The notes beneath the pieces are model-generated. The model did not search any database, was not told the DNA's origin, and saw only the letters and a program-made list of their open reading frames with translations. The position numbers were made by a program, and so were the translations under genes. DNA of 64,000 bases, from positions 32,001-96,000 of the IMG/VR virus record IMGVR_UViG_3300033146_004128; one strand, given 5' to 3'. This document shows, piece by piece, positions 1 to 64,000 of this stretch (within the stretch, counting starts at the first letter, position 1; every line of letters starts with the position of its first letter). The DNA comes from a virus.

Positions 1-35
1 TGGCCAAATATGTATTAAAACAAGAAGGAAAAAAA

Positions 36-590
36 ATGATTAAAATAGATATGAAAGAGGCAGGTAAAAAGCTTGTCGAGAAACAACCATTCAGAATCAT
101 AATGGATGACCATGATAAAAAAGGTACGCCGGCTACAGAGTATACCAATTTTGTAGACGTACTTACGTTCAGCGTGTATGGTGTAGGACAGAATTTCCAA
201 AACATTCCGTTCGCCACCACCACGAGCACAAAATACATGGGTATCGAGACAAAAACGGTTGGGCTTATAAACCAGAATGGGGATATAGTATGCCAAGTTC
301 CATCCTCTGAGTACAATAAGTTCAAAAACCCAGATGAGTTCAGAAGGGAAAAGGAAAGATTCAAGTTTAATTGTAATGATGATGAGATTATAATTGCTCT
401 TAAGCTTACAGAAAATCCTGCAAGAGGCGGATCGTACAGCTACTTGCTTCTACTAAAAGAACCTTTGACCGTAGAAGAAATGCAGAAGAGAAGAGATTCA
501 TCTGTGTTCTCTGCTAAGAAAAAAGTAGAGAATGAGTCTCTGTCTAAGATTGAAATGTTATGGGGAAACAAGGAAGAGGAGGTAGCATAA
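36..590 (+). CDS. hypothetical protein
   Basis: 184-aa ORF, SD-like AAGGA upstream, TAATG coupling to next gene. Confidence 0.8.
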   Translation: MIKIDMKEAGKKLVEKQPFRIIMDDHDKKGTPATEYTNFVDVLTFSVYGVGQNFQNIPFATTTSTKYMGIETKTVGLINQNGDIVCQVPSSEYNKFKNPDEFRREKERFKFNCNDDEIIIALKLTENPARGGSYSYLLLLKEPLTVEEMQKRRDSSVFSAKKKVENESLSKIEMLWGNKEEEVA

Positions 591-1147
591 TGGCAGATAT
601 GTGGTTTTACCAGGCTATATCAAATGGTATAGGTGGAACTATGTGTGGAGGAACAGAGGACAGGTATCAGAAAGAAAATACTGAGACCATAAAGATACGT
701 CTTAGGATCGCAAAGTTCCTACAGCAGGAAAAGTATCTTGAGATGTCTATAAAAGATGGGTACCTGAAGCGTAATTATTTAGGTAGGGGGGAGGACGCAG
801 AGTCTGCTATTGAATTTAACATGAACTTAGTAGACGCAAAGAAGACCCTGGATAGAAAAATAAAATCACAGATTAGGGAATGTATGAACATTAGATTTCC
901 AGATCTTAAAAAGACATCCAAAAATTACGCAATGGTTAAGAAGGTTATGTTAACCGAGCTTTCCGGGTATAAGCCTGCTGATCTGATGAATAAGTATATT
1001 CGTGAAAGAAAAAATCTTCCTAAAAAGAAAAAGATAAACAAAGGCTCAGTAGGTCTTACTGAGCTAGGGTTTGAAACATATCGCACAATGTTTGATATAG
1101 GATTCAACATAAGATACCTACCGAGACAGGAAGAGGAAAAGTCATGA
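590..1147 (+). CDS. hypothetical protein
   Basis: ORF 560..1147; start moved to ATG 590 (GAGG SD, TAATG overlap). Confidence 0.8.
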   Translation: MADMWFYQAISNGIGGTMCGGTEDRYQKENTETIKIRLRIAKFLQQEKYLEMSIKDGYLKRNYLGRGEDAESAIEFNMNLVDAKKTLDRKIKSQIRECMNIRFPDLKKTSKNYAMVKKVMLTELSGYKPADLMNKYIRERKNLPKKKKINKGSVGLTELGFETYRTMFDIGFNIRYLPRQEEEKS

Positions 1148-1431
1148 GTACTGTTAAATCTATAGCCAATGACAACACATCAAGCAATGGTGGTGTAAAG
1201 GCTAGAAAGTGCCCTTTTTGTGGAAGCAGTGATATCATTATGAATACAGATAAGTATGCGTCATCACACAGGGTGCTCGCAGAAGCATATTGCTCATGTG
1301 GATATTGTAAGTCAAAAGGACCTACGGTTATATCTGTGTGTGATGGCGATACACACTTGAAGGAAATGGAGAAATTAAAAGATGATGCACGCAGTTTATG
1401 GTGCGGACTAGATACGAAAAAAGGAGGGTAG
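1144..1431 (+). CDS. Lar-family (restriction alleviation)-like zinc-finger protein
   Basis: RKCPFCGS ... YCSCGYCKSKGP pattern typical of Lar_restr_allev proteins. Confidence 0.6.
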   Translation: MSTVKSIANDNTSSNGGVKARKCPFCGSSDIIMNTDKYASSHRVLAEAYCSCGYCKSKGPTVISVCDGDTHLKEMEKLKDDARSLWCGLDTKKGG

Positions 1432-1433
1432 AT

Positions 1434-1859
1434 ATGAATAGTAGGCAGGTCGTGCTGGGGTCAATACTATATACAGTTCTGGCTTCGATAGACAAGAGAG
1501 AAGACCATGGAAAACGTGGAAGAAAGGCTATCATGAAGAAGATTAAGAAGTCTCTAATGGTATACGGAAATAGTGATAGTGAGAATTATCTAAAGCTTGT
1601 CGGAGAGTCAGGAGGTGTACTTGAGTCTGCTAAGGAAGAGCTTAATAAAAATTCTTTTCTTCTTAATCCTGGAGTGTTGATTAGGACGATAAAAGGTAAG
1701 TATCCTGAATATCTAGATGTGTATGATATAAGTGATGATCACATACAGAACATAGCAGAGGCTTATGAGTCAAGCAACGCAGGCTATACATCTGTGCAGT
1801 TGGCTAACAGGATAGTTTTACAGGTAGATAAGTTTGTAGAAAGTTTGGAGGAGAAATGA
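1434..1859 (+). CDS. hypothetical protein
   Basis: ORF with AGGAGG SD before ATG 1434. Confidence 0.8.
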   Translation: MNSRQVVLGSILYTVLASIDKREDHGKRGRKAIMKKIKKSLMVYGNSDSENYLKLVGESGGVLESAKEELNKNSFLLNPGVLIRTIKGKYPEYLDVYDISDDHIQNIAEAYESSNAGYTSVQLANRIVLQVDKFVESLEEK

Positions 1860-2107
1860 AAGATTTTAATGATGCAGTATCAAAGGTTGCCAAGACATTT
1901 GGGTATACAAAAAAGAGGGTATTGGCTGATGGAATAGTAGTGGAAATAGAAGCAGAAGATGGAGAAGATTTTCAAAACTACTCCTATGAAAATGGAGATA
2001 TAGTAGAAGCAGGAACACCCATTGGGGTAGAGGTTTTCGATCCAGAAACAGATAACACAGAAGATGATGCCGTATTTTATATGTACGATCATATTCTAAT
2101 AGGATAA
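1856..2107 (+). CDS. small acidic hypothetical protein
   Basis: 83 aa, about 20 D/E; GGAG SD, ATGA overlap. Confidence 0.8.
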   Translation: MKDFNDAVSKVAKTFGYTKKRVLADGIVVEIEAEDGEDFQNYSYENGDIVEAGTPIGVEVFDPETDNTEDDAVFYMYDHILIG

Positions 2108-2119
2108 AGGTAAAAAGAC

Positions 2120-2419
2120 ATGGAATATATACACGTCGTAACAGTGATGATTGAATATGAGTTGTATCAGCAATTTGCATTTGTGGATGAAGCTGATGCA
2201 AAAGAGAAAGAGACTGAGTTGAGCAAGATGTATTTTGAAGATAGATTTGAAGAGGCGTTTAATGATGTAGAGGGTGACGAGCCTGCGTACCCAGAGTTTG
2301 AAAAGGACGCTACGTTTATGGATTACCAGGGAAGCTCTGCATGGTGGGATGATGATAGCAGAGTAACTGTGTTCAATACGATGATTGCCGTATCAGGCTC
2401 TAGCAAAGAAAACAAATAA
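2120..2419 (+). CDS. small acidic hypothetical protein
   Basis: 99 aa, about 25 D/E versus about 8 K/R. Confidence 0.8.
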   Translation: MEYIHVVTVMIEYELYQQFAFVDEADAKEKETELSKMYFEDRFEEAFNDVEGDEPAYPEFEKDATFMDYQGSSAWWDDDSRVTVFNTMIAVSGSSKENK

Positions 2420-2431
2420 AGGGATAACAAT

Positions 2432-3472
2432 ATGGAAAATTTAATGGAAATGGGTGTTTATTACCCATCTGTAGGAACAGCAGCTCACAAAAGAGGAGCG
2501 GAAAGAAACTTCGACTCATTGATTGTCAATGGTATTTTAATTAAAAAAGTTGAGGATGAAAGAGAGTCATCGAAAGTAGTTGTGAATTATTCCAAAAAAG
2601 CAGGAGAAGAGATAGTTATACATGCTAAAGATCAAAAGCTAATGGATGAAATGCTCAACGATAGGTTGTTTAAAGGACTTACTGAAACTGACATACTTGA
2701 GAGGTTTGCAGTCATGGCAAACAACAGAGCAACAACAGTAAGAACTCTAGGCGTAGCCACACTATACTCGCTTCCTGGTGACGGTCTGCATGCTTCATTA
2801 AGGGTGATAAATAGACCGTATATGCCTAATAAAATTACAGGCGAGAAGGTGAAAGAAACGATACTTAAGGCATTAAACACTAGAGGCAGTGGTCTCGGAT
2901 TGACTGTAGATGATATCGCCATAGCAAACGAAGTGTTTGGCCTTACTGCAGACAAGAACTATAATACCTTAAGAAGAAATGCTCTTGACTATATGCTTAA
3001 GGAAAAGTATAGAGATGATTCAGAGTGCACTACAGAGGAAGATGAGGATAATACGGGTATCGTGGTTGTGCTTAGTGACACTGAGGAATGTGAGCAAGAA
3101 GAAGATCGCCCGAAACCTCATCAGGCAGATCTACCATTCGAGTTCGAAGAGGAAAAGCCAGCATCGCTAAGAACAAATGCCTGGAGAACAGACATGCCAC
3201 TTGGTGATATAAAGAATGACATAGTTACGGCTGAAGAAGCAAAGCGAGGAAGAACTCTATACTTTGCCTATGACAATAGACTATACAAGGGATCAGCTGG
3301 AGGATATGAGTATGGTGAATTTGGAGAGCCAGATGTGATTATTGTCAAAAATATCAAGCCTATATTCGGGGCGGAAGTTACAGGCTCTGGTCCAAAGCAG
3401 AATAAAGTGAGCGCTCTAAAATGTAGTGCTACTTTAGAGGGTGCCATATATAAATTTGTGAGAGGTGTATAA
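2432..3472 (+). CDS. hypothetical protein
   Basis: 346-aa ORF with central acidic linker. Confidence 0.85.
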   Translation: MENLMEMGVYYPSVGTAAHKRGAERNFDSLIVNGILIKKVEDERESSKVVVNYSKKAGEEIVIHAKDQKLMDEMLNDRLFKGLTETDILERFAVMANNRATTVRTLGVATLYSLPGDGLHASLRVINRPYMPNKITGEKVKETILKALNTRGSGLGLTVDDIAIANEVFGLTADKNYNTLRRNALDYMLKEKYRDDSECTTEEDEDNTGIVVVLSDTEECEQEEDRPKPHQADLPFEFEEEKPASLRTNAWRTDMPLGDIKNDIVTAEEAKRGRTLYFAYDNRLYKGSAGGYEYGEFGEPDVIIVKNIKPIFGAEVTGSGPKQNKVSALKCSATLEGAIYKFVRGV

Positions 3473-3927
3473 TGGTTGTACATGTAGTAATTAAAATAGA
3501 GAATGGGGTAGTGGTTAATACAAATGTCTTTAATCATAGAGCAGATGCTGAACTGTATGCCATGGGACTCGGAAGAGAATCTGGAGTAAACGTATTTATG
3601 TTTGATGAGCTAGAAGAAGCGCTTGCCGAGCATGGAGATGGAACAACCATATCTATAAGTGATGAGCCTGTGCATAGTGATGGCTGTGGTGAAGACATAG
3701 TTATGAATAAGTGGGATATACACACTGCAACACTCGTTGGTGAAGAAGGAAATGGTGATCCAATAGAAGTAGAAGTAGTTCTTGGCGCGTATGGAATACG
3801 TATAGAGTTTGCAGAAGAAGGAAACGATAAGTGTGTAATGCTGGATTATTTTAACAATAAGTTGTCAGTTAAAGTGTGGGCTGATAATGATAATGAAGAC
3901 TTTACGCATGAGATCCCTCTATCATGA
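3472..3927 (+). CDS. hypothetical protein (acidic)
   Basis: 151-aa ORF, TAATG coupling. Confidence 0.8.
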   Translation: MVVHVVIKIENGVVVNTNVFNHRADAELYAMGLGRESGVNVFMFDELEEALAEHGDGTTISISDEPVHSDGCGEDIVMNKWDIHTATLVGEEGNGDPIEVEVVLGAYGIRIEFAEEGNDKCVMLDYFNNKLSVKVWADNDNEDFTHEIPLS

Positions 3928-4118
3928 TAGCAAAAGGGTTCGAAGAGTTTTACGAAAAAAACAAGAATTATTTTTTCGTAAAGCATGGCGGTGATGAAAA
4001 AAAAATGAGGAGTGACGCTATGTCCGCACATGGAGAGATACTTAGATTTAAGAATGCTCCAAAGAATGTGTCTGGAAAAGTATCTAAGAAGAAGCCAAAT
4101 CCGTATGGATTTAACTAA
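3924..4118 (+). CDS. hypothetical protein
   Basis: 64-aa ORF, ATGA overlap. Confidence 0.7.
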   Translation: MIAKGFEEFYEKNKNYFFVKHGGDEKKMRSDAMSAHGEILRFKNAPKNVSGKVSKKKPNPYGFN

Positions 4119-4127
4119 GGAGAATGA

Positions 4128-4760
4128 ATGAGTTATGTTATACATTTTGACAAGTGGTCAAATATTGAAGAAGAATACAGAAATGTCACATGGGAGGAAG
4201 TATCCAGTAGTGATAGAGCAATGGCGTCAACCGAAGGGTTTGAGTGGTGGCTTGATGAAAACTACTCAGACTACGATCTTGACATAGAAGAGATCAAGGA
4301 GGGGTGGTCCAGCAACGAGGATGTCGATGCCACGGATCTTATAGAAGAGTTTAGAGGCAGCGAGGATTTTTATTCTATCCAGGATGCCTATACTCCAATA
4401 TACAATTACGTACATGTTCTTCAGCATGAGCCAACATGGAAAGAGGTGCTACTTGTAGATAGGTATGTTGGGAATGTTGTGGTGATAGAAATTGAAGCAT
4501 GTGATATGTTTGCACTTGCATTGACTGGGTGCGGAATGGATCTTAGTGACAACATAGAGTTAGCATACTACCTAACAGACGGACAAAGCCCGGTAAAGGC
4601 ATCGCAAATAATGTCCCTAAGTAAAAAGGCTGAGAGTATGCTTCTTCACTTCAGGAAGTATGCGAAAGAATACGGGAGAGTATCTCCTAATGAGGTTGCC
4701 AATTTTATCAAGGAGTATGATGATGGAGAAAAAAAGTCAGTGGAAAAAGAAGAAAGCTGA
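4128..4760 (+). CDS. hypothetical protein (acidic)
   Basis: 210-aa ORF, AAGGAG SD. Confidence 0.85.
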   Translation: MSYVIHFDKWSNIEEEYRNVTWEEVSSSDRAMASTEGFEWWLDENYSDYDLDIEEIKEGWSSNEDVDATDLIEEFRGSEDFYSIQDAYTPIYNYVHVLQHEPTWKEVLLVDRYVGNVVVIEIEACDMFALALTGCGMDLSDNIELAYYLTDGQSPVKASQIMSLSKKAESMLLHFRKYAKEYGRVSPNEVANFIKEYDDGEKKSVEKEES

Positions 4761-5373
4761 ACCATACAAGCCGGTAGACCCCGATGAGCCAAACGACAAT
4801 GTTGTTGTGTATAAAAATACCGGGGTAAAAAAAAGACAATCGGAAAATGTAGCAGAGCACAAGCAGCCAACAGTCAACAAATTCAACAGTCGGGACTGGG
4901 AGCAAAAGAAGAAAGTTGCAGACAGGCTTGCCAAGATAAAGCAGAAAAGAAAGACAACAAAAGAGGACAAGCGTGGAGTCCTCATTATCCGTGACTATAT
5001 GTCTTATCTGCACATGAAATATGGTGGAGGTACGGGGACACAGATGGAAGTTCACCACTGGATGCCAAAAAGCAGGATAAAGCATAACGACTTCTTTGTG
5101 TGCTGCATTCCACCAGATGAGCATTATGAAATACATCATGGAGGGGGAAGCGTTAATGCCTTTATAGAGAAGAAAGGGATAGGAACACTGCTCGTTGACT
5201 CTGCAATAATGTTTGCGGAGTGGCTTGCTACAGAGGATGGTCACAGGCACAGACACAGCGATGTGTTCACTGCCATGATCCAAGATATAGGGTTAGACCC
5301 TGAGAATTATGATCATGTACTTGAGACAACTCGCAGGTACGCAGAAGAGATAAGATTGCAAAGGAGAAAGTAG
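4723..5373 (+). CDS. HNH/His-Me finger nuclease-like protein with Lys-rich N-terminus
   Basis: EVHHWMPKS...ND...CIPPDEHYEIHH motif; start moved to ATG 4723 (AGGAG SD). Confidence 0.55.
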   Translation: MEKKSQWKKKKAEPYKPVDPDEPNDNVVVYKNTGVKKRQSENVAEHKQPTVNKFNSRDWEQKKKVADRLAKIKQKRKTTKEDKRGVLIIRDYMSYLHMKYGGGTGTQMEVHHWMPKSRIKHNDFFVCCIPPDEHYEIHHGGGSVNAFIEKKGIGTLLVDSAIMFAEWLATEDGHRHRHSDVFTAMIQDIGLDPENYDHVLETTRRYAEEIRLQRRK

Positions 5374-5556
5374 GTGAAATATGAGGTGTTAATAACAGAG
5401 GTTAGAACTAGAATGGTTGAGGTTGATGCAGATACTCCCGAAGAAGCAAAAGACAAAGTACAAGACGAATACGAGAGAGGTATGCATGATCTTAGTCTTA
5501 GCGAGCATATACAGGAAACAAAAATTAAAGAACTTAACGAAATTTGGAGGAAGTAA
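5374..5556 (+). CDS. DpnD/PcfM-like protein
   Basis: KYEVLITEVRTRMVEVDADTPEEAKDKVQDEY pattern. Confidence 0.65.
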   Translation: MKYEVLITEVRTRMVEVDADTPEEAKDKVQDEYERGMHDLSLSEHIQETKIKELNEIWRK

Positions 5557-5557
5557 T

Positions 5558-6592
5558 ATGAAAAAGTTAGTAATAACGTGTAAGTATGATGGCAAGAAAG
5601 AGTTTGTAAGTTACAAGACAACACCTGGTGCTCCGGCAGTAGTGGAGACAGTTCCGTTTCACAAGGCAACACTATTCGATAAGCCAGAAGTGGTAGAGGG
5701 GATCATTAGAGATTTCGATCTACCAGAGCCAGGAATATCTGTAGTTGATGTAAACTACAACAGGCAAATAGATGGAGAGACTGACAAGTATTCTGTTTTT
5801 CTTTCCATGGCACAAGAGAGAGCTATAGCAGACAGAGAAAGGCCAGCAGTAAAACCATGTAGTGAAGATGGGATTTTATATCAGTTGTATCTGTTCTCTA
5901 TGCTGTGGCACGGAAGAAACCCTGAGCTTGAAATGCTTGAGTATGATCATGCATTCGAAAGTATAAAAAAAGACTATGCAGAGTTTATGTCCAGCGAGTT
6001 TAACAATCCATCTGTGTCACTATATGAAGCCATAGAAGCCTACTTCGATGATAAACTTGCCACAGAGACAAGGGTGTTTTTCAGGAAGGTGATAGAAAAT
6101 CCTATGGCAGGTGCAGTGATCGCAGTGTTCCCGGACATACCTGCTGACGAAAAAGGAAACCCAACATCATATATGTTTATTGGTCAGCACTCTGCAGCAA
6201 CATACAAGTTCTTCGTGGAAGATACTGTATCAACAAAGTCTGGATGTGATGTATATGGATGCATGGAAGAGCACCTGAGAGACATCGTAGGGTATGATGA
6301 TCTTGTCGTGTGCGAAGATCCACAAGAGATAGGGTTTATGCCAAAGTGCTTGTACTGCGACTGCGGGAACAGTCCTACGCATTTTATCTGTGAATCGTGT
6401 GGCGACGGAATGTGTGACGAGTGCTATGATGCAGACAAAGAGCATGATGCTCACTACCAAGACCCTGCACAGAGTGCGGATGGTGAGGAACAGTATCTGT
6501 TGATGGATGATGTTTTTGGCGGTGGGTACGGATGTGACTCGTGTGTGGGAAAAGCTTTGAAGATGGAGAAAAATATGGAGATAGAACTATGA
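5558..6592 (+). CDS. multidomain hypothetical protein with C-terminal Cys-rich Zn finger
   Basis: GGAGG SD before ATG 5558; RVFFRK..AVFP..SYMFIGQH domain; CLYCDC/CESC/CDEC/CDSC. Confidence 0.8.
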   Translation: MKKLVITCKYDGKKEFVSYKTTPGAPAVVETVPFHKATLFDKPEVVEGIIRDFDLPEPGISVVDVNYNRQIDGETDKYSVFLSMAQERAIADRERPAVKPCSEDGILYQLYLFSMLWHGRNPELEMLEYDHAFESIKKDYAEFMSSEFNNPSVSLYEAIEAYFDDKLATETRVFFRKVIENPMAGAVIAVFPDIPADEKGNPTSYMFIGQHSAATYKFFVEDTVSTKSGCDVYGCMEEHLRDIVGYDDLVVCEDPQEIGFMPKCLYCDCGNSPTHFICESCGDGMCDECYDADKEHDAHYQDPAQSADGEEQYLLMDDVFGGGYGCDSCVGKALKMEKNMEIEL

Positions 6593-6759
6593 GTGAAGAA
6601 GTAAAACTGTTTCTTAGCATAATGCTTAAGAAGAAAGTCGATAGCTACACTATCGTAAACAATACAGGTGACATCTACCCAAATGGAGGAGACATATTTG
6701 TGTCTCTGACTTTTGAGGATGGGAAGTCTAAAGCAGTTAAGTTTAAGGAGGTTACATGA
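6589..6759 (+). CDS. hypothetical protein
   Basis: GGAG SD, ATGA overlap. Confidence 0.7.
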   Translation: MSEEVKLFLSIMLKKKVDSYTIVNNTGDIYPNGGDIFVSLTFEDGKSKAVKFKEVT

Positions 6760-7124
6760 GTATTGAATTAAAAGATACACTTATCTACCGGCTGTCAGAG
6801 CAAATACTAAATGATCTGTATGCACTTGAGGATGAACTTGACTACGATGATGATAATATCGGAAGAGCTATTGCCATCATGCAAAATTTTGATGCAGAAG
6901 ATGCGTGCAAGAAACATATGGCTCAAGTAAAGGAAGAAATTATGATTCTTCAGGGGCCTGTGGATGTAGATGTGCTTACGGAGATAATGAATAGAAAAGT
7001 ATATTGGTCAGAAATTGTTGTCCCCGGATATATCCGTGTGCACTATGATCAAGAGAGATATCTTCCTGTATACGAAGATGTTCCTGTCGAGAGGATACTA
7101 AAATACACAAAGGAAAATTCATGA
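6756..7124 (+). CDS. hypothetical protein
   Basis: 122 aa, GGAGG SD. Confidence 0.8.
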   Translation: MSIELKDTLIYRLSEQILNDLYALEDELDYDDDNIGRAIAIMQNFDAEDACKKHMAQVKEEIMILQGPVDVDVLTEIMNRKVYWSEIVVPGYIRVHYDQERYLPVYEDVPVERILKYTKENS

Positions 7125-7327
7125 GAAGAAAATCGCTAAAAGAAATACTATCAGAAGATATTCTTGAGAGATACAACAATATTGAATATTGGGACCCTGC
7201 AGTCATAAGAGAGTACCTAGATGAACAGACGGAAGTAACTCAAGAGGATATGGATATAGCCACGATGATGCTTGACAAGATAGAGATTGATGTAGCAGAG
7301 ATAAAAAGAAAATTGAAGGAGAAGTAA
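7121..7327 (+). CDS. hypothetical protein
   Basis: 68 aa, coupled overlaps on both sides. Confidence 0.75.
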   Translation: MRRKSLKEILSEDILERYNNIEYWDPAVIREYLDEQTEVTQEDMDIATMMLDKIEIDVAEIKRKLKEK

Positions 7328-7944
7328 TGTATGTAGAATGTACGAAATGTGGTCACGGGTTTGCATCAGACATATTGGGCGAAGTATTTTGCCCAAAATG
7401 TGGATTTAAAAATCGCAATGATCAGCTCACACGAAGCCAGTATGAAAAGGTAAGCAAGAGAGTTGAAGAAGCACTCGTAGGATATGTTAGATGCACAACT
7501 GCAATGCTTAGAAGGAACGACAAGAACCATTTTGAAAGAACGCTTACACACATAGAGAACCCAAAGGTGACAATATATGCAGACAGTTATTCAAAGCTAC
7601 CTGTACGTTTTGATGAGAAGAGAATTATATTCTCTGACTATACCGGGGCTCAGGATAAGTACCACACGTATGATGTCAGGACGGTGAGAAGCAAGAGTGA
7701 TAGTGGAGTAAGTACTGTTGGAGAGAATATGATTGAGATAAAGGCATTCGATGTTATGGATATGTCAAATGCAGAGATTGTAGAATACGTAGATAAGCTG
7801 TTTAAGAATGAAAATTGGGCAGGTGTATCATCTGACATGAAAGTCGTATCGTTTATAACGCTATGGGACACTCTTGATGAAAGACTTGAGGCAGTGTCTG
7901 CGATAACAAAAAAGCTGTGCATAGAAGGAGAGATAAGTGGTTAA
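7327..7944 (+). CDS. zinc-ribbon domain protein
   Basis: N-terminal CTKC...CPKC. Confidence 0.75.
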   Translation: MYVECTKCGHGFASDILGEVFCPKCGFKNRNDQLTRSQYEKVSKRVEEALVGYVRCTTAMLRRNDKNHFERTLTHIENPKVTIYADSYSKLPVRFDEKRIIFSDYTGAQDKYHTYDVRTVRSKSDSGVSTVGENMIEIKAFDVMDMSNAEIVEYVDKLFKNENWAGVSSDMKVVSFITLWDTLDERLEAVSAITKKLCIEGEISG

Positions 7945-8257
7945 AAATGACTCAATATCACTGGTGAAGAGCAAGTTGAGAAACATTAGAGTAGTACAGT
8001 ATCAATCACTTAGAGACTATCCCTCTGACGACATATGGTGGGCTCTTCAAACATGTAGTATAGACAGTGTTGATATACATGGGGATATAGACAGGGTGGT
8101 TATCTCTACGAATATATTTGACGATAAGGACAGTACCTTGGATATCATATCGTTCTTCGCAGAAGAGTACGACTCGCAAGCAGGTGTTCTGAGTGATTTT
8201 ATTAATCATGTTGAACGGTGTCTACTTCTAGGAGTAGACTTTATAGAAATAAGCTAA
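7937..8257 (+). CDS. hypothetical protein
   Basis: 106 aa, GTG start after AAGGAG. Confidence 0.7.
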   Translation: MVKNDSISLVKSKLRNIRVVQYQSLRDYPSDDIWWALQTCSIDSVDIHGDIDRVVISTNIFDDKDSTLDIISFFAEEYDSQAGVLSDFINHVERCLLLGVDFIEIS

Positions 8258-8266
8258 GGAAAAAAT

Positions 8267-8689
8267 ATGAGCTCAGCAGTAGAAAGAATTTTAGAGGAAA
8301 AACTAGATTTGATACAGAGAACAATGGAGGAGGTCAGAGGAATGAAGATGGCTACTCCTTCTCTTAGGTGTGCAGTGCAAAAAAATTATGGATCAATCCT
8401 GAATGGGTATAGGGAAGGTGACTTGACTTTTCAGGAGGCAGTAAATGCACTTGAAGCAAGAGCCCCTACCAACAAAAAAGATGCAGATGAGAAGTATACA
8501 GTAATGGAATACATCATAAAGAAGGTAGCAGCTGTAAGGACTAGAGCAAACGTGTGGGATCTTATGTATGAGACAGAGTTCCATGGAGATGGGGTTGAAC
8601 TAAATGAGGTTATGGCATGCATGACTGATGAGCAAGTATTCAATTGGTATCCAGGAATTATAGCAAGCTATATTGGAGGAAGACAATGA
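8267..8689 (+). CDS. hypothetical protein
   Basis: 140-aa ORF, AAGGA SD. Confidence 0.8.
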   Translation: MSSAVERILEEKLDLIQRTMEEVRGMKMATPSLRCAVQKNYGSILNGYREGDLTFQEAVNALEARAPTNKKDADEKYTVMEYIIKKVAAVRTRANVWDLMYETEFHGDGVELNEVMACMTDEQVFNWYPGIIASYIGGRQ

Positions 8690-9102
8690 TATTAGTAAAT
8701 AAAGATACGCTAGAGGTAATATACAGCATGACAAGCAATGTTCTTGTTGGGTACTACAATGAAGCAAGCAACAATACGTCTATAATGCTTAGCGGTAGGA
8801 TCATAGAAACACATGATGGAAATATGAACGAGGAGGCATGCCAGGCTATCATAGAAGAGTCTTGGAATATTACAGTTACTGAAGATTCCAAATATCCATA
8901 TATCATAAATGACAAGCTGCTCAAGCAAGATGTGGTCGATACTGTATTGGGATACTTGGACATTGAGGAGGAATCACTTCTTAATGGGTTGCTGACTGAC
9001 GACGACATGTCTTACATAGTTGATAGAATGTACGATATGGAATCCGATACAGCAATAGATATAGCGATGAGAATAGAGAGAGAACTAGAAAAGGAAGACT
9101 AA
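8686..9102 (+). CDS. hypothetical protein (acidic)
   Basis: GGAGG SD before ATG 8686. Confidence 0.8.
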   Translation: MILVNKDTLEVIYSMTSNVLVGYYNEASNNTSIMLSGRIIETHDGNMNEEACQAIIEESWNITVTEDSKYPYIINDKLLKQDVVDTVLGYLDIEEESLLNGLLTDDDMSYIVDRMYDMESDTAIDIAMRIERELEKED

Positions 9103-10809
9103 ATGACAGCGATTGAAATTACAGAGTCAAATATAAATGGGTACGGGTATGATATTGGTGGTCACACAGAAAAAGGAACAGAGATTCTGTCTAGGCCAAA
9201 GTATATATGGTCTTCTTGGTATAGCGATGATGAGGACAGGATAAAGAAAGCAGGGTTTATACAGGAGCTCATTGACAAGTACGGTGAAGACAGATTGTTT
9301 GTGAAAGAAATAAGAATGATGTACGAAGATGGTTCAAAATCATTCAACTTTGAAGGAATGCATGAAGCAGCTCAAGCAAAGTTCCCGGTAAGCAAGATAG
9401 TTGAGAGTAACCTAGATCTTATAGATTCTATAAGCATATATACAATACCTAGGGTTGTAACTCATATGGATATCGACAAATACTCTTCTTCAAAAGATGA
9501 TCAGTTGGAACTTATGACTGCACTACTGTGGGAAACAGAGCAGATAGATGTCGGTGAAGGATTTGTTGATAGCTATTATGATATCAGTGATGATATTATG
9601 AGCTTCAGTTCCCTGAGCAATAGGCATGATAATTGGGAGTACAATGGAGACTACACACTATTTCACGGTGGGTCATCATGCTACTCAGATTCAGTTGTGT
9701 CATCTATAGACGGAAGAATGTCTCCATACAATGATGCTGCAGTGAATGATTTTTGGGACTTCACAATGTCTGATGAGGATCCGTTTGAGCATATTGACCC
9801 AGAAGGAAAAGTTTCTGTGTATGCAAGAAAAGGAAAAGAGTGGTATGTATCCTCATCTGTAAGTGAGAGTCAGATATACCTAACCTACTATCATGACTAT
9901 GATGGACTGCAAGAAGAAGAAGAGTTTATATTTTATTACGATGAGGCAACAGAAGAACTTGTAAATAAGGTTGAATCATACGTGCATGCACTCGTTCTTG
10001 ACTGCCAAATAAAATGTATCATAAATGATGAGTTGCATATTGGTGGGTATGATAATGCATACGACTATACAAACAACATATTTAATCTGAAGATTTTGGA
10101 CAGAGAATATGATGATGACCTATGGTCTGCAGCATACTCGATAATGGACTTTGTGGACTGGGAAAACAAGACAAAAGAAGAGACTATGGTCATGGACGCA
10201 TACGAAGATTTTCTTATCCATAATACAGATGAAAACGGTAAGCTGTTCGGAAAGTATGATCACCTAAATATGTTCAGAGATATTGTATCCAAGGAAGGTA
10301 AAAAGCTTGTAAGAACAAAAGTGCCAAATGAAAACAGAGAGAGATGGGCAATAAAGTATAAGAACCATGAGTACCATTTTGAGCTTGCCGAATTATACGA
10401 GACAAGCCCTAAGGCATTCTATGAACAGTGCTCTCTAAACCTTACAAAGAGAACCCTTGAGAATATTGACAAGAATGCACTTATGGTAGAGGCAAAGAAT
10501 GTCTTTGTAGGCTTCGAGGATAGCCTTGAGGCAGGAAACTGCAAGACAGGTACTCAGAGCTTCTGTAATAGGTTCGGGATCGATACTAGTGTGATTGGTG
10601 GCGTTAGAGGCGATGCTCTACTCGCTATGGATTATAGTAACTTCACGAGAAGAGCAGTAGCTCAAGCAATAAGCAAAAGGGGGAAACCACATGAAGAAGT
10701 AAATAGAGACGATACAAAAAGTAGTCCAGGCATGATGAGTAGAGTGATTGAGTTTGTACAAAATTTAATCGATCTATTGTTTAACAATAATAAAGGAGTA
10801 ATAGCATGA
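9103..10809 (+). CDS. large acidic hypothetical protein
   Basis: 568-aa ORF; C-terminal DSLEAGNCKTGT motif. Confidence 0.85.
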   Translation: MTAIEITESNINGYGYDIGGHTEKGTEILSRPKYIWSSWYSDDEDRIKKAGFIQELIDKYGEDRLFVKEIRMMYEDGSKSFNFEGMHEAAQAKFPVSKIVESNLDLIDSISIYTIPRVVTHMDIDKYSSSKDDQLELMTALLWETEQIDVGEGFVDSYYDISDDIMSFSSLSNRHDNWEYNGDYTLFHGGSSCYSDSVVSSIDGRMSPYNDAAVNDFWDFTMSDEDPFEHIDPEGKVSVYARKGKEWYVSSSVSESQIYLTYYHDYDGLQEEEEFIFYYDEATEELVNKVESYVHALVLDCQIKCIINDELHIGGYDNAYDYTNNIFNLKILDREYDDDLWSAAYSIMDFVDWENKTKEETMVMDAYEDFLIHNTDENGKLFGKYDHLNMFRDIVSKEGKKLVRTKVPNENRERWAIKYKNHEYHFELAELYETSPKAFYEQCSLNLTKRTLENIDKNALMVEAKNVFVGFEDSLEAGNCKTGTQSFCNRFGIDTSVIGGVRGDALLAMDYSNFTRRAVAQAISKRGKPHEEVNRDDTKSSPGMMSRVIEFVQNLIDLLFNNNKGVIA

Positions 10810-11432
10810 GCAAGATAAGCATAAGAGGAATCGAACTTAAAGAGGGAGAGGAGTATGGAGCGAAGCTTAAGAATGGAAGAGCTAATTTAGTAACTGTAAA
10901 AGATGGAAATATAGTAACTGTTGCTGATGGAGAGGAAATAAAAGCAGATGAAATTCTTCGTGTTTCAGACAGAAGAAGAGGATTTTATCCGGATGGCATA
11001 GAGTACAGCGATGAGGTTGGAAAGTATGTAGCGGTAAGTATCTGTGAAGATGATCTAGATGAACTTATGATTCACAGAATGGAAGAAAATGCACATGTGT
11101 TTGGGCATATTGATGGGCTATCTGTAAATACAAGTTCCGGTGAAGATACTGTGGACAGAGAAGTATTTATTTACTCAAGCGATAATGTTCCTGAGCTCGT
11201 GTATGGTATGCAGGAATTGCTTTGGTCATGCAAGGACAACCCTGAGGAATGCAATTATGATGAGGATGCTATATACAAACTGGATGCAATAACTGAGATG
11301 CTTAAACACTTCATAGGGTACGAACTTGTACTGATCGTTGCTGTTCTCAAGTTCAACGAGATAGTGTTGGAAAATCAACCAGAAGAAGTATTGAAGCAGG
11401 CAGGAAAGCTAATGGATACGGATCCTGAATAG
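10806..11432 (+). CDS. hypothetical protein
   Basis: 208 aa, AAGGAG SD. Confidence 0.85.
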   Translation: MSKISIRGIELKEGEEYGAKLKNGRANLVTVKDGNIVTVADGEEIKADEILRVSDRRRGFYPDGIEYSDEVGKYVAVSICEDDLDELMIHRMEENAHVFGHIDGLSVNTSSGEDTVDREVFIYSSDNVPELVYGMQELLWSCKDNPEECNYDEDAIYKLDAITEMLKHFIGYELVLIVAVLKFNEIVLENQPEEVLKQAGKLMDTDPE

Positions 11433-11433
11433 T

Positions 11434-11613
11434 ATGGCAACATATGTATACCGGTGCACCAATAAGGAGTGCACCAATAATAATGTTGAGGTTGACGTAG
11501 TGAAACCCATGAGTGAGTCATCAAGCAAGGAAGTATGCAAAGAATGCAGTAAAGAGATGACGAAAGTATTTATACCGTTCAGTGCAAGAACACTGGACGG
11601 ATTCAAAAGATAA
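11434..11613 (+). CDS. FmdB-family zinc-ribbon protein (59 aa, absent from ORF track)
   Basis: My translation: MATYVYRCTNKEC...VVKPMSE....VCKECSKEMTKVF. Confidence 0.7.
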   Translation: MATYVYRCTNKECTNNNVEVDVVKPMSESSSKEVCKECSKEMTKVFIPFSARTLDGFKR

Positions 11614-11625
11614 AAGGATAATAAA

Positions 11626-11814
11626 GTGGACAATAAAGAATATGAAGTTACGGTACACGTAAGTTTTAACGGGCATAAAATAACAGGCACATACACAGTT
11701 ACCGCACCAAATGAAGAGATAGCTAAAGAAGATGCTGAAGCATTTGCAGATGTTGATATCATGATCAGTTCAGGAGCCGCAAGGGAAAAGAAAAATGAAG
11801 ATCTACAAAGTTAG
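11626..11814 (+). CDS. small protein, DpnD/PcfM-like fold possible
   Basis: KEYEVTV...TYTVTAPNEEIAKEDA. Confidence 0.6.
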   Translation: MDNKEYEVTVHVSFNGHKITGTYTVTAPNEEIAKEDAEAFADVDIMISSGAAREKKNEDLQS

Positions 11815-12037
11815 GTTTCTAGATGAGCTCGGCAAAGAAATTGCTGAGTTTGGATTTTATGAAGACCTAGGTGACGCAGAGAGGAGAAGAGCTGAAGTCG
11901 CTTCAAGAATTTCACAAAGAGGAAGTCTTGAGATAAGAACGATAGTGCCGACTCCACCATCCGAATTTGTGGATAGGAGAATTAGGCTCGACACAGAGAT
12001 AGTATATGAACTTAAAGAAGGTAGCAAGTATGATTGA
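11795..12037 (+). CDS. hypothetical protein
   Basis: 80-aa ORF in array orientation. Confidence 0.75.
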   Translation: MKIYKVRFLDELGKEIAEFGFYEDLGDAERRRAEVASRISQRGSLEIRTIVPTPPSEFVDRRIRLDTEIVYELKEGSKYD

Positions 12038-12269
12038 GATGGAATTGATGACGGCAGTGAGTAAGCCGTCTGACCTAAAAGTATGCCATAAGTGCGGATT
12101 GTTGAATTGGTATGAAAACGAAGTGTGTCGCAATACAGTTTGTACATGTACAGAGTTTCACGAAGATCAACAAAATGTAAACTTGGCAATACAAGAGGAG
12201 TACAATTTCTACATGGTAGAAGAAGGTATGAGTGAAGAAGAAGTAGATCACATCTACATAGAAGTATAA
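12030..12269 (+). CDS. small zinc-finger protein
   Basis: CHKC...CRNTVC; start moved to ATG 12030. Confidence 0.7.
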   Translation: MIEMELMTAVSKPSDLKVCHKCGLLNWYENEVCRNTVCTCTEFHEDQQNVNLAIQEEYNFYMVEEGMSEEEVDHIYIEV

Positions 12270-12280
12270 AAGGAAAAATA

Positions 12281-12841
12281 ATGCTAGGAACAATAAAGAG
12301 TGGTACAAGAGCACATGCAATGGAGATTATGGTAGCAGGATATGGACAGGCAGTCCATGAGAGTTTTGGCCCTGGAGGGTTCTTTGAGTTTGATGCACAT
12401 CAACAGATTTTTGTAGATGCAGACGGAATAGATGTCACAGATGAACTGTTTGGGCTTGAGAGCCTACTTGACGGGTGGCACACATGGAACGATGATGACG
12501 AGGCAAGAAAGAATGAATATATTGCCAAGATTGAAGCGGAGCGTGCCGAAGAAGAGGCGGAAGCGCAAAGAAGAGTTGATGCCAACATTGGAGGATATTC
12601 AATGAAGGATTTTGCGGCGTCAGTGTTTAGTGATGGGTCTCACATATACTACAGGAAGAACAAGACAGGCAGTGCCGGAAGAGCAAAAGTAAATGGGTTT
12701 AGACTCACAGTTTTGAACGGAGAACCATCTGTCGAGTATAACGTTAAGTACGACAGGACAGGGTGTGATGAGTGGCTATCTGGTGGAGAAGTGTTCGCTT
12801 CAAAACTTGACCTTGCTGCAAGTGTAATGGCGAGTGTCTAG
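12281..12841 (+). CDS. hypothetical protein
   Basis: 186 aa, AAGGA SD. Confidence 0.85.
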   Translation: MLGTIKSGTRAHAMEIMVAGYGQAVHESFGPGGFFEFDAHQQIFVDADGIDVTDELFGLESLLDGWHTWNDDDEARKNEYIAKIEAERAEEEAEAQRRVDANIGGYSMKDFAASVFSDGSHIYYRKNKTGSAGRAKVNGFRLTVLNGEPSVEYNVKYDRTGCDEWLSGGEVFASKLDLAASVMASV

Positions 12842-13051
12842 ATGGCAAGGTATAGAGTTATTTTTGATGGTCAATATTACATTGCGCAAAGATCAAAACT
12901 GATTTTCTTTTGGACAGAGTATTTCAAGTCAGATACTCCTGGTGTAAAGAGTGAGTCTTTCAAGAGTACTTCTTGTAGAGACACAGAGGCGTTTATTAGG
13001 AGAAAAAAGGAGTCCGCCAATGGACAAAAAGATGAAGAAGGCAATGGATAA
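12842..13051 (+). CDS. hypothetical protein
   Basis: 69 aa, abuts previous stop. Confidence 0.7.
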   Translation: MARYRVIFDGQYYIAQRSKLIFFWTEYFKSDTPGVKSESFKSTSCRDTEAFIRRKKESANGQKDEEGNG

Positions 13052-13691
13052 AGAGGATAAAAAATATGAAGTTTTAAGCGTTGACCCTGATGCTAGAGAG
13101 ATACTTGCACCGTATGCAGGTCATAAAGTAATAGTGGCAGGAAGGATAGAGAGGTTGTCTATCTCAAGGGGTGCAAATCCTGTACCTACTGCGCTACTTA
13201 AAGACATAACAGTATTCATTGATGATAAGGAGCTGTCTCTTTCATATGCTTGGCTGATCACAACAAAGTTTGATGCAGAAACAGACTATCTATTTTCTGC
13301 AACAATAAGCGAGTATCCAAAGTTTGATGATAATAAAAATGCCTTTACTAAGTATGGGTTTTTTAAGATAAAAAGGACAATAAAGCACAAGGGAGATGTG
13401 TCTGCGGCACTAAAAATGCTTAGGCTGGCAGAAGAGGGAGATAAGAAGGCACTTGAAGGCGGGAATCATTATAGCGTTGGCGTGATACAAGAGATGCTTG
13501 AAATGTATGGCTTCGCAATTACTCCAATGATAACCCCTGAAGGAAAATGGACATGCTCTATTGTTAAGCCTGAGTGTGGCGAATCAATAGAGATATCAAA
13601 AGAGAAAACATTTGCAAAGGCAGTGATGCATGCAAGAGATATAATTTCTTTTTTGTGTGATATAAAAATTAAAACAACAAAGGAAGAATAA
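13020..13691 (+). CDS. hypothetical protein
   Basis: AAGGAG SD before ATG 13020. Confidence 0.8.
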   Translation: MDKKMKKAMDKEDKKYEVLSVDPDAREILAPYAGHKVIVAGRIERLSISRGANPVPTALLKDITVFIDDKELSLSYAWLITTKFDAETDYLFSATISEYPKFDDNKNAFTKYGFFKIKRTIKHKGDVSAALKMLRLAEEGDKKALEGGNHYSVGVIQEMLEMYGFAITPMITPEGKWTCSIVKPECGESIEISKEKTFAKAVMHARDIISFLCDIKIKTTKEE

Positions 13692-14323
13692 TGGCTAACT
13701 ATAGTGATTTTGAATGTACTCTTCGTGGGACAGAGGAGAGTATAAAAGCAGTACATAAAAGACTGCTAGAGTCAACAAAAGATGACTGGTTCTATATGGA
13801 ACCTCCAGAAGGAGAAGTAAATAGCTGGGGGTACTCAGGTGTGGAGAGTCCATATTATAACGTTACGGAGAATGAGATATATTTTGCAGGATCCGGAAGA
13901 TGGCATGGTCCATATGGTGTCATAGAAGATCTAGCAGAAGAGTTCTCCCTGTCTGGTGACTATAATGACTTCGAGTCCGGATGTAACTTTTACCACAAGA
14001 TGATATTTGCAGACGGAATAAAAACTCTTGATAAGGAATACTCATATATGTCACCTGAGTCCGTAGCCCACAGAGGTATTGAATTTATGCTGGAAGAGTA
14101 CCAGTGGATAGCGGAAGAAGATGGATGGGAAGAAGAGTATAGCGAACTGATTGAATCCTTGGTGTCATCCGGAGTTCCAAGAGATGTACTCATGAAAGAA
14201 TACAGAGCTGTAAATTCACAATGTGAACCGAACGCTGACAAGCAATGGCTTCCAAAAGTATCTTCATCTAAAGAGATAGCAGATGCAATCGGAATACCTG
14301 AGGAGGAGAGCCAAAATGAGTAG
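13691..14323 (+). CDS. hypothetical protein (possibly YubB/DUF1281 ferredoxin-like fold)
   Basis: MANYSD..L.G...; F.G.GRW..P..VIEDLAEEF....YNDFESGCNF; weak resemblance only. Confidence 0.5.
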   Translation: MANYSDFECTLRGTEESIKAVHKRLLESTKDDWFYMEPPEGEVNSWGYSGVESPYYNVTENEIYFAGSGRWHGPYGVIEDLAEEFSLSGDYNDFESGCNFYHKMIFADGIKTLDKEYSYMSPESVAHRGIEFMLEEYQWIAEEDGWEEEYSELIESLVSSGVPRDVLMKEYRAVNSQCEPNADKQWLPKVSSSKEIADAIGIPEEESQNE

Positions 14324-14471
14324 AAGCATAGAAGACCTAAGGAAGGATTTGATACACTACACTGAAGTGTTTAAGCGTGCTAAAGATAGGGGGGGCAGAC
14401 GCATGATAGACGGTGCACAATGGAATATAGACAGGGTAAACGATAGGATCAGAGAGGAAGGTAAAAAATGA
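14316..14471 (+). CDS. hypothetical protein
   Basis: GGAG SD before ATG 14316. Confidence 0.65.
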   Translation: MSRSIEDLRKDLIHYTEVFKRAKDRGGRRMIDGAQWNIDRVNDRIREEGKK

Positions 14472-15379
14472 GTAAGATAATAGACGCCATAACAAGAAAA
14501 TGCTCTCCAGAAGGGAACCAAGAAGTATATAAAGAGTACGTTATAGAGTCACTAATAGGCGGGTGGCTTGTGATGCTGCCCCAAAACTATTATTCTGATG
14601 CTATAAAAATGGTTACTGATGAAGATGGGGACAGTTTTGTGTTCTATGCTACAGGAGAAAAGATAGATGATGAAACTATTGATATCTTAACATCAGAAGA
14701 TGGAGTAGCATGGTTTATTGTAGAGTCAGCGTTTAAGGAAAAGACGTTAGAAGCGTTCTTGATGTACTTTGACGATGATGAAGATGTTTATGCCGGTCCG
14801 TTAAAGACAGACTGTACCTGTAAGAGGTGTGGTAATAATACAGTTGTAGTAGAGGAGTCTCTCGACTATCCGTACTACTGCTACACTTGCGATGAGAATA
14901 TGTACTCATTTGAGGTTGAAGGCGGCGAGCCATCGAACAAGTGTGCTGAATATATAGAAGATGAATCTTCTGTAGACACACGATTCTATAATATATTGTG
15001 TCCAGATGGAAGTGGTGTCGTTATTGAGCTTGAGGTTGCGTTGTTGACAAACGAAACAAATCTGTGTTGGATGGATGTCGTTGCCACCATTGGAACCGAT
15101 AGAGTATTCAGCTCATCTCAATGCATTGGAGAGTGGGAGCCTGAGCTTGGGCTTAGCCACACCATAGATGAAGAGTACCTTACAATATCTGTAGACAACT
15201 CAGACAAGAGGGCTACACTTCAAATCAAGGTGCAGAAGGATGAGCCGGGAATCATATTTGACCTGTTCAAATACGAGAGGACTCCAACTACCGATACATA
15301 CACTGAAAGAGAGGAGGAAATAGTAGAAGCCCTTGGGTATCTGACAATGGAAGACTGCCATGGAGAAGACGAAGAATAG
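14468..15379 (+). CDS. hypothetical protein with central Zn finger
   Basis: CKRCG....YPYYCYTCDENMY. Confidence 0.8.
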   Translation: MSKIIDAITRKCSPEGNQEVYKEYVIESLIGGWLVMLPQNYYSDAIKMVTDEDGDSFVFYATGEKIDDETIDILTSEDGVAWFIVESAFKEKTLEAFLMYFDDDEDVYAGPLKTDCTCKRCGNNTVVVEESLDYPYYCYTCDENMYSFEVEGGEPSNKCAEYIEDESSVDTRFYNILCPDGSGVVIELEVALLTNETNLCWMDVVATIGTDRVFSSSQCIGEWEPELGLSHTIDEEYLTISVDNSDKRATLQIKVQKDEPGIIFDLFKYERTPTTDTYTEREEEIVEALGYLTMEDCHGEDEE

Positions 15380-15439
15380 GTTTGGCATACGCCAACAACA
15401 ACTGGGTAATATTCCCAACACAAATAACAGGAGATAAAA

Positions 15440-16048
15440 ATGTACAACAAAGTAGTATTGTTAGGAAACTTAACAAAAGATATTGAACTAAGATATACGC
15501 AGAGCGGATCGGCAATAGGAAACACGGGGATTGCGACAAATAGAAAATGGAAGTCACAAACAGGAGAGCAAAAGGAAGAGGTTATGTTCGTTGACATCAC
15601 ATTCTTTGGACGATCTGCAGAGATTGCGAACCAGTACCTTAGAAAAGGCAGCAAGATCCTTGTTGATGGTAGGCTGAAGCTTGACCAGTGGAAGGCACAA
15701 GACGGATCTAACCGGTCCAAGCACAGCATTGTTGTTGAGACCATGAAGATGCTGGATCCGAACCCAAACAACGGAGGAAATGGACAGGGAGGATACCACA
15801 ACAACCAGAATAACCAGAACCAAGGTAATGGTGGATACGGTAATGGAAACGGCAACGGTAATGGGTACGGAAACAATGGTCAGGGCAATGGTCAGGGCAA
15901 TGGTCAGGGTGGATATCAGAACAACGGCAATAATGGCCAAGGAGGATACCAGAATAATGGCAACAATGGGAATGGGAACAATGGTGGAGGAGCGCAACCT
16001 GATCAAATCCCGGAGATTGACATCAACGAAGACGAGATCCCGTTTTAG
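15440..16048 (+). CDS. ssb: single-stranded DNA-binding protein
   Basis: NKVVLLGNLTKDIELRY...FFGRSAEIANQYLRKGSKILVDGRL OB fold, G/N/Q linker, acidic DEIPF tail. Confidence 0.97.
   Translation: MYNKVVLLGNLTKDIELRYTQSGSAIGNTGIATNRKWKSQTGEQKEEVMFVDITFFGRSAEIANQYLRKGSKILVDGRLKLDQWKAQDGSNRSKHSIVVETMKMLDPNPNNGGNGQGGYHNNQNNQNQGNGGYGNGNGNGNGYGNNGQGNGQGNGQGGYQNNGNNGQGGYQNNGNNGNGNNGGGAQPDQIPEIDINEDEIPF
15770..15985 (+). repeat. G/N/Q low-complexity tandem repeats in the SSB linker (including GGTCAGGGCAAT x~3)
   Basis: Visible tandem units encoding GNGQGNGQ/GGYQNNG. Confidence 0.85.
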
Positions 16049-16059
16049 CAGGTGATATA

Positions 16060-16084
16060 TTCATGCAAGCATAGCTTGCGTGGA
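16060..16084 (+). terminator. stem-loop after ssb (terminator or processing site)
   Basis: TTCATGCAAGC-ATA-GCTTGCGTGGA, 11 bp with 2 G-U pairs; no U tract. Confidence 0.4.
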
Positions 16085-16132
16085 TCGCAAATATCCATGG
16101 CAAAATAAAGACAAACAAAAAGGACATTAGGT

Positions 16133-16681
16133 ATGAACTATGAAAGTAAAAGCAAGTATGTAGAATTTGTAATTGAAGACAGTGATTATATAAACGACAT
16201 AATGGAAGAGTGGGGGATTATTACAGGTAGAGGAACTGTGTCATATTATGATAATGACAACATGGCCGTGCCTGAGTATGATCACTCATTTGTTTTAGAA
16301 TGGGAAAATAGCGTTGGGGAAAAGAGAATCCTTGTTGGAGATGAGCATGATGCTATATTCGATGAGATATTTGACTGTGTAAATATATATGACTTCCTTC
16401 TTGCAGATGACGGTGAGCAGATAGACATTAGTGACTATGCTAGCCTGTCAATAGAGGAGATGCTAGGAGTAAGAGATAGAACTGAACCGGTTGGACTATC
16501 CTCGGAACAGTTCAATGAGCTTATGTCTAGGCTCATAGAACTGAAAGAGGACTCCTTGTACAGAAGGGAGATCAATGGAGACACTGAAGTGTATCCTAGG
16601 GTCAATGGAATGATACCTTATCTAGAGGCGAAAGAGATCATTCTCAAATATGTAATAGACAAAGGAAATGTAAAAAAATGA
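16133..16681 (+). CDS. hypothetical protein (acidic)
   Basis: 182 aa, AAGGA SD. Confidence 0.85.
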   Translation: MNYESKSKYVEFVIEDSDYINDIMEEWGIITGRGTVSYYDNDNMAVPEYDHSFVLEWENSVGEKRILVGDEHDAIFDEIFDCVNIYDFLLADDGEQIDISDYASLSIEEMLGVRDRTEPVGLSSEQFNELMSRLIELKEDSLYRREINGDTEVYPRVNGMIPYLEAKEIILKYVIDKGNVKK

Positions 16682-17511
16682 AGACAAGAAAAGGAAAAGG
16701 TTATAATACCTGGGGCTTGACAATGGCATCAAAGGGAGAGGACAACAATCCATACATTCTACTTTGGCTAGGTAAGACAGCATACGAGTATGGATTCAAT
16801 GATTTTTTCATGAAGCCGTATAGGTATGTTTGGCACTACGGAGATACATCACATCTCATGATAGCAAAGAAAGAGATAAGCTTTACAATACACACCGGGA
16901 AGGAAGACGGATTTGTTAGCTGTAGGTATGGTGCAGACAAAGATTTTCTTATGGGAAAAAATGCGAATCACCTGCCTGCATGGCACAAGATGTGCAGTCT
17001 TCCATGGATGCATAATGAGTTTGACGGGCAATGGCTTCTAAATATAGATGGTACAGAGTTCTTAAAGATAAAAGATGGGACTATAGATCTAGATGCTTCA
17101 CCATGGGACTATCCAGGGCACGAAAGGGTTGACTTTGAGTTTGTTGATTCTCATGATAGTGAGATAATCATAGGTACAGCAAGAATGGAAAGACGTGTAT
17201 GGACAAGAGGAACGAGTTGGTGTAGCTGGATGAAGTACTTTTTTGATCCTATAGTACACACAGATATGGCCATTGACTTCAATAAGGAGGTCGGTCCAGA
17301 AAAAGGATCATGGAAGGGAGGAATAGTTGGTATGAGCATCAACCTTAATGATGGTGAGAATGGGCTCGATGCGTGTAAAAGGTTCTGCTTTGAGAAAGGG
17401 TACACCTTCCATGGATTCCTACATCACGGAAAGAATAACGAAATTGTATACAAGAATAAGATAACAAAAGTAGATGACTTTGAAGCAGAAGGGCAGGGAG
17501 CAGTCATATGA
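16678..17511 (+). CDS. hypothetical protein
   Basis: 277 aa, aromatic-rich, GSWKGG motif. Confidence 0.85.
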   Translation: MKTRKGKGYNTWGLTMASKGEDNNPYILLWLGKTAYEYGFNDFFMKPYRYVWHYGDTSHLMIAKKEISFTIHTGKEDGFVSCRYGADKDFLMGKNANHLPAWHKMCSLPWMHNEFDGQWLLNIDGTEFLKIKDGTIDLDASPWDYPGHERVDFEFVDSHDSEIIIGTARMERRVWTRGTSWCSWMKYFFDPIVHTDMAIDFNKEVGPEKGSWKGGIVGMSINLNDGENGLDACKRFCFEKGYTFHGFLHHGKNNEIVYKNKITKVDDFEAEGQGAVI

Positions 17512-18425
17512 GGCACCCAATATATGACGAGGAACTTCCTGAGGTTATGAGAAAAGCAGCCGTGCTTACTTTTGAAGGAAAGCATGACCAGGCACAAAGA
17601 ATGTTGAAGCATGTGATTGACAAATTCGGAGAGGATAGGGGTGAAGAACATGAAATTATTAAACAAAATTCAGAATACTCTCTCACGATGATGATGATGC
17701 AGGCTAGGCTATCAGCTCTAGTTATGATCACAGGATTTGTGTGGATTGATGCTACACGTGATGAGTGGTTCTCACCATTATCTATGAAGGTTATAAGCTC
17801 AATAACACTTGACAATTTTAAGATGCCTTTCAATACAGGAGTAATATCTATTTCAAAGAGGGATTATCTATTTCATAAGGATGAAGAGGGTCTGCTGATA
17901 GTCCTGCTCCAAGACAAGTATCTATCCGGCCTAGCCAAAGAGAATGCACACTTCGATGAGATAATTGATCTTCTTGCAGAAGACCAGTCATTTCCACATG
18001 CTATCTTTAACGATGGAAGTAAAACCATAGGTGAGTTGGTAGACGATGGTGGGCTGTACACTAGCGAGAATTCAGAGGGGCAGAAGCAAGAGTTTTATGC
18101 TGTTATGTCTGCACTAATGTATGTAGCTATGTCAAACTCATCAGTAGAAGAGTTCAAGGATACCGTAAAAAGGAAGAAGGTTCTAGCCAAGAAGAGAAAG
18201 AGCTATCCTAGACACGTTACAAATGTAATAAATGTGAGACAGAGAGTTAGAGTTAGAGATGGTAAAAGCGTAAGCAATGGATCTAAGTCTGAAAAGATGT
18301 GGATAGTTCGTGGGCACTGGAGAAATCAGTATTACTCGAAGACTGACGAGCATAAGCATAAATGGATAGACCCATACTTTAAGGGAGAAGGCAAGGTTGC
18401 AGCAGAAAAAGTATATAGAATATAA
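17508..18425 (+). CDS. hypothetical phage protein
   Basis: 305 aa; C-terminal VRGHWRNQ...WIDPYFKG motif. Confidence 0.85.
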   Translation: MRHPIYDEELPEVMRKAAVLTFEGKHDQAQRMLKHVIDKFGEDRGEEHEIIKQNSEYSLTMMMMQARLSALVMITGFVWIDATRDEWFSPLSMKVISSITLDNFKMPFNTGVISISKRDYLFHKDEEGLLIVLLQDKYLSGLAKENAHFDEIIDLLAEDQSFPHAIFNDGSKTIGELVDDGGLYTSENSEGQKQEFYAVMSALMYVAMSNSSVEEFKDTVKRKKVLAKKRKSYPRHVTNVINVRQRVRVRDGKSVSNGSKSEKMWIVRGHWRNQYYSKTDEHKHKWIDPYFKGEGKVAAEKVYRI

Positions 18426-18436
18426 GGAGGAAACAT

Positions 18437-18988
18437 ATGGATCATAAATTAAAAATGCACAATTTGGAAAGGTTAAAAAGATCAAAGCTTGAGGAGATGA
18501 GGGTTATCCAGGCAGACATATCCAAGATAGAACAGAGTATAAGTTACCATAAAAGGCAATACAAACTTGAGTATGAAAATGCAGACAGGGCACGTGAGTT
18601 ACTCTCTGGGTATAGTAGGGATAATATAAGGGGCATAGTTAAGTTTCTGCTTATATCTTTCAAGGACTCTCCTATGTACTTCAACCTATATAAGGATATA
18701 GAAATTGATGACATGATGGATGACGATGACTTTTTTGATTTTGTAGTAATCAACCTAGGACCTGCTGTGCTTAAAGACCTAAAGAGGAGATTTGTTAAAG
18801 TGGTAATAAAGGATGGTGAGGAACAGATAGAGGCACGCACCGGTGCACCTATGAACGAAAATGGAAAAGTAAGATTGTGGAAAAAACTTACAAAGAAAAA
18901 TGTAGTGGCAGAAGCGAAGAGAAGATATGAAGAGGCTCGAAATGCAAAGAGTATGAGTGGACTAGACGATGAGAATAGATCTGTATGA
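18437..18988 (+). CDS. hypothetical protein
   Basis: 183 aa, GGAGG SD. Confidence 0.85.
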   Translation: MDHKLKMHNLERLKRSKLEEMRVIQADISKIEQSISYHKRQYKLEYENADRARELLSGYSRDNIRGIVKFLLISFKDSPMYFNLYKDIEIDDMMDDDDFFDFVVINLGPAVLKDLKRRFVKVVIKDGEEQIEARTGAPMNENGKVRLWKKLTKKNVVAEAKRRYEEARNAKSMSGLDDENRSV

Positions 18989-19196
18989 CACTTTTGGTAT
19001 GCACTTTGAGGAGTTTAAGATAAGACTGTTCTTTGTGAATGTAAATGCGTATGATGCAAGTGCCGTTCTTAAGGCTAGAAAGAAGTCTAAGGACGTGTCT
19101 CAACTGCATGTACTGGAAGAGAGAATGGGTGAACTTAGTCGGGAAGAAAGATTGATTGTAAGATCCGCAATAGATAGAACACCACTGAAGGGGTAG
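18969..19196 (+). CDS. hypothetical protein
   Basis: 75-aa ORF in array orientation. Confidence 0.65.
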   Translation: MRIDLYDTFGMHFEEFKIRLFFVNVNAYDASAVLKARKKSKDVSQLHVLEERMGELSREERLIVRSAIDRTPLKG

Positions 19197-19198
19197 TA

Positions 19199-19375
19199 AT
19201 GGCAACAGCAAAAGATATAGAAGAGGTGATTGGGGTTTCAAAAAGAACCATCGAGCTATGGGCAACTAAAGACAACGGTCAGCAAAACAAGGAGTCTAGG
19301 AAAAAGCTGGCACTATTTTTAAAAGGCTTTTCAAGAGAAGAACTGGAAAGGCATATGAAAAAATGTGGTGCATAG
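19199..19375 (+). CDS. small helix-turn-helix protein (58 aa, absent from ORF track)
   Basis: My translation: MATAKDIEEVIGVSKRTIELWA..., MerR/excisionase-like HTH pattern. Confidence 0.6.
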   Translation: MATAKDIEEVIGVSKRTIELWATKDNGQQNKESRKKLALFLKGFSREELERHMKKCGA

Positions 19376-19491
19376 TAGATGTGAATGGAAACGTAATAGA
19401 CATGTACAACAGAAAGCAGGATGCAGAAGATTTTGCTAGCTGCTGTGTTGATGAGCCATGCTCTATACAATGGGTGGAACAAGGGGATTAG
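19363..19491 (+). CDS. small hypothetical protein (42 aa)
   Basis: MWCIVDVNGNVIDMYNRKQDAEDF...; fills gap, stop abuts next ATG. Confidence 0.55.
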   Translation: MWCIVDVNGNVIDMYNRKQDAEDFASCCVDEPCSIQWVEQGD

Positions 19492-19659
19492 ATGAGCAAG
19501 AAAGAAGTATTAGGATATGAAATGGTAATGGCTACACTTGAAGCCTTAGGGCATGATGATTTTGAGAAAGCATATGTAACATACAAGGGAAAAAGGCTTC
19601 ACTTAGCAGGACTCAAGCTGGTAATCGAAGATGACAATAAAGAAGAGAAAGGTGACTAA
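19492..19659 (+). CDS. small hypothetical protein (55 aa)
   Basis: AAGGGG SD; TAATG coupling to next gene. Confidence 0.65.
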   Translation: MSKKEVLGYEMVMATLEALGHDDFEKAYVTYKGKRLHLAGLKLVIEDDNKEEKGD

Positions 19660-20123
19660 TGACAAGAGAAGAGATAGACAAAAACTTATCAAAAGAAGAT
19701 ATGGAGTACATAGATATGAAAAGTAGTGAAGCAATAGACGCATGTGCGTGGTTTAAGAGCTGTGGAATCTATTCCTACTTTGACGGAAAAGAAGACGTGT
19801 ACGTAGCAATCAACGGTGAAGACATTCAGGTGTCAAGCTCAGAAATCAGCTATAGAGCAGACCTGTATAGAGGGACATCTGTATCTAAACATGACAAAGG
19901 TAGAGAACTTCAGATTGTTGAAGAGATAAAATACTACGATGGGCAAATGACAGGTATTATGAATGCTTTGTATGAAGAATCATATCTTGCAAACATAGAA
20001 AGGGCAGAGCCTTCAGCTATTGATTTGAGAAGAATGAAAATCACAAGAATGCTATCTGTGTATGGTGGTCTATACTGTAAGAGGAATAGCCTACTAAATG
20101 AGCTCAAAGGAGAATTGCAATGA
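19659..20123 (+). CDS. hypothetical protein; C-terminal domain paralogous to 21481..21735
   Basis: YYDGQMTGIMNALYEESY...RMLSVYGGLYCKR. Confidence 0.85.
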   Translation: MTREEIDKNLSKEDMEYIDMKSSEAIDACAWFKSCGIYSYFDGKEDVYVAINGEDIQVSSSEISYRADLYRGTSVSKHDKGRELQIVEEIKYYDGQMTGIMNALYEESYLANIERAEPSAIDLRRMKITRMLSVYGGLYCKRNSLLNELKGELQ

Positions 20124-20377
20124 AACATTTACTGTTCACATCTGCTGACTGGTCAATGTCTGGGGTCTCCCAGATATTGCTAGACACACCAAGAAAAGAT
20201 GCAAAAGTTACAAGGGTTGAATATAAAGATATGGGGAAAGAGGATCCGACAATACGTGAGCCAACCAGTAGTCATAACTACATAAGGCTTACAAAAAAAG
20301 ATGTGGAGGTTCTGCTTAGCAACATGGAAGAAAAAGATATACTTGTTATCTACACAGGTGTAAAAAAATACGACTAA
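20120..20377 (+). CDS. hypothetical protein
   Basis: 85 aa, AAGGAG SD. Confidence 0.8.
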   Translation: MKHLLFTSADWSMSGVSQILLDTPRKDAKVTRVEYKDMGKEDPTIREPTSSHNYIRLTKKDVEVLLSNMEEKDILVIYTGVKKYD

Positions 20378-20421
20378 CAAAAGGGAAGATAATATGGAAA
20401 ATGAAAAATTAGAGGTGACTA

Positions 20422-20997
20422 ATGACAAGAGAAGAGATTAAGGCTGCACTTCCAGCTATGGTTCATTTTGCTGAGGGTGGAAACCTATGGTGCTATGATG
20501 GATCAAGCTGGCTGAGGCAAACGCATATAGGATTCTCGTCTCTTGACTATGAGATAAAGAATGTGATAGAGGATAGGTTTTTCGAATCAAGAAAAGCTTT
20601 GGCACTTGGTAAAAAAGTTGAAGTTAAGAAGTGTGGTGAGTGGAGGGTATGGAATAGTTATGGCGAGTGCTGGTCAGAAGATGACGAGTATAGACCACAA
20701 GCAGATAAGCCTACATTTTGTGTGGGGGATTGGTGTATTGACCCATTAACCAGAGATCCTAAACAGGTTACTGATATCTTTTTCAATGATGGTATAAACC
20801 TATGGATGTTCTCAACAAACAATAATAGAGATGTGTATGTAATAGATGATTTTAGAGGTAGAAAAAAGCCAGTATACGAGTGGCAATGGTACAAACATCT
20901 ATCTGATAACAAGTATGATTTTACGACAGAACACTTTACTGAATATGACAATTATGGATGGCAGAGATTTGAGCCATCAAGGAGAGAGAAGCTATGA
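20422..20997 (+). CDS. hypothetical protein; N-terminus paralogous to 20994..21491
   Basis: HFAEGGNLWCY...IEDRFFESRKALALG. Confidence 0.85.
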   Translation: MTREEIKAALPAMVHFAEGGNLWCYDGSSWLRQTHIGFSSLDYEIKNVIEDRFFESRKALALGKKVEVKKCGEWRVWNSYGECWSEDDEYRPQADKPTFCVGDWCIDPLTRDPKQVTDIFFNDGINLWMFSTNNNRDVYVIDDFRGRKKPVYEWQWYKHLSDNKYDFTTEHFTEYDNYGWQRFEPSRREKL

Positions 20998-21491
20998 ATA
21001 GAAGAGAGGCGAGAAAAATACAAGAGGCGTTAAACCATTTTGCACATGGTGGAGATCTATGGTGGTGGTGCTACGGAGACAATCGATGGTATATGCAGAC
21101 AGCCATATTGTTTGGCAACTATCCATGCAACATTATAGAGGATGAACATTTTGAGTTCCGGAAGGCACAGGCGCTTGGGGCTGAGATTGAACAGATAAAG
21201 TGGAACACGTGTAACTGGGGAGAGTTTGAGAGTTTCTACGAGGGTGGAAAGTACAGAATTAAAAAGGATAGTAAGATGAGTGAGAAACAAGAGAGAACAT
21301 ACGAGGTTGTATTTGGGTACACGGAATACGGGAAGGCATACGTTAAGGCAACTTCAGAAGAAGAAGCTATCAAAAAGATAGATGACCATTTGGCTGATGA
21401 AGGACTCGATAACCTAGACTACAAGTGTCAAGATAGAGACTATTCTGCAGAGGGGGCAATAGAGATTGAAGGTGCTGAGAATGGCAAGTGA
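20994..21491 (+). CDS. hypothetical protein with C-terminal DpnD/PcfM-like domain
   Basis: HFAHGGDLWWWCY...IEDEHFEFRKAQALG; TYEVVF...VKATSEEEAIKKI. Confidence 0.8.
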   Translation: MNRREARKIQEALNHFAHGGDLWWWCYGDNRWYMQTAILFGNYPCNIIEDEHFEFRKAQALGAEIEQIKWNTCNWGEFESFYEGGKYRIKKDSKMSEKQERTYEVVFGYTEYGKAYVKATSEEEAIKKIDDHLADEGLDNLDYKCQDRDYSAEGAIEIEGAENGK

Positions 21492-21735
21492 CGGCATGAG
21501 CAGGACCACAGAGGCTGAAGACTATTTCGCAAGAGAGGTTGAGTATTACGACGAGCAAATGTCAAATATTTCAGATGCCCTATATAAGGAGTCTTATAAT
21601 GATTGCATACTAAAAGCTGAGTCTGCTGCACTGGATGCAAGAAAGATAGAGATCAATAGAATGCTAGCTGTGTATGGAGACATGTATTGCCGGAGAGCTA
21701 TGGCACTAGATAGATTGAGGGGAGAAAGACAGTGA
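21481..21735 (+). CDS. hypothetical protein, paralog of the C-terminal half of 19659..20123
   Basis: YYDEQMSNISDALYKESY...RMLAVYGDMYCRR. Confidence 0.8.
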   Translation: MASDGMSRTTEAEDYFAREVEYYDEQMSNISDALYKESYNDCILKAESAALDARKIEINRMLAVYGDMYCRRAMALDRLRGERQ

Positions 21736-22076
21736 GTGAAATAAAAACAAACGGTGGAAGGGTTGCTAAGTGCGGATGCGGAAGCACCAAGATGAGAGTT
21801 GAGACTATAAACTCATGTGGTCACTGCATGTTCAATGGATATTATCTTGACTCTGAGTATTCAGACAAGCTATGCGTTGCTGATGAGATGTGGAATTACG
21901 ATGAGGATCTCAGAAACAAAGCGAACGACACACTTGGTCTTGACTTGTCACGGCACCAGTCACAAGATGAAGGTGAATGTCAAATGGGAAGCAACTGGGA
22001 TGCAGGGTGTTCTCTGTATATCTGTTCTGACTGTGGAGACATTGTTGACTTTGTAGCATTCGTGGACGGTTGCTAG
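21732..22076 (+). CDS. Cys-rich zinc-finger protein
   Basis: CGCG, CGHC, CSDCG. Confidence 0.75.
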   Translation: MSEIKTNGGRVAKCGCGSTKMRVETINSCGHCMFNGYYLDSEYSDKLCVADEMWNYDEDLRNKANDTLGLDLSRHQSQDEGECQMGSNWDAGCSLYICSDCGDIVDFVAFVDGC

Positions 22077-22077
22077 C

Positions 22078-22317
22078 ATGGATACCATCTATAATATAGA
22101 ACATGACATACTCATGAGGGTTGCTGGGTTTAAGCATGTGAATGGAAGGTCTCCACAGTTTTTGGTGCTTAGCAACGATATGCTTCACAAGTTACTTTCG
22201 GATGAGTCTATAAGCGGGGTTGGATCACGTGATATAAATGGAACATTGAAATATATGGGAATGCTTGTTTCACGTTTAGAGTCCCACAATAGTACGAATC
22301 AGATACTAATAGGATAG
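22078..22317 (+). CDS. hypothetical protein
   Basis: 79-aa ORF in array orientation. Confidence 0.7.
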   Translation: MDTIYNIEHDILMRVAGFKHVNGRSPQFLVLSNDMLHKLLSDESISGVGSRDINGTLKYMGMLVSRLESHNSTNQILIG

Positions 22318-22342
22318 TAAATAAAAAATTAAGGAGATAGTG

Positions 22343-22540
22343 ATGGCAAAAATTAAGATAGTGGGTGATATCCATTACTCGAAAACGACACAGATATATT
22401 ACACTAGGGTTAATGGTGTACTATGGAAGTACCCAGTATATCCTGGAGCACAAAGAGGATGGGCGGAGTCAGCATATGGTGGTGACGAAAAGAAATTTAC
22501 AAAGGTATCGATAGATGCGTTCAATAGGGATGTGGCATAA
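22343..22540 (+). CDS. hypothetical protein
   Basis: AAGGAG SD. Confidence 0.75.
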   Translation: MAKIKIVGDIHYSKTTQIYYTRVNGVLWKYPVYPGAQRGWAESAYGGDEKKFTKVSIDAFNRDVA

Positions 22541-22941
22541 TGGAAGGAAGTAATAAAGATGAGAGAATAGATAGCCTCAAGGCAGGAGATCGCATAAAAT
22601 ATGGAATTCCAGATATAGCTCTTGCAGAATATGAAGTTATTGGACACACGTCTTCTGGGCATGTGCTATGTTGGCTCCCAGATAGAAGGGACTCATATAA
22701 GTGTGCTCGTGAGTTTATATATCTCATGGACGAAGAGGAGAGCTTTAGAGGAGAATACTGTATAAACGATAGGGTTTTATGTTCAGAAATGAAAGCGGAT
22801 CTTATTGAATCATATGGGTATAGCGATATTGATGCGGAGCTATGGATAGATGAGAATAAAACAGAGGTGTTAGACGCTATGTGGGCAGCATACTCGACCT
22901 ATACGAGAGAGAATTGTACAGACAAAGGTAGTGACGTATGA
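22540..22941 (+). CDS. hypothetical protein
   Basis: 133 aa, TAATG coupling. Confidence 0.8.
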   Translation: MEGSNKDERIDSLKAGDRIKYGIPDIALAEYEVIGHTSSGHVLCWLPDRRDSYKCAREFIYLMDEEESFRGEYCINDRVLCSEMKADLIESYGYSDIDAELWIDENKTEVLDAMWAAYSTYTRENCTDKGSDV

Positions 22942-23147
22942 ACAGAAATGAAGCTTTTATGGTCGAATTTGATGAGGCCATGATGACAGATGATGAGCCT
23001 GGGCACAAGAAGGCAAGAAGGATAATCTCAATGTATGATAATTCTTCTGCTGAGATACAGGATATTATTGATGATGTTTTTATAACACTGTGCGGATACT
23101 CAGTAAAAACACTCAAGGATATGGCAGACAAGGGAGGTAATCTATGA
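22938..23147 (+). CDS. hypothetical protein
   Basis: 69 aa, ATGA overlap. Confidence 0.75.
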   Translation: MNRNEAFMVEFDEAMMTDDEPGHKKARRIISMYDNSSAEIQDIIDDVFITLCGYSVKTLKDMADKGGNL

Positions 23148-23458
23148 AAGTTGGGGAAGCTATAAAGAAGTTGTCCGCAATGGATGAAGACGCAGAACTA
23201 AGGGTTGCTGACTTCTCTCCTGTTGAGTTCGTATCAATGATTAATGGGAGCGTATGTCTCGGTAGCTTTGGTGACGATGAGATATCAGGAACAGAGTATT
23301 GTGTCACAATAAACGAGAGGTTGTCTACCAGGATAGTATTGGTAGCAGAGAGTGAAGAAGAAGCCTTGGATAGGGTAAAAGGAGCATATGAGACAAGAGA
23401 GATATCTTTAACTCTTGACGATTGGGCAGATACAAAATTTGAAGTAGAGGAGAATTAG
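23144..23458 (+). CDS. protein with C-terminal DpnD/PcfM-like domain
   Basis: EYCVTINERLSTRIVLVAESEEEALDRVKGAYETREISL..DDW. Confidence 0.7.
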   Translation: MKVGEAIKKLSAMDEDAELRVADFSPVEFVSMINGSVCLGSFGDDEISGTEYCVTINERLSTRIVLVAESEEEALDRVKGAYETREISLTLDDWADTKFEVEEN

Positions 23459-23459
23459 T

Positions 23460-24242
23460 ATGGGGTATAGAATAGAGTTCAGAGGTGACATAACATACTC
23501 TGGTAGCGATGAAGACATGAAGATTGTTGCAGACATTATGGATGGCCTTTCAGCTACAAGAAGAGTCAAGAGAGACATGAGTAAGCATACCGGAGAGCTA
23601 AGCCTACCTATGGAAGACTACGGGATAGAAGGAGAGTTCTATTTTGGTAGAGACGACAGCAGTGTAGTAGATAGCAACAGCCCTCCAAGTTCACAACCGT
23701 CTCTGTATTGTGGATGGGAGTATGATACGCCAGGAGTTCTTGTATGGAATTATGATGAGCAAGCAAGCTCTCCGGACGGATGGATCAGATATATTGTGGA
23801 GAAGATCATATCTGCTAACAACTGTGTATGTAATTGCGAGATAGAGTATAGAGGTGATGACTGGGACGACTATGGTACAATCGTAGTCAAGAACAATGTT
23901 GTAGATCTGTATGAGATGAATTGTATTGCACCAGTGTCTGATGCAAATATTGTCGATGCAAAAATACGATACTATAATCCATCACAATTTGACAATGTTA
24001 ATACTGTCAGCGATTGGTCTGATATGAGTTCAGATGACATGGCGAATAATTATTGGCTATTGTTCTACGATACGCTAAATGATATTGTTGCCGATGGTGT
24101 AACAGAAGTAGTTAATCAGCATGATTTAGATATAATCACAGACCTTGTGTCCGAGGTTATAGGCAATGAGAATGATAAGGATGGTACTCCAGTGTACCCG
24201 GATATGTTCATATTTAGTTTTAATGTGGCAGTAGATAAATAA
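23460..24242 (+). CDS. hypothetical phage protein
   Basis: 260 aa; MGY..EF.G / PP..QPSLYC.W / YRGDDWDDYG.I.V. Confidence 0.85.
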   Translation: MGYRIEFRGDITYSGSDEDMKIVADIMDGLSATRRVKRDMSKHTGELSLPMEDYGIEGEFYFGRDDSSVVDSNSPPSSQPSLYCGWEYDTPGVLVWNYDEQASSPDGWIRYIVEKIISANNCVCNCEIEYRGDDWDDYGTIVVKNNVVDLYEMNCIAPVSDANIVDAKIRYYNPSQFDNVNTVSDWSDMSSDDMANNYWLLFYDTLNDIVADGVTEVVNQHDLDIITDLVSEVIGNENDKDGTPVYPDMFIFSFNVAVDK

Positions 24243-24263
24243 AAATAAAAAAAGGTGGTCAAA

Positions 24264-25343
24264 ATGAATAAAATGTCAGCGGTAGGAATGCTAGTTAGTG
24301 GTGAGTGTGATTCTATTTTACATGGAAGCTCAGAGTTTATTCTTCAGGGTGAAGATGTCGTCAATAAAAGAAGTAAGAAAGCACTTGATATGAAGAAGAT
24401 GCTTGAAGAGGGATGGGACACAAAGATGCTCCCAAGATGGGACGATGCAATGCAAGATGGTGCTGAACGGCCTACACTTTGTGTACTTGAGAATGATGGA
24501 TCGCTCATCATTATACTTAGCAAGACAGAAGATGGAGAATATATCACTTCGTACGGAGAGATCTATGATAGAGATACTTATGGTCAACTTAGACCTGCGA
24601 CAAGAGATGAAGCGTTAGCACTTCTTGCTGATGTGAAAGATGCTGCTCCATCAAAGCCTAAGCCTAAAACAAAGCCGAAGAGTGAGCCGAAGATAAAAGA
24701 GGAAGTACCAAGAGAAGAAGAGCCGGCAGTTATCACTGGGGAGACAGACATTAGCGAAACAGGCGAGACTTTTGCAGAGATGCCACAAGAGGAACTTATT
24801 GATCTTTGTGGTGTTCCAGAGGAAGAGAATCCTTTTGTTGAAGATCAAGAATATGATGATAGTTGCATTACAGGAGCCACAGAGGGTAGTGATGTCCCAA
24901 AGCCTCAAGAGGAATGTCAGCCTCAGAGATCGACGAATACTACAAAGCCAAAGGACGGGGGTGAGCCAACGCTCAAGGATCAGTATGTATCTCTGGGTCT
25001 AGATAAAGATCTATGGCCTGACTTCTGTAGCTATTGTTTCACGAACGATGTTGACAATGTGGCACTGATGGAGCGAGGAATGAAATATGCATCGTCATGT
25101 GTTATCGATTTTATGGCAGATAGATCAAAGGGTTCTAGACGTGACAGCACAAAACATGAGTCCGATGACACTATCATTGATAAGCTTGAGGTGCTAGTTG
25201 ACTTTGGTCTTGAGAGCAATGACGCTATTGACTTCTATGAGTATCACAAGCTAGATAAGTTCAGGTTGGCTACACTTATCAGTGATGCTACGGATGGAAG
25301 ACTTACAGAGCTGGTTACGCAATTTTATGATGAAAGGAAATAA
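24264..25343 (+). CDS. hypothetical protein with disordered P/E/K linker
   Basis: About 360 aa; KPKPK and acidic low-complexity centre. Confidence 0.85.
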   Translation: MNKMSAVGMLVSGECDSILHGSSEFILQGEDVVNKRSKKALDMKKMLEEGWDTKMLPRWDDAMQDGAERPTLCVLENDGSLIIILSKTEDGEYITSYGEIYDRDTYGQLRPATRDEALALLADVKDAAPSKPKPKTKPKSEPKIKEEVPREEEPAVITGETDISETGETFAEMPQEELIDLCGVPEEENPFVEDQEYDDSCITGATEGSDVPKPQEECQPQRSTNTTKPKDGGEPTLKDQYVSLGLDKDLWPDFCSYCFTNDVDNVALMERGMKYASSCVIDFMADRSKGSRRDSTKHESDDTIIDKLEVLVDFGLESNDAIDFYEYHKLDKFRLATLISDATDGRLTELVTQFYDERK

Positions 25344-25344
25344 G

Positions 25345-25653
25345 ATGGAAGATACAGATAGATTAGTAATATGGTGGGGTCCGGACTTGGACAAGGAAGA
25401 TGTTTTTGTTATGCCTGTTGCAACAGTAGAAGAGGGGGTTAAGACCCTTGGACTTCTTACTGCATACGATGAGTTCCTTACGAACCAAAAGTTCAAGGAA
25501 GAGGCTGTTAGTAATGGAGCCCTTGCATTTCTAACAGAGAAGGGTGAACTTAATCAGTGGTCATACACAAGTATAGCTGATGGAGGAGTAAAATATGATG
25601 ATCCAATGGAGTATCTAAAAGCTAAATATACGAAGACAGAGATTATAACATGA
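25345..25653 (+). CDS. hypothetical protein
   Basis: AAGGA SD before ATG 25345. Confidence 0.8.
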   Translation: MEDTDRLVIWWGPDLDKEDVFVMPVATVEEGVKTLGLLTAYDEFLTNQKFKEEAVSNGALAFLTEKGELNQWSYTSIADGGVKYDDPMEYLKAKYTKTEIIT

Positions 25654-25862
25654 CCAAAGTAACAATGAGCGTATATGCAATGGCTGTAGAGTTTGATGAT
25701 GGTGAGATGATGAACCCACGACCAGTGTTCCTTAGACCTGAGCATGCTGAAGAGTTTGCTAAACTTATGGAAAAATCTCCAAATGTTAAGTCATGCGACT
25801 CATGGCTAGCTACAATATCGGTAGATGAAGAGGATGTTCCCAAGTACACAAGAGCTACGTAA
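25650..25862 (+). CDS. hypothetical protein (last gene of the early array)
   Basis: 70 aa, ATGA overlap. Confidence 0.75.
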   Translation: MTKVTMSVYAMAVEFDDGEMMNPRPVFLRPEHAEEFAKLMEKSPNVKSCDSWLATISVDEEDVPKYTRAT

Positions 25863-25868
25863 TAATTC

Positions 25869-25886
25869 CCCACTCGAAAGAGTGGG
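25869..25886. terminator. GAAA-tetraloop hairpin between convergent gene blocks
   Basis: CCCACTC-GAAA-GAGTGGG perfect 7-bp stem; T tract about 13 nt downstream. Confidence 0.7.
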
Positions 25887-25916
25887 CGCAGTAGTCTGAT
25901 TTTTTTTAGATTACGT

Positions 25917-26903
25917 TTATATCTGGATTGAAGTTTTTTGAACGCCGGTAACTTTTCTATATATGTGCTCAGCGAGCATCTCTGCCTGCTCTTGCGTTAT
26001 GAACGCATCTTCTCCGTTGTAGTATGATGAAGCCCCAGAAGATTCATAGAACGTATCTACTTTTTCAATTAGTTCGGCGTCAGTAAATAGTGAAGCCAGA
26101 TGTATCTCTACCTCATCACCATTCTTCTTTATGTCAAGCTCACTAAATTTATTCATAGTAAATATATTCGTATCTTTCTCTACTTCTTCTGGCACAACAG
26201 CATTGTCAGAGATGAGCCCATCTTCACGAACAGAGTTTGATAGTATAGACTCTCTACTTTCAAGAGCTGATGCAAAAGATATAACAGGTGACGATATTCC
26301 ACCGTTCATCCTGACATTGTCAAGCCTTAAAGAAGAAGAGTCTCTCTCCTTGCTTATGGATCCTGACTGCAGAGAGATAGATACATCCCAATCTGCAGAG
26401 TCTATACCTATTGTCTCTCCATTCTTGTAGAACTCCTGATCATATATTCTTATTGGGAATACAGTATTATCGTCATCATTGCTGTAGTCAAATGAAAGAC
26501 CAGGGTCGTAAGAAAGTGTTGGCGATTCAATGCTTCCATCTTTCATGATAGATATCTCAGAGAGAATCTCTTTTGTCATTATGGACGTGTCTTTTATCTG
26601 GTCTATAGGCATCATGATTACTGACCCAGGTATCCCATCGGAAGCCTTATAGAAGAATGTTGTCATGTCTGATTCATTATATGCGAAGAAGTCACTAGCA
26701 TTATACCCTTTGAGAACTATAGTAGGTGCCTCTATGCTTGTAGTTGCTGCAACAGCCATTCTTACTGATCCATAATAGTCATAAGATCTAAGGAAGTCAA
26801 ATGCCAAGTCAGCTCCAGTGTTAGCTGTGTTCACAAGTGTCTGTGAATACTTAAGTGCAGATATGAAACTATTCATATCCTCTATCGTTAATTGTGTGCT
26901 CAT
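25917..26903 (-). CDS. hypothetical protein
   Basis: 328-aa ORF, AGGAG SD. Confidence 0.85.
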   Translation of the reverse strand: MSTQLTIEDMNSFISALKYSQTLVNTANTGADLAFDFLRSYDYYGSVRMAVAATTSIEAPTIVLKGYNASDFFAYNESDMTTFFYKASDGIPGSVIMMPIDQIKDTSIMTKEILSEISIMKDGSIESPTLSYDPGLSFDYSNDDDNTVFPIRIYDQEFYKNGETIGIDSADWDVSISLQSGSISKERDSSSLRLDNVRMNGGISSPVISFASALESRESILSNSVREDGLISDNAVVPEEVEKDTNIFTMNKFSELDIKKNGDEVEIHLASLFTDAELIEKVDTFYESSGASSYYNGEDAFITQEQAEMLAEHIYRKVTGVQKTSIQI

Positions 26904-26915
26904 GTTAAACTCCTA

Positions 26916-27788
26916 TTATACATATAGACCAGGCTCACCGAATGTCTTATGTACATCATTCTTGAATTCTGATACTCTCTTTTTTCTCTTATCTATAAAT
27001 CTATCTATACCATAGTATGTACCTGCAGCAGTAATTCCAAGTCCAACTATTCTATTCTTCGCCTTCGAGCTTTCTCTAGCTTCAGATATCTTCTTGCCCG
27101 TCTTCTTGACACTCTTTACTATTTTAGCAACTGATGCTTTTTTCTCTAGCATGTCTTTCTTCTTTCGTGTCTGCATTATATATTGAGCAGGCTCTATGGC
27201 ACTAAGTCCAAGCATGCCTGCAGCGAGAAGACCTGATCCAAATCTCTTTGTCTTGAATAGATTTCCGATATTGCTAAACTCTCTACCTGTAGCAGTAAGA
27301 ACCTTCTTGGGTGATAGTATGTTCTTAACCATCTGCTTTGTTCCTATCTTCCCAGACTGTTTCATTTGATGCATTGTATTAAGAAATGCACCGGTTCCTA
27401 TTGTTCCAGACGCCACAGCAGGAGCAGCTATTGATGCGAAGTGACCAGCATTAAACTTCTTGTCGTTTCCATACTTATCACTTGCCTTTCCAACAAGATG
27501 CTCAGCCGGTAAAGTTACTGCTGTCCCTGCAGCGGCACCAAGAGCAGTATTTCTGAGCATCCTGCCACCTGACGCTAGCATACCTATTCCTTTTGCTCTG
27601 CCTTTCCATACTGGTATTGCATTGAATAAGGCTGTAGCACCTGCTGACCATCCAGCTGCTTCAAGTAAGCTTGGGGATTCTTGTTTCTTCTTTTGCTTCT
27701 GTAGGACGTCAGGAACTCTTCTAACTGCTTCTTCTGGTAGACTCTCAAGGACTTGTTGTCCTCCGGGCTTATTCGATATATTTGCCAT
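26916..27788 (-). CDS. Lys-rich glycine-zipper membrane protein with K-x-A motif
   Basis: G/A-rich hydrophobic helices flanked by Lys runs; LEKKAS. Confidence 0.8.
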   Translation of the reverse strand: MANISNKPGGQQVLESLPEEAVRRVPDVLQKQKKKQESPSLLEAAGWSAGATALFNAIPVWKGRAKGIGMLASGGRMLRNTALGAAAGTAVTLPAEHLVGKASDKYGNDKKFNAGHFASIAAPAVASGTIGTGAFLNTMHQMKQSGKIGTKQMVKNILSPKKVLTATGREFSNIGNLFKTKRFGSGLLAAGMLGLSAIEPAQYIMQTRKKKDMLEKKASVAKIVKSVKKTGKKISEARESSKAKNRIVGLGITAAGTYYGIDRFIDKRKKRVSEFKNDVHKTFGEPGLYV

Positions 27789-27796
27789 GAATACCT

Positions 27797-28405
27797 CTAG
27801 TAATTTATTTTATCTATGATTATACCATATCTTTTAAGACAAGACGAGGGGTCTTGTCTGCACTCTGGGTCAGTGCTTATCTTCCAGTGTAGGAATTCTG
27901 ATATAAATATGAACCCTCTATCACTTGCATCCTTGTCAATACTTGACCATTCTCTATGGAACTTTGATCCCTCAACTATGGGATTTTTTATGTGATGCCA
28001 TAGTGTTAATGCACCTGCAATGTTTGATGACTTCACAAAGCCAAGTCCTTCCATACCTACGATTCTCTTAAGCTCATTGGCACACCATTGCTTCTGTGCT
28101 AATCCTAGGAACATCTGCTTTCCAACAAGTCTTCTGTCCATACTCAGAACAAAGTCTCTATCATCCTTTCGGATAGACCCTATTCTCAATATGCGCTCAA
28201 GCCTATCAATGTCACCCATGTCAAACCCATTATCTCTAAGCCATATCTTAGACATAATGTCTGACGTACTCCATCCTGCAGGTCCAAAAATTACATCAGC
28301 TCCACCCTTCTTCTCTATCCTGAATGAGAATGGATGTGGATCTGACTTCCTAATGCATGTCAATGCTGCCATCGATGTTGTATATACATTTTGTATGGAG
28401 AACAA
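27797..28405 (-). CDS. hypothetical protein
   Basis: 202-aa ORF; start uncertain. Confidence 0.75.
   Translation of the reverse strand: MFSIQNVYTTSMAALTCIRKSDPHPFSFRIEKKGGADVIFGPAGWSTSDIMSKIWLRDNGFDMGDIDRLERILRIGSIRKDDRDFVLSMDRRLVGKQMFLGLAQKQWCANELKRIVGMEGLGFVKSSNIAGALTLWHHIKNPIVEGSKFHREWSSIDKDASDRGFIFISEFLHWKISTDPECRQDPSSCLKRYGIIIDKINY
27819..27830 (-). promoter_or_regulatory. extended -10 promoter ATATGGTATAAT for 26916..27788
   Basis: Identical 12-mer at 28984-28995; about 30 nt upstream of ATG. Confidence 0.65.
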
Positions 28406-28430
28406 TTTTCGTCCCTGTTGAATTAAATAG

Positions 28431-28715
28431 TTATTTTTGGCACGGGAATGTGCCTAGTATGTTTTGACCAAGAACGACATCGAATGTACAACCATTGTCT
28501 TTGACGTCTTCTTCTATTGCCATATTGTATAGTACGATATCTCCTACTGATACAGGTATGCTTGGGCTATCGCCTACTGCGATTACCTCTCCTCTTGCTG
28601 GATATTTCTCTGTTCTTACTGTCTCTACTATGATTCCAGTTGAACTCATTTGTGGCTCAGGGATATGCTGTACAGCGACGATGTCCGGTCCGGGTATGAA
28701 GTTTATAGTACTCAT
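28431..28715 (-). CDS. groES: GroES/Cpn10-like co-chaperonin
   Basis: 94 aa; P..D.V.V, TGIIV mobile loop, RGEVIAVG, VGDIVLY, NILG. Confidence 0.85.
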   Translation of the reverse strand: MSTINFIPGPDIVAVQHIPEPQMSSTGIIVETVRTEKYPARGEVIAVGDSPSIPVSVGDIVLYNMAIEEDVKDNGCTFDVVLGQNILGTFPCQK

Positions 28716-28744
28716 TTGGTATTCCTCTCTTTAGTGTGATGTGT

Positions 28745-28756
28745 AGTATACCATAT
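28745..28756 (-). promoter_or_regulatory. extended -10 promoter ATATGGTATACT for groES
   Basis: 30 nt upstream of the groES start. Confidence 0.65.
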
Positions 28757-28774
28757 TGTAACATTAGATAAAGC

Positions 28775-28963
28775 TTATTGACTATCTATAGGACTTACAA
28801 TGTCAAGAATAATTAAGACTACCGCACTCACAAGAACGATTGGCCATGCAATAGCGAGAGCCATAGCATTGACAGTAGGCATCTTTCTTCCGGACAGTAC
28901 AAGAATTACTAGAGTGACAAGCGATAAGCTTATAGAAAATCCCCAGAACTCACACCATGCCAT
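28775..28963 (-). CDS. small two-TM membrane protein (holin-like size)
   Basis: 62 aa, two hydrophobic helices, AGGAG SD. Confidence 0.7.
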   Translation of the reverse strand: MAWCEFWGFSISLSLVTLVILVLSGRKMPTVNAMALAIAWPIVLVSAVVLIILDIVSPIDSQ

Positions 28964-28983
28964 AATATCTCCTAATTTTTAGA

Positions 28984-29030
28984 ATTATACCATATTAAAT
29001 ATGATAAGGAAATATTTAATTTGGTATAAT
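28984..29030. promoter_or_regulatory. back-to-back divergent extended -10 promoters (TGGTATAAT on both strands)
   Basis: ATTATACCA at 28984-28992 and TGGTATAAT at 29022-29030. Confidence 0.7.
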
Positions 29031-29054
29031 ATTATCAATCAATCAAGGAATCAT

Positions 29055-29324
29055 ATGTATAAATTCATCGCATGCTTCGTAGCAATAGATAAAGATAGTA
29101 AGATAAAATATGTGTCTCATGAACTTACAGGAGCGAGATACCCTAAGAATAATACAGAAGACATAGTTGGCATGTGTAGAGCTATACAGTCATTCTCTAA
29201 CCTTGACTTAGAGTATGTTGATGTCTTCCATCTTATAGATCCTGCAGGAAGAACAATATGGGAAGAGGGCACCCTTGAAGGAGAGAGAGATGATCTAAGT
29301 ATAGTGCCAGTAGACTACTCTTGA
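29055..29324 (+). CDS. hypothetical protein
   Basis: AAGGA SD before ATG 29055. Confidence 0.75.
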   Translation: MYKFIACFVAIDKDSKIKYVSHELTGARYPKNNTEDIVGMCRAIQSFSNLDLEYVDVFHLIDPAGRTIWEEGTLEGERDDLSIVPVDYS

Positions 29325-29350
29325 CTATTGTGTGCTAAATGAGGTATTAT
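29321..29350 (+). promoter_or_regulatory. sigma70-type promoter TTGACT-N18-TATTAT facing a non-coding region
   Basis: Near-consensus -35/-10; no ORF downstream on +. Confidence 0.45.
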
Positions 29351-29507
29351 TACAGTGCGTGAAAACACGCCACCTTCACAGGTGTGAGCACTAGCTCAAC
29401 ATGCACGGCAATCTTTCCCCTCAAAGTTTTGTCTTAGCATTTCTATCCTTTCATAGCTACACGTTGTATGCCTAGCCGGTGAGGTGGTCCGGACCTTGCC
29501 TGCCAGG

Positions 29508-30146
29508 TTACGTGTAGCTCCTAGACAATGACTCAAGTTCACTCACAAGATCATCTAACTTTACAAGATTCTCTTCTATCTCCCTATCAATATCAACAGC
29601 CCTCTTAACTATGTCTATGTCAAGTATAGAGTCAGGCACTTTGATCTCACCAAGAAACTTCTTATCAATGGCATGCAGCCTCTTTCTCTTTCCCAGCTCT
29701 TTCGCTACCTCTCGTACAACTGTATCACTCTGCAACCACAGAGATAGACTCACAGCTATATTGAACGTAGGACATCGCAGGTATAACATATGTCTTCCGG
29801 CAATAGTAGGTATGTCATCAAAGGGTATAAACCTATAAGCTCCAATATACTTATCAAGTCTTGGTATCACAATACAGTTCTCATCAAGAGCATGTATGTT
29901 CATAATAGCAGTAGAGTATTTCTCGTTAGGTATTTCAAGAGTACTTCTGAAGCTCTCATTGGGTCTACGATTGTCTTCAAGCACACGCACTTTTCCTATC
30001 TTAAACTCACCTCTTCTTTGTGCGAATTTCCTCTGTACATTGTGTACTGTTATACCATGCTCTGCCATGAACAATTCGAGGTCAATAAGCTCTATGCCTC
30101 TCTGGTAAAACTCTCTTCTTATATCACTGTACGGTATGTTACTCAT
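29508..30146 (-). CDS. type I R-M specificity (HsdS/TRD)-like half subunit
   Basis: WLQS..V......G.....IDKKFLGEIKVP followed by a coiled-coil C-terminus, as in HsdS repeats; AAAGGA SD before ATG 30146. Confidence 0.4.
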   Translation of the reverse strand: MSNIPYSDIRREFYQRGIELIDLELFMAEHGITVHNVQRKFAQRRGEFKIGKVRVLEDNRRPNESFRSTLEIPNEKYSTAIMNIHALDENCIVIPRLDKYIGAYRFIPFDDIPTIAGRHMLYLRCPTFNIAVSLSLWLQSDTVVREVAKELGKRKRLHAIDKKFLGEIKVPDSILDIDIVKRAVDIDREIEENLVKLDDLVSELESLSRSYT

Positions 30147-30161
30147 ATCATGTCCTTTCAT

Positions 30162-30220
30162 AAAATACCAGCCTAGGTATTTACAAAAGTATTATATCAT
30201 AAAAATACCAGGCTAGGTAT
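30162..30220. promoter_or_regulatory. two palindromic operator-like boxes (ATACC-N6-GGTAT) 40 bp apart flanking an extended -10 (TGATATAAT, minus strand, 30191-30199)
   Basis: AAAATACCAGCCTAGGTAT at 30162-30180 and AAAATACCAGGCTAGGTAT at 30202-30220. Confidence 0.65.
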
Positions 30221-30401
30221 CACGTCGTAGGTATATAAAAAAGTGCTCGTACACCCCTAGTCACAACACAATACTTAACCACAGTCCCATATAAGAGAAG
30301 AGACCCAAGTAATAACATAGAGAACATAGAAGAGAGATAAGAGATATTAGTAACGGAGTAGATTCGTTCTTCGGACTGATGCTGAATGAAACGTTTGCTT
30401 A

Positions 30402-30460
30402 GTCTGTGTGCTTTGGGATGAGGTGGGGAGGAAGTCTGCCTCATCCAAAAACACATAGAC
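30402..30460. other. long imperfect hairpin in non-coding DNA
   Basis: GTCTGTGTG.TTTGGGATGAGG pairs with CCTCATCCAAAA.CACATAGAC (about 20 bp). Confidence 0.7.
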
Positions 30461-30805
30461 GACTGCCCTCACGTGAGTGGGCGTTCACGTGCCACCAGGA
30501 TGGTAGCATAGGCTTGCCGATGGATCAAATGAAACCTTTGTGGGCTCTCACCGTCCGTAGTGGTATTATAGCGTGATAGTTCTTAGTCTGCAATAGTTCT
30601 ATTTTGGAATGTACGAGAGGAGGGGCTCAGCGTTAACCGAGCCCATATGAAGTAAAAATGTCAATCAGGTCATAGGGTACTAGTCGGACCTGATGTCTTA
30701 AAAAAGGATGAAAAGTGATTAACATCACGTTTGCGAAGAGCTTTTTACTCTTGCATCAGCATTATATACGAGTAAACCTTAAAGTATTATGAGCGGTGTG
30801 ATTTT

Positions 30806-30954
30806 TGAGTATGCCTATCGTAGGGATAAAAATGGCATGTTGCCCCATAGTGGAATACACTAGTCGGAGCACATGCTTGTAAAAGGAGGTAGGATCTTTC
30901 TTGCGATAGCAGTACAGCATATCTTTCTGGCTATCATGAGTATGCCTATCGTAG
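30806..30954 (+). repeat. 18-bp exact direct repeat TGAGTATGCCTATCGTAG (30806-30823, 30937-30954)
   Basis: Read directly from the sequence. Confidence 0.85.
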
Positions 30955-31033
30955 TGAATGATACTATCAGTACGAAAGAGAATATAGCAATACTAGAGGA
31001 TAGTATCACTGTGTACATAGAGTCTTTTATCAT
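30860..31033 (-). CDS. small membrane protein (57 aa, absent from ORF track)
   Basis: MIKDSMYTVILSSSIAIFSFVLIVSFTTIGILMIARK...; ATGA overlap with upstream gene. Confidence 0.6.
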   Translation of the reverse strand: MIKDSMYTVILSSSIAIFSFVLIVSFTTIGILMIARKICCTAIARKILPPFTSMCSD

Positions 31034-31257
31034 ATCTTCTTCTTCCTTACGCCTTTGGTTCCCATTCTTGGAGCACGGTACGGTCTCTTAACAGACTTCA
31101 TGTAGCGAACGCTCTTTGCTTGAGGTTTTCTCTGGTACTCGGAGTAGCTCATCGCCTCCTTGTCCGCATCTATGTTGTTTTCTGGGGATACCTCTTCAGG
31201 TGTCCTTCCTGATAGTTTCTTGCCAGCAACATTTTTCTTCTTGCTACACTTTTTCAT
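31030..31257 (-). CDS. small highly basic protein
   Basis: 75 aa, K/R-rich; AAAGGA SD; TGTTATAAT at 31285-31293 (minus). Confidence 0.7.
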   Translation of the reverse strand: MKKCSKKKNVAGKKLSGRTPEEVSPENNIDADKEAMSYSEYQRKPQAKSVRYMKSVKRPYRAPRMGTKGVRKKKI

Positions 31258-31323
31258 CTCTATCCTTTTGTATAATATTTACGTATTATAACAAAGAAGA
31301 ATCTAAAAAGCTACAGTTTCATA

Positions 31324-31332
31324 TGGTATACT
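31324..31332 (+). promoter_or_regulatory. extended -10 TGGTATACT
   Basis: Same ATATGGTATACT 12-mer as the groES promoter. Confidence 0.6.
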
Positions 31333-31362
31333 TCTTGGAAGCGTATATATAGAGGAGTGGAA

Positions 31363-32466
31363 ATGAATAAAGATCCAAGAACGTTGAAAGATCTAGTAGA
31401 CAATGCAAATGAGGGCTACTCAATGTCTGTGTTTGGTGAGACAAAGTTCTCTGAAGATGACATCTATAGAGTAAAAGCTGGTGGGTTCAAAAAGACGAAA
31501 GAGAATGTGTATAAGTGGTGGGCGAACGGAAGTTGGATTCTTGCCAGCAAGGCAATGAAAAGAATATCTGAACTGTTCATTATAGATGGCGCTGGGTTTA
31601 AAGCTGTAACAGGCGAGACTCTCACGGCTGAGATAGCGAGACGGAGTAGGATACCGCAACCTTCTGCAGTAGCATCGGCTAGATACAATAGTACAAAGTG
31701 GACCAAGGGTGTAGCAGCAGAGTTTCGTAACGAAGTCAAAGTGTACAAGCAAGTGAGCAAGAAGAATCATGCACAGGTATTGTACGAGAAGTTATCTAAT
31801 ATGATAGAGGATACATACCAAGCACCTATGATAGTGCCTGAGTTCACAACTGGTACAATCTCATCAATATGTGATCTCATAGCAGTCAATGATAAAGACA
31901 TAGAAGCATTTGAGATAAAGAGTAAGGCAGACACACTTAAGAGACTAAGGAAGCAAGTGTCTGACTATAAGATATATGCAGATAAAGTGTGGGTTGTAAT
32001 AGACAAGAAACTTACAGACAAACTCTATGACTGGATGGAAGACAACCCTGACATATCTCCTGGAGTTGGTATAATCATATATGATGGAGATCACATGAAT
32101 GTGGTCAGAGAGGCAGAGAAGAATATTGTCCAGACAAACTATCTTGACATGCTGTGGTCGATAGAGAAGGAAAAGATACTGTATGGGCTTGGTCTATCTA
32201 CATCTGCAACTACAGTAGAAGGCACAAGGGACCAAAGAATATCATCAGTATGCCTCAATGCAGATCACAGAATATCTTCAATATCTAAAACAGTATTATT
32301 GTCAAGGCTCCGTAATTTTGCAAGAGGGAGGCATCCATCTTCACCAAAATACTCTGTAAACGATTGTGCCGGAACTATCTCGCTCACCCTGCTTCAGGTT
32401 GTAGTATATGGAGAACCAGTATTAGATGGAGAGATGAAATCAAGTGGTGGCTGCTCTATACAATAA
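31363..32466 (+). CDS. Sce7726-family PD-(D/E)xK nuclease-like protein with N-terminal extension
   Basis: ICDLIAVN..IEAFEIKSKADTLKRLRKQVSDYKIYADKVWVV. Confidence 0.8.
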   Translation: MNKDPRTLKDLVDNANEGYSMSVFGETKFSEDDIYRVKAGGFKKTKENVYKWWANGSWILASKAMKRISELFIIDGAGFKAVTGETLTAEIARRSRIPQPSAVASARYNSTKWTKGVAAEFRNEVKVYKQVSKKNHAQVLYEKLSNMIEDTYQAPMIVPEFTTGTISSICDLIAVNDKDIEAFEIKSKADTLKRLRKQVSDYKIYADKVWVVIDKKLTDKLYDWMEDNPDISPGVGIIIYDGDHMNVVREAEKNIVQTNYLDMLWSIEKEKILYGLGLSTSATTVEGTRDQRISSVCLNADHRISSISKTVLLSRLRNFARGRHPSSPKYSVNDCAGTISLTLLQVVVYGEPVLDGEMKSSGGCSIQ

Positions 32467-32496
32467 AAAAGTAGGGTTAGATTTATCTACTTATTT

Positions 32497-32505
32497 TGTT
32501 ATAAT
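32497..32505 (+). promoter_or_regulatory. extended -10 TGTTATAAT at the head of the morphogenesis operon
   Basis: T-rich upstream sequence; 50 nt before ATG 32556. Confidence 0.65.
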
Positions 32506-32555
32506 AGCAGAACATGTATTGGCCAATACATCTATAAAACAACTGAAGGAATGAC

Positions 32556-33632
32556 ATGAAGATCACAAAACATGTTGACTTTGACAGTCTCCTATCTAAA
32601 ACAGCATCAAGAGAAGATATAATTGAAGCCCTAAAGATAGATGATGAACTTAAAGATCAGCAGAATGATAAGACAGCAGAGACTAAATCGGAAAAAGCTA
32701 TGGCAGACACAGCTCAAGTGGGTGCACTCGGAGCAGGTGCAGTAGCATACGCAGGACATGCAAGAGCTAAGAAGCAGCTGGGCAAGCTTGGTAAGAAGCT
32801 CAAGAAAGCCAAAGATGCAGAAGCATATGCATCAAGACCTTTGGGACAAAAAGTGAAAGATTACTTTTCCGACATGATAAAAGGTCCTAAGAAGAAGAAG
32901 CCTCTAAGTGAGAAGATCATGAAGAAGATGAACAAGGTTAACGCTAGAGGCAAAAAAGGTGCGCTTGTTGCTATGGGAGCAGCCGGTACTACAGCAGCCA
33001 TTGGTGCATACAGATCATACAAAGGCAACAAGGACAGCCAGGGAAAGCTTGACAAGACTGCGGCCTCAGAAGAAGTTCGTGGTCAGATTGCCAATGATGT
33101 AGAGAGAGATAGTACACCTGAGGGTGGTGCCAAGTATAGAGGTACTCAGGGTGCAATCGTTGGTGGACTTGCAGGGTTTATGCATGGTGTGTCAAAGAAG
33201 AGCCCAATCAAAGGCAAGAAAGCAAAAATTGTAAGAGGGCTATGGCACGGAACATCTGGAGCAGTATGGGCAGGCGGTGCCGCTGGTGCAACTACCTATG
33301 CTAAAAAGAAGCTAATGCCTGACAGCGCAGAAGACAAGCAGAAAGAGTTTGAAAGCAGATTGGAGAAGAGAGCATCTGTTCCTATCGCTGTAAAAACAAC
33401 ACAAAAAGGGAAAGGTCTCGTAGCTGCCATATCAGGGCTATTCAAGAAGAAAACTAAGCCAACACTTAACCAAGGAAGAATAGCCAAAAGCCCTCAACAG
33501 AGAAAGCTTGAAGCTCAAGCAGCAAGCAAGAAGAGGAGCGTAAAGAAGATCAATTACGGTGAAGCTTACAGTATGGACAACAACTATAAAGACTTACAGA
33601 AGATGAGAGGAATACAAAGCAGATGGTCGTAG
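32556..33632 (+). CDS. Lys-rich glycine-zipper polyprotein-like virion protein with four K-x-A motifs
   Basis: LSKTAS, NDKTAE, LDKTAA, LEKRAS separating G/A-helix modules. Confidence 0.8.
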   Translation: MKITKHVDFDSLLSKTASREDIIEALKIDDELKDQQNDKTAETKSEKAMADTAQVGALGAGAVAYAGHARAKKQLGKLGKKLKKAKDAEAYASRPLGQKVKDYFSDMIKGPKKKKPLSEKIMKKMNKVNARGKKGALVAMGAAGTTAAIGAYRSYKGNKDSQGKLDKTAASEEVRGQIANDVERDSTPEGGAKYRGTQGAIVGGLAGFMHGVSKKSPIKGKKAKIVRGLWHGTSGAVWAGGAAGATTYAKKKLMPDSAEDKQKEFESRLEKRASVPIAVKTTQKGKGLVAAISGLFKKKTKPTLNQGRIAKSPQQRKLEAQAASKKRSVKKINYGEAYSMDNNYKDLQKMRGIQSRWS

Positions 33633-33928
33633 AAAAACAAGCCTCAACAGCAACAGGCAGAAGAGTTGCAGAACTTATGGGCATGGGGCAAGCGTCTCGT
33701 GCCACTAAGGTATTACGAAAGAGTATGGGAACAAAGCATGTCAGCACAGGTGATGTCCTTCGCACTAAGTCTATTCGAAAAGTGAAGAAAGAAGAGATAC
33801 CAGGAATAGGAACACTCAAGACAGTAAAGAGAAATACTCCAAAGGAAGACAAGTCAGTAATAAGACTAAGGTCAGCACGATCAAAGAATAAGCCATTATT
33901 CATACAAGATAAAGTAAGGGGCAAATAA
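33623..33928 (+). CDS. small highly basic protein with N-terminal K-x-A motif
   Basis: MVVEKQAS; K/R-rich. Confidence 0.75.
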   Translation: MVVEKQASTATGRRVAELMGMGQASRATKVLRKSMGTKHVSTGDVLRTKSIRKVKKEEIPGIGTLKTVKRNTPKEDKSVIRLRSARSKNKPLFIQDKVRGK

Positions 33929-34893
33929 TGAAATACTCGGTAAGAAATACCAAGGCATTAGAGAAGAGAGCAGGCACAGTAGTAAATATCCATAATGGAG
34001 ACAGCAACAAAGATGATACTCCAAAGGGAGAGAACGCAGTAACTAAGGGACTAAGAGCAGGTGCCGGTGCTGGTGCTGCTGCCACTGTTGCGAGAGGTGT
34101 CATAGAAGATCATGAGGGTGACACAGTCCTTGGTCATGCTAAGAAGCTAAAGCAACACAAGGCTGATGCCAAGAAGAATGCAGAGAAGGCAAGTGCTGCC
34201 AAAGAGAAAGCTCACTCATTAAAAGACAAGTGGTTTGCATGGGGAGAGAAGTCTAAAGCTCAGAAGAACTACAGGTTCTACAAGAGTAGAGAGAAGAACT
34301 ATGCAAATACAGCAAAGAAACTCTCTAAGAAGCTATCTTCTTCAGCACGAGCTAAACTTGCATTGCCGGCATCAGTAGGTTCTGCATTGGCAGGAGCATC
34401 ATACTTCACATCGAACAAAGATGAGAGAGATGAGGCACGTAAAGCTAAAGAGCAGAAGTCACTAAAAAAGACAGCAGCAGAGAAGAAGAAAGACCAGACA
34501 GCCAATAAGGTTGGAGCAGCACTTGCAGGAACTGTTGCCGGTGGTGGAGTTCTTGGTGGATACTCTGCATACAAAGGTGCACAGGATAAAGAAGATGGCA
34601 AGAACAATGTAGGTAAGCACGCTGCAGGTCACGCTGCATTAGGTGGAGCTGTTACATACAAAGCTGTAAGCAGTATGGAAAAAGCTCATAACGCAGCAGT
34701 AGATGCACATAACAAGAAGCTAAGGAATACATTCAAGCAGGTTGGTAAACTGAAGATAGGGAAAGGTAAGGTTGCTGCCGTAGGAGCAGGAATTACTGGA
34801 GCACTCGGAGCAGGAAGATATGCTGCAGGAAGATTATTCACAGATACTCAAGCGAAAGACAAGACAAAGTCTGTAGCGAAAAAGGAAAAATAG
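33928..34893 (+). CDS. Lys-rich glycine-zipper polyprotein-like protein
   Basis: LEKRAG, LKKTAA; five G/A-rich helices. Confidence 0.8.
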   Translation: MKYSVRNTKALEKRAGTVVNIHNGDSNKDDTPKGENAVTKGLRAGAGAGAAATVARGVIEDHEGDTVLGHAKKLKQHKADAKKNAEKASAAKEKAHSLKDKWFAWGEKSKAQKNYRFYKSREKNYANTAKKLSKKLSSSARAKLALPASVGSALAGASYFTSNKDERDEARKAKEQKSLKKTAAEKKKDQTANKVGAALAGTVAGGGVLGGYSAYKGAQDKEDGKNNVGKHAAGHAALGGAVTYKAVSSMEKAHNAAVDAHNKKLRNTFKQVGKLKIGKGKVAAVGAGITGALGAGRYAAGRLFTDTQAKDKTKSVAKKEK

Positions 34894-37302
34894 ATGAAAA
34901 GTCAAGTAACATCGAAGTTAACACAGCTCATCAATGATGAGGCAATGAAACAACTGGCAGACAACTATCATGAGTTGTTGCCTAAGCTCATAAAGATAGA
35001 TATAGATCACATCGAAGAAGATATGTCGTATGCTGTAGGTGCTGCCTATTTCATGATTGACAAGAGAATTATCTTTACTCCTATTATATACAGAGACGGA
35101 GCTGTTGACTCTATCTCTTATATAGGTGACACAGAGAACGAGACTCTATATGGTCTCACAAAGAGAATGTATAAGAGACTCATCAGTTCATCTAAGACAG
35201 AGTTTGGTAAAGCATTGTCAGAGAAAGAGCAAGAGAGACTTCTTATTGATAAAGGTATCATTGGAAGACTGTTCGCTACACCTCAGACAATATCTCCAAA
35301 GGTTGCCAGTGATGAGAACTACGAAGATAACATCATCATCGATATGCTAGACAGCCCTATCTTTGCAAAGTCTTTCGAGAAGTTGGCATCAATGCCTGCA
35401 TACAGAGAAGTACTTAACAAGGTGTATGGAGACAGAGTGTTTGAGAAGCTGGCGTCAGTCAACACCCTCCATAAGCTTGCATCTATAGATAGAGATGAAG
35501 ATGGATCAATGACATTCAACAGTATCTCTGATCTAAACTCTCTTCCTAAGAACAAGCGTGGTGAAGCAGCAATGGCTATTGCGAAAGAAGGCTTCTACAA
35601 GGTAGCATCAGCAGAGCCTACAAAGTCAGTTGCATTGAGGATCCCTACCATGGGAGAGCTTTTGATGAAGGCAAAGTCTAAGCTAGAGGTTCTTACAGAG
35701 CCAGGTATCTATAATGCTATTACGAAAGACCTTCGTCTTGTTCCTGCTATAGTTGCAAGACATGGGTCAGGGAATAAGAACTATATCTACTACCATGACA
35801 GTACAGCACTGGTTCAGAATGGTAGTCAAGAGCCAAGAAGCAAGAGGGGTGCATACAATTCACCTGAGAACCTTACTGGGTATCTAGGTATGGAGGCAGG
35901 TGCATTCAATGATGATCCTAGAAGTCATATCATATCTGTGTTTGGAGAAGAGAGAAAGCCTGTCAATGCAGACAAGTTGGTTATAACAGCATCGAAAGAT
36001 GACATCATTGTATACTCTATCAACAGTGTTACGAGAGTTGGAAAAGAGATTGTCGTAGATGTATGGTCTGATCCATCATCTGAGTCAATAGTGATAGGTG
36101 AAGCATACGGATACACCAAGAAGGAAAATACTACATACATACATCCTAACCATGTTCTGTTCCTAGGCAGGAAGTCAGGTCTCTCTCATGTAGGAGAGAG
36201 GAATAAAGCACACCCTCTGTCAGAGCTTATGACTACTGATGATATAGACAGTGCCTTTGTGAAGACAGCATCGTTTGATGTTACTTACTCTGCAGGTAGA
36301 TATTTCTATGGTAATGAGAGGCTAAGTAAGCCTGAATTAATCAATGAGTTAAGAGAAACTGGGTATGATAACGAAAGTATAAGCACGATTGTTAAAACAG
36401 CTCAGGACGCAGGCGGTATGCCTGTTGACTTCAACGAGATTTCTCTCACACTGAAGGCTATCCTGTCTGAGATAACTGAATCCAAAATACTCATGACTGA
36501 CTTACGTTCAGCTATGATGGCAGCACAAGGAATTGGAAATGGCGAGACTACAGAACAACCGCAACCGCAGGGGCAACCAGCGCAAACACCACAAGGCAAT
36601 CAGGGGCAACCAGAGCAAGCCACAGGGCAAGAAGGGCAGCCTGCAGGGGCTGATGGACAATCTGACCCAGCAGTTCAGTCTATTATGGAGTTGGCTGCTT
36701 CAGTGGGAGCAGACGGACAAGCGGTACTCCAAGCCGGTCAACAACAAGGTATGGAACCAGCACAAATAGCTCAACAGCTTCAGCAGGAGATATCACAAAT
36801 GCAGGGTGGCGGTGAACAACCACAGCCACAGCAAGGCGCAGGGCAAGGTTCTCCTATGGAGCAAGACATGGCTGCTCAAGGTCAGCAGATGGCAGGACAA
36901 GATCCTAGTCAGATGCAAGGACAAGCACAAAGTCCTCAGGTAGCAGGACAAGATGGTTCAGAGAGAACAACAGAAGAGCTACAACAGCAAGGGTATAACC
37001 CTAACATGACACCGGAGATGTTGGATCAGTTACAGCAGATAGCAGACAAGGATGTTCTTAATGCATCTATCATCTCTTATCTTGTTGACACTCCGGACGC
37101 AAAAGCAGTTACAAGTCAGTATATAGATGATATCACACGAGGTGTTAATGGTCTAGCTAGAACACTTCTTCTAGTAGAGATACAGAGAACATCATTTAAT
37201 GACCAGATTGGAGACAAGCAGTTGAACACATTCTTATCAAGAGGTAAGACACTCCTTAACCGTATGACAGACTTCGTTATAGATGTATCCGTTATAGACT
37301 AA
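34894..37302 (+). CDS. large putative virion/scaffold protein with seven K-x-A(S) motifs and a Q/G/P-rich linker
   Basis: KVAS x2, KLAS x3, KTAS, KTAQ; Q-rich stretch at about 36530-37010. Confidence 0.8.
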   Translation: MKSQVTSKLTQLINDEAMKQLADNYHELLPKLIKIDIDHIEEDMSYAVGAAYFMIDKRIIFTPIIYRDGAVDSISYIGDTENETLYGLTKRMYKRLISSSKTEFGKALSEKEQERLLIDKGIIGRLFATPQTISPKVASDENYEDNIIIDMLDSPIFAKSFEKLASMPAYREVLNKVYGDRVFEKLASVNTLHKLASIDRDEDGSMTFNSISDLNSLPKNKRGEAAMAIAKEGFYKVASAEPTKSVALRIPTMGELLMKAKSKLEVLTEPGIYNAITKDLRLVPAIVARHGSGNKNYIYYHDSTALVQNGSQEPRSKRGAYNSPENLTGYLGMEAGAFNDDPRSHIISVFGEERKPVNADKLVITASKDDIIVYSINSVTRVGKEIVVDVWSDPSSESIVIGEAYGYTKKENTTYIHPNHVLFLGRKSGLSHVGERNKAHPLSELMTTDDIDSAFVKTASFDVTYSAGRYFYGNERLSKPELINELRETGYDNESISTIVKTAQDAGGMPVDFNEISLTLKAILSEITESKILMTDLRSAMMAAQGIGNGETTEQPQPQGQPAQTPQGNQGQPEQATGQEGQPAGADGQSDPAVQSIMELAASVGADGQAVLQAGQQQGMEPAQIAQQLQQEISQMQGGGEQPQPQQGAGQGSPMEQDMAAQGQQMAGQDPSQMQGQAQSPQVAGQDGSERTTEELQQQGYNPNMTPEMLDQLQQIADKDVLNASIISYLVDTPDAKAVTSQYIDDITRGVNGLARTLLLVEIQRTSFNDQIGDKQLNTFLSRGKTLLNRMTDFVIDVSVID

Positions 37303-37310
37303 GGGTACTC

Positions 37311-38081
37311 ATGCGGAATCTTTCCATATTTGATGAGGACTTCAACCTCATCCGTGAGCCGGAAGAAGATAATACCTTCGACCTGGCTCTAGAAATCAGC
37401 AACAGACTAAAGGGCAAAACAAAGAAGCTATCTCACGACGCAACAGAATTGCTTGAGGCAGAGCAGGGTAGAATAAGAGGCTCATTCATAAAGCTTATGC
37501 TTTTTGCTGATGCACAAATAGAAACCATAGCAGCATGTATGGATATGAAAGAAGAACTTGTAGTAGCCTATAAAGAGATTTTCTTTGATACTTCACTTAT
37601 TCGTGGACAGCTTGGTAAGACAGAGATGTATGAAGACATGCTATACAAGTATGACGATGGTACACAACAGTTCAATTTCGCTACAATGCTAAGAGACGCT
37701 CACTTAGGTGGTCCGGACATCGTAATGGCACAGTTTAATATAGAGCTAGATGCATACGGTGTAGCATCCTATAAAGATAGAGAGCAGAAGTATATGATGT
37801 GGCAACTCAAGGATACAGACAGAGGAAGTAGGGACTACATCACTCTCAATGATCAAATGAGGGCAAGAAAAGCTGTCTTGACCACAATCAAAGAGGCTGC
37901 TGCAACAAACGGACATCACAAGATGTCAGACCTTGCATCTCTTGTCAGAATCATAGAGACAATGAGTGAAGAGAGTATGGGTGTTGGAGAGATTGAAGTA
38001 AGATCATACGACATAGAGACAGACACAGTCATGGAAGCAGATTTATTGCCAGCACCTACAGAAGGAAGTACAGATGAATAG
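37311..38081 (+). CDS. hypothetical protein (helical)
   Basis: 256-aa ORF directly upstream of the portal-like gene. Confidence 0.85.
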   Translation: MRNLSIFDEDFNLIREPEEDNTFDLALEISNRLKGKTKKLSHDATELLEAEQGRIRGSFIKLMLFADAQIETIAACMDMKEELVVAYKEIFFDTSLIRGQLGKTEMYEDMLYKYDDGTQQFNFATMLRDAHLGGPDIVMAQFNIELDAYGVASYKDREQKYMMWQLKDTDRGSRDYITLNDQMRARKAVLTTIKEAAATNGHHKMSDLASLVRIIETMSEESMGVGEIEVRSYDIETDTVMEADLLPAPTEGSTDE

Positions 38082-38105
38082 TAAAAAAACAACAGGAGAT
38101 ATGTA

Positions 38106-39935
38106 ATGGGATCAACGTTTAGTGGAAAATTATACGACAGAAGGTTTATGGGTAAGTATAATAACCTATCCAGTGTATACGCAGACATTCTGCCAAATGA
38201 TATCAAGGAAGTCATACAGTGGTCAGAGTTCATTGTAGCAAACGTACCTACTGTAGCATCAGCATTGGACAAGATGTCAAGTGTTGCCATTACAGCTCTA
38301 CAGTATATGACGTCAGACCTTACAGAGATGTCTTCGACAGACGCTAAGTCATGGAAGAATATCCTTGAAGAAGAAATGGACATAGAAGAGAAGCTACAAG
38401 AGATAGGGTTCAACTATCTTCTTAACGGTAACGTATTCCTATCTGTGTTCTTCCCAGTACATAGAACTGTTACATGCATGAAGTGCAAGACTTCACTGTC
38501 ACAGGAGAGATTCTCTTCAGTAAGCAAACTGAAGCCAGAGATGGAAGAGATGCTAGTGCAGAACAATGGTAAGAGAGACGGAAAGAAGATGCCAGGAGAG
38601 AAACAGCACTCAAAGAAGAAGGTGTTGGTATTCAAGGGTGCTTGTCCTGCCTGTGCATCAAAGTCAATATTCACCATACAGGACATAAAGGTGAAGAATA
38701 TGCAAGGGGTAAATGTTGTTAACTGGCCTGTGAACAGTATGAACTTCGTATCTGACAACATCACAGGTAGGAGTACATATTACTACAAGATGCCAAACTC
38801 AACAAAGAAGATGATCACTTCAGGGTTCCTTGACATGCTATTCCATCAGCCATTAGATATGATAGAGTCAGCAGTAAACAATACAGCAGTAAAGTTTGAT
38901 CAGGATAAGATTCTACATATAAAGAGAAAGAAGATGTCCGGGACAAACACAGGATGGGGAATGCCTATACTTACCTCATCGATACCAGAGATGATCTCTC
39001 TACTCTTGCTTAGAAAGTCTCAAGAGAGAATACTATCGGATATGATATTCCCGTTACGAGGATTGTCACCAAGGGCAGCAGGGTCTGATGGTAACGCAGT
39101 GTACAACTTCATGTCCGGAAGTGACCTGACGAAGAAGGTAGAGGCTATTCTGATGCAACATAAGAACAATCCTACCTCTGTAAAGTTCTTCCCTATACCT
39201 CTAGACCAAGTGAATGCATTCGGAGAGGGTAAGGCACTCAACCTAAGCGAAGAGATAGACCAGATATCTACAATGATTATGACTTCTATTGGTGTACCTA
39301 TTGAGTTCGTAAAAGGTGGTCTTGGATATACAGCTGCCGGTGCATCTATTAGAGTGCTTGAAAACCAGTTGATGGGACTAACAAACTCTATGGAGAAGGT
39401 AGCAAACTTTGTAGCCAAGCAGATAGCAACATTCACAGATAAGAAACAGGTAAGGATTAAGATTACTCCATTCAGAATCATCGATGACCTTGCAGAGAAG
39501 CAAATCTTACTTCAAATGTACCAAGGACAGAAAGTATCAGATCACACTATGGCATCTATGTTCAAGCTCGATGCGAAGACAGAGAACGACAGAATGGAAG
39601 AGGAAGCAAAAGCAGGTGCAAGAACACAGGCTGCTGTGCAAGAGTATATGCAGAACATATCTCAGAACCTCGAAGAGAAGGCAAAGACAGAGGCTATGCT
39701 ATCTCAGAGTTCTACTCAGCAAGTCAATCAACAAGCTATCATGCAAGAGGCAGATCAGATGGCAGCACAGTTACAGCAGATGGAATCCGGGCAGCGTAAG
39801 TCAGAGATGGATCGTCTTCAGAAAGAGAACTGGCTATTATATGTTGCTACTAAGGAACGCATGGAGTTCAATGGTCGCAAGGACGCTACACAGGCTGCGC
39901 AACAACAACAAGCTGAACAGCAAGGAGGAATGTAA
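38106..39935 (+). CDS. portal protein-like, with CxxC..CxxC insertion
   Basis: VPTVASALDKM, NYLLNGNVF, KILHIK..S...GWGMPIL, long helical Q-rich C-terminus. Confidence 0.65.
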   Translation: MGSTFSGKLYDRRFMGKYNNLSSVYADILPNDIKEVIQWSEFIVANVPTVASALDKMSSVAITALQYMTSDLTEMSSTDAKSWKNILEEEMDIEEKLQEIGFNYLLNGNVFLSVFFPVHRTVTCMKCKTSLSQERFSSVSKLKPEMEEMLVQNNGKRDGKKMPGEKQHSKKKVLVFKGACPACASKSIFTIQDIKVKNMQGVNVVNWPVNSMNFVSDNITGRSTYYYKMPNSTKKMITSGFLDMLFHQPLDMIESAVNNTAVKFDQDKILHIKRKKMSGTNTGWGMPILTSSIPEMISLLLLRKSQERILSDMIFPLRGLSPRAAGSDGNAVYNFMSGSDLTKKVEAILMQHKNNPTSVKFFPIPLDQVNAFGEGKALNLSEEIDQISTMIMTSIGVPIEFVKGGLGYTAAGASIRVLENQLMGLTNSMEKVANFVAKQIATFTDKKQVRIKITPFRIIDDLAEKQILLQMYQGQKVSDHTMASMFKLDAKTENDRMEEEAKAGARTQAAVQEYMQNISQNLEEKAKTEAMLSQSSTQQVNQQAIMQEADQMAAQLQQMESGQRKSEMDRLQKENWLLYVATKERMEFNGRKDATQAAQQQQAEQQGGM

Positions 39936-40132
39936 TGAGCAAGAAGAAGATAACATCAGTAAGCATACCATGTAGGGGACTTAAGCCTTCTAAGACAAGA
40001 GGGTTTAGTTGTAAGCAAGAAGTTAAGACAGCAAAGCAATTCATCACAACTCACAGAGCTAGATCTAAGGGATACGATTCACTATCTGACATTCCCGTAT
40101 CTATTCATAAATTTATAGACTCAACAGGATAA
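39935..40132 (+). CDS. small hypothetical protein
   Basis: 65 aa, TAATG coupling; FITTHRARSKGY motif. Confidence 0.75.
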   Translation: MSKKKITSVSIPCRGLKPSKTRGFSCKQEVKTAKQFITTHRARSKGYDSLSDIPVSIHKFIDSTG

Positions 40133-40136
40133 CATA

Positions 40137-40919
40137 ATGGCAAAAGACAAAAGCGTAAAGAAGAAAGAAGATAGAGAGTTAACCTTTGGTGAGAAGGTTC
40201 TTGGTTTTGGTGCTGGGTCAATCGCAGGTGGTGCAGTAGGACTTGGAGGTCAGATAGGAATAACGCTTGGAACAATAAAGGCTATGAACTCTAATCGTGG
40301 AGAGAAGTTTGACATGGAGAAGCTTCGTAAGAGCGTAACAGGAAAATCAAAAGATGGTTCCCTGGTCATGATTGACAATAAGTCACCACTATCATCACAT
40401 TATGCATCAAAACATGTAATCGATGCAGGAGGCGCTCCTCTTGGTAGGAAGAGTGGAGGAAAGAGATACGTCTCTTCACCACATGATAATGCAGCCATAA
40501 CAGCTCACGAGTTAGCACACTCGTCAAGTAAGTTCGTAAATCATAAGGCTGGTGCCGTAGCGTACGGACTATCAACTCTTGGAACTGCAGGTGCTCTACC
40601 TATAGCAGCAATGATACAAGGAGCAAGAGGTGAAGATCTAACCAAGACAGAAGCAGCAGGAATGCTCGGTGTATCTGCTCCTATGTTATATGAAGAGAGT
40701 AGAGCAAACATAAAAGCTTTCCAGGCATTAAGAAAGATGAAGCATAGAGACGGTCTATTGAGAGCATCTCTTCCGCTTATTGGATCTCAGCTGTCATATA
40801 CTGGGATGGCTGCGCTTCCATTTGCAATACGAAAAGGTGCTAAGACCGCTAGAGAGTATGTAGACAAGAATATTGTAGACCCAAATTCATCTACTAGCAA
40901 CTTGGCCTCTGCTCTATAG
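40137..40919 (+). CDS. membrane-associated zinc metallopeptidase (Zn_peptidase_2-like)
   Basis: ITAHELAH (HExxH), downstream EESRAN and a QLSY end motif; N-terminal glycine zipper. Confidence 0.7.
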   Translation: MAKDKSVKKKEDRELTFGEKVLGFGAGSIAGGAVGLGGQIGITLGTIKAMNSNRGEKFDMEKLRKSVTGKSKDGSLVMIDNKSPLSSHYASKHVIDAGGAPLGRKSGGKRYVSSPHDNAAITAHELAHSSSKFVNHKAGAVAYGLSTLGTAGALPIAAMIQGARGEDLTKTEAAGMLGVSAPMLYEESRANIKAFQALRKMKHRDGLLRASLPLIGSQLSYTGMAALPFAIRKGAKTAREYVDKNIVDPNSSTSNLASAL

Positions 40920-40942
40920 TATTTGAATATGGAAAGAAATAC

Positions 40943-40950
40943 TGTATAAT
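40943..40950 (+). promoter_or_regulatory. -10 TGTATAAT with TTGAAT -35-like element
   Basis: Intergenic, upstream of ATG 40974. Confidence 0.55.
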
Positions 40951-40973
40951 TTACAGATAAAAAGGAATATAAT

Positions 40974-41882
40974 ATGTCAAAATTTATGACCAGTGTAATT
41001 ATAAGGGGAGGGATAAACTTCTTGGGTAAACATCTATTAAACAGAGAAGGACCTCTCCAATCAACAATAGATGCAAGCGACCCCGCATCATGGACGTATA
41101 CAGGGAGTCAATTTTCATTTTCAGAAGGTACATTCAGCAGTACAAACCACTCTCATCGCTCAACATCTAGTATGAGCATGACAGTTCCACTGCTTAGTTT
41201 CATTAGACTTAAGTGGAGAGTAAGCTCAGAGGGCGGATGGGATTATATAAATATTTACATAAACGGAGAGAGAGTGATAAGAAGGTCAGGAGACAGTGGC
41301 TGGACTGACTTCAACTACACTGTAGATGGAGAACCACTTGAAAATGCAACTATAAAGATAGAATATTACAAGGATGGTAGTGTATCTAGAGGAGAAGATA
41401 GATGTCAAGTGAAAGATATAGTCGTGTCTGGACCAACTGTGTTTGGACCTCCTCCATGGAGACTTATGCATCAGTTCGCCTCAAATACCGGTGCACCTCC
41501 ATACCCTAACGAAGTCAGCCTTAATGGGGCTCACGAGGCAATCAATACACACGCCAAGCTTGACGCTGCAGGAATAACACACTCGTTGAGCCATTATAAC
41601 TATTCAGGCTATACTAGACCGGCAAACTACCTTCAGGCATTCAGAAGCGGATCACCTCAAGGATATATAGAAGTCACTATGCCAGTTGGATTCACTGAGA
41701 TGAAAGTAGAGTGGGGAAACTGGTATAGTGGACATGTGTTCCTTAAAGTTAATGGGACAACAATAAAGACTCTTTCTCCAAACCAGAAAGCAGATGTTGA
41801 AGAGTTCGCATGCTCCTCAGGCAGCAAGGTTAGAATACAAGAGGATGGGATTCTTTTTGTGAAAGCAATATGGGTACGATGA
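40974..41882 (+). CDS. beta-sandwich carbohydrate-binding/adhesin-like protein
   Basis: WRVSSEGGWDY..IYING...SGDSGW...YYKDGS...GED...KDI jelly-roll motif. Confidence 0.6.
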   Translation: MSKFMTSVIIRGGINFLGKHLLNREGPLQSTIDASDPASWTYTGSQFSFSEGTFSSTNHSHRSTSSMSMTVPLLSFIRLKWRVSSEGGWDYINIYINGERVIRRSGDSGWTDFNYTVDGEPLENATIKIEYYKDGSVSRGEDRCQVKDIVVSGPTVFGPPPWRLMHQFASNTGAPPYPNEVSLNGAHEAINTHAKLDAAGITHSLSHYNYSGYTRPANYLQAFRSGSPQGYIEVTMPVGFTEMKVEWGNWYSGHVFLKVNGTTIKTLSPNQKADVEEFACSSGSKVRIQEDGILFVKAIWVR

Positions 41883-41883
41883 T

Positions 41884-42174
41884 ATGTATGATAAAGAAGC
41901 ATTAAGTATGAAGCTTACGGCAATGAAGAGACTGCAGAGTAAGTACGCTGGTCTTGCCAGTGAAGCCACTGAGCAAGCAAACATAATAAAGAGTATAGAT
42001 GGGGCAAGCAAAGAGGCTCTGAACTATGCCAGGATCGGAGAGAGCAGCGAAAAGAAACTGTACTCTCTTAGAGACAAGATAAAAAGTAAGGTATCAAAGA
42101 GATACAAGAAGATATACAAGACAGAGCCAACCATGCTAGGAAAGCTTACTCGGCTCATACAAGGTAAGAAGTAA
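41884..42174 (+). CDS. small basic coiled-coil protein with N-terminal K-x-A motif
   Basis: MYDKEAL. Confidence 0.75.
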   Translation: MYDKEALSMKLTAMKRLQSKYAGLASEATEQANIIKSIDGASKEALNYARIGESSEKKLYSLRDKIKSKVSKRYKKIYKTEPTMLGKLTRLIQGKK

Positions 42175-42620
42175 TGGCAGCAAGGACAGAAAGAAGAGAG
42201 CCAACCGAGGCAGAGATACAAAAGGCTATCATGCAGTACCTGGCCACTAGGAAGAAGATGGTATTTTGGAGGCAAAACTCAGGATCATTTGTTGCTCCAG
42301 TATTACGTGCCATCGCTGCAGTCTTAGTCAAGTTTGGACTAGGCAAAAAGAAGATGGCTATCATGGCAGCCGTAAAGAAGGCTGCAGGTCACTATAAGTG
42401 TACAAGTGAACCAGGCATACCTGACATAACAGCAATATATCGTGGTGTATACGTTGGTCTTGAGGTGAAGACAAAGGTTGGAAGACTTACTAAGGACCAA
42501 AAGGTGATGCACGACAGAATGCACAAAAATGGTGTCAAGGTTGTCATTGTAAGAAGTGTTGATGAAGTGAAGATGGTGCTTGCTGACATAGACGAACTCT
42601 TTGAGAGAAGTGGTGCATAG
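42174..42620 (+). CDS. VRR-NUC domain nuclease
   Basis: TEAEIQKAIMQYL, GIPDI, GLEVKTKVGRLTKDQ, VVIVRSVDEV. Confidence 0.9.
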   Translation: MAARTERREPTEAEIQKAIMQYLATRKKMVFWRQNSGSFVAPVLRAIAAVLVKFGLGKKKMAIMAAVKKAAGHYKCTSEPGIPDITAIYRGVYVGLEVKTKVGRLTKDQKVMHDRMHKNGVKVVIVRSVDEVKMVLADIDELFERSGA

Positions 42621-42621
42621 C

Positions 42622-43269
42622 ATGAGCTACAGTAATCTAAGCAAGTGGATCAGTGACAAGTTTGGCGACATAGAGGTGAAAACATTGTCGTCTCTATCTG
42701 TGTGCATATATGGGACATATAGCATAGATATAGAGATGAGTTCTGAAGGAATGAGACTGGTATCAGACAGGGATCTCAATCTTCCTGTTATAGGACCAAA
42801 AGAAGGAATAGGTTGTGAAGAGATAGCCGGCTTCAGAGTCAAGGGCGCTACAGAACTCAGGAATATAGATATACTATTTGATATGAGTGATGTGTCAAAG
42901 TCTTCATTATTCATACAGAGAGGAGCAAAGCATACGTATCCGGACTCAGGAGTTGGTGTGATAGTAAATGCTGACATAAGCCTTGCTATATTCATAGCTT
43001 GGTACTTGTCTATTGATGAGGTGTCAACACACATAAACAATGAAGATGATGTTATAAAGGCACTAGAGATGCTTCCTGTTCCATTCTCTGATAAGCTAAT
43101 ACACTCAAAGTTTGTAAATGCTATAAAAAGCTCAATGGATGAAGAGGTAAGACTCATCATAAATGTAGAAGAGATGATATCTAGGGTGAAGGGGATAAGG
43201 CTTGATCTTATAGATGAAGTTCACTACTATCTCGAACATGATTGTCATTCCAATACAGACTCATTTTAG
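42622..43269 (+). CDS. hypothetical protein
   Basis: About 215-aa ORF in operon. Confidence 0.8.
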   Translation: MSYSNLSKWISDKFGDIEVKTLSSLSVCIYGTYSIDIEMSSEGMRLVSDRDLNLPVIGPKEGIGCEEIAGFRVKGATELRNIDILFDMSDVSKSSLFIQRGAKHTYPDSGVGVIVNADISLAIFIAWYLSIDEVSTHINNEDDVIKALEMLPVPFSDKLIHSKFVNAIKSSMDEEVRLIINVEEMISRVKGIRLDLIDEVHYYLEHDCHSNTDSF

Positions 43270-43304
43270 ATATACTACGATAACAAGAATTTTAAGGAAA
43301 TAAC

Positions 43305-44375
43305 ATGAGTAACAAAAAAGTTTTACTATATAAAGACAAGATGGCTCCACTTACACATAGAGAATTGGATGACAACTTTGAGCTATTGGGTGCCAAGGCA
43401 GATGGAACGTTCTCTGGAGACTTTGCTATTGTGCTTGAAGGAATGAAGAGCGAAGACTATGTGAACCTTAGTAATGGTGCAGGTCACGCAAAACTGGAGG
43501 GACCTTGCCCACTATACGATAGTGACGGTAGTGCTATGTATCCTATAGAAGGTGAGATAGGAATAAAATTTGATCCTTCGACAGGAAGAAAGTCTTTTGT
43601 GTTGCTACCAAATGATGAAGATATGGCTCTATCTCCAAACGGACAGATAATTGCATCAGCAGGTGGGAGTAGAATTGTAATATCTTTTCTTGAAGATGAA
43701 AAATTTGGAGAGTTTTCGTTACCTGCTGGTTTTACCTCCCAGACATATTGTTGGTGGAAAGATGACGAAACACTATATGTAGCTGGCCACAGATATACTG
43801 ACATACTTGTACTGAAAGTTGATCTAACTAAAGACTCTCTTCTTGTGCTAGATAGTACCATGTCCGATATGTTGCCGGTAAACAAAAGAGGGGTCGTTCT
43901 TAGTGGAGACTATGCATGTTCCTATGACTATTCCAACAATAGCATTGTGACTGTTCATATTTCTACAGGTACAAAAGCGGTATTACCAGAAGAGTCAATA
44001 TCAGCTACAGCAGAATTTTTTGCCATATCTTTAATTGGGATGAAAGATAACAAGTCAATGTTTATAGGAATAGAGTATAACATGAATGAAGCTGGGGATA
44101 ATCTAGATATAGGATCCCTAGCTGTTGTTGGTATAGCCTTGGACGTGAACGGGTCTTTTACAAAGATGTATGATATGGATATGTCTGTTCTTGAGTCAGC
44201 AATGCTACTAAGCGATGATAATGAATTTGTACTTCAAAGACATGTCGTCCAAGGAAAAGAGTTCTATAAGCCTACATATCAAGAATTTTTTACAGGAATA
44301 TACATCCCAAATGAGGATAGATGTTTAGGTATAAACACGCTTTCTCAGGAGATAGCAGTTAAAAAAGGCAAATAA
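43305..44375 (+). CDS. tail fiber/appendage protein with N-terminal LTHxELDxNF motif and possible beta-propeller
   Basis: KMAPLTHRELDDNF; MALSPNGQIIAS propeller-like blade. Confidence 0.55.
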   Translation: MSNKKVLLYKDKMAPLTHRELDDNFELLGAKADGTFSGDFAIVLEGMKSEDYVNLSNGAGHAKLEGPCPLYDSDGSAMYPIEGEIGIKFDPSTGRKSFVLLPNDEDMALSPNGQIIASAGGSRIVISFLEDEKFGEFSLPAGFTSQTYCWWKDDETLYVAGHRYTDILVLKVDLTKDSLLVLDSTMSDMLPVNKRGVVLSGDYACSYDYSNNSIVTVHISTGTKAVLPEESISATAEFFAISLIGMKDNKSMFIGIEYNMNEAGDNLDIGSLAVVGIALDVNGSFTKMYDMDMSVLESAMLLSDDNEFVLQRHVVQGKEFYKPTYQEFFTGIYIPNEDRCLGINTLSQEIAVKKGK

Positions 44376-44376
44376 C

Positions 44377-45171
44377 ATGACATGGATAATCACAGACCTG
44401 ACATCGAGTGGCTATGGAGTATATGTAGATCTTCCCTCTGATACAGAGGAGACCGCATGTACTGTAAAAGAGATATATACCGGGATGACATATCCGGTTG
44501 GCGATGAGTGGAGAATGGTGTCTGAGCCAATCGAAGGTCACAACGGAAGCGTTCAGGGTGGAACATACGTAGCTAATGGATATGTTGCATCGGGGTACAC
44601 AGAAATAGAGGCTGCTCCAACTTACACAGAATCAGGATATGTGGCAGCCGGATACGTTGAAGGTGGATCACCTATACCTGCTTCTTATGTGGCAGCCGGA
44701 TATGTAGCTTCTGGGTATACAGAAGGTGGAGCGGTAGTATGTACTATAGGAACCAATAATGATCTAGCTGTTGACGCAGGATTTGTTGACGCAGGCTACT
44801 TTGAAGGTGACGAGGGACAGAGTAATTATGTTGCTTCAGGATATGTTGCCAGTGGATATCTTCCTTCTGCAGACACCGCATGTGGTATCTATGTTGAAGA
44901 GGTAGAAGGAGTCTGGGAAAGATGGATAGTTGACCCAGTAGACTCTACATATGTCAGATCAGGGTTCTTCGCTGAAGACATAAACCCAACTCCATGTGTG
45001 CCATACACAGAGGAAGAAGACGATGATATGTTCAGTTCAATATACGGACTGTATCCTTTCGGGGACCAAGTACCTGCACTTCTAATAAATAAGAGCCTGA
45101 ATAGACTGTTCGGATCAAGAGTCCCAATAAAAGAGAGACCAGATATTGGCCACTCTGTACTAGGGAGATAG
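44377..45171 (+). CDS. YVxxG pentapeptide-repeat structural protein
   Basis: About 10 copies of YVASG/YVAAG/YVANG/FVDAG. Confidence 0.7.
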   Translation: MTWIITDLTSSGYGVYVDLPSDTEETACTVKEIYTGMTYPVGDEWRMVSEPIEGHNGSVQGGTYVANGYVASGYTEIEAAPTYTESGYVAAGYVEGGSPIPASYVAAGYVASGYTEGGAVVCTIGTNNDLAVDAGFVDAGYFEGDEGQSNYVASGYVASGYLPSADTACGIYVEEVEGVWERWIVDPVDSTYVRSGFFAEDINPTPCVPYTEEEDDDMFSSIYGLYPFGDQVPALLINKSLNRLFGSRVPIKERPDIGHSVLGR

Positions 45172-45172
45172 T

Positions 45173-45676
45173 ATGGGATGGACAGACTTATTTAAGTCCA
45201 AAGAGGCAGACACTCTTAAGGACATAGACAAGATAGTAAAAGACCTAAAGGATCTTCAGTTGAGTATAATTGAGTTCACAAATGATTCCTCTATAGATAT
45301 GGAGATATCAGAGATGATAGGGAAGCTTAAGGCACAGAACCCAGAGAATGTAGATCCTGAAAAGCTTATGGAGTTTCTGGCTTATCTTAGCGACAAGACA
45401 AAAACAAAGAGTGACATGACACAGAGCCACTATACTGACACAATGATGAAGGTTATTCATGCTAAAATAGAACTGCTTGCAATATATCATACCGGTGTAG
45501 TAAGAGGTAGTGTGATAAGGCAGATATTCTCAATGTCTTCAGTATGGCCTATTCTATTCTCGCTTGTGTTTATTGTGGCTATCCTGATAGGTACACACAA
45601 GTATGATCCGTCTTTGTTTCGTGACTTAGGGATATCAGGACAAAGAACAGTAAAGACAGAAGGAACTTCAAAATGA
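45173..45676 (+). CDS. membrane protein with a C-terminal TM helix
   Basis: VWPILFSLVFIVAILIG; coupled to the receiver gene. Confidence 0.8.
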   Translation: MGWTDLFKSKEADTLKDIDKIVKDLKDLQLSIIEFTNDSSIDMEISEMIGKLKAQNPENVDPEKLMEFLAYLSDKTKTKSDMTQSHYTDTMMKVIHAKIELLAIYHTGVVRGSVIRQIFSMSSVWPILFSLVFIVAILIGTHKYDPSLFRDLGISGQRTVKTEGTSK

Positions 45677-46305
45677 TATCTTTTTTAAGAAAAATAATGA
45701 GCCCAAGTGAAGAGACAGTAGACTCAAAGAGTATAGATGATATCCGGGAGAGAATGGCTAATCATCTTAAGGATACAAAGACTCCAGCTCTCAAATATCC
45801 AGACGGATTTGCCTCTGACAGGAAGACGGTAATTATACTTGATGACAGTGCAGGTGCAACTATGCTGTTTGATGACACGATACGAGAACTTCAAAAGAGT
45901 GGGGAGAACTGTGTAAACGAGATACAATTCGTAAAGATAAGCACACCTCAGGCAGTATTTATGCTTAAGAATGAAGTTAACAGAGGAAACTTGTCAAACA
46001 TAGTAGGTGCAGTGCTTGACATTACAATAGGAGGATATGCTATAGTTGATGGCAACACGGTTATCTTGGACGGTATCGATGCCTTTGAATTTCTTAGCTC
46101 AAGATTCCCTGAGGCAGAGATGAGGTTCTTTACTTCTCACTCTATGAACGAGAAGAACGCAGAGATATTCAGGTTTATGCAGAAATACAAGAAGCTAACT
46201 GGTGAAGACATTACAGGTAAGACATACATAAAAAATCCGTTCTCTACCAACAGAATAGACATGATGAGAGATATACTAGAGAGTATATGTAATGCAAAGA
46301 ATTAA
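45673..46305 (+). CDS. stand-alone response-regulator receiver domain protein
   Basis: VIILDD, AVLDI (phospho-Asp), DGIDAF, RFFTS, YIKNPF; no output domain. Confidence 0.75.
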   Translation: MISFLRKIMSPSEETVDSKSIDDIRERMANHLKDTKTPALKYPDGFASDRKTVIILDDSAGATMLFDDTIRELQKSGENCVNEIQFVKISTPQAVFMLKNEVNRGNLSNIVGAVLDITIGGYAIVDGNTVILDGIDAFEFLSSRFPEAEMRFFTSHSMNEKNAEIFRFMQKYKKLTGEDITGKTYIKNPFSTNRIDMMRDILESICNAKN

Positions 46306-47704
46306 AACATTTGTTGACTCATCGAGCGTAACATTCGCTGCCAAGTTCTTCTTTATGTTCGGTATCATTTATACCCTAGTAGTGAGTATAGCATTTCTTG
46401 TAGTTGTTGACGAGTGGAAGCAATATGCGAGCAGTGGAGTATATGCTGTAGAAAAGAGCGAGGCTCATGCTATAGATGTGTGTGACATACTTCAGTGTGA
46501 GTATATAAATATTGATGGAAGTATGATATATAGGATATCAAAAGGTGAATATGACGTAAAGAAGCTTCCGGAAAATAAGGTTATGGAGGCGATAAACTCA
46601 ATCCTTACTGTCGATATACCAAGTCATACAAGTGGTGTTACATTTGGATTCTCACTAGAAAACATAATAAAATTCTATGCCAATGCCGTTACAATACTCT
46701 ATTCACTACTCATGATACTGTCATTACTCTTCCTGGTGCGTTTTTTGATTAAGAACAATATCAACAATCTAGTTCAGGGAGCAAGCACAACAGCGTCATT
46801 GCACAATAAGAATATGGCTATATTAGCAGAGCAACTTCATCATGAATTGAATACACCACTATCTGTTGTAAAAGAGCTTTGTGACAAGATATTCGTCAAC
46901 GTAGAAAGAGATGCAACATGTGGTGTTGGAGATCCAAAAAAGAGATCAGCATGCGACAAGTGTGAGGCAGCGAAAAACTACTCTCAACTTAGTGTGTACA
47001 AGAGAATAATAGACAACAATATAAAGCAAGCATTTGTATTCATAGAGAGAATGGCAGATGTAAAACAGATACGATATTCCAATGGTAATAAGAGCGTATA
47101 TGACATAACAAAAGCAACCTTTGATGTGATGGGCGTATTCAATAGAGCAAACTACTCGTTTGATGTAGATCAGAAGCTAAGAGGATACACCCTAGATCAT
47201 GCCTCCGGGCTTCAGAACCATGAGCTAATGAATATACTCCTGAACCATATTAAGAACTCTCTAGAAGCAGGGTCTAGTCATATATTCATATCCCTTAACA
47301 AGATAGAACCTCCAAAGAAAACCTCATTAGACAAGATAATACTAAAAACTATAGACATACTGAATAAGTACAATATAGGTGTACCAACATACGCATCAAT
47401 AGTAATGCTGTCTAAGATGCTTAGTCCAAAGGTTAAGTCAGGTGTAACTATTGCAAGGATAGCACTCATAGATAATGGATCAGGTATACCTAAAGAATTT
47501 CAAGCCAATATATTCAATCTTAACACGTCTACAAAAACAAAGGATGGAGTCATACGTGGCGCAGGTCTATATCTAAACAGACAGATATTAAGAGATGCCG
47601 GCGGAGACATCTGGCAACATGACACAAGTGGAAAAGGGACAACCTTCATATTGGACGTTCCAGTAGCAGCTGCCTCGAAAGAGATGTTCCTCTATGGGAC
47701 ATAA
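46292..47704 (+). CDS. membrane sensor histidine kinase
   Basis: Two TM regions; H-box LHHELNTPL, N-box NHIKNSLEA, DNGSGIP, F box, GAGLYL. Confidence 0.93.
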   Translation: MQRIKTFVDSSSVTFAAKFFFMFGIIYTLVVSIAFLVVVDEWKQYASSGVYAVEKSEAHAIDVCDILQCEYINIDGSMIYRISKGEYDVKKLPENKVMEAINSILTVDIPSHTSGVTFGFSLENIIKFYANAVTILYSLLMILSLLFLVRFLIKNNINNLVQGASTTASLHNKNMAILAEQLHHELNTPLSVVKELCDKIFVNVERDATCGVGDPKKRSACDKCEAAKNYSQLSVYKRIIDNNIKQAFVFIERMADVKQIRYSNGNKSVYDITKATFDVMGVFNRANYSFDVDQKLRGYTLDHASGLQNHELMNILLNHIKNSLEAGSSHIFISLNKIEPPKKTSLDKIILKTIDILNKYNIGVPTYASIVMLSKMLSPKVKSGVTIARIALIDNGSGIPKEFQANIFNLNTSTKTKDGVIRGAGLYLNRQILRDAGGDIWQHDTSGKGTTFILDVPVAAASKEMFLYGT

Positions 47705-47706
47705 TA

Positions 47707-47715
47707 TGATATAAT
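47707..47715 (+). promoter_or_regulatory. extended -10 TGATATAAT
   Basis: Immediately after the kinase stop, upstream of 47752. Confidence 0.65.
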
Positions 47716-47751
47716 ACATTTGTAACAAAAACACAATCTAAGGAACATATA

Positions 47752-49089
47752 ATGCCAAACGCAGAAATGGTAGCTATGCTACAACACTTAATGGCGATCA
47801 CTGGTGCTCACACTGGTACAGCGATCAAAAATGCTATAGACAATCTTGTTGGAACACACGATATTGACGTAGATGCTTTACAAGCAAAAATCCAAGTAAT
47901 ACAAGACATATTGGATGCTGACCCGTCGACCCCGGAGTTTGACCAAGCTCAGAACATAATCACTTCACTTAACTCAATCCTCTCTCGTCTTTCTATTGTA
48001 GAGACTACGATTGCACGCCTTGAAGGTGACGAAACCGTTGCTGGATCAGTAGACTTTAAAGTCGCTGCTGAAAGAGCGAGAGCTATGGCTGCCGAGCAGG
48101 CGAACGCTACATGCTGTTCAACAAATGCTGACAACCTTACAGCTCACATTGCTGCATACGATGCCTTCGTAACAGCTACGAATGCTTCACTAACAACACT
48201 TGCTAGTGACATATCTACAAATGCTCAAGCGATCTCAGATGAGACAACTCGTGCAACAGCTGCAGAAGATGCGATCAACGCTGCTATCTCGGCTATACAG
48301 ACAGCTACAGGTGCATCTGATGCAGACTTAGCAGACCTTACAGATCTTGTTGGAGACATTGTAACTGGTACCGGTCTAAACCCGGACGGCTCATTCACTC
48401 CAGACACTGCAGCCTCTGACGCTACAAACCTATACGAGTACATCCATGATGTTACTGCTGAAGGTGCTGACCGTGCGAATACGCTACGTAAAGCCATCAG
48501 ACGTCTTGCTCGTAAATCACGTCTTGCTGATGAAGCACTAGACGCTCGTCTTGACATACTTGAGGGTGATGCTTCTGTTGCCGGTTCAATCGTGCAAATT
48601 GTAACTGATGCAGTTGCTACAGAGACAGCTCGTGCTGAAGCTGCTGAAGCTGCTCTTGCTCAAGCTGTGGCAGATGAGGAAACTCGTGCCACTGCTGCTG
48701 AAGTTGCACTACAGGCACAGATCGATGATCTGTCTGGTGGTGGTGACGGTTCAATACAGTCAGTACGTGATGAAGTAGATGCTACTCAGACCGGTGCAGG
48801 CTTAGAGGCTGACGGATCGTATGTTGCTGATGCTACGACTGAGTATCTTGGTGATGCGACATCTCTCAAAGATGCCGATAAGAAGCTTGACGTTGAGATC
48901 AAAGGTCTCGAAGATCGTAAAGCTGACCGTACAGAGGTAGTTCTTTCTGCAGATATTGCAGCTATCGACTACTCAGCACTCGGAACAATCTTCCTAGATG
49001 CTCTTAACTGTGGTCTAACAGGAGGAACTGACTGTGGAACACCTAACACAACACCTGATGGTGGTGATGGAGACGGTGCTGTACTTTAA
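47752..49089 (+). CDS. alpha-helical coiled-coil fiber protein
   Basis: Four E-x-x-RA-x-AAE repeats, Ala/Asp-rich heptads. Confidence 0.7.
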   Translation: MPNAEMVAMLQHLMAITGAHTGTAIKNAIDNLVGTHDIDVDALQAKIQVIQDILDADPSTPEFDQAQNIITSLNSILSRLSIVETTIARLEGDETVAGSVDFKVAAERARAMAAEQANATCCSTNADNLTAHIAAYDAFVTATNASLTTLASDISTNAQAISDETTRATAAEDAINAAISAIQTATGASDADLADLTDLVGDIVTGTGLNPDGSFTPDTAASDATNLYEYIHDVTAEGADRANTLRKAIRRLARKSRLADEALDARLDILEGDASVAGSIVQIVTDAVATETARAEAAEAALAQAVADEETRATAAEVALQAQIDDLSGGGDGSIQSVRDEVDATQTGAGLEADGSYVADATTEYLGDATSLKDADKKLDVEIKGLEDRKADRTEVVLSADIAAIDYSALGTIFLDALNCGLTGGTDCGTPNTTPDGGDGDGAVL

Positions 49090-49097
49090 GTCTTACA

Positions 49098-49119
49098 GAG
49101 AACTCCTTCGGGAGTTTTC
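49098..49119 (+). terminator. Rho-independent terminator-like hairpin with C-UUCG-G loop
   Basis: GAGAACTCC-TTCG-GGAGTTTTC 9 nt after the stop. Confidence 0.75.
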
Positions 49120-49159
49120 GATAAGGCCTAAGCCATAGCAATAAAAACAGGAGAAAGAA

Positions 49160-50110
49160 ATGCAATCAATTAATGTGCATGATGCAGAAGAACTACAGAT
49201 AGGTGAGACCACGCTAAGCAGTCTTAATGCTGGAAAAATATACAAGATAACTGCTAAAAAAGGTCACGTGTATACAATGTCAATGAAAGCTCCAGACGGG
49301 AACTATATTTCACTTCGTGGATTCAATGCATATGGATACGAAACACTTAGCTCTTCAGCATATGGTGAAGAGTATAGTAGTGAGATAGAGATTCAGCTTG
49401 AGGAATGGGAAGAAGAAGATACTCCAGTATTCTTTGAGCTTAATGCAAACTCAGGAGACTATACTGGAACTGTTAAAATTTCTGAAACATTCGTGACCCT
49501 TCGTGAGAAGAAAGGAAAGTCTCTTACTCATTCTGAAATGGATAACAATTTCAGAATGATGGATAAATCAATGCGTGTCCTTGAAGAGAAACTCTGGTCT
49601 AACAGATTTATACCTGAACATACTGCACTATTTGCACAGGGGATAATGGGAACCGTGAATCCTGGGTCATCAGGATCAGCGTCTCTATTCCAGATATCAA
49701 CGGATGACTTTGAAGAGGATGATCTCATAATGGTTGAGATGAAGCTCATGGTAAGAGAAGCAGGAACGTCAGTACCATTCACACTAGTCAATACACTGTC
49801 AGTTTTCAAGGTGTTGGCTAATGGTGAAGTAGCAGAAGAGGACTTCCAGTATATGTCTGGGCCTTATGACTTTGCTACAATAAAGCCTGCCGTGTATGGT
49901 AGTGAAGACAGCAACATAGGGTACAGCGAAGAGTCAGTTACTCCAGAAGGAGAAGATGCTATAGAAGTTGAGTATGTTGGAACACTAAGCTTCAGTTCGT
50001 CGTCGTCACCTAGTGCTCCACAGACATATTATGTTTATGACTCAGAAGATGGGTCAGGTAGTGGTTCCGGAAGTGGTTCTGGAAGTGGTTCTGGAAGTGG
50101 TGGGAAATGA
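49160..50110 (+). CDS. fiber/appendage protein with internal LTHSEMDNNF motif and a GS-repeat tail
   Basis: TLREKKGKSLTHSEMDNNF; C-terminal (GS)n encoded by GGAAGTGGTTCT tandem units. Confidence 0.65.
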   Translation: MQSINVHDAEELQIGETTLSSLNAGKIYKITAKKGHVYTMSMKAPDGNYISLRGFNAYGYETLSSSAYGEEYSSEIEIQLEEWEEEDTPVFFELNANSGDYTGTVKISETFVTLREKKGKSLTHSEMDNNFRMMDKSMRVLEEKLWSNRFIPEHTALFAQGIMGTVNPGSSGSASLFQISTDDFEEDDLIMVEMKLMVREAGTSVPFTLVNTLSVFKVLANGEVAEEDFQYMSGPYDFATIKPAVYGSEDSNIGYSEESVTPEGEDAIEVEYVGTLSFSSSSSPSAPQTYYVYDSEDGSGSGSGSGSGSGSGSGGK

Positions 50111-50802
50111 TAACGGTAGTCTATCCTCTTATTAAAGCAGAGAGAGATTGTGAGGAGTTTCGATACTCTCTAAGATCTCTTGAGGCAAATATGCAAGAGG
50201 AATTCAGAGTATACGTGATAGGGCATAAGCCTTACTGGTGCACAGGGGTAGAGCATATACCATACTCTGATGCAGGAGAGAAGCAGCAAAATAAGAACAT
50301 AAAGGCACTTATAGCATCATCTCTTGCCGATGAATTTCTATGGGTGAGTGACGATATGTATATTGATGAGCCTGTATCAATAGATGAACTCTCTAAACAG
50401 TACTATCTTGAGGTGTTCAGTGGCATCAAGAAGGGAAGAGTAAAAGGGTTCAAGGCAATGCTATGGAGAACCTATGATAAGGCAAAAGCACTTGGCCTGC
50501 ATGGGCTAAACTATACTACACATACACCGGTACTATTTAATTCTGAAAAGCTAAGAAGAGCGATGGTTGATTTCGGTGCAGTAGAGAATGGATTACATCT
50601 TGAGACTCTATATCTGAATCATATTGGTGCAGAGAAAGATGCCATCAAAATAGGTAGCGAGAAAGTTGGCAGATATAGCAACAGTGAATTTCGTGGTGCC
50701 AAAGATGCTATATATTTGAGTTTTGACGATGCCGGAAAGGGCAGTGGAATATTCAAGTACATCAAGGCTAAGTATAAAAATAAAAGCAGATTTGAAATAT
50801 AG
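50107..50802 (+). CDS. Stealth-CR2-like/GT-A-type glycosyl or sugar-phosphotransferase
   Basis: EEFRYSLRSLEAN, VYVIGHKP.W, FLWVSDDMY, THTP. Confidence 0.6.
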   Translation: MITVVYPLIKAERDCEEFRYSLRSLEANMQEEFRVYVIGHKPYWCTGVEHIPYSDAGEKQQNKNIKALIASSLADEFLWVSDDMYIDEPVSIDELSKQYYLEVFSGIKKGRVKGFKAMLWRTYDKAKALGLHGLNYTTHTPVLFNSEKLRRAMVDFGAVENGLHLETLYLNHIGAEKDAIKIGSEKVGRYSNSEFRGAKDAIYLSFDDAGKGSGIFKYIKAKYKNKSRFEI

Positions 50803-50839
50803 GCAGTACCAGTTAGGTATTGTAGCCATATACTATTTC

Positions 50840-50848
50840 TGCTATAAT
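50840..50848 (+). promoter_or_regulatory. extended -10 TGCTATAAT
   Basis: Intergenic, upstream of 50875. Confidence 0.7.
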
Positions 50849-50874
50849 GACAAAAAACAATAAAAGGACAACAC

Positions 50875-51987
50875 ATGCCAGTATCAGTACCAATAACAAC
50901 AGAGGGTCAATTCCTAAACAACTTAGATTTTGCAGAGTTTGGGTTTGCGCCATCAGTAGACGGAGTATATAATATTACATTGTTTGCACTAAATGATAGC
51001 TACACTGCAGCAGGGGAACTTACTCCATCAGCTCGTGTTAACGGGGACATAGTAAATGACAAAGACGGAGACCCAGTTGATACATCAACATCATACTCAC
51101 TAGAAAGAGGCGAGTTCTGTACCATAGCTATCCCACTCGTAGCAGGGGGAACGGTATATATTCAGACAGGTGCAGCCAAGATAGCAGGTATTGTTAGACT
51201 TGAAAAGCCTTTCATCTCAAGAGAGGCAAAAGGGTCAGAACTTTCTTTCGAAGAGATGGATGCGAATGTTGCGCTAGGTAAGGAAGCAATATTTAGATTG
51301 GAGCAGGATGAATTAGAGGCTCTAGCAGAGAAGCATTCAGTTGAGCCTGCTGCTAAGACACTTATCCCTAATGGAGATATAGATGCATTCTTTGATGCGA
51401 TGTCATCAAACTATGTTAGTAGACCGATTCAGCTTGGAACAGATGATAATGGTCAGTTCGGGTTTGGATATATGCAAATAGATGAATATGCAGGAAACTT
51501 TGTTGTAAGAATGCCTATCCCAGGATTTGACTCAGTATTCTCTCCAAGTTCAATGCTTAGCTTCGGCAAGGACTATTATGACAATTTATCCATTACAGAA
51601 TGGACTATAGAGGCTGATGAGTATGGCTCTAGTGGTTGGGTAACTTCAACTGTTACAAATGCAGATCTTGTGGCAATGAAAGAAATCGCTGAGCTCGATA
51701 TAGGCCAAGGAGAAGAGCACATTGTACTAATGGCATTCGCAGGGGATAACTACCTGGCACCTCAGATAGGAAAAGGATTTGGAAATTTCGGATACGACTT
51801 TAGCGACAGCCCTATGCCATACTCAGAGCCTATGCATCCTGCTGAAGTATGTGGAGTACCAAACAGAGTTCTTACAACAGTGTCTATGACCGTAGGACAA
51901 AAGAACATTAGGGTTGCAAGATGGTGCGCCATGAACATCGACGAGTACAACAACATCACATTTGACCCATCAGCACAAGCGGGCTAA
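50875..51987 (+). CDS. fiber/appendage protein with internal LSFEEMDAN motif
   Basis: SREAKGSELSFEEMDANV after an N-terminal beta domain. Confidence 0.6.
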   Translation: MPVSVPITTEGQFLNNLDFAEFGFAPSVDGVYNITLFALNDSYTAAGELTPSARVNGDIVNDKDGDPVDTSTSYSLERGEFCTIAIPLVAGGTVYIQTGAAKIAGIVRLEKPFISREAKGSELSFEEMDANVALGKEAIFRLEQDELEALAEKHSVEPAAKTLIPNGDIDAFFDAMSSNYVSRPIQLGTDDNGQFGFGYMQIDEYAGNFVVRMPIPGFDSVFSPSSMLSFGKDYYDNLSITEWTIEADEYGSSGWVTSTVTNADLVAMKEIAELDIGQGEEHIVLMAFAGDNYLAPQIGKGFGNFGYDFSDSPMPYSEPMHPAEVCGVPNRVLTTVSMTVGQKNIRVARWCAMNIDEYNNITFDPSAQAG

Positions 51988-51989
51988 GC

Positions 51990-52622
51990 ATGAGACATGA
52001 CAACTTAACAGCTGTCGTAACTCACTACAATACACCGAGAGACCTGCTCGTCAGGGCTCTTGCCTCTCTAGATAAATTCAAAATACCATATATCATTGTT
52101 GATGACGGAAGCGACCAAGAATTTGTTGATGGGCTACGTGAGTTTGGCGACAGGGTGATATACCTGAAGAAGAACATAGGTCAAGCACAAGCATTTTATA
52201 CTGGAGCATATGCAGTAAAGACAAAATGGACTCTAAAACTAGATAGTGATGATTATATCACAGACCATCCAGTATATGACGATACTCATGATGCACATGT
52301 TCCTAAGATAAAATACGATGCTCCTATAACACACAAAGGATTGATGGCTGTACCATATTGTTACTTTTCAGGATCAGTTATTAAGACATCATTTTCATGT
52401 GCTTCATATGCTAAAGTCACCAGAAGATTAAATGATGATGTTGAGGCGTATGCACACTTGATAGGTCTTGGAGCAAAGATAGCTACATATGAGTCTAGTT
52501 GGTATAAGTATGCATCAGACAAGCCTAAGAGCGTGTCTAAATCACACAATATATCAGAAAAAAAACAGGCACAAAGGGAAATAAGACAATTAATAACAGA
52601 AGAGTATGGAGAGTTCGTATGA
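51990..52622 (+). CDS. glycosyltransferase family 2
   Basis: VVTHYN, ALASL, IIVDDGSD, NIGQAQA, LDSDD. Confidence 0.85.
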   Translation: MRHDNLTAVVTHYNTPRDLLVRALASLDKFKIPYIIVDDGSDQEFVDGLREFGDRVIYLKKNIGQAQAFYTGAYAVKTKWTLKLDSDDYITDHPVYDDTHDAHVPKIKYDAPITHKGLMAVPYCYFSGSVIKTSFSCASYAKVTRRLNDDVEAYAHLIGLGAKIATYESSWYKYASDKPKSVSKSHNISEKKQAQREIRQLITEEYGEFV

Positions 52623-53338
52623 TAGCTGATGTGCAGATGGAAATAACAACGGTATGTAATATGGCATGCTTCTATTGCCCTATCGAGGACATGCCACATA
52701 AACATATGGATCTTGCGCTGGCCAAGGAGATTGTTGACCGGTATGATAAAGGTTCAATGTTCATGCTCAATGGTACCGGAGAGCCAACATTGTATCCGCA
52801 TCTTCTTGAGCTTGTTACTTATATTGTGGACAATGGGAAGCTAGCAAACTTCATTACAAACGGAGTGAACTGTGTAGATGAGGACATACTTAGATTGCTT
52901 GATCACATAGCCTTCTCTGTTGATGACTCAGATACAGACAAGAATGTGAAGACACTAGAGAATGCAGAAAAAGCAATACGTCATGCATGCTCAATAATTG
53001 GAGGCGGAAAAGTTTCTACAATGACTGCTGACTATGGTCAAGATTTGTCAAAGATAAAAGCATTCAGTGAAGAGCTTGGGTTCACGATGAGAAAGCAGAG
53101 GCTGCAACCAAAGGCGTCATATCAAAAGAAGTATTCTATACCTGGGCATAAGCCAAACAGGCTTGAATGTCCATATATAAAGTTCTCGTATATGGATTTC
53201 TATTTTCAGAACGGAACAAAGGCACCATGCTGTTTCATGGTATATGAAGAGCAAAGCATGTCACGTGATGAAGTTGAGAAATCCCTTAATAAGGGAATAG
53301 TTCCAGAGTGCTGCTCCGGATGCTACTTAATGAAATAA
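52619..53338 (+). CDS. radical SAM protein with short SPASM/Twitch-like C-terminus
   Basis: CNMACFYC (CxxxCxxC), GTGEPTL, FITNG, CPY...G..APCC, C-terminal CxxC. Confidence 0.9.
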   Translation: MIADVQMEITTVCNMACFYCPIEDMPHKHMDLALAKEIVDRYDKGSMFMLNGTGEPTLYPHLLELVTYIVDNGKLANFITNGVNCVDEDILRLLDHIAFSVDDSDTDKNVKTLENAEKAIRHACSIIGGGKVSTMTADYGQDLSKIKAFSEELGFTMRKQRLQPKASYQKKYSIPGHKPNRLECPYIKFSYMDFYFQNGTKAPCCFMVYEEQSMSRDEVEKSLNKGIVPECCSGCYLMK

Positions 53339-53392
53339 TTGTAGAGTGAAGATAGTTATGGCATAATTACATATTGAAAACAGGAGATTGCT

Positions 53393-53995
53393 ATGGCAGG
53401 TGCGTTATGGAAAAAAGAGGTCGTTATACGTCAGAACTCAACAATAGGAATAGTGGCAGCTCAGAACTGGACAAAAAATTGGCTTGCTAGCTTCCAAGAT
53501 AATCCAGTAAACATTGATGAAAATGGAGACTACATAGATCACTTCTTTGGAGATCTCTTTGATGCAAGAACCGGAAACTTGTATAGGATATTCTCAGATG
53601 CTGCAGGCGTTAAATATAGCATGCCAAATGTAATCTTTGACGTACTTATAACTTCTAAGTTTGTGCCATGGGATAGCGTAAGTGATAATCCCGATCTTGC
53701 CACCGATGAAGACTTTCTTATTACTAGAGGTGGTGTTGCTGATGTAATAGATGAGTTTATTAGTGAGGCAAAGATAATCAATGATGGTGGGATAATCAAC
53801 AATAATAAAATAACCCTGTCGAATACTCCAGTAGGAGGTATAATTGGGGGGACATGTAGGATCAAGATAGGAGCAGTAAATGTGTTCGACGAGGTTGACT
53901 GTGTAGCCAATGGGAATATCCTTACTGTGCTTCCTGATCAAGGTGTAGACTACGAGGGAGAAATGTGTCTTGTCAGCTATCTAATTAACACATAG
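53393..53995 (+). CDS. hypothetical structural protein
   Basis: 200 aa; AGGAG SD; TGGCATAAT at 53359-53367. Confidence 0.8.
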   Translation: MAGALWKKEVVIRQNSTIGIVAAQNWTKNWLASFQDNPVNIDENGDYIDHFFGDLFDARTGNLYRIFSDAAGVKYSMPNVIFDVLITSKFVPWDSVSDNPDLATDEDFLITRGGVADVIDEFISEAKIINDGGIINNNKITLSNTPVGGIIGGTCRIKIGAVNVFDEVDCVANGNILTVLPDQGVDYEGEMCLVSYLINT

Positions 53996-54014
53996 TGCTT
54001 TTTGGACAACACTA

Positions 54015-54023
54015 TGCTATAAT
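54015..54023 (+). promoter_or_regulatory. extended -10 TGCTATAAT
   Basis: Intergenic, upstream of 54050. Confidence 0.7.
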
Positions 54024-54049
54024 AAAATAAAATTTTTAAGGAAGAAGAT

Positions 54050-54751
54050 ATGTTGAGAGATGCAATTTCTGGCCAAGAATACGATAAAGAGGCTATCTTG
54101 GGAGGAGCACTGCTTGCCGGCGGTAAAATGATAAAGTCTCTCGGTAGTGGAATAGGCAAGTTAGGGTCTGGTAAAATTTCAAAAGTTGGAAAAAATATGA
54201 AGTCTTGGGCCACTAATAGGAATAAGGCACTACAGACGAGAATGACCAAGACAGATAACCTCATCAAGAAGAATGGATTAGAGAACAATCTTGGCGTTGG
54301 TGGAAGCATAGGTAAGAGTCTACTTAGACACACAAAGCAGAGTGGAGGTTTTGTAAGTTCAAAACTTAACTCTCTGGGAAAAACTCTCATTAACAGACGT
54401 AGTGTAAAAATAAAGGCTAAAAAGACTGGTCCGTATGATCTGAATGACATCAATACAAAAGGACCTACCAGTGGTGGAGGTTCTGGAACCACAACTACGA
54501 CCTCAAGCACAACAAGTAGCACAGGTGCACAGCATGGGCCAAGAACACCTCAAGAAGAAATAGACTTCCTTAAAAATAAAAATAAAAAGCTAAAAAAGAA
54601 GAGCAAGAACAACTCTTTGCTTGATGCATACAAGACTACAAAGCTACATAAAAACTACGGGAACACCCCTCTTTACGCAGCCGGTGGCGTTGCTGCTTAT
54701 GCTGCAGGTGGAGGATTGGGCGGTGGTCCAACCGTAGTTAACAACGGATAA
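54050..54751 (+). CDS. basic Gly-rich protein with N-terminal K-x-A motif
   Basis: EYDKEA followed by ILGGALLAGGKMIKSLGSGIGKLG amphipathic segment. Confidence 0.8.
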   Translation: MLRDAISGQEYDKEAILGGALLAGGKMIKSLGSGIGKLGSGKISKVGKNMKSWATNRNKALQTRMTKTDNLIKKNGLENNLGVGGSIGKSLLRHTKQSGGFVSSKLNSLGKTLINRRSVKIKAKKTGPYDLNDINTKGPTSGGGSGTTTTTSSTTSSTGAQHGPRTPQEEIDFLKNKNKKLKKKSKNNSLLDAYKTTKLHKNYGNTPLYAAGGVAAYAAGGGLGGGPTVVNNG

Positions 54752-54760
54752 GGACATATC

Positions 54761-55207
54761 ATGGTTGACCCAGACAAAGTAAGAGCATATATACGAGACA
54801 GGAAAGAGCTAAACGTTCTACTGAACAATAAAGAGCAGTTTGATGATGACGAGATAGAGATATTTGATATGGACACAAGAGAAGAGCTTGTCCTTATGAT
54901 ACCTGCTCTTAAGTCTCAGATAGGGTCAATTAGCGATCTGATAATACTTAACGGTATAATCGCAAAACTCATGGAAGCTGTTGCTCAGCAAGAGAACAGA
55001 AACCAAATGACAGTCGGTGATGACAACGTGGGACAGATAGATTTCTCAAATAAAGCAGACAAGTATTTATCCTTGTCTCAAGCATATTACAACAAGATGA
55101 TGAGACTTGCTACAAATGCGGCAGCTTCATCATTCTACAATGATGCCTGGGGAAGTGTAAATATGGGTTCTGGGGACTATGAGTTCTACTTAGGAAGCTC
55201 TGACTAA
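54761..55207 (+). CDS. hypothetical protein (possible head-tail adaptor)
   Basis: 148-aa helical protein; size and position only. Confidence 0.5.
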   Translation: MVDPDKVRAYIRDRKELNVLLNNKEQFDDDEIEIFDMDTREELVLMIPALKSQIGSISDLIILNGIIAKLMEAVAQQENRNQMTVGDDNVGQIDFSNKADKYLSLSQAYYNKMMRLATNAAASSFYNDAWGSVNMGSGDYEFYLGSSD

Positions 55208-55725
55208 TGAGTGATATAGTACGAGAGAGTGTCGTAGTTACACCTATATCGTCAGAGAGAATGGACGTTACTGGTGCTGTTCATAGATACAACTTCGGAT
55301 GGATAAAAATACATAGGGTAGTTGGTGGTGATCCTGGGGATGGAGAGGTTATAGAATCTACATCTACAGGAATATCAGGGATGTCAAGAGTGTTTGACGA
55401 AAATGTAACAGAGGAGATCCTACCGCCTAGCCTGGAAACACCAGATGTGACAGGATCGGTATCAGCAACAGGGATATCGGTTTCTACGTTTTACAAGATA
55501 GGAATAAAAAAGAGAGCGATAGTAAGAACACGAGCTGCTGCTCCGGCAGAGCTTATTATTCTTGGGGCACTGCCGTTTTCTATAATGGAAGATAAATTGT
55601 ATGCAGATGCAATAGGAAATGGAAGCGAAGCTCCTACTCCCGAAGGGGGGCCAGAGTCCGCAGATGGCGGAGTAACAATAACTGCAGCGAATGGCGTAAT
55701 AACAACAACAAAAATAAAAGGCTAA
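55207..55725 (+). CDS. hypothetical structural protein
   Basis: 172 aa, TAATG coupling. Confidence 0.75.
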   Translation: MSDIVRESVVVTPISSERMDVTGAVHRYNFGWIKIHRVVGGDPGDGEVIESTSTGISGMSRVFDENVTEEILPPSLETPDVTGSVSATGISVSTFYKIGIKKRAIVRTRAAAPAELIILGALPFSIMEDKLYADAIGNGSEAPTPEGGPESADGGVTITAANGVITTTKIKG

Positions 55726-55727
55726 AT

Positions 55728-58541
55728 ATGTATTTCAATTTACAAGGCAAAAAATTTAACGAATCAAGACTTAAGTGTATAGTTGACAAGACAAGATACT
55801 ACTGGCCACTAGACTATCACCTGAGTGGGCAATTCAGTACTGCAATCACAGGGCATAGAACAAAGTTCGAAGAGGTTGACGGAGTACACGCTCTGCATTT
55901 GGAAGCAGCAACATACGCATATCTTAATTCTTATGTTGGATTATTTATGTATGGTGCTGGCTGTGCGTACGGAGTGATGCGTGATGATGGGAATAGTGAT
56001 ACCGAGATGAGACTATTTGCAATTACACATGATTACAGATGGGGAGATGATGCAACTAAATTATCAGTAACTCTTCTTCCTGGAGACAGAAATGTGTTTA
56101 GAGTAAGAGCAAATGTAGATGGGGTAATGAAAAGTGTAGATACTATTGTTGAAAATTTTGACTCGAATAAGTGGTTTGAGTTGGCAGTTCAGTTTGAAGG
56201 AACAAGAGTAGAGCTACGCATCAATAACAAATCAGTAATGAATCATGATTTTGGACCTGGGGATCTACCAGCTACGTCATATTGTTACTTTGGAGGCAGA
56301 GAAAACTATAATGGTTTTTATTTGAGAGAGGTGTCCTTATTCCCGGAGATATTAAATGATGAAGAAATGGATACTCTACATGAATATAAAAATAAAATCA
56401 TAGATGAAGAGTTTAAAACCGATGATAGGTACGCAATGCTACCCGAAGGAAGAGTTCTTAGAGCTTACCCTTTTCAAAAAAATTCAAGAGACATGATAAC
56501 TGGGGATTATCTTACCTACGAAGGTAGCCTAAGCGGCTTTGTTGTTGATACAAAATACTGTAGATTTAACGGCGGCAAAATGGCCGTCAAGAACCTACCA
56601 ATAAATGACGACACAGAAGCTGTAACAATCTCGATGAGTCTAGGAAACCTATACAGGGGAGCATTATTTGGTATAGGCTCTCAGTATCTATACTTTAATT
56701 ATAATTACTATTTTGGGTTTAGTACCGGGAAAGGCGACGTGTATGGAGTAGCTCCTAACCCTATATATTACAAGAATTCCCATATAATAGTAGTGTTTAG
56801 GAAGGGAAGCTATGGCGATATCTATGTAGATGGAATAAAGCAGGAGTTGACGCACAAGGGGGCGATACCAGACTCAATAGTAAACACACTCGGCAACGAA
56901 CTAGTTGTGAATGGAAGAATTGGAACAACATCAGACAGTTCGTATGTTAATGCATACAATATGAAGATCATAGAAGGAGAGGTTACGGACGAAGAGGCAA
57001 TGGATCTCTTTAAGGAAGAGTGGCCAGAGAATAGAGAAGTTGGAAGTTACGTGAAGGCTATTCAAGGAGGCGAACTTGAATGTGGGGACTATACTGAAAA
57101 AGGATGCATTACCGCATCTACAGCATCTTCTGATATTGGGTTCTGGTCAAAGCATATTTTGGAAAAGGTAAAGAGTCATCCGTTTGCAGAATCAACAGCA
57201 GTAGATATTGTTAATGAGAAGGTATTCCAGATACTAAATGAGGTTTCTGACGGATCATCAATATTCAGTCTTGACATAGATGCACTCCCTGAGTTTATGT
57301 ACAGTATACATAATGGAGAGGCGGCACTAGTATCTTCTGAAGCAACACTTACCTATCTTAACAGCAGAAACGATATAAATATGGATAGTGTAAGATCAAT
57401 ATATGCAAGAATAGCGATAGATGACAATACTGTATTTGGATTTGGATCTTCATACCCTCGTGTACTGATAAAGAATAAAGTGATCATAATAGAGTGGGAC
57501 GATAGTGAATACCACAGGACAGCATATCCTATAAGTGGAGTCACGGATGGAGACTGGGCAGATGTAACAATAGTTTTCTCTGTGACAGGAGTAGATCATG
57601 ATAGAGTAGTTGTTAACGGTGACACAATATATAGGGATTATTCTCTATATGCAGAACAGCTAGCATTGCTCCTAAAAGAAAGATCCGGGAAGATCGATAT
57701 TGGATCATGCAAAGTAGGCTCTGAAGAATATGTTCCTAACGCAAGAATATCAAGACTTGAAATATTCTGTACCGGGATGGGTCTCAAGAATATAGAGAAT
57801 ATAGTGTCAGGACTAGAATATAATCACGGAATGAGCAAAGATTTGATACCTGAAAGCAAGATATATATGGATGGAGAAAATATATTTGGAATGTTCAAAG
57901 GGCTTCTACTTCTTCCATATTCGTCAAGAAATAGTCCGTACTGGGAACATGAGCCAGTTGAAGCAATAGCGGGAGAGATACCTGTCCTTGCAGGAATACG
58001 TGCCTTTGATAGACCAAATAAGATAAGAGATATTTCGATAGGGAAAGCTACATTAAATGGTGCATATCGCAAGGTTAACCCACACATTGGGAACTATGCA
58101 ATAACTGGAAACTATGGCGGTAGCATTTCTATTACGGAAAACAATCTTACCCCAAATAAAGATGTGTATGTATATATGGACTTAATAATTTGTGAGTATT
58201 TCTATCTCTATAATTTAACAGTCAGAGTGACTGTAGGCACAAGAAGTTTTGTTATAGAGCCTCCAGTATATAATGGCTATGGTATCGATAATATCGATAG
58301 CCTTCTTAGAACAATAGACGAGGTAGTAGATGTCAAGCCAACACCTATAAATTTAGAAAACTCCGGAAGATATTATGAAGTTGGAGAGATGATAGTCACA
58401 CTTAAAGTAAAGGCAAATACAGGACCAGACGGAAATGTGTATATGCAGACAAAGCTAATATCTGGAAAAACTGAATACTATGGTGCCATAGGACTATCTA
58501 ATGTGTCAGTATGCGACATAGAAGATCCACAGCAGAAATAG
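55728..58541 (+). CDS. LamG/concanavalin-A-like domain protein (about three domains), putative receptor-binding protein
   Basis: Three W/H.x.V.F...YVDG/ING...+GG...I.E+.IF...L...E patterns. Confidence 0.7.
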   Translation: MYFNLQGKKFNESRLKCIVDKTRYYWPLDYHLSGQFSTAITGHRTKFEEVDGVHALHLEAATYAYLNSYVGLFMYGAGCAYGVMRDDGNSDTEMRLFAITHDYRWGDDATKLSVTLLPGDRNVFRVRANVDGVMKSVDTIVENFDSNKWFELAVQFEGTRVELRINNKSVMNHDFGPGDLPATSYCYFGGRENYNGFYLREVSLFPEILNDEEMDTLHEYKNKIIDEEFKTDDRYAMLPEGRVLRAYPFQKNSRDMITGDYLTYEGSLSGFVVDTKYCRFNGGKMAVKNLPINDDTEAVTISMSLGNLYRGALFGIGSQYLYFNYNYYFGFSTGKGDVYGVAPNPIYYKNSHIIVVFRKGSYGDIYVDGIKQELTHKGAIPDSIVNTLGNELVVNGRIGTTSDSSYVNAYNMKIIEGEVTDEEAMDLFKEEWPENREVGSYVKAIQGGELECGDYTEKGCITASTASSDIGFWSKHILEKVKSHPFAESTAVDIVNEKVFQILNEVSDGSSIFSLDIDALPEFMYSIHNGEAALVSSEATLTYLNSRNDINMDSVRSIYARIAIDDNTVFGFGSSYPRVLIKNKVIIIEWDDSEYHRTAYPISGVTDGDWADVTIVFSVTGVDHDRVVVNGDTIYRDYSLYAEQLALLLKERSGKIDIGSCKVGSEEYVPNARISRLEIFCTGMGLKNIENIVSGLEYNHGMSKDLIPESKIYMDGENIFGMFKGLLLLPYSSRNSPYWEHEPVEAIAGEIPVLAGIRAFDRPNKIRDISIGKATLNGAYRKVNPHIGNYAITGNYGGSISITENNLTPNKDVYVYMDLIICEYFYLYNLTVRVTVGTRSFVIEPPVYNGYGIDNIDSLLRTIDEVVDVKPTPINLENSGRYYEVGEMIVTLKVKANTGPDGNVYMQTKLISGKTEYYGAIGLSNVSVCDIEDPQQK

Positions 58542-58547
58542 TTTCTG

Positions 58548-58556
58548 TGCTATAAT
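58548..58556 (+). promoter_or_regulatory. extended -10 TGCTATAAT upstream of the RNA polymerase gene
   Basis: 22 nt before ATG 58579, AGGA SD follows. Confidence 0.7.
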
Positions 58557-58578
58557 ATGATAAAAATAGGATATATTT

Positions 58579-61500
58579 ATGACAAGTCTTAACAGGGATC
58601 ACAATGAGATAAATGAAGCTATTCACAATGAGATAGTTAAGGCTTTCGAGGGAAGAAAGGTAGAGGGAAAGACAAAGACTCTTGAGTACTCCAATGTGAC
58701 AGGAGCAAAAGCAGACATGTCATACCGAAAGCTAACAGATGCAATAAACTCAGGTGGAACAATAGCTAGAAAATATAAAGCTGATGTTACGATAAGAGAT
58801 AACGAGACCGGTAAAGTACTTGATAAGAAGAGTGGTGTACATATAGGGGAGACTCCAATTTACACAAAGAAGGGTGGGTTGGTTGTTGACGGGAATACAT
58901 ACAACCTTCCTAGCCAGATAAGACTTAAGCCTGGTGCGTATACTCTCAACAAGGCAAATGGCGATGTTGAGACTATGATGAACGTAAAGAACGGAAGAGG
59001 TATGAAGCTTGTATCTCCTCAGGACAAAGATGATGTAAAATTGCAGATAGGTTCAAGACAGTTTAATCCTCTTGATGTCGCAAAGATACTTGGTGCAACG
59101 GATAAGGAATTGTCATCAAACATAGGTAAAGATGTTGCTGCTCACTTAAATAAGAAGTCGAATGTTGAAGGAACAGCACTTAAGCTATCTCAGACCCTTG
59201 GGCTTGTCGGTCCAGACATAACACCTCCACACAAAGAAGTGATATCAAATCTACGAGATTATTTTGGAAAGACTGAGCTAGATACAAGCGTAACTACTCA
59301 TACACTTGGAAGGGCAATAGATAAGATTGATAAAGATGCGATAATGCTTGGTATCAAAAGGAATGTTGCTGTCAAGAGAGGGACAGAAGAGGAAGATGAC
59401 AAAGAAAACCTAATGTTCAAGAAGATTATCCCTCCAGAGAAACTTATGGTAGAGGGTGTAAAGAGGGACCTAATGAAGCCAGAGGCAAGAATGAAAGGTC
59501 TTCTGAATAACCCATTTAACCATGCAAGCATAACAGAGGTTCTTTCTGAGCCTACATTGAAGCATGCAGCAAAGAAGTTTGTGACAACAAGTGCGATCTC
59601 AAGAATGCCTGAAGAGTACAATCCATTACATACATTGCAAGGGAGTAGTGATATAACTCCATTGGGAGAAGGCGGTATAACATCTACCGAGATGATAACA
59701 CCATCTGTAAGGTCACTACACCTATCACAGCTTGGATTTATAGACCCTATAAAGTCTCCAGAGGGTGCAAACACTGGAGTCACATTAAGTACGACTCACG
59801 GGGCTTATATAGACGACAAGGGTAATGCTGCCATGAAGGTTAAGAACTTAAAGTCTGGGAAGATTGAGACAAAGACTGTGGCAGACCTATGGGACAAGAA
59901 GATAGCGTTCCCTGATCCAAACAAAAAAGGAGAGGTTGGCATAAGACACAAGAGCGATATCAGTGTAGGCAAGATGAAAGATGCTGACTATCAGATAACG
60001 CACTCTGAGAATATGTATGGGCCGGCTATGAACTCTCTTGGAATAATAAGTTCAAATGACCCAACCAGAAACCTTATGGCATCAAAGCATGTCATGCAAG
60101 CACTTCCTCTTGTTGATGGCGATGCTAACCCGGTAAGTCTGCTTGGAGCAAATGGAAAGAGTATGCTAGCAAACATAGCATCGAAGCACTTGCCTACTGC
60201 GAGTGTTTCCGGGACTGTTACAAGGGTTGATACTAGAGCTGGGAAGATACACTATAAAGATTCGTCTGGAAAAGAACACAACAGTGACTACGCTATATCT
60301 CCAATGCAATTAAATACAAAGACTTTCATACAGCATTCTCCTATAGTTAAAGCAGGAGACAAAGTAGAGGCAGGACAGGCTCTCGCTGATTCAAACTTCT
60401 CTAAGGGTGGAGAATTGGCCATAGGAAAGAATCTTAGAACAGCATGGATGATGTACCCAGGTACAAGAAATGATGCATTCGTATTGTCTGAGTCTGCAGC
60501 TAAAAAGATGACATCGGTACACTCTTCAAAGTTTGATATAGATGGGACAAAAGGTACGATACTGGATAAGAAGAAGTTTGCAGCCATGTTCCCAGAGGTT
60601 GTTAAGAAGATAAGCCTTGACAAATATGATGACAGGGGGATAATTCTTCCTGGTCAGACAGTGGCTAAAGATGAACCAATCGTTCTAGGCATGAAAAAGA
60701 TGGATCCATCAGAGGTCAGATTTGCAAATGACAAAGTAAAAAAATTACTATATGGCGGAATGGCACCGGTTATGCAAAAATGGAAGGGAGACAATTCAGC
60801 AACCATATCTCATGTCACAACCAAAGGATCCCAGCATAGAGTTATTGCTCAGTACAAGGCAGAGATGAAGACTGGAGATAAGCTTGCAGGTAGATCTGGA
60901 AACAAAGGTATTATCTCAGCTGTTATCCCAGACAAGGAGATGCCTAGAGATGAGAATGGAAAGCCTATAGAGCTTATACTTGGTGGTGCTGGTGTTAACT
61001 CAAGACAGAACCCTGCTCAGATCATAGAAGCTCAACTTACGGAGGTAGCAAAGAAGACAGGGAAGAAGTACGTACTTCCTCACTACACTCATGATGATCT
61101 TCATATATTTGCAAACAACGAGGCAAAGAAGAACAATGTGAACATGTATCATGAAATATACGACCCTGTAAGAAAGACCAAATTGAAGAATAAGGTATTT
61201 GTGGCAGACTACAATGTAATGAAGTTGTTCAAGCAGGGAGAGGGGACATACTCAGCAACAGGTCATGGCCCGGTTGACTCATTGAACCAACCGAAGAAAG
61301 GAGGAAAAGAGTCTGCGGCATCGATATCTAATATGGAGATAAACTCTCTATTGTCACATGACGCAAGAGACTTCCTCAAAGAGGTTGGAACAGTAAAATC
61401 ACAGAGAAACCAAAAGTGGTTCTCTGCATTTGAGTCAGGAGCTATACCGCCTGCACCTGAGAAGAAGTCTGCTAGGGACAATTTTCATGGGCTTCTGAAC

Positions 61501-62826
61501 CAACTCAACATATCAGTGAGAGAGGACGGAACAAGTAAACACATAGTACCTCTAACGGATAAAGATATAGTAAGGAAAAGTAGTGGTAAAATTATTGAGC
61601 CGTATGGTCTTAAGCGTAATACTCTGGATGCTGTCAGTGGCGGCTTTTATGACACTAGTGTATTTGGTGGACATGGTGAAAACTTCGGTCACATAGATCT
61701 TGGATCACATATCATTAACCCTCTATACAAAAAGCCAGTGGCGGCTATGATGGGTACCACAGAAAAAGGTCTAGATAAGATGATGGAGTCAGAGGGCATA
61801 TCAAACATATACAAAAAGATAAGTGGCTCAAGACTAAAGTCAACAGTGAATAGGTTAAAGAAAGACATAGAGAAGACTAAAGATACATCAAAAATAGACA
61901 GAAGCATGAAGGCGATAAAGGCTCTAAGAAAGATAGATAGTCTTGGAGATAACCCTGCAGACGTTATGTTTATGTCAAAAGTTCCGGTATTGCCTGTGAA
62001 GATGAGACCAATATCTAAACTTCCAGACGGCAGTATTATCGAGCATGATGTAAATCATCACTATGCGAACATAATAAGGGCGTCAAATTCTTTACAGAGA
62101 GCAAATGAATCCGATACTCCGGCACCAATAAAGAACAGACTTCATAGAGAGCTACAGGACCATGTTGGGGCAATGTACGGAACAAACAAATCTCCTGATC
62201 CAAAGATGGAGAGAAAAGAGGTCAAGAGCGTAATGGATGTTGTGGCCGGCTCAAACCCAAAGACATCTTTTTGGCATCAAAAGATACTTAAGAATAAGGT
62301 TTTTGGATCAGGTAGAGCTGTAATTGTTCCACACATAAAGACTATGAATATGGACCAAGTAGAGATACCTAAGTATGTAGCATGGAAAGCGTTTGAGCCT
62401 CATATAACAAGACGCATGTCTCAGATGGGTATACCTAATGATATGGCGAAAGACATGATTGACAAGAAGAACGAGACAGCAACCAATGTTCTGCATAGCG
62501 TTATGAAGGAGGTTCCGGTTGTTATAAACAGAGCACCTGCTCTTCATAAGCACAATATGACAGGACACTACGCAAAGATATCATCCGGAAATACAATGCA
62601 TATACCTCCTGAGATAGAGAATGGTCAAAATGCAGACTACGACGGAGATCAACTTGCAGTACATGTTCCTCTTGGGCATGCTGCAATAAAGGATGTTAAG
62701 ACAAAGCTTATGGCGTCAAAGCAGTTGTTTACTGATACGTCTAAGAATGGTCTGACAATGGGAATAGACTTGGATCCTTTTATAGGATTCTATGATGCTA
62801 CAAAACATAAGAATGGTAAAAAGTAA
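58579..62826 (+). CDS. rpoBC: phage two-barrel DNA-directed RNA polymerase: beta fused to the N-terminal (catalytic) part of beta'
   Basis: Beta motifs: GETP.YT..GG..VDG, SPEGANTG, LMASKHVMQALPL, GDKLAGRSGNKG, NSRQN. Beta' motifs: FGHIDL, VPVLP..MRP, GRAVIVP, NRAPALH, NADYDGD. Confidence 0.95.
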   Translation: MTSLNRDHNEINEAIHNEIVKAFEGRKVEGKTKTLEYSNVTGAKADMSYRKLTDAINSGGTIARKYKADVTIRDNETGKVLDKKSGVHIGETPIYTKKGGLVVDGNTYNLPSQIRLKPGAYTLNKANGDVETMMNVKNGRGMKLVSPQDKDDVKLQIGSRQFNPLDVAKILGATDKELSSNIGKDVAAHLNKKSNVEGTALKLSQTLGLVGPDITPPHKEVISNLRDYFGKTELDTSVTTHTLGRAIDKIDKDAIMLGIKRNVAVKRGTEEEDDKENLMFKKIIPPEKLMVEGVKRDLMKPEARMKGLLNNPFNHASITEVLSEPTLKHAAKKFVTTSAISRMPEEYNPLHTLQGSSDITPLGEGGITSTEMITPSVRSLHLSQLGFIDPIKSPEGANTGVTLSTTHGAYIDDKGNAAMKVKNLKSGKIETKTVADLWDKKIAFPDPNKKGEVGIRHKSDISVGKMKDADYQITHSENMYGPAMNSLGIISSNDPTRNLMASKHVMQALPLVDGDANPVSLLGANGKSMLANIASKHLPTASVSGTVTRVDTRAGKIHYKDSSGKEHNSDYAISPMQLNTKTFIQHSPIVKAGDKVEAGQALADSNFSKGGELAIGKNLRTAWMMYPGTRNDAFVLSESAAKKMTSVHSSKFDIDGTKGTILDKKKFAAMFPEVVKKISLDKYDDRGIILPGQTVAKDEPIVLGMKKMDPSEVRFANDKVKKLLYGGMAPVMQKWKGDNSATISHVTTKGSQHRVIAQYKAEMKTGDKLAGRSGNKGIISAVIPDKEMPRDENGKPIELILGGAGVNSRQNPAQIIEAQLTEVAKKTGKKYVLPHYTHDDLHIFANNEAKKNNVNMYHEIYDPVRKTKLKNKVFVADYNVMKLFKQGEGTYSATGHGPVDSLNQPKKGGKESAASISNMEINSLLSHDARDFLKEVGTVKSQRNQKWFSAFESGAIPPAPEKKSARDNFHGLLNQLNISVREDGTSKHIVPLTDKDIVRKSSGKIIEPYGLKRNTLDAVSGGFYDTSVFGGHGENFGHIDLGSHIINPLYKKPVAAMMGTTEKGLDKMMESEGISNIYKKISGSRLKSTVNRLKKDIEKTKDTSKIDRSMKAIKALRKIDSLGDNPADVMFMSKVPVLPVKMRPISKLPDGSIIEHDVNHHYANIIRASNSLQRANESDTPAPIKNRLHRELQDHVGAMYGTNKSPDPKMERKEVKSVMDVVAGSNPKTSFWHQKILKNKVFGSGRAVIVPHIKTMNMDQVEIPKYVAWKAFEPHITRRMSQMGIPNDMAKDMIDKKNETATNVLHSVMKEVPVVINRAPALHKHNMTGHYAKISSGNTMHIPPEIENGQNADYDGDQLAVHVPLGHAAIKDVKTKLMASKQLFTDTSKNGLTMGIDLDPFIGFYDATKHKNGKK

Positions 62827-62912
62827 ACCGGTTAGTAAATAATGGTGTGACTATAGCGTAATCAATGTTTTTTAGATACAATGTTAAATAAACAAATTAG
62901 TGGGAGCAAAAA

Positions 62913-64000
62913 ATGATAACACTCGTAGGAAAAGTCCTAAAAGACGAGATAGCGGTTCCAAATTCACGTGTACAAGTATGCGTTAAGGACTCAGCAAACA
63001 ATATAGGTGGCTGGTCTGAAGTCGTATCTACAGACAGTTCGGGAAGATATCAGATTTCATTTGGTGATATAAGAGATCTTCATCAGAACTTCTCAGACGG
63101 CACAGAAATTCTAATCGCAGCATGGAATGATGATCTAGAAAGAACAGAGAATCACGCTGAACTTGGGACAAAAGTAGCAACCTATAATGGGGATGCACTT
63201 ATTGTAGAAGATGTCACAATACTTGACGCAGACCAGTGTGATTATTACCTTGTGAACAGTGCAATTTTTGTAGTTCAGAAAGAAAGAGTGCCATATACCC
63301 CGGTATTCGAATCAAGAAATCAGAAATCTATGTTCCATGAAGAGAGAGTGTTCCCACAAAATGCTACCACCGAAGTTCAGATGCATAACGGTACTGACTA
63401 CATAAGTCCATTTGACATCATAAAGAACGATGTTGGTGAAAGTTGGATCTTAGTAAGGGGTAGAAATGCGAGTGGACTATCCTATGTTGGATCACTACTT
63501 GTCACCACAACAGAGGCTGCGAACAGTCAAGATATAGACTTTAATTCTATAGATATAGATCAAGGCTTGTCTTTCTTTGTTGTAAAAGACAGAGGAATAT
63601 CTGATAATATATTCAGCGCTACTATATTCACCTCTCAAAGATACACTCTTACAAATGCAAAGTTTTTCGCAAACGGACTCCTGGTTAGAGAGATGACAGA
63701 CTTCTCTATCCCTCTCGTATCAATATCACTGTCCGGAATAGCAGACAGAACAAGAACAATGAAGATGGTAACTACTGGAACAATAGAGGGAAGTGATGAG
63801 CTTGTAGAATACACATACGAAAAAGAGGTAGCAGACTTCGACTCAATAACGGGAGATATCTCTATATCACTTGATGCCAACAGTGGTCTTCATACTGCCG
63901 GGCTTAATATAAACAATTCATCTGAGGTGACAGAGATCCTTTGGCAGATAGTTTACAGGTCTACTATTGTTGAGAGAGTAATTAAAGTAACCGATGCGGA
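62913..64000 (+). CDS. 5'-partial view of a long ORF, Ig-like/beta-sandwich structural protein (runs off window)
   Basis: My translation is open to the window end: MITLVGKVLKDEIAVPNSRVQV...TDSSGRYQISFG; GGAG SD. Confidence 0.75.
   Translation, partial: MITLVGKVLKDEIAVPNSRVQVCVKDSANNIGGWSEVVSTDSSGRYQISFGDIRDLHQNFSDGTEILIAAWNDDLERTENHAELGTKVATYNGDALIVEDVTILDADQCDYYLVNSAIFVVQKERVPYTPVFESRNQKSMFHEERVFPQNATTEVQMHNGTDYISPFDIIKNDVGESWILVRGRNASGLSYVGSLLVTTTEAANSQDIDFNSIDIDQGLSFFVVKDRGISDNIFSATIFTSQRYTLTNAKFFANGLLVREMTDFSIPLVSISLSGIADRTRTMKMVTTGTIEGSDELVEYTYEKEVADFDSITGDISISLDANSGLHTAGLNINNSSEVTEILWQIVYRSTIVERVIKVTDA

Follow-up and report, generated by a model that had tools for sequence, protein, structure and literature searches.

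The genes ORF1, ORF2 and ORF3 encode basic proteins in which a short motif centred on K-x-A recurs, raising the question of whether the motif marks places where these proteins are cut and, if so, what would cut them and what the products would do. The original prediction held that it is a maturation signal, and all eleven motif copies that it listed were confirmed in the translations. Within the window (the whole 64-kb stretch of DNA analysed), the three genes belong to one co-directional run of overlapping or abutting genes that includes a gp218-like gene and the portal gene:

32556..33632, plus strand: ORF1, 358 aa, net charge +41, polyprotein-like precursor (open reading frame with a Shine-Dalgarno-like sequence)
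33623..33928, plus strand: ORF2, 101 aa, net charge +19, pI ~11.6 after predicted loss of a 7-residue leader
33928..34893, plus strand: ORF3, 321 aa, net charge +38, fusion of two modules
34894..37302, plus strand: 802-aa protein directly 3' of ORF3, C-terminus homologous to Arash gp218
38106..39935, plus strand: portal protein, 609 aa (BLASTP to Arash 128120-129859, E 7e-60, and to D181, E 4e-70; weak phrog_64 portal match)

The portal gene places ORF1-3 in a head-gene cluster; its Arash match is taken to be the annotated portal gp204 from its position just upstream of gp206. The 802-aa protein matched Arash 142729-144576 (gp218) by BLASTP (E 4e-8), and gp218 was represented by 1149 spectra in Arash particles (PMC10585845). 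Judging by the location of their genes beside those for the gp218-like protein and the portal, the ORF1-3 products would reside in the virion. Neither ORF1-3 nor their neighbors were hit in Pfam or PHROG scans.

Motif enrichment in the phage genome

The pre-set pattern [LIVMFYWA][DESK]K.A[SAG] was scored against within-protein shuffles across the 239 ORFs of the 187.7-kb phage genome. It was found 29 times against 8.0 ± 2.9 in the shuffles, a 3.6-fold excess (z = 7.3), and the same pattern was in excess in Salmonella phage Arash (22 vs. 6.2, z = 6.5) and Vibrio phage D181 (18 vs. 6.8, z = 4.3). The excess was confined to about 12 proteins (41 copies vs. 4.4 expected), with the remaining 227 proteins of the genome at chance (18 observed vs. 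22.0 expected). Its carriers were the prohead protease, the N-terminus of the major capsid protein, acidic scaffold-like proteins, the 802-aa protein and ORF1-3. In the 802-aa protein there were five matches (residues 161, 183, 192, 234, and 455; 0.34 expected, p = 3e-5) and a PKVAS near residue 137, all of these sites being kept in L006 and L007 despite diverged flanks. Within ORF1-3 themselves the excess was marginal (3 vs. 0.62, 1 vs. 0.08 and 3 vs. 0.70, respectively; p = 0.03–0.08), because these proteins are rich in Lys and Ala. Enrichment beyond composition was therefore upheld genome-wide and in both relatives, but only marginally inside ORF1-3, where the case for the sites is carried by position and not by count.

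When exact X.YZ triples were counted over whole proteomes, K.AS reached only rank 11 (z = 3.8) in this phage and was outside the top 12 in Arash and D181. In an unbiased count over the head modules of Arash and D181, K.A ranked first among approximately 500 two-residue patterns (z = 6.1 and 6.7). The signal is thus invisible to whole-proteome exact triples and emerges with the degenerate motif, which we write as hydrophobic-x-K-x-A-[S/A/G/E], or within head modules. Among 91 motif copies from multi-site proteins of the three phages (the pattern itself demanding Lys and Ala), Glu stood just before the Lys in 33 and between Lys and Ala in 16, and no Glu was found at a fixed distance downstream. 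As no Glu is fixed, we rejected the idea that an A-x-E or L-x-E site is hidden in the motif. Inspection of the sequences likewise led us to reject A-x-A cleavage of the signal-peptidase type, given the short, hydrophilic leaders and the Lys at P3. Nothing relevant emerged from the literature searched on a K-x-A rule in phage proteases, on glycine-zipper ejection proteins or on processing in phage G.

Four further genes in the window carry single copies of the motif and encode possible substrates:

26916..27788, minus strand: 290-aa basic Gly/Ala-rich protein of the same kind as ORF1-3, LEKKAS at residue 214
31030..31257, minus strand: 75-aa very basic protein, ADKEAM at residue 31
41884..42174, plus strand: 96-aa basic protein starting MYDKEAL (YDKEAL at residue 2)
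54050..54751, plus strand: 233-aa basic Gly-rich protein, YDKEAI at residue 11 followed by a Gly-rich stretch

The copies at 26916, 41884, and 54050 are indistinguishable from chance, given the counts for the rest of the proteome, and the single ADKEAM copy is not statistically separable from it. The DKEA of the 75-aa protein was kept in its L006 homolog (2137-2370, minus strand), and D181 53338-54141 has only the six residues KEAILG in common with the 233-aa protein, at the same place (E = 0.95).

Position of the motif in ORF1, ORF2, and ORF3

The predicted pieces of ORF1 are a leader (residues 1–41), a basic Gly/Ala piece (42–169), a glycine-zipper module (170–273) and a basic tail (274–358). 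The sites and the module are as follows:

32592-32609, plus strand: LSKTAS, ORF1 residues 13–18
32667..32684, plus strand: NDKTAE, ORF1 residues 38–43, predicted leader end
33048..33065, plus strand: LDKTAA, ORF1 residues 165–170, immediately upstream of the conserved module
33063..33374, plus strand: ORF1 conserved module, ~104 residues (170–273), four-helical, with a Gly/Ala-rich hairpin carrying GxxxGxxxG made by helices two and three
33360..33377, plus strand: LEKRAS, ORF1 residues 269–274, immediately downstream of the module
33629-33646, plus strand: VEKQAS, ORF2 residues 3–8, leader site
33958-33975, plus strand: LEKRAG, ORF3 residues 11–16, leader site
34462-34479, plus strand: LKKTAA, ORF3 residues 179–184, junction site

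The two sites flanking the ORF1 module hold their position in relatives down to ~21–28% identity. Upstream of the module, 15 of the 17 family members retain K-x-A (16 if a 3-residue shift is allowed), with K167 and A169 invariant among 8 homologs. The downstream site was kept in ~12 of the 14 members extending beyond it, and the remaining three (P0017, P0022, and P0026) terminate exactly there. One relative (P0004) has an additional module inserted, with EKTAS at both its sides. At the predicted leader end, K-x-A-[E/S] was present in 7 of 8 close homologs. The exception is LSKTAS, whose Lys is replaced by Gly or Asn in relatives. In the AlphaFold2 model of ORF1 the flanking sites bracket the sole confidently folded domain (pLDDT 87–95 over residues ~168–272, flanking linkers <50), with helices modelled at 166–185, 188–213, 221–253, and 258–274, of which the two hairpin helices (188–213 and 221–253) have pLDDT >90.

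ORF2 and ORF3 showed a similar coincidence of motif and boundary. In the relative P0006 an ORF2-like protein is fused to an ORF1-like protein (BLASTP E = 9e-28), and the junction reads MIKTA-QP where the stand-alone protein starts MDKVA-QP. Two proteins (P0011, 195 aa, and P0012, 184 aa) match the first half of ORF3 alone and terminate at the junction, and a separate gene (L006:5566-5991) matches ORF3 residues 187–320 (E = 3e-20) and begins just past a K-T-A of its own. The leader K-x-A was retained in ORF3 relatives and partly in ORF2 relatives, its Ala not being universal in the latter because L007 has MDKLSS. Two further loose-pattern matches in ORF3 (residues 81 and 228) were unconserved where relatives could be aligned. 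The predicted leaders are of 7 (ORF2), 15 (ORF3) and 41 (ORF1) residues and the predicted products have pI values of 9.1–11.6, so that ORF1-3 are small basic proteins with short leaders ending in the motif, as T4-type internal proteins are with respect to their protease motif.

These positions bear on the reading that the motif in ORF1-3 is a by-product of Lys/Ala-rich composition, the three being small basic membrane proteins or nucleic-acid binders that are absent from the virion and have no part in head maturation, and the real substrates lying elsewhere in the genome. The marginal per-protein excess would suit it, as would the unconserved LSKTAS and loose ORF3 matches; however, composition accounts neither for module-flanking sites conserved in position at such low identity nor for boundaries that match protein ends and fusion junctions, and ORF1-3 sit with the gp218-like gene and the portal. 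We regard this reading as very improbable. These sequence comparisons give good support to K-x-A as a signal for maturation cleavage, at which polyprotein-like precursors would be split into cationic modules.

ORF1 has few relatives. Only 18 were found at E ≤ 1e-3 among 1.84 billion representatives, and neither tblastn of ORF1 nor megablast of the region against 50,697 phage records gave a match. When a profile of the module was run on the three proteomes, its sole match was D181 0293, and the present phage yielded no paralog; Arash has no detectable ORF1 homolog, and the single D181 homolog is only 86 aa long and directly follows a PAAR spike-tip gene. Such adjacency to PAAR was not seen in Arash, and the present genome yielded no PAAR gene, so that it is unconfirmed as a general feature. 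The N-terminal ORF1 element VDFDSLLS is more strictly conserved than every K-x-A site. A common N-terminal leader pattern (like VDFDSLL) was suggestive, though noticed post hoc.

The name glycine zipper fits the module in that G203, G207, and G211 (G203-x3-G207-x3-G211) are invariant or nearly so, and small-xxx-small-xxx-small exceeds composition in ORF3 (z = 3.3), but it does not do so in ORF1 (z = 1.5). The best 19-residue hydropathy was merely 0.6–1.15, so ORF1-3 lack classical transmembrane helices, and ORF2 has no hydrophobic segment at all. The Pfam glycine-zipper models gave no hit to ORF1 and the gathering threshold was unreached in the 19 family members, the sub-threshold matches being to Gly-zipper_YMGG in 2 (best E = 0.011), Rick_17kDa_Anti in 1 (0.059) and Gly-zipper_Omp in 1 (0.092). 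Foldseek searches of the ORF1 model against PDB and BFVD returned nothing at E ≤ 1e-3. Its structural neighbors in the ESM Atlas were Gly-zipper 2TM, Rick_17kDa and SlyB-like proteins (TM 0.47–0.61), and its top VIA rows were membrane hairpins of the Tim17/22/23 family and SlyB (Z 5.9–7.5), which for helical models is within noise, as is the SlyB match 7ojf_A (Z 5.9, rmsd 4.7, 63 residues aligned). The module resembles the glycine-zipper 2TM proteins (PF05433 Rick_17kDa_Anti, PF13488, PF13441; Escherichia coli SlyB, PDB 7ojf) in its two-helix Gly/Ala-rich GxxxGxxxG hairpin and comparably low hydropathy, and differs in that ORF1 has no lipoprotein signal, is phage-encoded and strongly basic, and carries the hairpin between predicted protease sites.

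These features allow the same processing to be given another purpose, in which the glycine-zipper modules would be ejection proteins whose hairpins insert in the host envelope and form or line a conduit for DNA and perhaps the virion RNA polymerase, neutralization of DNA charge being secondary. The conserved GxxxGxxxG and the hairpin bordered by two amphipathic acidic/basic helices would fit such a role, as would the kinds of structural neighbor found, the place of the D181 homolog after the spike-tip gene and the RNA polymerase chains present in Arash particles (PMC10585845). Every structural match is nevertheless below a meaningful level for helical hairpins, the Pfam models are sub-threshold in 1–2 of 19 members, and the low hydropathy, ORF2 and the missing PAAR adjacency in the other two phages all argue against it, so that we consider this purpose unlikely. 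Quite doubtful, too, is the fuller version in which the K-x-A code would free head-packed hairpin peptides that are ejected first, insert in the host membrane(s) and assemble the conduit for genome and polymerase, a protease-armed, capsid-stored pore-forming system; if true, it could explain the minimal D181 homolog beside the spike-tip gene. Of the roles originally put forward for the modules, an ejection channel is possible, the modelled resemblance to glycine-zipper membrane hairpins being below significance; an internal membrane is unlikely as the phage is tailed, and that of membrane-active toxins found no support.

The protease, capsid and scaffold-like proteins

The proteins that tie the motif to head maturation are encoded outside the window:

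Genome 167147-168445, minus strand (L009:4147-5445:-): prohead protease, 432 aa, matching phrog_18299 'head maturation protease' (E 6.5e-13)
Genome 128936-129913, plus strand (L001:2936-3913:+): major capsid protein, 325 aa, matching Arash gp226 by BLASTP (E 2e-36)
Genome 130445-131467, plus strand; 146270-147505, minus strand; 147787-149241, minus strand: acidic scaffold-like/precursor proteins

The relatives of the protease found by tblastn include Rhodococcus E3 gp77 'prohead protease' and phage G gp19, the latter named as a head maturation protease (PMC12484599). Pfam Peptidase_S77 (T4 gp21) and Peptidase_S78 (HK97) matched nothing in the genome at E ≤ 1, nor did the protease match any PDB sequence at E ≤ 1. 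In a three-way alignment H89 and S140 were invariant, and K-x-A was invariant ahead of the catalytic domain (residues 29–31), just past it (212–214) and at 331–333. The middle site (FQKVAS at residue 210) has counterparts immediately behind the catalytic domain in D181, Arash and Bacillus phage G, whose gp19 has LEKVAS at the same place. Near the capsid N-terminus (residues 24–29) FVKEAA in this phage corresponds in place to LVKEAG in Arash and LTKEAG in D181, with K-E-A at residues 26–28 in all three. The motif is dense in acidic scaffold-like proteins beside the protease. The three scaffold-like proteins listed above have 6 copies against 0.24 expected, 5 against 0.43 and 9 against 0.99, respectively. 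One short motif is common to the capsid N-terminus, the protease domain boundary, the scaffold-like proteins and the internal-type proteins.

Enrichment and conservation alone cannot tell binding from cleavage, and the motif might go uncut, serving as a docking or targeting element (to scaffold, portal or capsid interior) that recruits full-length proteins into the prohead. T4 capsid-targeting sequences both target and are cleaved, and the stricter conservation of VDFDSLLS than of any K-x-A site in ORF1 could be taken in the same sense. Docking would not, however, need a motif that coincides with natural termini, fusion/fission junctions and module insertions, that in four phages falls precisely where the catalytic domain of the protease ends, and that recurs 6–10 times in acidic scaffold-like proteins. 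We therefore judge docking without cleavage to be improbable; K-x-A most likely marks the cut site of the phage's own head-maturation protease.

Proposed processing and its relation to known systems

Our preferred reading, to which we give a probability of roughly 0.6, is that ORF1-3 encode basic internal head proteins in precursor form, which the head protease trims at K-x-A. The phage, of virulent type and related to Arash and D181, would make these small, strongly basic, Gly/Ala-rich precursors late, alongside the 802-aa gp218-like protein and the portal, with incorporation into the prohead presumed to follow. There its own prohead protease, encoded 100 kb away and probably a His/Ser enzyme of the T4 gp21/HK97/assemblin kind, would cut them at hydrophobic-x-Lys-x-Ala where Ser, Ala, Gly or Glu comes next, the scissile position probably lying after the Ala. 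Cutting would strip N-terminal leaders of 7–41 residues and split the modules, yielding about six polypeptides of 9–18 kDa and pI 9–11.6, one of them the conserved four-helix glycine-zipper module. The same code would trim the N-terminus of the capsid protein, free the protease core and chop the acidic scaffold-like proteins into pieces able to exit the head. The basic products would stay on the DNA, serving as counter-ions or as components of the core, and would probably be ejected along with it; such a DNA-associated role fits their charge and their position next to the portal.

The original prediction drew an analogy to T4 gp21 and phiKZ gp175, which is apt, but both of these enzymes cut after Glu (PMC5694885) and K-x-A has no fixed Glu. 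Its claim of a maturation signal gains from the comparative evidence (protease domain end, capsid N-terminus, scaffold-like proteins and module boundaries). The motif does lie at module boundaries and is conserved in position in homologs, LSKTAS excepted. Internal or ejection proteins lose N-terminal propeptides to the proteases of T4, phiKZ, and SPN3US, which cut the long propeptides repeatedly and auto-cleave their own C-terminus (PMC5694885, PMC10052503). Every characterized relative among proteases of this type cuts after Glu (PMC5694885), so K-x-A would be a new specificity.

On the proposed reading, the likeness to T4 lies in a His/Ser protease and one short motif found in the capsid N-terminus, the protease's own termini, a multiply cut scaffold and small basic internal proteins (PMC5694885). 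T4 also has the internal proteins IPI-III and Alt with short N-terminal leaders (capsid-targeting), and the core proteins gp22, gp67, and gp68. In T4 it is established that basic products remain with the DNA and are ejected (PMC5694885), which here is proposed. In contrast to T4, where the cut is after Glu in (L/I)-x-E (PMC5694885), Lys and Ala are fixed here and Glu is not; ORF1-3 have no sequence similarity to T4 proteins, including IPI-III or Alt, in PHROG and Pfam, the cargo is Gly/Ala-rich with a glycine zipper, and there are several predicted mature modules per chain, with fusions and fissions among relatives. With phiKZ (gp175), 201phi2-1 and SPN3US (gp245) the phage has in common large size, a virion RNA polymerase and many head-internal proteins (PMC5694885, PMC10052503), as well as, on the proposed reading, propeptides with several copies of the cut motif, a protease that auto-cleaves its C-terminal part and paralogous or modular cargo. 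Those enzymes cut at S/A/G-x-E or A-x-E (PMC5694885, PMC10052503), the propeptides are mostly of 111–254 residues as opposed to the 7–41-residue leaders of ORF1-3, and the cargo is not homologous to ORF1-3.

Two eukaryotic virus systems offer further comparison. Adenovirus protease, a cysteine enzyme, cuts the core and membrane-lytic precursors pVII, pX(mu) and pVI, and the likeness, in that a virion protease trims basic DNA-condensing and membrane-active proteins in the assembled particle, is one of analogy only, as lineage, protease and motif are all unrelated. Release and maturation sites of herpesvirus assemblin (MEROPS S21) follow the consensus (V/L/I)-x-Ala|Ser, and thus resemble K-x-A in the Ala at P1 and Ser at P1' (taking the scissile bond here as assumed) and in a hydrophobic residue a few positions upstream. 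An assemblin site also lies directly past the protease domain, freeing a scaffold-like C-terminal part, as FQKVAS might here; the register is different, an invariant Lys stands at P3 here, and the virus is one of bacteria. Our best reading of these comparisons is that the ORF1-3 cargo would be a new glycine-zipper family whose processing parallels that in T4 and phiKZ/SPN3US but with a non-Glu specificity.

If confirmed, hydrophobic-x-Lys-x-Ala would be a second, non-Glu recognition code for phage head-maturation proteases, common to a widespread, barely studied clade of large phages that includes the cultured Arash and D181 and, as far as the self-cleavage site goes, phage G. Sequence alone would then suffice to predict, for many uncultured phages, the mature virion proteins, the propeptides and the cargo loaded into capsids. 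Foreign proteins have been loaded into capsids by means of the T4 capsid-targeting sequence, and this code might likewise be usable as a tag for loading them into the capsids of these phages. The basic glycine-zipper proteins would form a new family, made as polyproteins open to cutting and rearranged through gene fusions and fissions that fall exactly at the cut sites, and would be candidates for the neutralization or organization of packed DNA, or for the breaching of the cell envelope, in large phages.

Genomic setting of ORF1-3

The virus record (187,664 bp, GC 0.40) carries direct terminal repeats and is estimated to be complete; in the window, which spans its bases 32001-96000, nearly all genes lie on the + strand. 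ORF1, ORF2 and ORF3, which encode very basic, Gly/Ala-rich putative precursor proteins, each have a Shine-Dalgarno-like sequence, and together with the next gene they mutually overlap or abut. Searches of Pfam and PHROG gave no match for any of the three. These genes and the principal head genes are as follows (window coordinates unless marked as genome coordinates, which are higher by 32000).

32556-33632, +, ORF1, 358 aa
33623-33928, +, ORF2, 101 aa
33928-34893, +, ORF3, 321 aa
38106-39935, portal protein, 609 aa (E 7e-60 to Salmonella phage Arash, E 4e-70 to Vibrio phage D181)
genome 128936-129913, major capsid protein (match to Arash gp226, E 2e-36)
genome 167147-168445, -, protease, 432 aa (phrog_18299 'head maturation protease', E 6.5e-13)

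The 802-aa protein encoded directly after ORF3 has a C-terminus in common with Arash gp218, which is abundant in particles (PMC10585845) and whose gene lies within the Arash head module. Head genes are scattered in the studied phage: the window holds the portal gene and the gp218-like gene as well as ORF1-3, the terminase, capsid and scaffold-like genes lie ~60 kb downstream, and the protease gene is ~100 kb downstream on the opposite strand. Judged from the sequence, ORF1-3 belong to a head-gene cluster with the gp218-like gene and the portal gene.

The 802-aa protein also has a long Gln/Gly/Pro/Ala-rich low-complexity stretch at residues ~500-700 (window 36400-37000), separating its conserved N-terminal two-thirds from the gp218-like C-terminus; the stretch is found at differing lengths in the related contigs L006 and L007. 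Directly downstream of the protease, at genome 165770-167146 (-), is a gene for a 458-aa protein that matches no family and whose C-terminal part is Gly/Ser-rich and beta-helix-like; it fills the slot usual for a capsid or scaffold gene, the actual capsid gene being 37 kb off. A GroEL-like chaperonin is encoded at genome 136766-138202 (-) (phrog_5725, E 6.5e-57).

Enrichment of the K-x-A motif

The original prediction described a K-x-A motif recurring in otherwise unrelated genes, and all eleven copies that it named were found in the sequence. Motif statistics were obtained for 239 called ORFs by shuffling residues within each protein. The pattern [LIVMFYWA][DESK]K.A[SAG] was enriched in the genome (29 copies vs 8.0 ± 2.9 shuffled, z 7.3), with bare K.A only mildly so (320 vs 285). 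As the pattern had been chosen after seeing this genome, it was tested on the whole genomes of two cultured relatives found via the protease, giving 22 copies vs 6.2 (z 6.5) in Arash (GC 53%) and 18 vs 6.8 (z 4.3) in D181. All two-residue patterns with zero, one or two intervening positions were also counted in eight head-module proteins per relative. K.A came first among ~500 such patterns in both Arash (z 6.1) and D181 (z 6.7), and the next ranks went to L.K and K..S, both of them fragments of this motif; exact X.YZ triples counted over whole proteomes did not single the motif out. Among 91 copies from multi-site proteins, P5 favored Leu (50) and P4 favored Glu (33), P2 preferences were Val, Glu, Ile, Thr and Gln, and the residue after Ala was Ser (46), Ala (21), Glu (14) or Gly (10).

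The excess was confined to 12 proteins, with 41 copies vs 4.4 expected; the remaining 227 held 18 copies vs 22.0 expected. Leading carriers are given below, the coordinates being in an extended window (genome minus 32000).

98445-99467, acidic 340-aa protein, encoded two genes beyond that for the capsid protein, 6 copies vs 0.24
484-aa protein, 9 copies vs 0.99
411-aa protein, 5 copies vs 0.43
802-aa protein directly after ORF3, 5 copies vs 0.34
protease, 3 copies vs 0.29

For ORF1, ORF2 and ORF3 themselves the counts were marginal (3 vs 0.62, 1 vs 0.08 and 3 vs 0.70), as these proteins are rich in Lys and Ala, and by the refutation criterion of the original prediction they are unconvincing alone. 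That the copies in ORF1-3 are compositional is nevertheless improbable, a reading that leaves unexplained their coincidence with natural protein boundaries, described below.

Motif position in head proteins and in the ORF1-3 family

Relatives of the protease were found in D181 (0277), Arash (gp222), Bacillus phage G (gp19) and Rhodococcus phage E3 (gp77, annotated as a prohead protease); phage G gp19 has been classed as a head maturation protease (PMC12484599). In a three-way protease alignment (31-34% identity) H89 and S140 were invariant, and so were three K-x-A sites: one that precedes the catalytic domain (29-31), one that immediately follows the FFDIS-V-x-x-PAD strand closing this domain (212-214), and one at 331-333. 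The corresponding post-domain position of phage G gp19 reads LEKVAS, and LLKIAS comes 26 residues further on. This placement is the pattern expected if the protease core were to release itself, as SPN3US gp245 is documented to do; such release has also been discussed as conserved among related phage proteases (PMC5694885; PMC10052503). The post-domain site of gp19 (L035:11704-12606) matches the K-V-A-S site of the studied phage, D181 and Arash proteases; in the head module of phage G, K.A was weakly enriched (20 vs 11, z 2.8), and the phage G capsid protein has no N-terminal K-x-A.

Residues 24-29 of the major capsid protein read F-V-K-E-A-A, with L-V-K-E-A-G in Arash and L-T-K-E-A-G in D181 at the same position. 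Motif copies in both relatives pile up around the protease gene: gp220 (8), gp221 (2), gp222 (3), gp223 (7) and gp225 (5) in Arash, and 3, 2, 4 and 10 in 0275-0278 of D181. The 116 particle-associated proteins of Arash include the protease gp222, together with gp218, gp220, gp221, gp223 and gp224, and also many replication enzymes (PMC10585845). The RNA polymerase beta-like chains of Arash (130093-134670) and D181 (144017-145615) have M-P-K-[S/K]-A-S as their start or possible start, which may be an N-terminal packaging or trimming tag; the large chains are virion-associated in both phages, and the window homolog (58579-62826) is without this start.

Relatives of ORF1 are few, with 7 clusters among 5.8 billion proteins; in a profile search with ORF1, 18 of 1.84 billion representatives reached E ≤ 1e-3. 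The conserved module of ORF1 (~104 residues, 170-273, bracketed by LDKTAA and LEKRAS) was aligned with its flanks for 17 members. Homologs keep the motif's position: K-x-A stands immediately upstream of the module in 15 of the 17, with one further member shifted by three residues. L-E-K-x-A-[S/G] stands immediately downstream in ~12 of the 14 members that extend beyond the module, and the three without an extension (P0017, P0022 and P0026) terminate at exactly this site. Another relative, P0004, has an extra inserted module with E-K-T-A-S on either side. P0006 is a natural fusion of ORF1-like and ORF2-like proteins, and its alignment with the stand-alone ORF2-like gene of contig L006 opens at M-I-K-T-A-Q-P / M-D-K-V-A-Q-P (E 9e-28). 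ORF3 is likewise a fusion: the relatives P0011 and P0012 cover its first half only, ending at the L-K-K-T-A-A junction, and its second half is a separate gene in L006 that starts nine residues before its own K-T-A and includes it (E 3e-20). Conservation did not extend to every copy, as N-D-K-T-A-E was kept in 7 of 8 homologs whereas L-S-K-T-A-S near the ORF1 N-terminus was not conserved, nor were two loose matches inside ORF3. For ORF1-3 we regard this positional conservation, seen in sequence alignments, as the decisive evidence. If K-x-A only served for docking and stayed uncut, the boundary coincidences would again be left unexplained.

Within the ORF1 family, conservation is strictest at V-D-F-D-S-L-L-S (residues 7-14, window 32574-32597), which resembles N-terminal L-S-L-D-S-L-I in Arash gp223, F-T-L-D-S-L-L in D181 0278 and I-N-V-S-D-L-V in the phage's own 123-aa protein (genome 160417-160788). 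A leader-like pattern of this type, chosen post hoc, occurred in 3 of 14 predicted substrates vs 4 of 239 proteins overall; it is a candidate for a common leader that targets proteins to the head and precedes their first K-x-A site. A 75-aa protein (window 31030-31257, -) carries a D-K-E-A that is conserved in its L006 relative; the last 40 residues of this protein are extremely basic, and a cut would set free a protamine-like peptide.

The ORF1 module and a predicted head maturation system

ORF1 was modeled by AlphaFold2 with a 19-member alignment. Residues ~168-272 form four predicted helices (166-185, 188-213, 221-253 and 258-274) with pLDDT 87-95, and the linkers on both sides fell below pLDDT 50; the two conserved sites, LDKTAA (165-170) and LEKRAS (269-274), therefore flank the only confidently folded domain of ORF1. 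The glycine zipper originally described is present in ORF1 as a conserved G203-x3-G207-x3-G211 in the second helix of the module. The proteins are also strongly cationic, with full-chain net charges of +41 (ORF1), +19 (ORF2) and +38 (ORF3), and pieces from cuts at the supported sites would have pI 9.1-11.6. Hydropathy was low, with best 19-residue values of just 0.6-1.15, and ORF2 lacks any hydrophobic stretch.

Foldseek searches of PDB and BFVD with the ORF1 model gave nothing at E ≤ 1e-3. VIA-wide, the best score was Z 7.5 (Tim17/22/23-type membrane proteins) and SlyB reached Z 5.9, all in the noise range of helical models; an ESM Atlas structure search gave Gly-zipper 2TM, Rick_17kDa and SlyB-like clusters at TM 0.47-0.61, a lead only. 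Pfam Gly-zipper models reached sub-threshold scores only, in 1-2 of 19 members. A search of a 761-protein database with the module profile found a single cultured-phage homolog, VPHD181_0293 of D181 (E 2e-9; L036:10314-10574 = OZ196140.1 169313-169573). This 86-aa protein, with the N-terminus M-S-L-V-K-E-A, is a minimal stand-alone homolog of the glycine-zipper module and directly follows the PAAR spike-tip gene VPHD181_0292. In Arash the PAAR gene is not followed by a homolog of this kind, and Pfam PAAR gave no match in the studied phage's genome.

We favor DNA-associated internal head proteins as the products of ORF1-3, because of their charge and because ORF2 has no hydrophobic segment; insertion of the glycine-zipper module into a membrane is a less probable alternative. 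By sequence, ORF1-3 are members neither of the T4 internal-protein family nor of the Pfam Gly-zipper families. A literature search found no paper on a Lys-x-Ala rule or on glycine-zipper internal proteins. The characterized phage proteases of the same type (T4, phiKZ, 201phi2-1 and SPN3US) all cut after Glu (PMC5694885; PMC10052503), whereas the code predicted for the studied phage is Lys-x-Ala.

The computed results are the enrichment of the motif, its restriction to a small set of proteins, its conserved positions and their coincidence with boundaries of natural proteins; that the K-x-A sites are cut, that ORF1-3 enter the head and what their products do is what we infer. Assemblin-type enzymes cut at Ala|Ser sites, and by analogy the scissile bond is assumed to follow Ala. 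The simplest account is a head maturation system working like those of T4 and phiKZ, with a different code. Its prohead protease would read hydrophobic-x-Lys-x-Ala-(small or Glu), release its own core, trim the capsid protein at this code, fragment the acidic scaffold-like proteins and process basic cargo precursors, ORF1-3 among them.

Follow-up and report, generated by a model that had tools for sequence, protein, structure and literature searches.

Phages that listen to host or phage signals are known from few systems, such as arbitrium and the VqmA-type receptors, and, to our knowledge, no phage lineage has been reported in which self-contained two-component sensing is a conserved trait. 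Among cellular systems, the unit presented here is most like the classical HisKA two-component systems, including HK853/RR468 of Thermotoga maritima, KinA/Spo0F, DivJ/DivK and CheA/CheY. It shares with them a membrane or DHp-CA kinase bearing the H-E-L-x-T-P-L motif and the N, G1, F and G2 boxes, and with those that use single-domain regulators a DD/D/T/K receiver that lacks an output domain and is encoded by an adjoining, co-transcribed gene. A phage-borne sensor histidine kinase of cellular type is also found in the agr cassette (agrB, agrD and agrC) of the Clostridioides difficile myovirus phiCDHM1, whose agr genes are reportedly host-like, with close bacterial homologues and peptide signal genes, and come without a response regulator. 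The kinase of a third system, Detocs, is soluble. Detocs is bacterial and consists of the kinase DtcA, the stand-alone receiver DtcB, proposed as a phosphate sink or buffer, and the receiver-PNP effector DtcC (bioRxiv 10.1101/2023.01.24.525353). Like the present unit, it is a three-gene phospho-signalling cassette with a receiver-only protein in the arena of phage-host conflict.

We analysed an uncultured phage genome of 188 kb, in which three overlapping genes, termed A, B and C (the kinase, HK), lie at positions 45173-47704 of the window, that is, the whole stretch of 64,000 nucleotides under analysis (Table 1). An earlier note on this DNA had claimed three coupled open reading frames that encode a complete kinase, a receiver-only regulator and a membrane protein, with no composition break, repeat or promoter at the 5' edge. 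All of these points were borne out: the coordinates are exact, the three genes are intact, and the junctions overlap or nearly abut. The TAG stop codon of the preceding gene occupies 45169-45171 and gene A starts one base further on; A and B overlap in the sequence ATGA (45673-45676), and B and C have 14 nt in common (46292-46305). The GC content is 0.38-0.42 across the region without a break at the 5' edge, and no flanking repeats were found around the three genes. The scan for a promoter-like element at the 5' edge of A, where the gap is only 1 nt, was at chance level, as were scans around the unit for sigma-70 promoter and terminator consensus sequences.

Table 1. Positions of the three genes, the adjoining coiled-coil gene and two promoter-like elements in the window
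Feature	Position	Strand	Description
Promoter-like extended -10, TGTATAAT	40943..40950	+	within the 54-nt spacer 40920-40973
Gene A	45173..45676	+	167 aa, tail-anchored membrane protein
Gene B	45673..46305	+	210 aa, stand-alone divergent receiver
Gene C	46292..47704	+	470 aa, membrane histidine kinase
Promoter-like extended -10, TGATATAAT	47707..47715	+	47-nt spacer 3' of the kinase
Coiled-coil gene, family F5	47752..49089	+	445 aa, acidic, downstream of the kinase

The product of gene C contains an HATPase_c domain (PF02518, E 1.6e-11, 45 bits against a cut-off of 26.4), the ATP-binding domain of the GHKL type. Its H-box, HHELNTPL, is in register with that of HK853 (H184-E-L-N-T-P-L). The H, N, G1, F and G2 boxes that had been read as intact are all present and are invariant among 20 homologues with identities down to 27%, comprising H184/E185/T188/P189 of the H-box, K321/N322/S323 of the N-box, D394/G396/G398 of G1, F408, and R422/G423/G425 of G2. 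In the predicted model, helices 123-207 and 230-262 form a DHp hairpin that carries the putative phospho-acceptor His; the Pfam HisKA model (PF00512) gives no score for C, and just the distant family members P0110-P0115 match it. The AF2 model of C resembles HK853, WalK and LvrB, with HK853 as the best structural match. Two transmembrane helices (about 21-39 and 130-153) lie on either side of an α/β loop of ~90 residues with the invariant cysteines C64 and C69, a pair that we assume to be periplasmic. Unlike classical kinases, the family carries the linker motif YSNGNK (residues 262-267), and the kinases of this clade also have a Cys-rich loop in the DHp hairpin (C197/C210/C221/C224) and a helical insert of ~40 residues in the CA domain (residues 345-383).

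The product of gene B has an N-terminal extension (residues 1-50) followed by a CheY-like (β/α)5 core (residues 52-207), with a β-hairpin insert (residues 121-132) after strand β3; both additions set it apart from classical receivers. Its AF2 model (pLDDT 83.6, pTM 0.78) adopts the (β/α)5 CheY fold, and Foldseek search against the PDB revealed that every top match is a receiver, Spo0F, RR468 and CheY among them, at E-values of about 5e-5, a probability of 1.00 and TM-scores by target of 0.6-0.72, with RR468 and Spo0F as the best matches. In the model, strands β1, β3, β4 and β5 end in D57/D58, D116, T154 and K187, respectively, as in a receiver pocket, and D116 is the predicted phospho-acceptor. 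The DD, D, T/S and K positions claimed for this protein are thus present, and they are kept in nearly all of the 148 representatives obtained by 50% clustering (D57 in 147, D58 in 146, D116 in 146, T/S154 in 144 and K187 in 143). Outside the pocket, T118, G120, G121, G134, D136 and N159 are further conserved in the family. At the sequence level, B is too divergent for Pfam Response_reg (PF00072), to which it has no match at E ≤ 1; searches of NCBIfam, PHROGs and PDB sequences gave none, and it went undetected in a six-frame PF00072 search of the entire genome. In the PDB, the profile of the B family reached Spo0F at just E 0.36, and against 1.84 billion proteins it retrieved 321 matches, compared to millions of canonical receivers. 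The family comprises 321 clusters at 50% identity; among the 150 matches listed, lengths range from 87 to 292 aa and no fusion to an output domain was found, so that the claimed lack of an output domain holds family-wide among these matches. Taken from the predicted fold and the motif positions, B would be a receiver.

Structural search of viral proteins (BFVD) gave as best matches to B entries from EsV-1, Feldmannia virus, Hokovirus, Marseillevirus and Tupanvirus, together with scattered receivers in uncultured Caudovirales, all of which share the receiver fold with B and show no sequence relationship to it. The giant-virus proteins are mostly large hybrid kinases from viruses of eukaryotes, whereas the phage ones are isolated response regulators with ordinary receivers detectable by Pfam, and we know of no giant-virus or Caudovirales receiver that belongs to a conserved A-B-HK operon.

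The product of gene A consists of an N-terminal helical domain of ~118 residues, one transmembrane helix (residues 121-139) and a 28-residue tail, and no feature other than the hydrophobic helix was detected in it. It has 72 homologues, with D74, K75 and K98 invariant in 45 sequences; comparison with a distant member using hhalign gave a probability of 97.8%, and its ESM Atlas model bears a weak likeness to helical bundles. A role as an Hpt phosphotransfer protein was ruled out, since no His is conserved. Gene A was detected before B in 23 of the 32 surveyed loci, and a TRIC-like membrane protein stands in its place in one locus (L016); being absent or substituted in about a quarter of the loci, A is not obligatory. 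Complex prediction of A (residues 1-118) with B (score 0.01, mark 0.32) bears neither for nor against a contact.

Genes A, B and C are the final three cistrons of a predicted nine-gene operon, which also contains a VRR-NUC-type endonuclease gene. The candidate promoter nearest upstream of the gene string that ends in the kinase is the extended -10 element at 40943; no TATAAT-like element was found in the spacers from there to 47704, where the only other gap longer than 25 nt (43270-43304) is without one. The unit would hence be transcribed as the tail of this operon, without a promoter of its own. The promoter-like element just 3' of the kinase may mark where the operon ends and a separate unit begins, and a -10-like element occurs at the same place in three relatives. 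The motif TRNTATAAT is found 16 times in the whole window against 9.8 ± 3.0 expected, a count that is not significant by itself (3 of 100 shuffles reach 16); what is suggestive is only that the elements lie in spacers and are conserved in relatives.

Past the stop codon of the downstream coiled-coil gene, which is probably transcribed separately, there is a stable hairpin (49098-49119). The near clade and two distant loci (L028 and L031) keep this gene in synteny with the kinase, and its product is a possible functional associate of the kinase unit. In the distant clade, the gene downstream encodes a 416-aa protein, which showed no homology to the coiled-coil protein. The earlier note had placed the unit among virion fibre genes, which stands only in part: the profile of the coiled-coil family shows a weak likeness to trimeric fibres (P22 gp26 and reovirus sigma-1, E 0.0016-0.01), but the flanks at 43305-45171 and 47752-50110 have no structural match in Pfam or PHROG, and an endonuclease gene shares the operon. 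Further upstream, weak matches to a tail protein (40974-41882) and to a portal protein (38106-39935) were found. The downstream neighbours of A-B-HK vary, with a secreted pair in most loci and the coiled-coil fibre-like protein in this clade, and the neighbours in distant relatives are ClpX, RNA ligase and helicase genes. No Phage_lysozyme, Amidase_2, SLT or Sigma70_r2 domain was found in the genome.

The kinase occurs on 23 IMG/VR contigs of 10 to 272 kb. Upstream sequence is available for 31 loci, and in 30 of them gene B lies directly 5' of the kinase; the order A-B-HK is found in seven loci (L002, L004, L006, L007, L008, L014 and L017) and in further IMG/VR loci. The A-B-C unit is absent from 50,697 deposited phage genomes, which gave no DNA match, no match to B and a single weak match to the CA domain of the kinase. 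Rarity in phages, as had been proposed, thus applies to deposited genomes, but not to metagenomic contigs of large phages, where the unit is widespread. In pairwise distance, B and A both follow the kinase (Mantel r 0.84 for B and 0.875 for A; 0 of 2000 permutations), correlations that are expected for genes with a shared genome history and are no proof of interface co-evolution. The three genes are under purifying selection, with a pN of 0.20-0.30 compared to a saturated pS of at least 0.73. They have been co-inherited throughout a deeply branching group of large uncultured phages. No description of the A-B-HK family was found in the literature searched.

We consider it likely that A-B-C is a phage-native three-protein signalling unit for envelope-sensing phosphotransfer that acts by protein contact. 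The recurrence of A-B-HK on dozens of contigs of large phages, together with its near-absence from bacterial genomes, makes it probable that these phages sense some cue at the envelope of the cell they infect. The kinase would insert into the host inner membrane, where its extracytoplasmic domain of ~90 residues with the invariant Cys pair would read an envelope or external cue. We infer that the kinase would autophosphorylate at H184 and then pass the phosphoryl group to D116 of B. Because the B family has no output domain, phospho-B would have to act by protein contact, in the manner of CheY, Spo0F, DivK or CpdR. Its most economical candidate partner would be the co-inherited, tail-anchored A, a pairing that would place the output at the membrane, for example at an envelope or lysis-related step; a cytoplasmic target of the phage or of the host is an equally open alternative.

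It is very improbable that the unit is a recent host-gene passenger or a set of decaying pseudo-signalling proteins, and the data contradict this reading. Phages do acquire host genes, and one homologue is labelled as a protein of a Bacteroidales MAG. Against this, synteny is kept down to the kinase identities of 22-30% reached among the surveyed loci, the catalytic residues are invariant, and the unit has neither a composition break nor flanking repeats. Moreover, a scan of 185,579 species genomes found next to nothing of the family, matching just two short MAG contigs of 2-6 kb, and the retrieved loci (L013 and L014) bear a B-HK or A-B-HK cassette of the phage type. What the earlier note had named as the sign of a recent passenger, near-identical host genes that are missing in related phages, clearly failed to appear, and the unit is the phage's own.

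Two other readings were considered. The kinase might mainly phosphorylate or dephosphorylate host response regulators, with B as a phosphate sink or insulator, which would agree with a B family without output domains (in the 150 matches listed of 321 clusters) and with a genome that has no other receiver able to carry an output. A canonical response regulator was not found in the six-frame search of the whole genome, which holds one kinase and one B; a weak PF00072 match (G000:29781-29906, 13.8 bits) was dismissed, its open reading frame having an acetyltransferase-like motif as judged by eye. A stand-alone receiver acting as a buffer is also documented by DtcB of Detocs (bioRxiv 10.1101/2023.01.24.525353). 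Nevertheless, such a hijack of a host pathway is unlikely, given that B and the kinase adjoin each other strictly one to one and diverge in parallel over presumably widely varied hosts, which fits a closed cognate pair better than a kinase adapted to diverse host regulators, and that B keeps family-specific surfaces outside the pocket, which suggests a partner of its own. Alternatively, the unit could serve in inter-phage or anti-defence conflict, detecting superinfection or a host defence signal and triggering exclusion or counter-defence. In the same genome pairs, A, B and C are 50-69% identical compared to 79-89% for the adjoining coiled-coil gene, the pattern expected of conflict genes, and two-component logic serves defence in Detocs. 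This role is quite improbable, however: neither B nor the kinase has a PADLOC match at E ≤ 0.1, A has a marginal one to HamA (E 0.0067), and the unit has no effector domain, be it a nuclease, PNP, TIR or similar, either as a fusion or as a constant neighbour.

Read as a phage-native signalling unit, A-B-HK differs from each of the systems it resembles. Unlike the classical HisKA systems, it is encoded by and confined to large phages and has a co-inherited, tail-anchored third protein. Compared to phiCDHM1, it includes a receiver, lacks both a gene for signal synthesis and a close cellular homologue, and is deeply conserved among phages. It differs from Detocs in being viral, in its membrane-bound kinase with an extracytoplasmic loop, and in lacking an effector-fused receiver: the PADLOC Detocs models matched none of A, B and the kinase at E ≤ 0.1, the Detocs triad is not present, and no receiver-effector fusion was found in the genome or among the 150 B-family matches listed.

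More tentatively, and with considerable doubt, we propose a phage-exclusive A-B-HK lineage of hundreds of clusters, in which phospho-B docks on A or on variable downstream partners so that a cue from the envelope would act on a step at the membrane or in virion assembly, lysis timing for example. Lysis timing, superinfection sensing and host-pathway hijack as roles are speculation, as is the late expression proposed in the earlier note.

Altogether, large phages have retained a complete kinase-receiver pair and a membrane partner as one set despite very deep divergence, with a receiver family that escapes standard domain models and has no output domain. Annotation pipelines overlook such phage receivers, and the cassettes are binned into MAGs as "bacterial" kinases, which calls for caution. 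A-B-HK offers orthogonal kinase/receiver pairs for specificity studies, and it makes autonomous environmental sensing by a virus concrete and open to test. If the docking of phospho-B is as proposed, it would represent a decision circuit that belongs to the virus and is assembled from two-component parts, rather than a borrowed host pathway.

The three-gene unit belongs to a virus record of 187,664 bp that has direct terminal repeats and is rated complete; the window covers its bases 32001-96000. Its three co-directional open reading frames fall at exactly the coordinates of the earlier note (45173-47704): A begins at 45173, behind an upstream gene that ends at 45171, A runs into B at a shared ATGA, and B overlaps the kinase by 14 nt. 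As that note had it for the 5' edge, the unit is marked by neither a composition break nor a repeat, the GC content being flat over the region and no bracketing repeat being found. A tally over the whole genome revealed one kinase and a single B; canonical response regulators were not found in it.

Features of the unit, its surroundings and related loci (window positions unless a locus of a relative is named)
Feature	Position	Strand	Remarks
A	45173-45676	+	167 aa, tail-anchored membrane protein
B	45673-46305	+	210 aa, stand-alone receiver
Kinase	46292-47704	+	470 aa, membrane histidine kinase
Four-Cys loop of kinase	46880-46963		aa 197-224, tip of DHp hairpin
CA insert of kinase	47324-47440		aa 345-383, about 40 aa, helical, between N-box and G1
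TGnTATAAT elements	32497-32505, 40943-40950, 47707-47715, 50840-50848, 54015-54023, 58548-58556	+	
TGnTATAAT element	30191-30199	-	
Coiled-coil protein gene	47752-49089	+	445 aa
Hairpin	49098-49119		9 bp, stable, UUCG loop
Stealth_CR2-like gene	50107-50802		
Unannotated gene	51990-52622		210 aa
Radical-SAM-like protein gene	52619-53338		
RNA polymerase beta/beta-prime chain	58579-62826		1415 aa
Second kinase, locus L016	2440-3747		paralogous, same family
Post-kinase protein pairs	L006 9284-10824; L007 9295-10823; L016 8838-10567; L017 4054-5075		also in about 10 further loci

Hydropathy together with an AF2 model (pLDDT 78.8) gave the layout of the kinase, in which TM1 is followed by a small α/β extracytoplasmic domain (residues about 60-121) and by TM2, which continues directly into the first DHp helix. 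The two DHp helices are joined by a hairpin loop rich in Cys (C197, C210, C221 and C224) that AF2 modelled poorly, and the insert lies within the CA domain. The Pfam HATPase_c model matches with 45 bits. Sequence search against the PDB aligned the H-box as well as the CA domain, with HHELNTPL set against SHELRTPL of HK853, and Foldseek search with the model retrieved HK853, WalK/YycG and LvrB. In an alignment of 20 homologues with identity down to 27%, all the boxes that had been read as intact are present and invariant, namely the H-box (H184, E185, T188 and P189), the N-box KNS (321-323), G1 (D394, G396 and G398), F408 and G2 (R422, G423 and G425), and so are the C64/C69 pair and a family-specific YSNGNK motif (262-267). 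Within this alignment, only the window's clade has the four-Cys loop and the CA insert. Of 11 close relatives, 9 retain the loop, which could be a metal or redox site. The second kinase at L016, a distant contig, has no adjoining B-type receiver (hhalign E 5e-40 for membership of the family).

No sequence model in Pfam, PHROGs, NCBIfam or a phmmer search of the PDB matches B, which, judged by score, lies outside Pfam PF00072. A profile of 15 family members searched against the PDB had Spo0F on top, in an in-register alignment with an E-value of only 0.36. The AF2 model (pLDDT 83.6, pTM 0.78) adopts a (β/α)5 fold with a 50-residue extension ahead of the core and a β-hairpin insert (121-132) in the β3/α3 interval, and the leading Foldseek matches in the PDB are all receiver domains (Spo0F, FleR, RR468, CheY and NtrX). 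The DD, D, T/S and K positions claimed for B hold up in the model, where D57/D58, D116, T154 and K187 sit at the C-terminal ends of β1, β3, β4 and β5, respectively. Among 148 family representatives they are kept in 147 (D57), 146 (D58), 146 (D116), 144 (T/S154) and 143 (K187). On the basis of the fold, these strand-end positions and their conservation, we class B as a divergent receiver of the CheY superfamily whose phospho-acceptor pocket is predicted to be live. A profile search of 1.84 billion proteins gave 321 clusters at 50% identity; every family match listed is 87-292 residues long, thus none of these is fused to an output domain, in line with the earlier description of B.

Protein A is helical in its N-terminal part and crosses the membrane once (TM helix 121-139) before it ends in a short tail. 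Homologues of A number 72 at the limit of detection; the contigs of many equal those of the kinase matches in length, and D74, K75 and K98 are invariant in 45 sequences. The Atlas model of A showed weak helical-bundle likenesses only. An Hpt protein was considered and rejected, since A has no conserved His. At L016 the usual place of A is taken by a TRIC/Gly_transporter-type membrane protein.

The earlier note had named a recent passenger from the host as the rival reading, which would appear as near-identical host genes absent from related phages. No such pattern was seen. In close relatives (kinase identity 43-59%, contigs of 100-192 kb) the order A, B and kinase is followed by a protein of ~446 residues, and the gene order is unchanged in distant relatives with about 22-32% kinase identity, whose phage-like contigs also carry genes for T4 RNA ligase, ClpX and PIF1 helicase along with numerous small ORFs. 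An IMG/VR scan placed the kinase on 23 viral contigs of 10 to 272 kb. Of 32 loci surveyed with HMMs, 31 have sequence upstream of the kinase, and in 30 of these B is the gene directly before it; A was detected in 23 of the 32. The unit was not found among 50,697 deposited phage genomes, and a scan seeded by motifs, covering 185,579 species genomes, returned only two short MAG contigs, one of Gracilibacteria (L013, 2 kb, B and kinase) and one of Cloacimonadota (L014, 5.8 kb, all three genes). A-family and kinase-family proteins (P0075/P0324) also occur on a 5.5-kb Bacteroidales MAG contig. All three contigs are probably mis-binned phage fragments, and their taxon labels are therefore no evidence of host. 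On this evidence the reading as a recent host passenger is ruled out. The pairwise distances of B and of A correlate with those of the kinase (r 0.84 and 0.875, respectively; 0 of 2000 permutations), which shows inheritance as a block but would be expected of any co-inherited genes. For all three, pN is 0.20-0.30, far under the saturated synonymous differences. Between the same genome pairs they are 50-69% identical, whereas the coiled-coil protein is 79-89% identical; they are the fast-evolving part of the neighbourhood 45173-49089.

An extended -10-like TGnTATAAT element occurs in nearly every spacer longer than 25 nt between plus-strand genes at 30-64 kb of the window, with no obvious -35 beside it and a count that, taken alone, is not significant. 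It looks like the promoter type of this genome part and may hint at host sigma-factor preferences. No spacer between 40974 and 47704 contains it, so that the simplest reading makes A, B and the kinase the final three cistrons of a string of nine genes. Also encoded in this string are a weak tail-protein match and an endonuclease of VRR-NUC type. The 47-nt spacer 3' of the kinase contains TGATATAAT, and three relatives have a -10-like element at the equivalent position. This element and the hairpin directly 3' of the coiled-coil gene stop (49085-49135: MFE -20.6 kcal/mol, z -4.9) argue for a separate single-gene unit.

The coiled-coil protein is acidic and resembles trimeric coiled-coil fibres at the profile level only; among the distant loci, L028 and L031 also have a member of its family directly after the kinase. 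In most other loci two conserved proteins follow, a small one of ~90 aa and a larger one of 370-480 aa, both with a hydrophobic N-terminal stretch that could be a signal peptide or membrane anchor. With this pair the distant clade has a five-gene cassette; the window's clade is without it. A KGW motif is common to the small proteins of the distant clade, and a divergent ClpX-like gene lies upstream in five loci. Further downstream in the window, the Stealth_CR2-like gene is sub-threshold in Pfam (26 bits against a cut-off of 39.4) with a solid PHROG family match; our guess is that 50107-53338 forms a surface-polysaccharide or modification cluster. The 1415-residue chain joins RNA polymerase β-type and β-prime N-terminal domains, and a relative (L004) has an equivalent arrangement of 1411 aa.

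Altogether, the evidence supports a kinase-to-receiver unit that is owned by the phage, predicted to be functional and often accompanied by a membrane partner. Its predicted mode of action is that of a HisKA two-component pair whose regulator has a single domain. The agr cassette of phage phiCDHM1 is different, as it is reportedly host-like and without a receiver. Detocs differs as well, being bacterial and including a receiver-effector (bioRxiv 10.1101/2023.01.24.525353). In a comparative review of jumbo phages the only mention is of a divergent receiver that never occurs linked to histidine kinases (PMC7824862), and our literature search found no paper describing the present family. We propose that the Cys-pair domain of the kinase would read an extracytoplasmic cue, upon which phosphate would pass from H184 to D116 of B. 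Phosphorylated B would then act through protein contact, its candidate targets being A, one of the variable downstream proteins, an enzyme of the phage or a regulator of the host.

Follow-up and report, generated by a model that had tools for sequence, protein, structure and literature searches.

To our knowledge, the multisubunit RNA polymerases of cells all require an α (or α-like) platform that joins their two large subunits. In the RpoBC proteins of Helicobacter and Wolinella, β and then β′ follow each other head-to-tail in one polypeptide of ~2,500–2,900 aa, which contains the whole of β′ with all of its cellular domains and works with α and ω. In cyanobacteria and plastids, β′ comes as two polypeptides (γ/β′, encoded by rpoC1/rpoC2), with the division falling after the catalytic barrel. 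The polymerases encoded by phages of the phiKZ/AR9 type operate without α or ω; their β′ is split after the Mg-binding barrel, their β is in two to three pieces, and they occur as paralogous virion and non-virion sets with no sigma (PMC7598289). The mReC polymerases of large uncultured tailed phages have deep-branching, bacterial-type β and β′, tabulated as separate proteins (1009–1563 aa and 915–1038 aa, respectively), and the part of that report on which we draw describes no fusion (Weinheimer and Aylward 2020; PMC7481178). We found no paper in the literature that describes a two-protein layout of the form β–β′N plus β′C.

The window analysed here is a stretch of 64,000 nucleotides (positions 32,001–96,000 of IMGVR_UViG_3300033146_004128) from a complete phage genome of 187,664 bp (~188 kb); window coordinates count from its first letter, and those marked 'genome' refer to the full record (Table 1). 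As the initial annotation had described, one open reading frame (P0001) carries β motifs followed by β′ motifs, all at the positions given there. Four Pfam domains, each exceeding its curated cut-off, are arranged in the order Rpb2_3 (PF04565, aa 345–407, E 1.4e-8), Rpb2_6 (PF00562, aa 541–908, E 3e-36), Rpb1_1 (PF04997, aa 1082–1224) and Rpb1_2 (PF00623, aa 1293–1374, E 1.3e-17). An RpoB is recognizable in the Rpb2_6 barrel with its GDK...GNKG lysines, plus Rpb2_3 (the fork), and the N-terminal half of β′ in Rpb1_1 and Rpb1_2 with the aspartate triad, which stands in NADYDGD as against NADFDGD. Residues D767, K768, K776, D1353, D1355 and D1357 are invariant among 25 aligned homologues. There is no cysteine along the entire 1415-aa chain. 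It is very probable that P0001 is the large chain of a bacterial-type multisubunit phage RNA polymerase that needs a separate β′-C partner.

Table 1. Features of the fused polymerase chain, its upstream region and its putative partners
Feature	Location	Strand	Description and basis
Extended -10 promoter-like element TGCTATAAT	58548..58556	+	23 nt before P0001 ATG
Shine-Dalgarno-like AGGA	58568..58571	+	7 nt before P0001 ATG; read in sequence
β + β′-N fusion chain of phage RNA polymerase (P0001)	58579..62826	+	Single ORF, 1415 aa; start codon ATG (58579)
β part (aa 1-984)	58579..61530	+	Colinear with full-length bacterial RpoB to its last residues
GDKLAGRSGNKG, β double-psi-barrel motif with active-site lysines K768 and K776 (aa 766-777)	60874..60909	+	Sequence, homologue alignment
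Fusion junction	61495..61587	+	Profile and homologue alignments
β′-N part (aa 985-1415)	61531..62823	+	Clamp N-terminal region, clamp helices, Mg-binding double-psi barrel
β′ zinc-binding domain deletion site, between VFGG and HGENFGH	61666..61683	+	Profile alignment
Predicted clamp helices, coiled coil (aa ~1157-1200)	62047..62178	+	AF2 model, alignment
NADYDGD, catalytic Mg-binding aspartate triad (aa 1351-1357)	62629..62649	+	Sequence, homologue alignment
Sigma-like protein, 209 aa	genome 132026-132679	+	Match to Arash gp10
β′-C, 580 aa	genome 163416-165158	-	PF04998 match; bridge helix, trigger loop, four-Cys zinc site

The β part is complete but trimmed: PDB β chains align to aa 58–976 of P0001, and the family profile aligns residues 51–1340 (of 1342) of Salmonella RpoB and 46–1160 of S. 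aureus RpoB, with a shorter lobe region and none of the lineage-specific insertions present in enterobacterial RpoB. The alignment of RpoC to the same profile begins at residue 28, only ~11 positions past RpoB 1340; the fusion is therefore head-to-tail and nearly linkerless, and the seamless joining of β to the catalytic N-terminal part of β′ that had been proposed is borne out. At the junction, LNQLNISVREDG (aa 973–984), which corresponds to the RpoB end ...LLKEIRSLGINIELE, is directly followed by TSKHIVPLTDKDIVRKSSG (aa 985–1003), which corresponds to RpoC ...ASPDMIRSWSFG, with loss of the first ~27 residues of β′. Beyond it, E. coli β′ 179–514 aligns to aa 1068–1408, and the C-terminal end of P0001 lies at about residue 520 of Salmonella β′, ~58 residues beyond NADYDGD, so that β′ is represented by its catalytic first third. 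An AF2 model of β′-N (pLDDT 78.8) has bacterial β′ as its top Foldseek matches (E ~1e-24). Residues 65–96 of Salmonella β′ (32 residues with four Cys) have no counterpart in either the family profile or P0001. The clamp helices are represented by model helices 159–179 and 184–202 (model residue 1 being aa 999) in a region that aligns with Salmonella β′ ~260–310; these helices are the usual docking site for sigma region 2. Since a complete β is fused to the Mg-barrel part of β′, both double-psi barrels reside in one chain.

A fused frame could in principle arise from a frameshift, a missed stop or a chimeric assembly of adjacent rpoB-like and rpoC-like genes. We found no point in favour of such an artefact, the probability of which we consider negligible: the single fused ORF recurs, with identities ranging from 85% to 27%, in independent NCBI, ENA, JGI and Logan assemblies, as well as in finished genomes of cultured phages; the best 150 representatives all match in one stretch that spans the junction; the junction is nearly gapless among 25 aligned homologues; and neither a stop nor a frameshift was found there in any homologue. 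By this comparison of sequences, the fusion is neither a chance event nor an assembly artefact.

P0001 ends just past the Mg-binding barrel, so a full active centre requires pairing with β′-C, which the same genome encodes. PF00562, PF00623 and PF04998 each match the genome exactly once, PF04998 only in the 580-aa ORF, which aligns with C. thermocellum β′ 723–1084, a span that includes the bridge helix and trigger loop. Its only cysteines are at positions 213, 264, 271 and 274, and its trigger loop (...LILSAKH vs bacterial ...LTMRTFH) retains the His but has lost the Arg. As the bridge helix, trigger loop and second zinc site are in this other gene, the core consists of two chains (1,995 aa in total), and the description 'compact single-chain RNA polymerase' given in the initial annotation has to be withdrawn. 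The notion that P0001 alone might be a self-sufficient minimal polymerase, with no bridge-helix/trigger-loop half required, can draw on the fact that one chain contains all catalytic residues as well as both double-psi barrels, and on the precedent of YonO and crAss gp66, which are single-chain two-barrel enzymes (PMC7481178). We nevertheless regard it as very improbable, in view of the intact β′-C gene in the same genome, its conservation in Salmonella phage Arash and Vibrio phage D69, and its covalent attachment in 59 of 262 relatives; such conservation would be unexpected of a dispensable half. A point against the two-chain core is that the genes of its chains, which would have to be co-expressed, lie 68.6 kb apart on opposite strands.

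We searched the genome for α and ω with PF01000, PF01193 and PF01192 and obtained no match at E <= 1, with the proviso that Pfam can miss divergent proteins; control searches were positive in 14 of 14 genomes. P0001, which supplies a trimmed but complete β plus β′ ~28–520, very probably pairs with β′-C to form a two-chain core; in it, we hypothesize, the covalent β–β′ tether would substitute for the absent α-dimer assembly platform. A large and widespread phage family thus appears to dispense with the α platform by means of this tether. The enzyme is reduced to ~2,000 residues, compared with 2,749 for Salmonella β + β′, in two chains or, in relatives, one. With one or two genes and a small sigma to express, it would offer a simple system for work on assembly, on what the β′ zinc-binding domain does, and on how promoters are recognized.

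The closest cultured counterparts are in Salmonella phage Arash and Vibrio phages D69, D148 and D181, the fused chains of which share only 27–29% identity with P0001. Arash gp206 (OQ632216.1, 1525 aa) also unites the four Pfam domains in a single chain and is 29% identical across 94% of the query; as in the phage studied here, it is accompanied in its genome by a separate β′-C homologue (gp216, 30% identity) and a sigma-like protein. These phages and the one studied here also have their portal, large terminase, major capsid and ribonucleotide reductase genes in common. In database records, the Arash and Vibrio fused chains go by 'beta subunit' or 'hypothetical protein'; a fusion is nowhere mentioned in the Arash paper (PMC10585845). 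The existence of a cultured member, Arash, opens the family to bench testing.

A candidate for the small sigma is the 209-aa protein that matches Arash gp10 (phmmer E 1.9e-8). Arash gp10 clears the Sigma70_r3 cut-off with 35.7 bits; the protein here scores 23.5–24.6 bits, just below the 25.3-bit Pfam cut-off, and it matches the sigma F chain 1l0o_C at E 6e-4. Its homologues co-occur with those of the polymerase on the same contigs. A predicted complex of β′-N with the sigma-like protein scored 0.59 (best control 0.00), which gives the pairing weak support: of 80 solved complexes, 58 attained the pass mark, against 2 of 110 mismatched pairs, and scores <=0.60 comprise 7 of the 80 solved complexes plus both passing mismatches. 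The runs agree in >=25% of contacts, with a partner pLDDT of >=62. The pass may reflect a memory of solved sigma/β′ complexes.

The promoter-like element TGCTATAAT occupies part of the 37-nt gap between the stop codon of the upstream gene and the P0001 ATG. TGNTATAAT occurs 26 times in the genome, only ~4% of which is non-coding, and 11 of these sites are 18–51 nt upstream of start codons on the matching strand; 7-mers related to TGNTATAAT are the most enriched words of upstream regions. That same analysis of word enrichment in the genome's upstream regions found no separate early-promoter motif. We see about an even chance that the phage's own sigma-like protein sets promoter choice by selecting extended -10 promoters (TGnTATAAT, with no -35), including the one that precedes P0001; it might just as well act by redirecting the host polymerase. 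TGnTATAAT is a classical extended -10 element and is also the consensus for a host sigma-70 holoenzyme.

When and where the enzyme acts is approached here through Arash. Mass spectrometry of Arash virions assigned gp206 the most spectra of any protein, and both gp216 and gp10 were detected; among the other proteins listed for the virion are ribonucleotide reductase and kinases, and the authors of that study grant that abundant proteins may have been carried over (PMC10585845). By analogy, the chances that the polymerase studied here is packaged in the virion and injected at infection seem to us evenly balanced. A more ambitious proposal, which we put forward tentatively and consider rather unlikely in its entirety, is that an injected three-protein holoenzyme (β–β′N, β′C and the 209-aa sigma) would run phage transcription from extended -10 promoters, independently of the host polymerase; it would do so with no α, ω or β′ zinc-binding domain, the tether replacing the α-dimer platform. 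Were it true, the relatives of this phage would show that the whole core could be had as one gene encoding ~2,000 aa. Alternatively, the same two-chain core is not injected: host sigma-70 polymerase would read the TGnTATAAT promoters, that of P0001 among them, and the phage enzyme, produced in the course of infection, would take over middle or late transcription in the manner of a non-virion polymerase, an account that we find quite plausible while placing it somewhat short of an even chance. It fits with the occurrence of a classical extended -10 sequence before the polymerase gene itself, with a genome that holds one polymerase set rather than virion and non-virion sets, and with the possibility of carried-over abundant proteins in the Arash virion list. 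It sits less easily with the top spectrum count of gp206 alongside gp216 and the sigma gp10 in that list (PMC10585845), with the position of the P0001 gene in a same-strand block between a portal gene upstream and terminase and capsid genes downstream, or with the failure to find a separate early-promoter motif.

Set against the described systems, the layout is distinct from both of those named in the initial annotation. Helicobacter-type RpoBC needs its bridge helix, trigger loop and Rpb1_5 in-chain, whereas P0001 has a truncated β′ without these; phiKZ/AR9 enzymes differ in that this phage has one set, an intact fused β and a sigma-like gene, and the likeness to them (AR9, E 4e-6) is far below that to bacterial RNA polymerase (bacterial contigs, E 2e-41). 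Cyanobacterial γ (chain 8h3v_E) aligns to the β′-N part of P0001, but is a 625-aa protein unfused to β that reaches ~100 residues past the P0001 end point, and so the residue at which β′ is cut differs. The earlier idea of a distinct viral architecture with both barrels in one minimal chain survives as regards the barrels and the viral setting, but not as a property of this phage: the junction is common to at least 150 clusters at 50% identity, including Arash and the Vibrio phages, and, judged from these homologues, the two-protein layout is a common one among phages.

Recent acquisition, with later truncation, of a cellular fused rpoBC gene of the Helicobacter/Wolinella type would account for the order of β then β′, which is that of the cellular fusions. 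We hold this to be highly unlikely, for the β part has nearly equal scores (145–175 bits) with PDB RpoB chains from many groups of bacteria outside Campylobacterota, none of which stands out; cellular-type fused proteins (2,521–2,876 aa) score 92–172 bits vs 258–380 bits for family members. A long branch sets the family off from three cellular taxa. The protein scores about equally against bacterial RNA polymerases of many phyla and does not nest in one of them, a result of limited weight in a tree with three cellular taxa.

Family members differ in whether β′-C is attached. In 59 of the 262 relatives it is covalently joined, to give true single chains of ~2,000 aa, which P0001 is not; these full-length relatives (e.g., P0072, 2062 aa) have the same β-to-β′ junction and trimmed domains, and their C-terminus aligns end to end with β′-C (P0072 residues 1472–1890, 29% identity, E 2e-41). 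In a FastTree phylogeny, which has a weakly supported backbone and an outgroup of three cellular taxa, the split form is one large clade within a grade of full-length forms (5 changes vs 37 in shuffles); from these sequences, division after the barrel looks like the derived state and the ~2,000-aa single-chain β–β′ relatives look like the basal grade. The family would accordingly record a fission, from basal single chains to a clade split after the barrel, in which β′-C then drifts from an adjacent position (in D69 it lies 640 bp downstream, in Arash 4.8 kb) to 69 kb away on the other strand in the phage studied here; this record bears on the origin of split polymerases in cyanobacteria and phiKZ-like phages. 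In Vibrio phage D181, a homing endonuclease was found splitting the polymerase gene, which suggests a mechanism of gene splitting.

The 1415-residue fused chain P0001 is encoded by one ORF that opens with ATG, and its Pfam domains follow one another in the order Rpb2_3, Rpb2_6, Rpb1_1 and Rpb1_2; this succession of beta and then beta' agrees with the initial annotation, whose ORF and motif positions all proved exact. That annotation also described a compact single-chain RNA polymerase, and here the genome tells otherwise. In this source genome (187,664 bp, with direct terminal repeats and a completeness rating of 100%), of which the window covers positions 32001-96000, Rpb2_6, Rpb1_2 and Rpb1_5 give a single match each, and the Rpb1_5 match lies outside P0001, 68.6 kb downstream, in the separate 580-aa ORF for beta'-C. 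The latter aligns to residues 723-1084 of C. thermocellum beta' (E 1e-26), and its only four cysteines (213, 264, 271 and 274) correspond to the second zinc site of beta'. Because the bridge helix and trigger loop are both encoded in beta'-C, the active centre needs P0001 and beta'-C together; the "single-chain" title is thus wrong for this genome, although single-chain relatives do exist. As read from the sequences, the core is a pair of chains of 1,995 aa in total, compared with 2,749 aa for Salmonella beta plus beta'.

The same annotation called the fusion "seamless", and this wording is fair. We built a family profile from 25 homologues (27-85% identity) and aligned bacterial RpoB and RpoC proteins to it: at profile position 980 Salmonella RpoB has reached residue 1340 of its 1342, and at position 992 Salmonella RpoC begins with residue 28. 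Hence beta continues to its end, and ~11 positions later beta' takes over, short of only its first ~27 residues; the junction columns are nearly gap-free in 25 of 25 homologues. Trimming is evident elsewhere. The four-Cys zinc-binding domain at Salmonella beta' 65-96 (32 residues) has no counterpart in the family profile, nor does a second stretch at ~141-178, and P0001 contains no cysteine at all. The enterobacterial insertions of beta are likewise absent from the profile alignment, and a lobe region that occupies ~120 residues in S. aureus beta is represented by 25 profile positions. At its C-terminus, P0001 ends at about beta' residue 520, directly past the Mg-binding barrel.

Positions of the polymerase genes, their motifs and associated features
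Feature	Position	Strand	Remarks
P0001 ORF	window 58579-62826	+	1415 aa
Rpb2_3	aa 345-407 of P0001		Pfam, above curated cut-off
Rpb2_6	aa 541-908 of P0001		Pfam, E 3e-36, above curated cut-off
Beta motif GDKLAGRSGNKG	aa 766-777 of P0001		
Junction motif LNQLNISVREDG then TSKHIVPLTDKDIVRKSSG	aa 973-1003 of P0001		
Rpb1_1	aa 1082-1224 of P0001		Pfam, above curated cut-off
Rpb1_2	aa 1293-1374 of P0001		Pfam, E 1.3e-17, above curated cut-off
NADYDGD	aa 1351-1357 of P0001		nt 62629-62649
beta'-C ORF	genome 163416-165158	-	580 aa
Bridge helix	aa 178-200 of beta'-C		C. thermocellum beta' alignment
Trigger loop	aa 291-311 of beta'-C		C. thermocellum beta' alignment; catalytic His retained
TGCTATAAT	window 58548-58556	+	23 nt before P0001 ATG; AGGA between the two
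TGNTATAAT sites before start codons	window 32497, 47707, 50840, 54015, 58548	+	21-51 nt upstream
TGNTATAAT sites before start codons	window 30191, 28984, 27819	-	21-51 nt upstream
Portal homologue	window 38106-39935	+	matches Arash gp204, Vibrio D69 VPHD69_0259
937-aa protein	window 55728-58541	+	weak laminin-G/ConA-like match; directly upstream of P0001 gene
Sigma-like ORF, 209/217 aa	genome 132026-132679 (= L009:1026-1679)	+	outside window; Arash gp10 homologue
Cpn60/GroEL-like protein	genome 136766-138202	-	PF00118, E 6e-19; outside window
RCC1-repeat protein	genome 158610-160406	-	outside window
D181 interrupted locus	L021:3444-8958 = OZ196140.1 144071-149585		514-aa piece, two tiny ORFs, endonuclease gene, 1006-aa piece
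Homing endonuclease gene of D181 locus	L021:5270-5887		

The fusion recurs widely. By tblastn against phage records, gp206 of Salmonella phage Arash is the same fused chain (1525 aa, 29% identity over 94% of the query), annotated there as "beta subunit", and Vibrio phages D69, D148 and D181 carry it as a "hypothetical" protein; Arash also has portal, large terminase, major capsid, ribonucleotide reductase and beta'-C (gp216) genes in common with this phage. A word-indexed metagenome search with P0001 retrieved 429 proteins at E <= 0.001, and all 120 of those listed contain both Rpb2_6 (beta) and Rpb1 (beta') domains. In an exhaustive search with residues 551-1415, the best 150 representatives (of clusters at 50% identity, E < 1e-111) all align across the junction. 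Furthermore, an 85%-identical copy of P0001 in syntenic context is found on an independent 192-kb NCBI contig. So many independent relatives with the same junction indicate that the fusion is real, old and common to other phages. The layout has been present, unremarked, in public genomes, those of cultured phages included: the beta-beta'N fusion is undescribed in a jumbo-phage polymerase review, in jumbo-phage comparative genomics and in the papers on the mReC group (PMC7481178) and on Arash (PMC10585845).

Another aspect of this family is a second cut, between P0001 and beta'-C. When beta'-C was compared with 262 family proteins, it was in the same chain in 59, mostly of 1,950-2,150 aa, and absent from the chain in 203. 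In one of the former, P0072, which is identical in two independent assemblies, residues 1472-1890 of the joined chain align to beta'-C (E 2e-41). From this joined form onward the spacing of the two genes makes a series: 640 bp in Vibrio D69 (beta'-C downstream, same strand), 4.8 kb in Arash, and 68.6 kb, on opposite strands, in this phage. A FastTree phylogeny of 144 family members and three cellular beta+beta' concatenates places the split form in essentially one large clade (this phage, Arash and D69 among them) inside a full-length grade, with 5 parsimony changes of state compared with a mean of 37 for shuffled labels. Rooted on the cellular sequences, the tree gives full-length as the ancestral state; the outgroup is small and the backbone weakly supported in places, so that a change from full-length to split is no more than likely. 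We also note that the fused gene, a single ORF in the sister phage D69, is broken up inside its beta part in Vibrio D181 and D148; the D181 interruption looks like either a fission in progress or an endonuclease-carrying intron.

As to where this enzyme belongs, PDB RpoB chains from many bacterial groups all match the beta part at 145-175 bits, with no group standing out. An AlphaFold model of residues 999-1415 (pLDDT 78.8) matches beta' of E. coli, S. aureus, Pseudomonas, Vibrio, Clostridium and Bacillus at E ~1e-24, and no phage enzyme is among its best 50 structural matches. The AR9 and YerA41 polymerase subunits match P0001 far less strongly than bacterial subunits do, and membership of the phiKZ group is rejected. 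Nor is a recent cellular capture visible: no single bacterial group is favoured, and fused beta-beta' proteins of cellular type score far below P0001's family members. The sole result of a locus search with P0001 was a Treponema rpoB/rpoC pair of the ordinary kind, in separate ORFs, which gave no clue to the host and was reused as an outgroup. We do not equate the family with the mReC group, for which the supplementary-table entries consulted give separate beta and beta' proteins. P0001 and its relatives are a deep-branching phage lineage of bacterial type, and P0001 with beta'-C represents a genuine variant among phage multisubunit RNA polymerases, and a well-conserved one.

Searches of this genome for alpha (PF01000, PF01193) and omega (PF01192) gave no match at E <= 1, with positive controls in 14 of 14 genomes. 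For T7-type polymerases (PF00940) the result is uninformative, the control being positive in no genome. Phages that encode a multisubunit polymerase are generally described as lacking sigma factors. The Sigma70_r2 and Sigma70_r4 profiles have no match in the genome, and a sigma-like gene was detected only through Sigma70 region 3 and homology to Arash gp10 (E 1.9e-8). Arash gp10 is above the Sigma70_r3 cut-off at 35.7 bits; this phage's own protein, at 23.5-24.6 bits, falls just short of that cut-off (25.3), and it matches chain 1l0o_C of sigma F (E 6e-4). Homologues of it share long contigs with homologues of the fused polymerase. In complex prediction, beta'-N (residues 999-1415) and the sigma-like protein scored 0.59 (best control 0.00), in a range, <= 0.60, where the mark was reached by only 7 of 80 solved complexes plus both passing mismatches; overall, 58 of the 80 and 2 of 110 mismatches reached it. 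The runs share at least 25% of contacts, with a partner pLDDT of at least 62. This prediction lends weak support to a pairing, and the pass may come from the predictor's memory, because sigma/beta' complexes have already been solved.

Extended -10-like TGNTATAAT sites number 26 in the genome, of which 11 precede a matching-strand start codon by 18-51 nt, in a genome only ~4% non-coding; eight of the 11 are those tabulated from the window. In 87 upstream regions no words are more enriched than the 7-mers of this type, and no second, phage-specific motif emerged beyond TATAAT-type words. No -35 element is evident at the TGNTATAAT sites, and scanning the surroundings of the P0001 gene for generic sigma-70 promoters and terminators gave background levels. 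The TGNTATAAT sites could be read either by the host holoenzyme or by the phage polymerase together with the phage sigma.

When 28 neighbouring or large ORFs were scanned with PHROGs and Pfam, the few matches were the weak laminin-G/ConA-like one upstream, the Cpn60-like protein and the RCC1-repeat protein, so the module of the polymerase gene is not assignable by annotation. The gene belongs to an extended block of genes on one strand, in which the portal gene lies upstream and large ORFs, terminase and capsid genes downstream; the portal gene of Arash and of D69 is directly upstream of the fused gene, whereas here the two are 19 kb apart. In mass spectrometry of Arash virions, gp206 had the top spectrum count, and gp216 and the sigma gp10 were detected too; the authors allow for carry-over of abundant infection proteins (PMC10585845). 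By analogy, we would give roughly equal weight to the polymerase being carried in the virion and injected, and to its not being so. The 937-aa protein holds the same position beside the polymerase in the 85%-identical relative (L018). Nearly all other large ORFs of the genome are without a Pfam or PHROG match.

Some family members carry extra modules in or beside the polymerase chain (P0065, P0071, P0058 and P0088 are examples of module-bearing proteins): among them are inteins with LAGLIDADG endonucleases, GNAT acetyltransferases, an M23 peptidase (PF01551) and a SET domain (PF00856). In a clade of ~50 family representatives the chain is extended N-terminally by ~350 aa.
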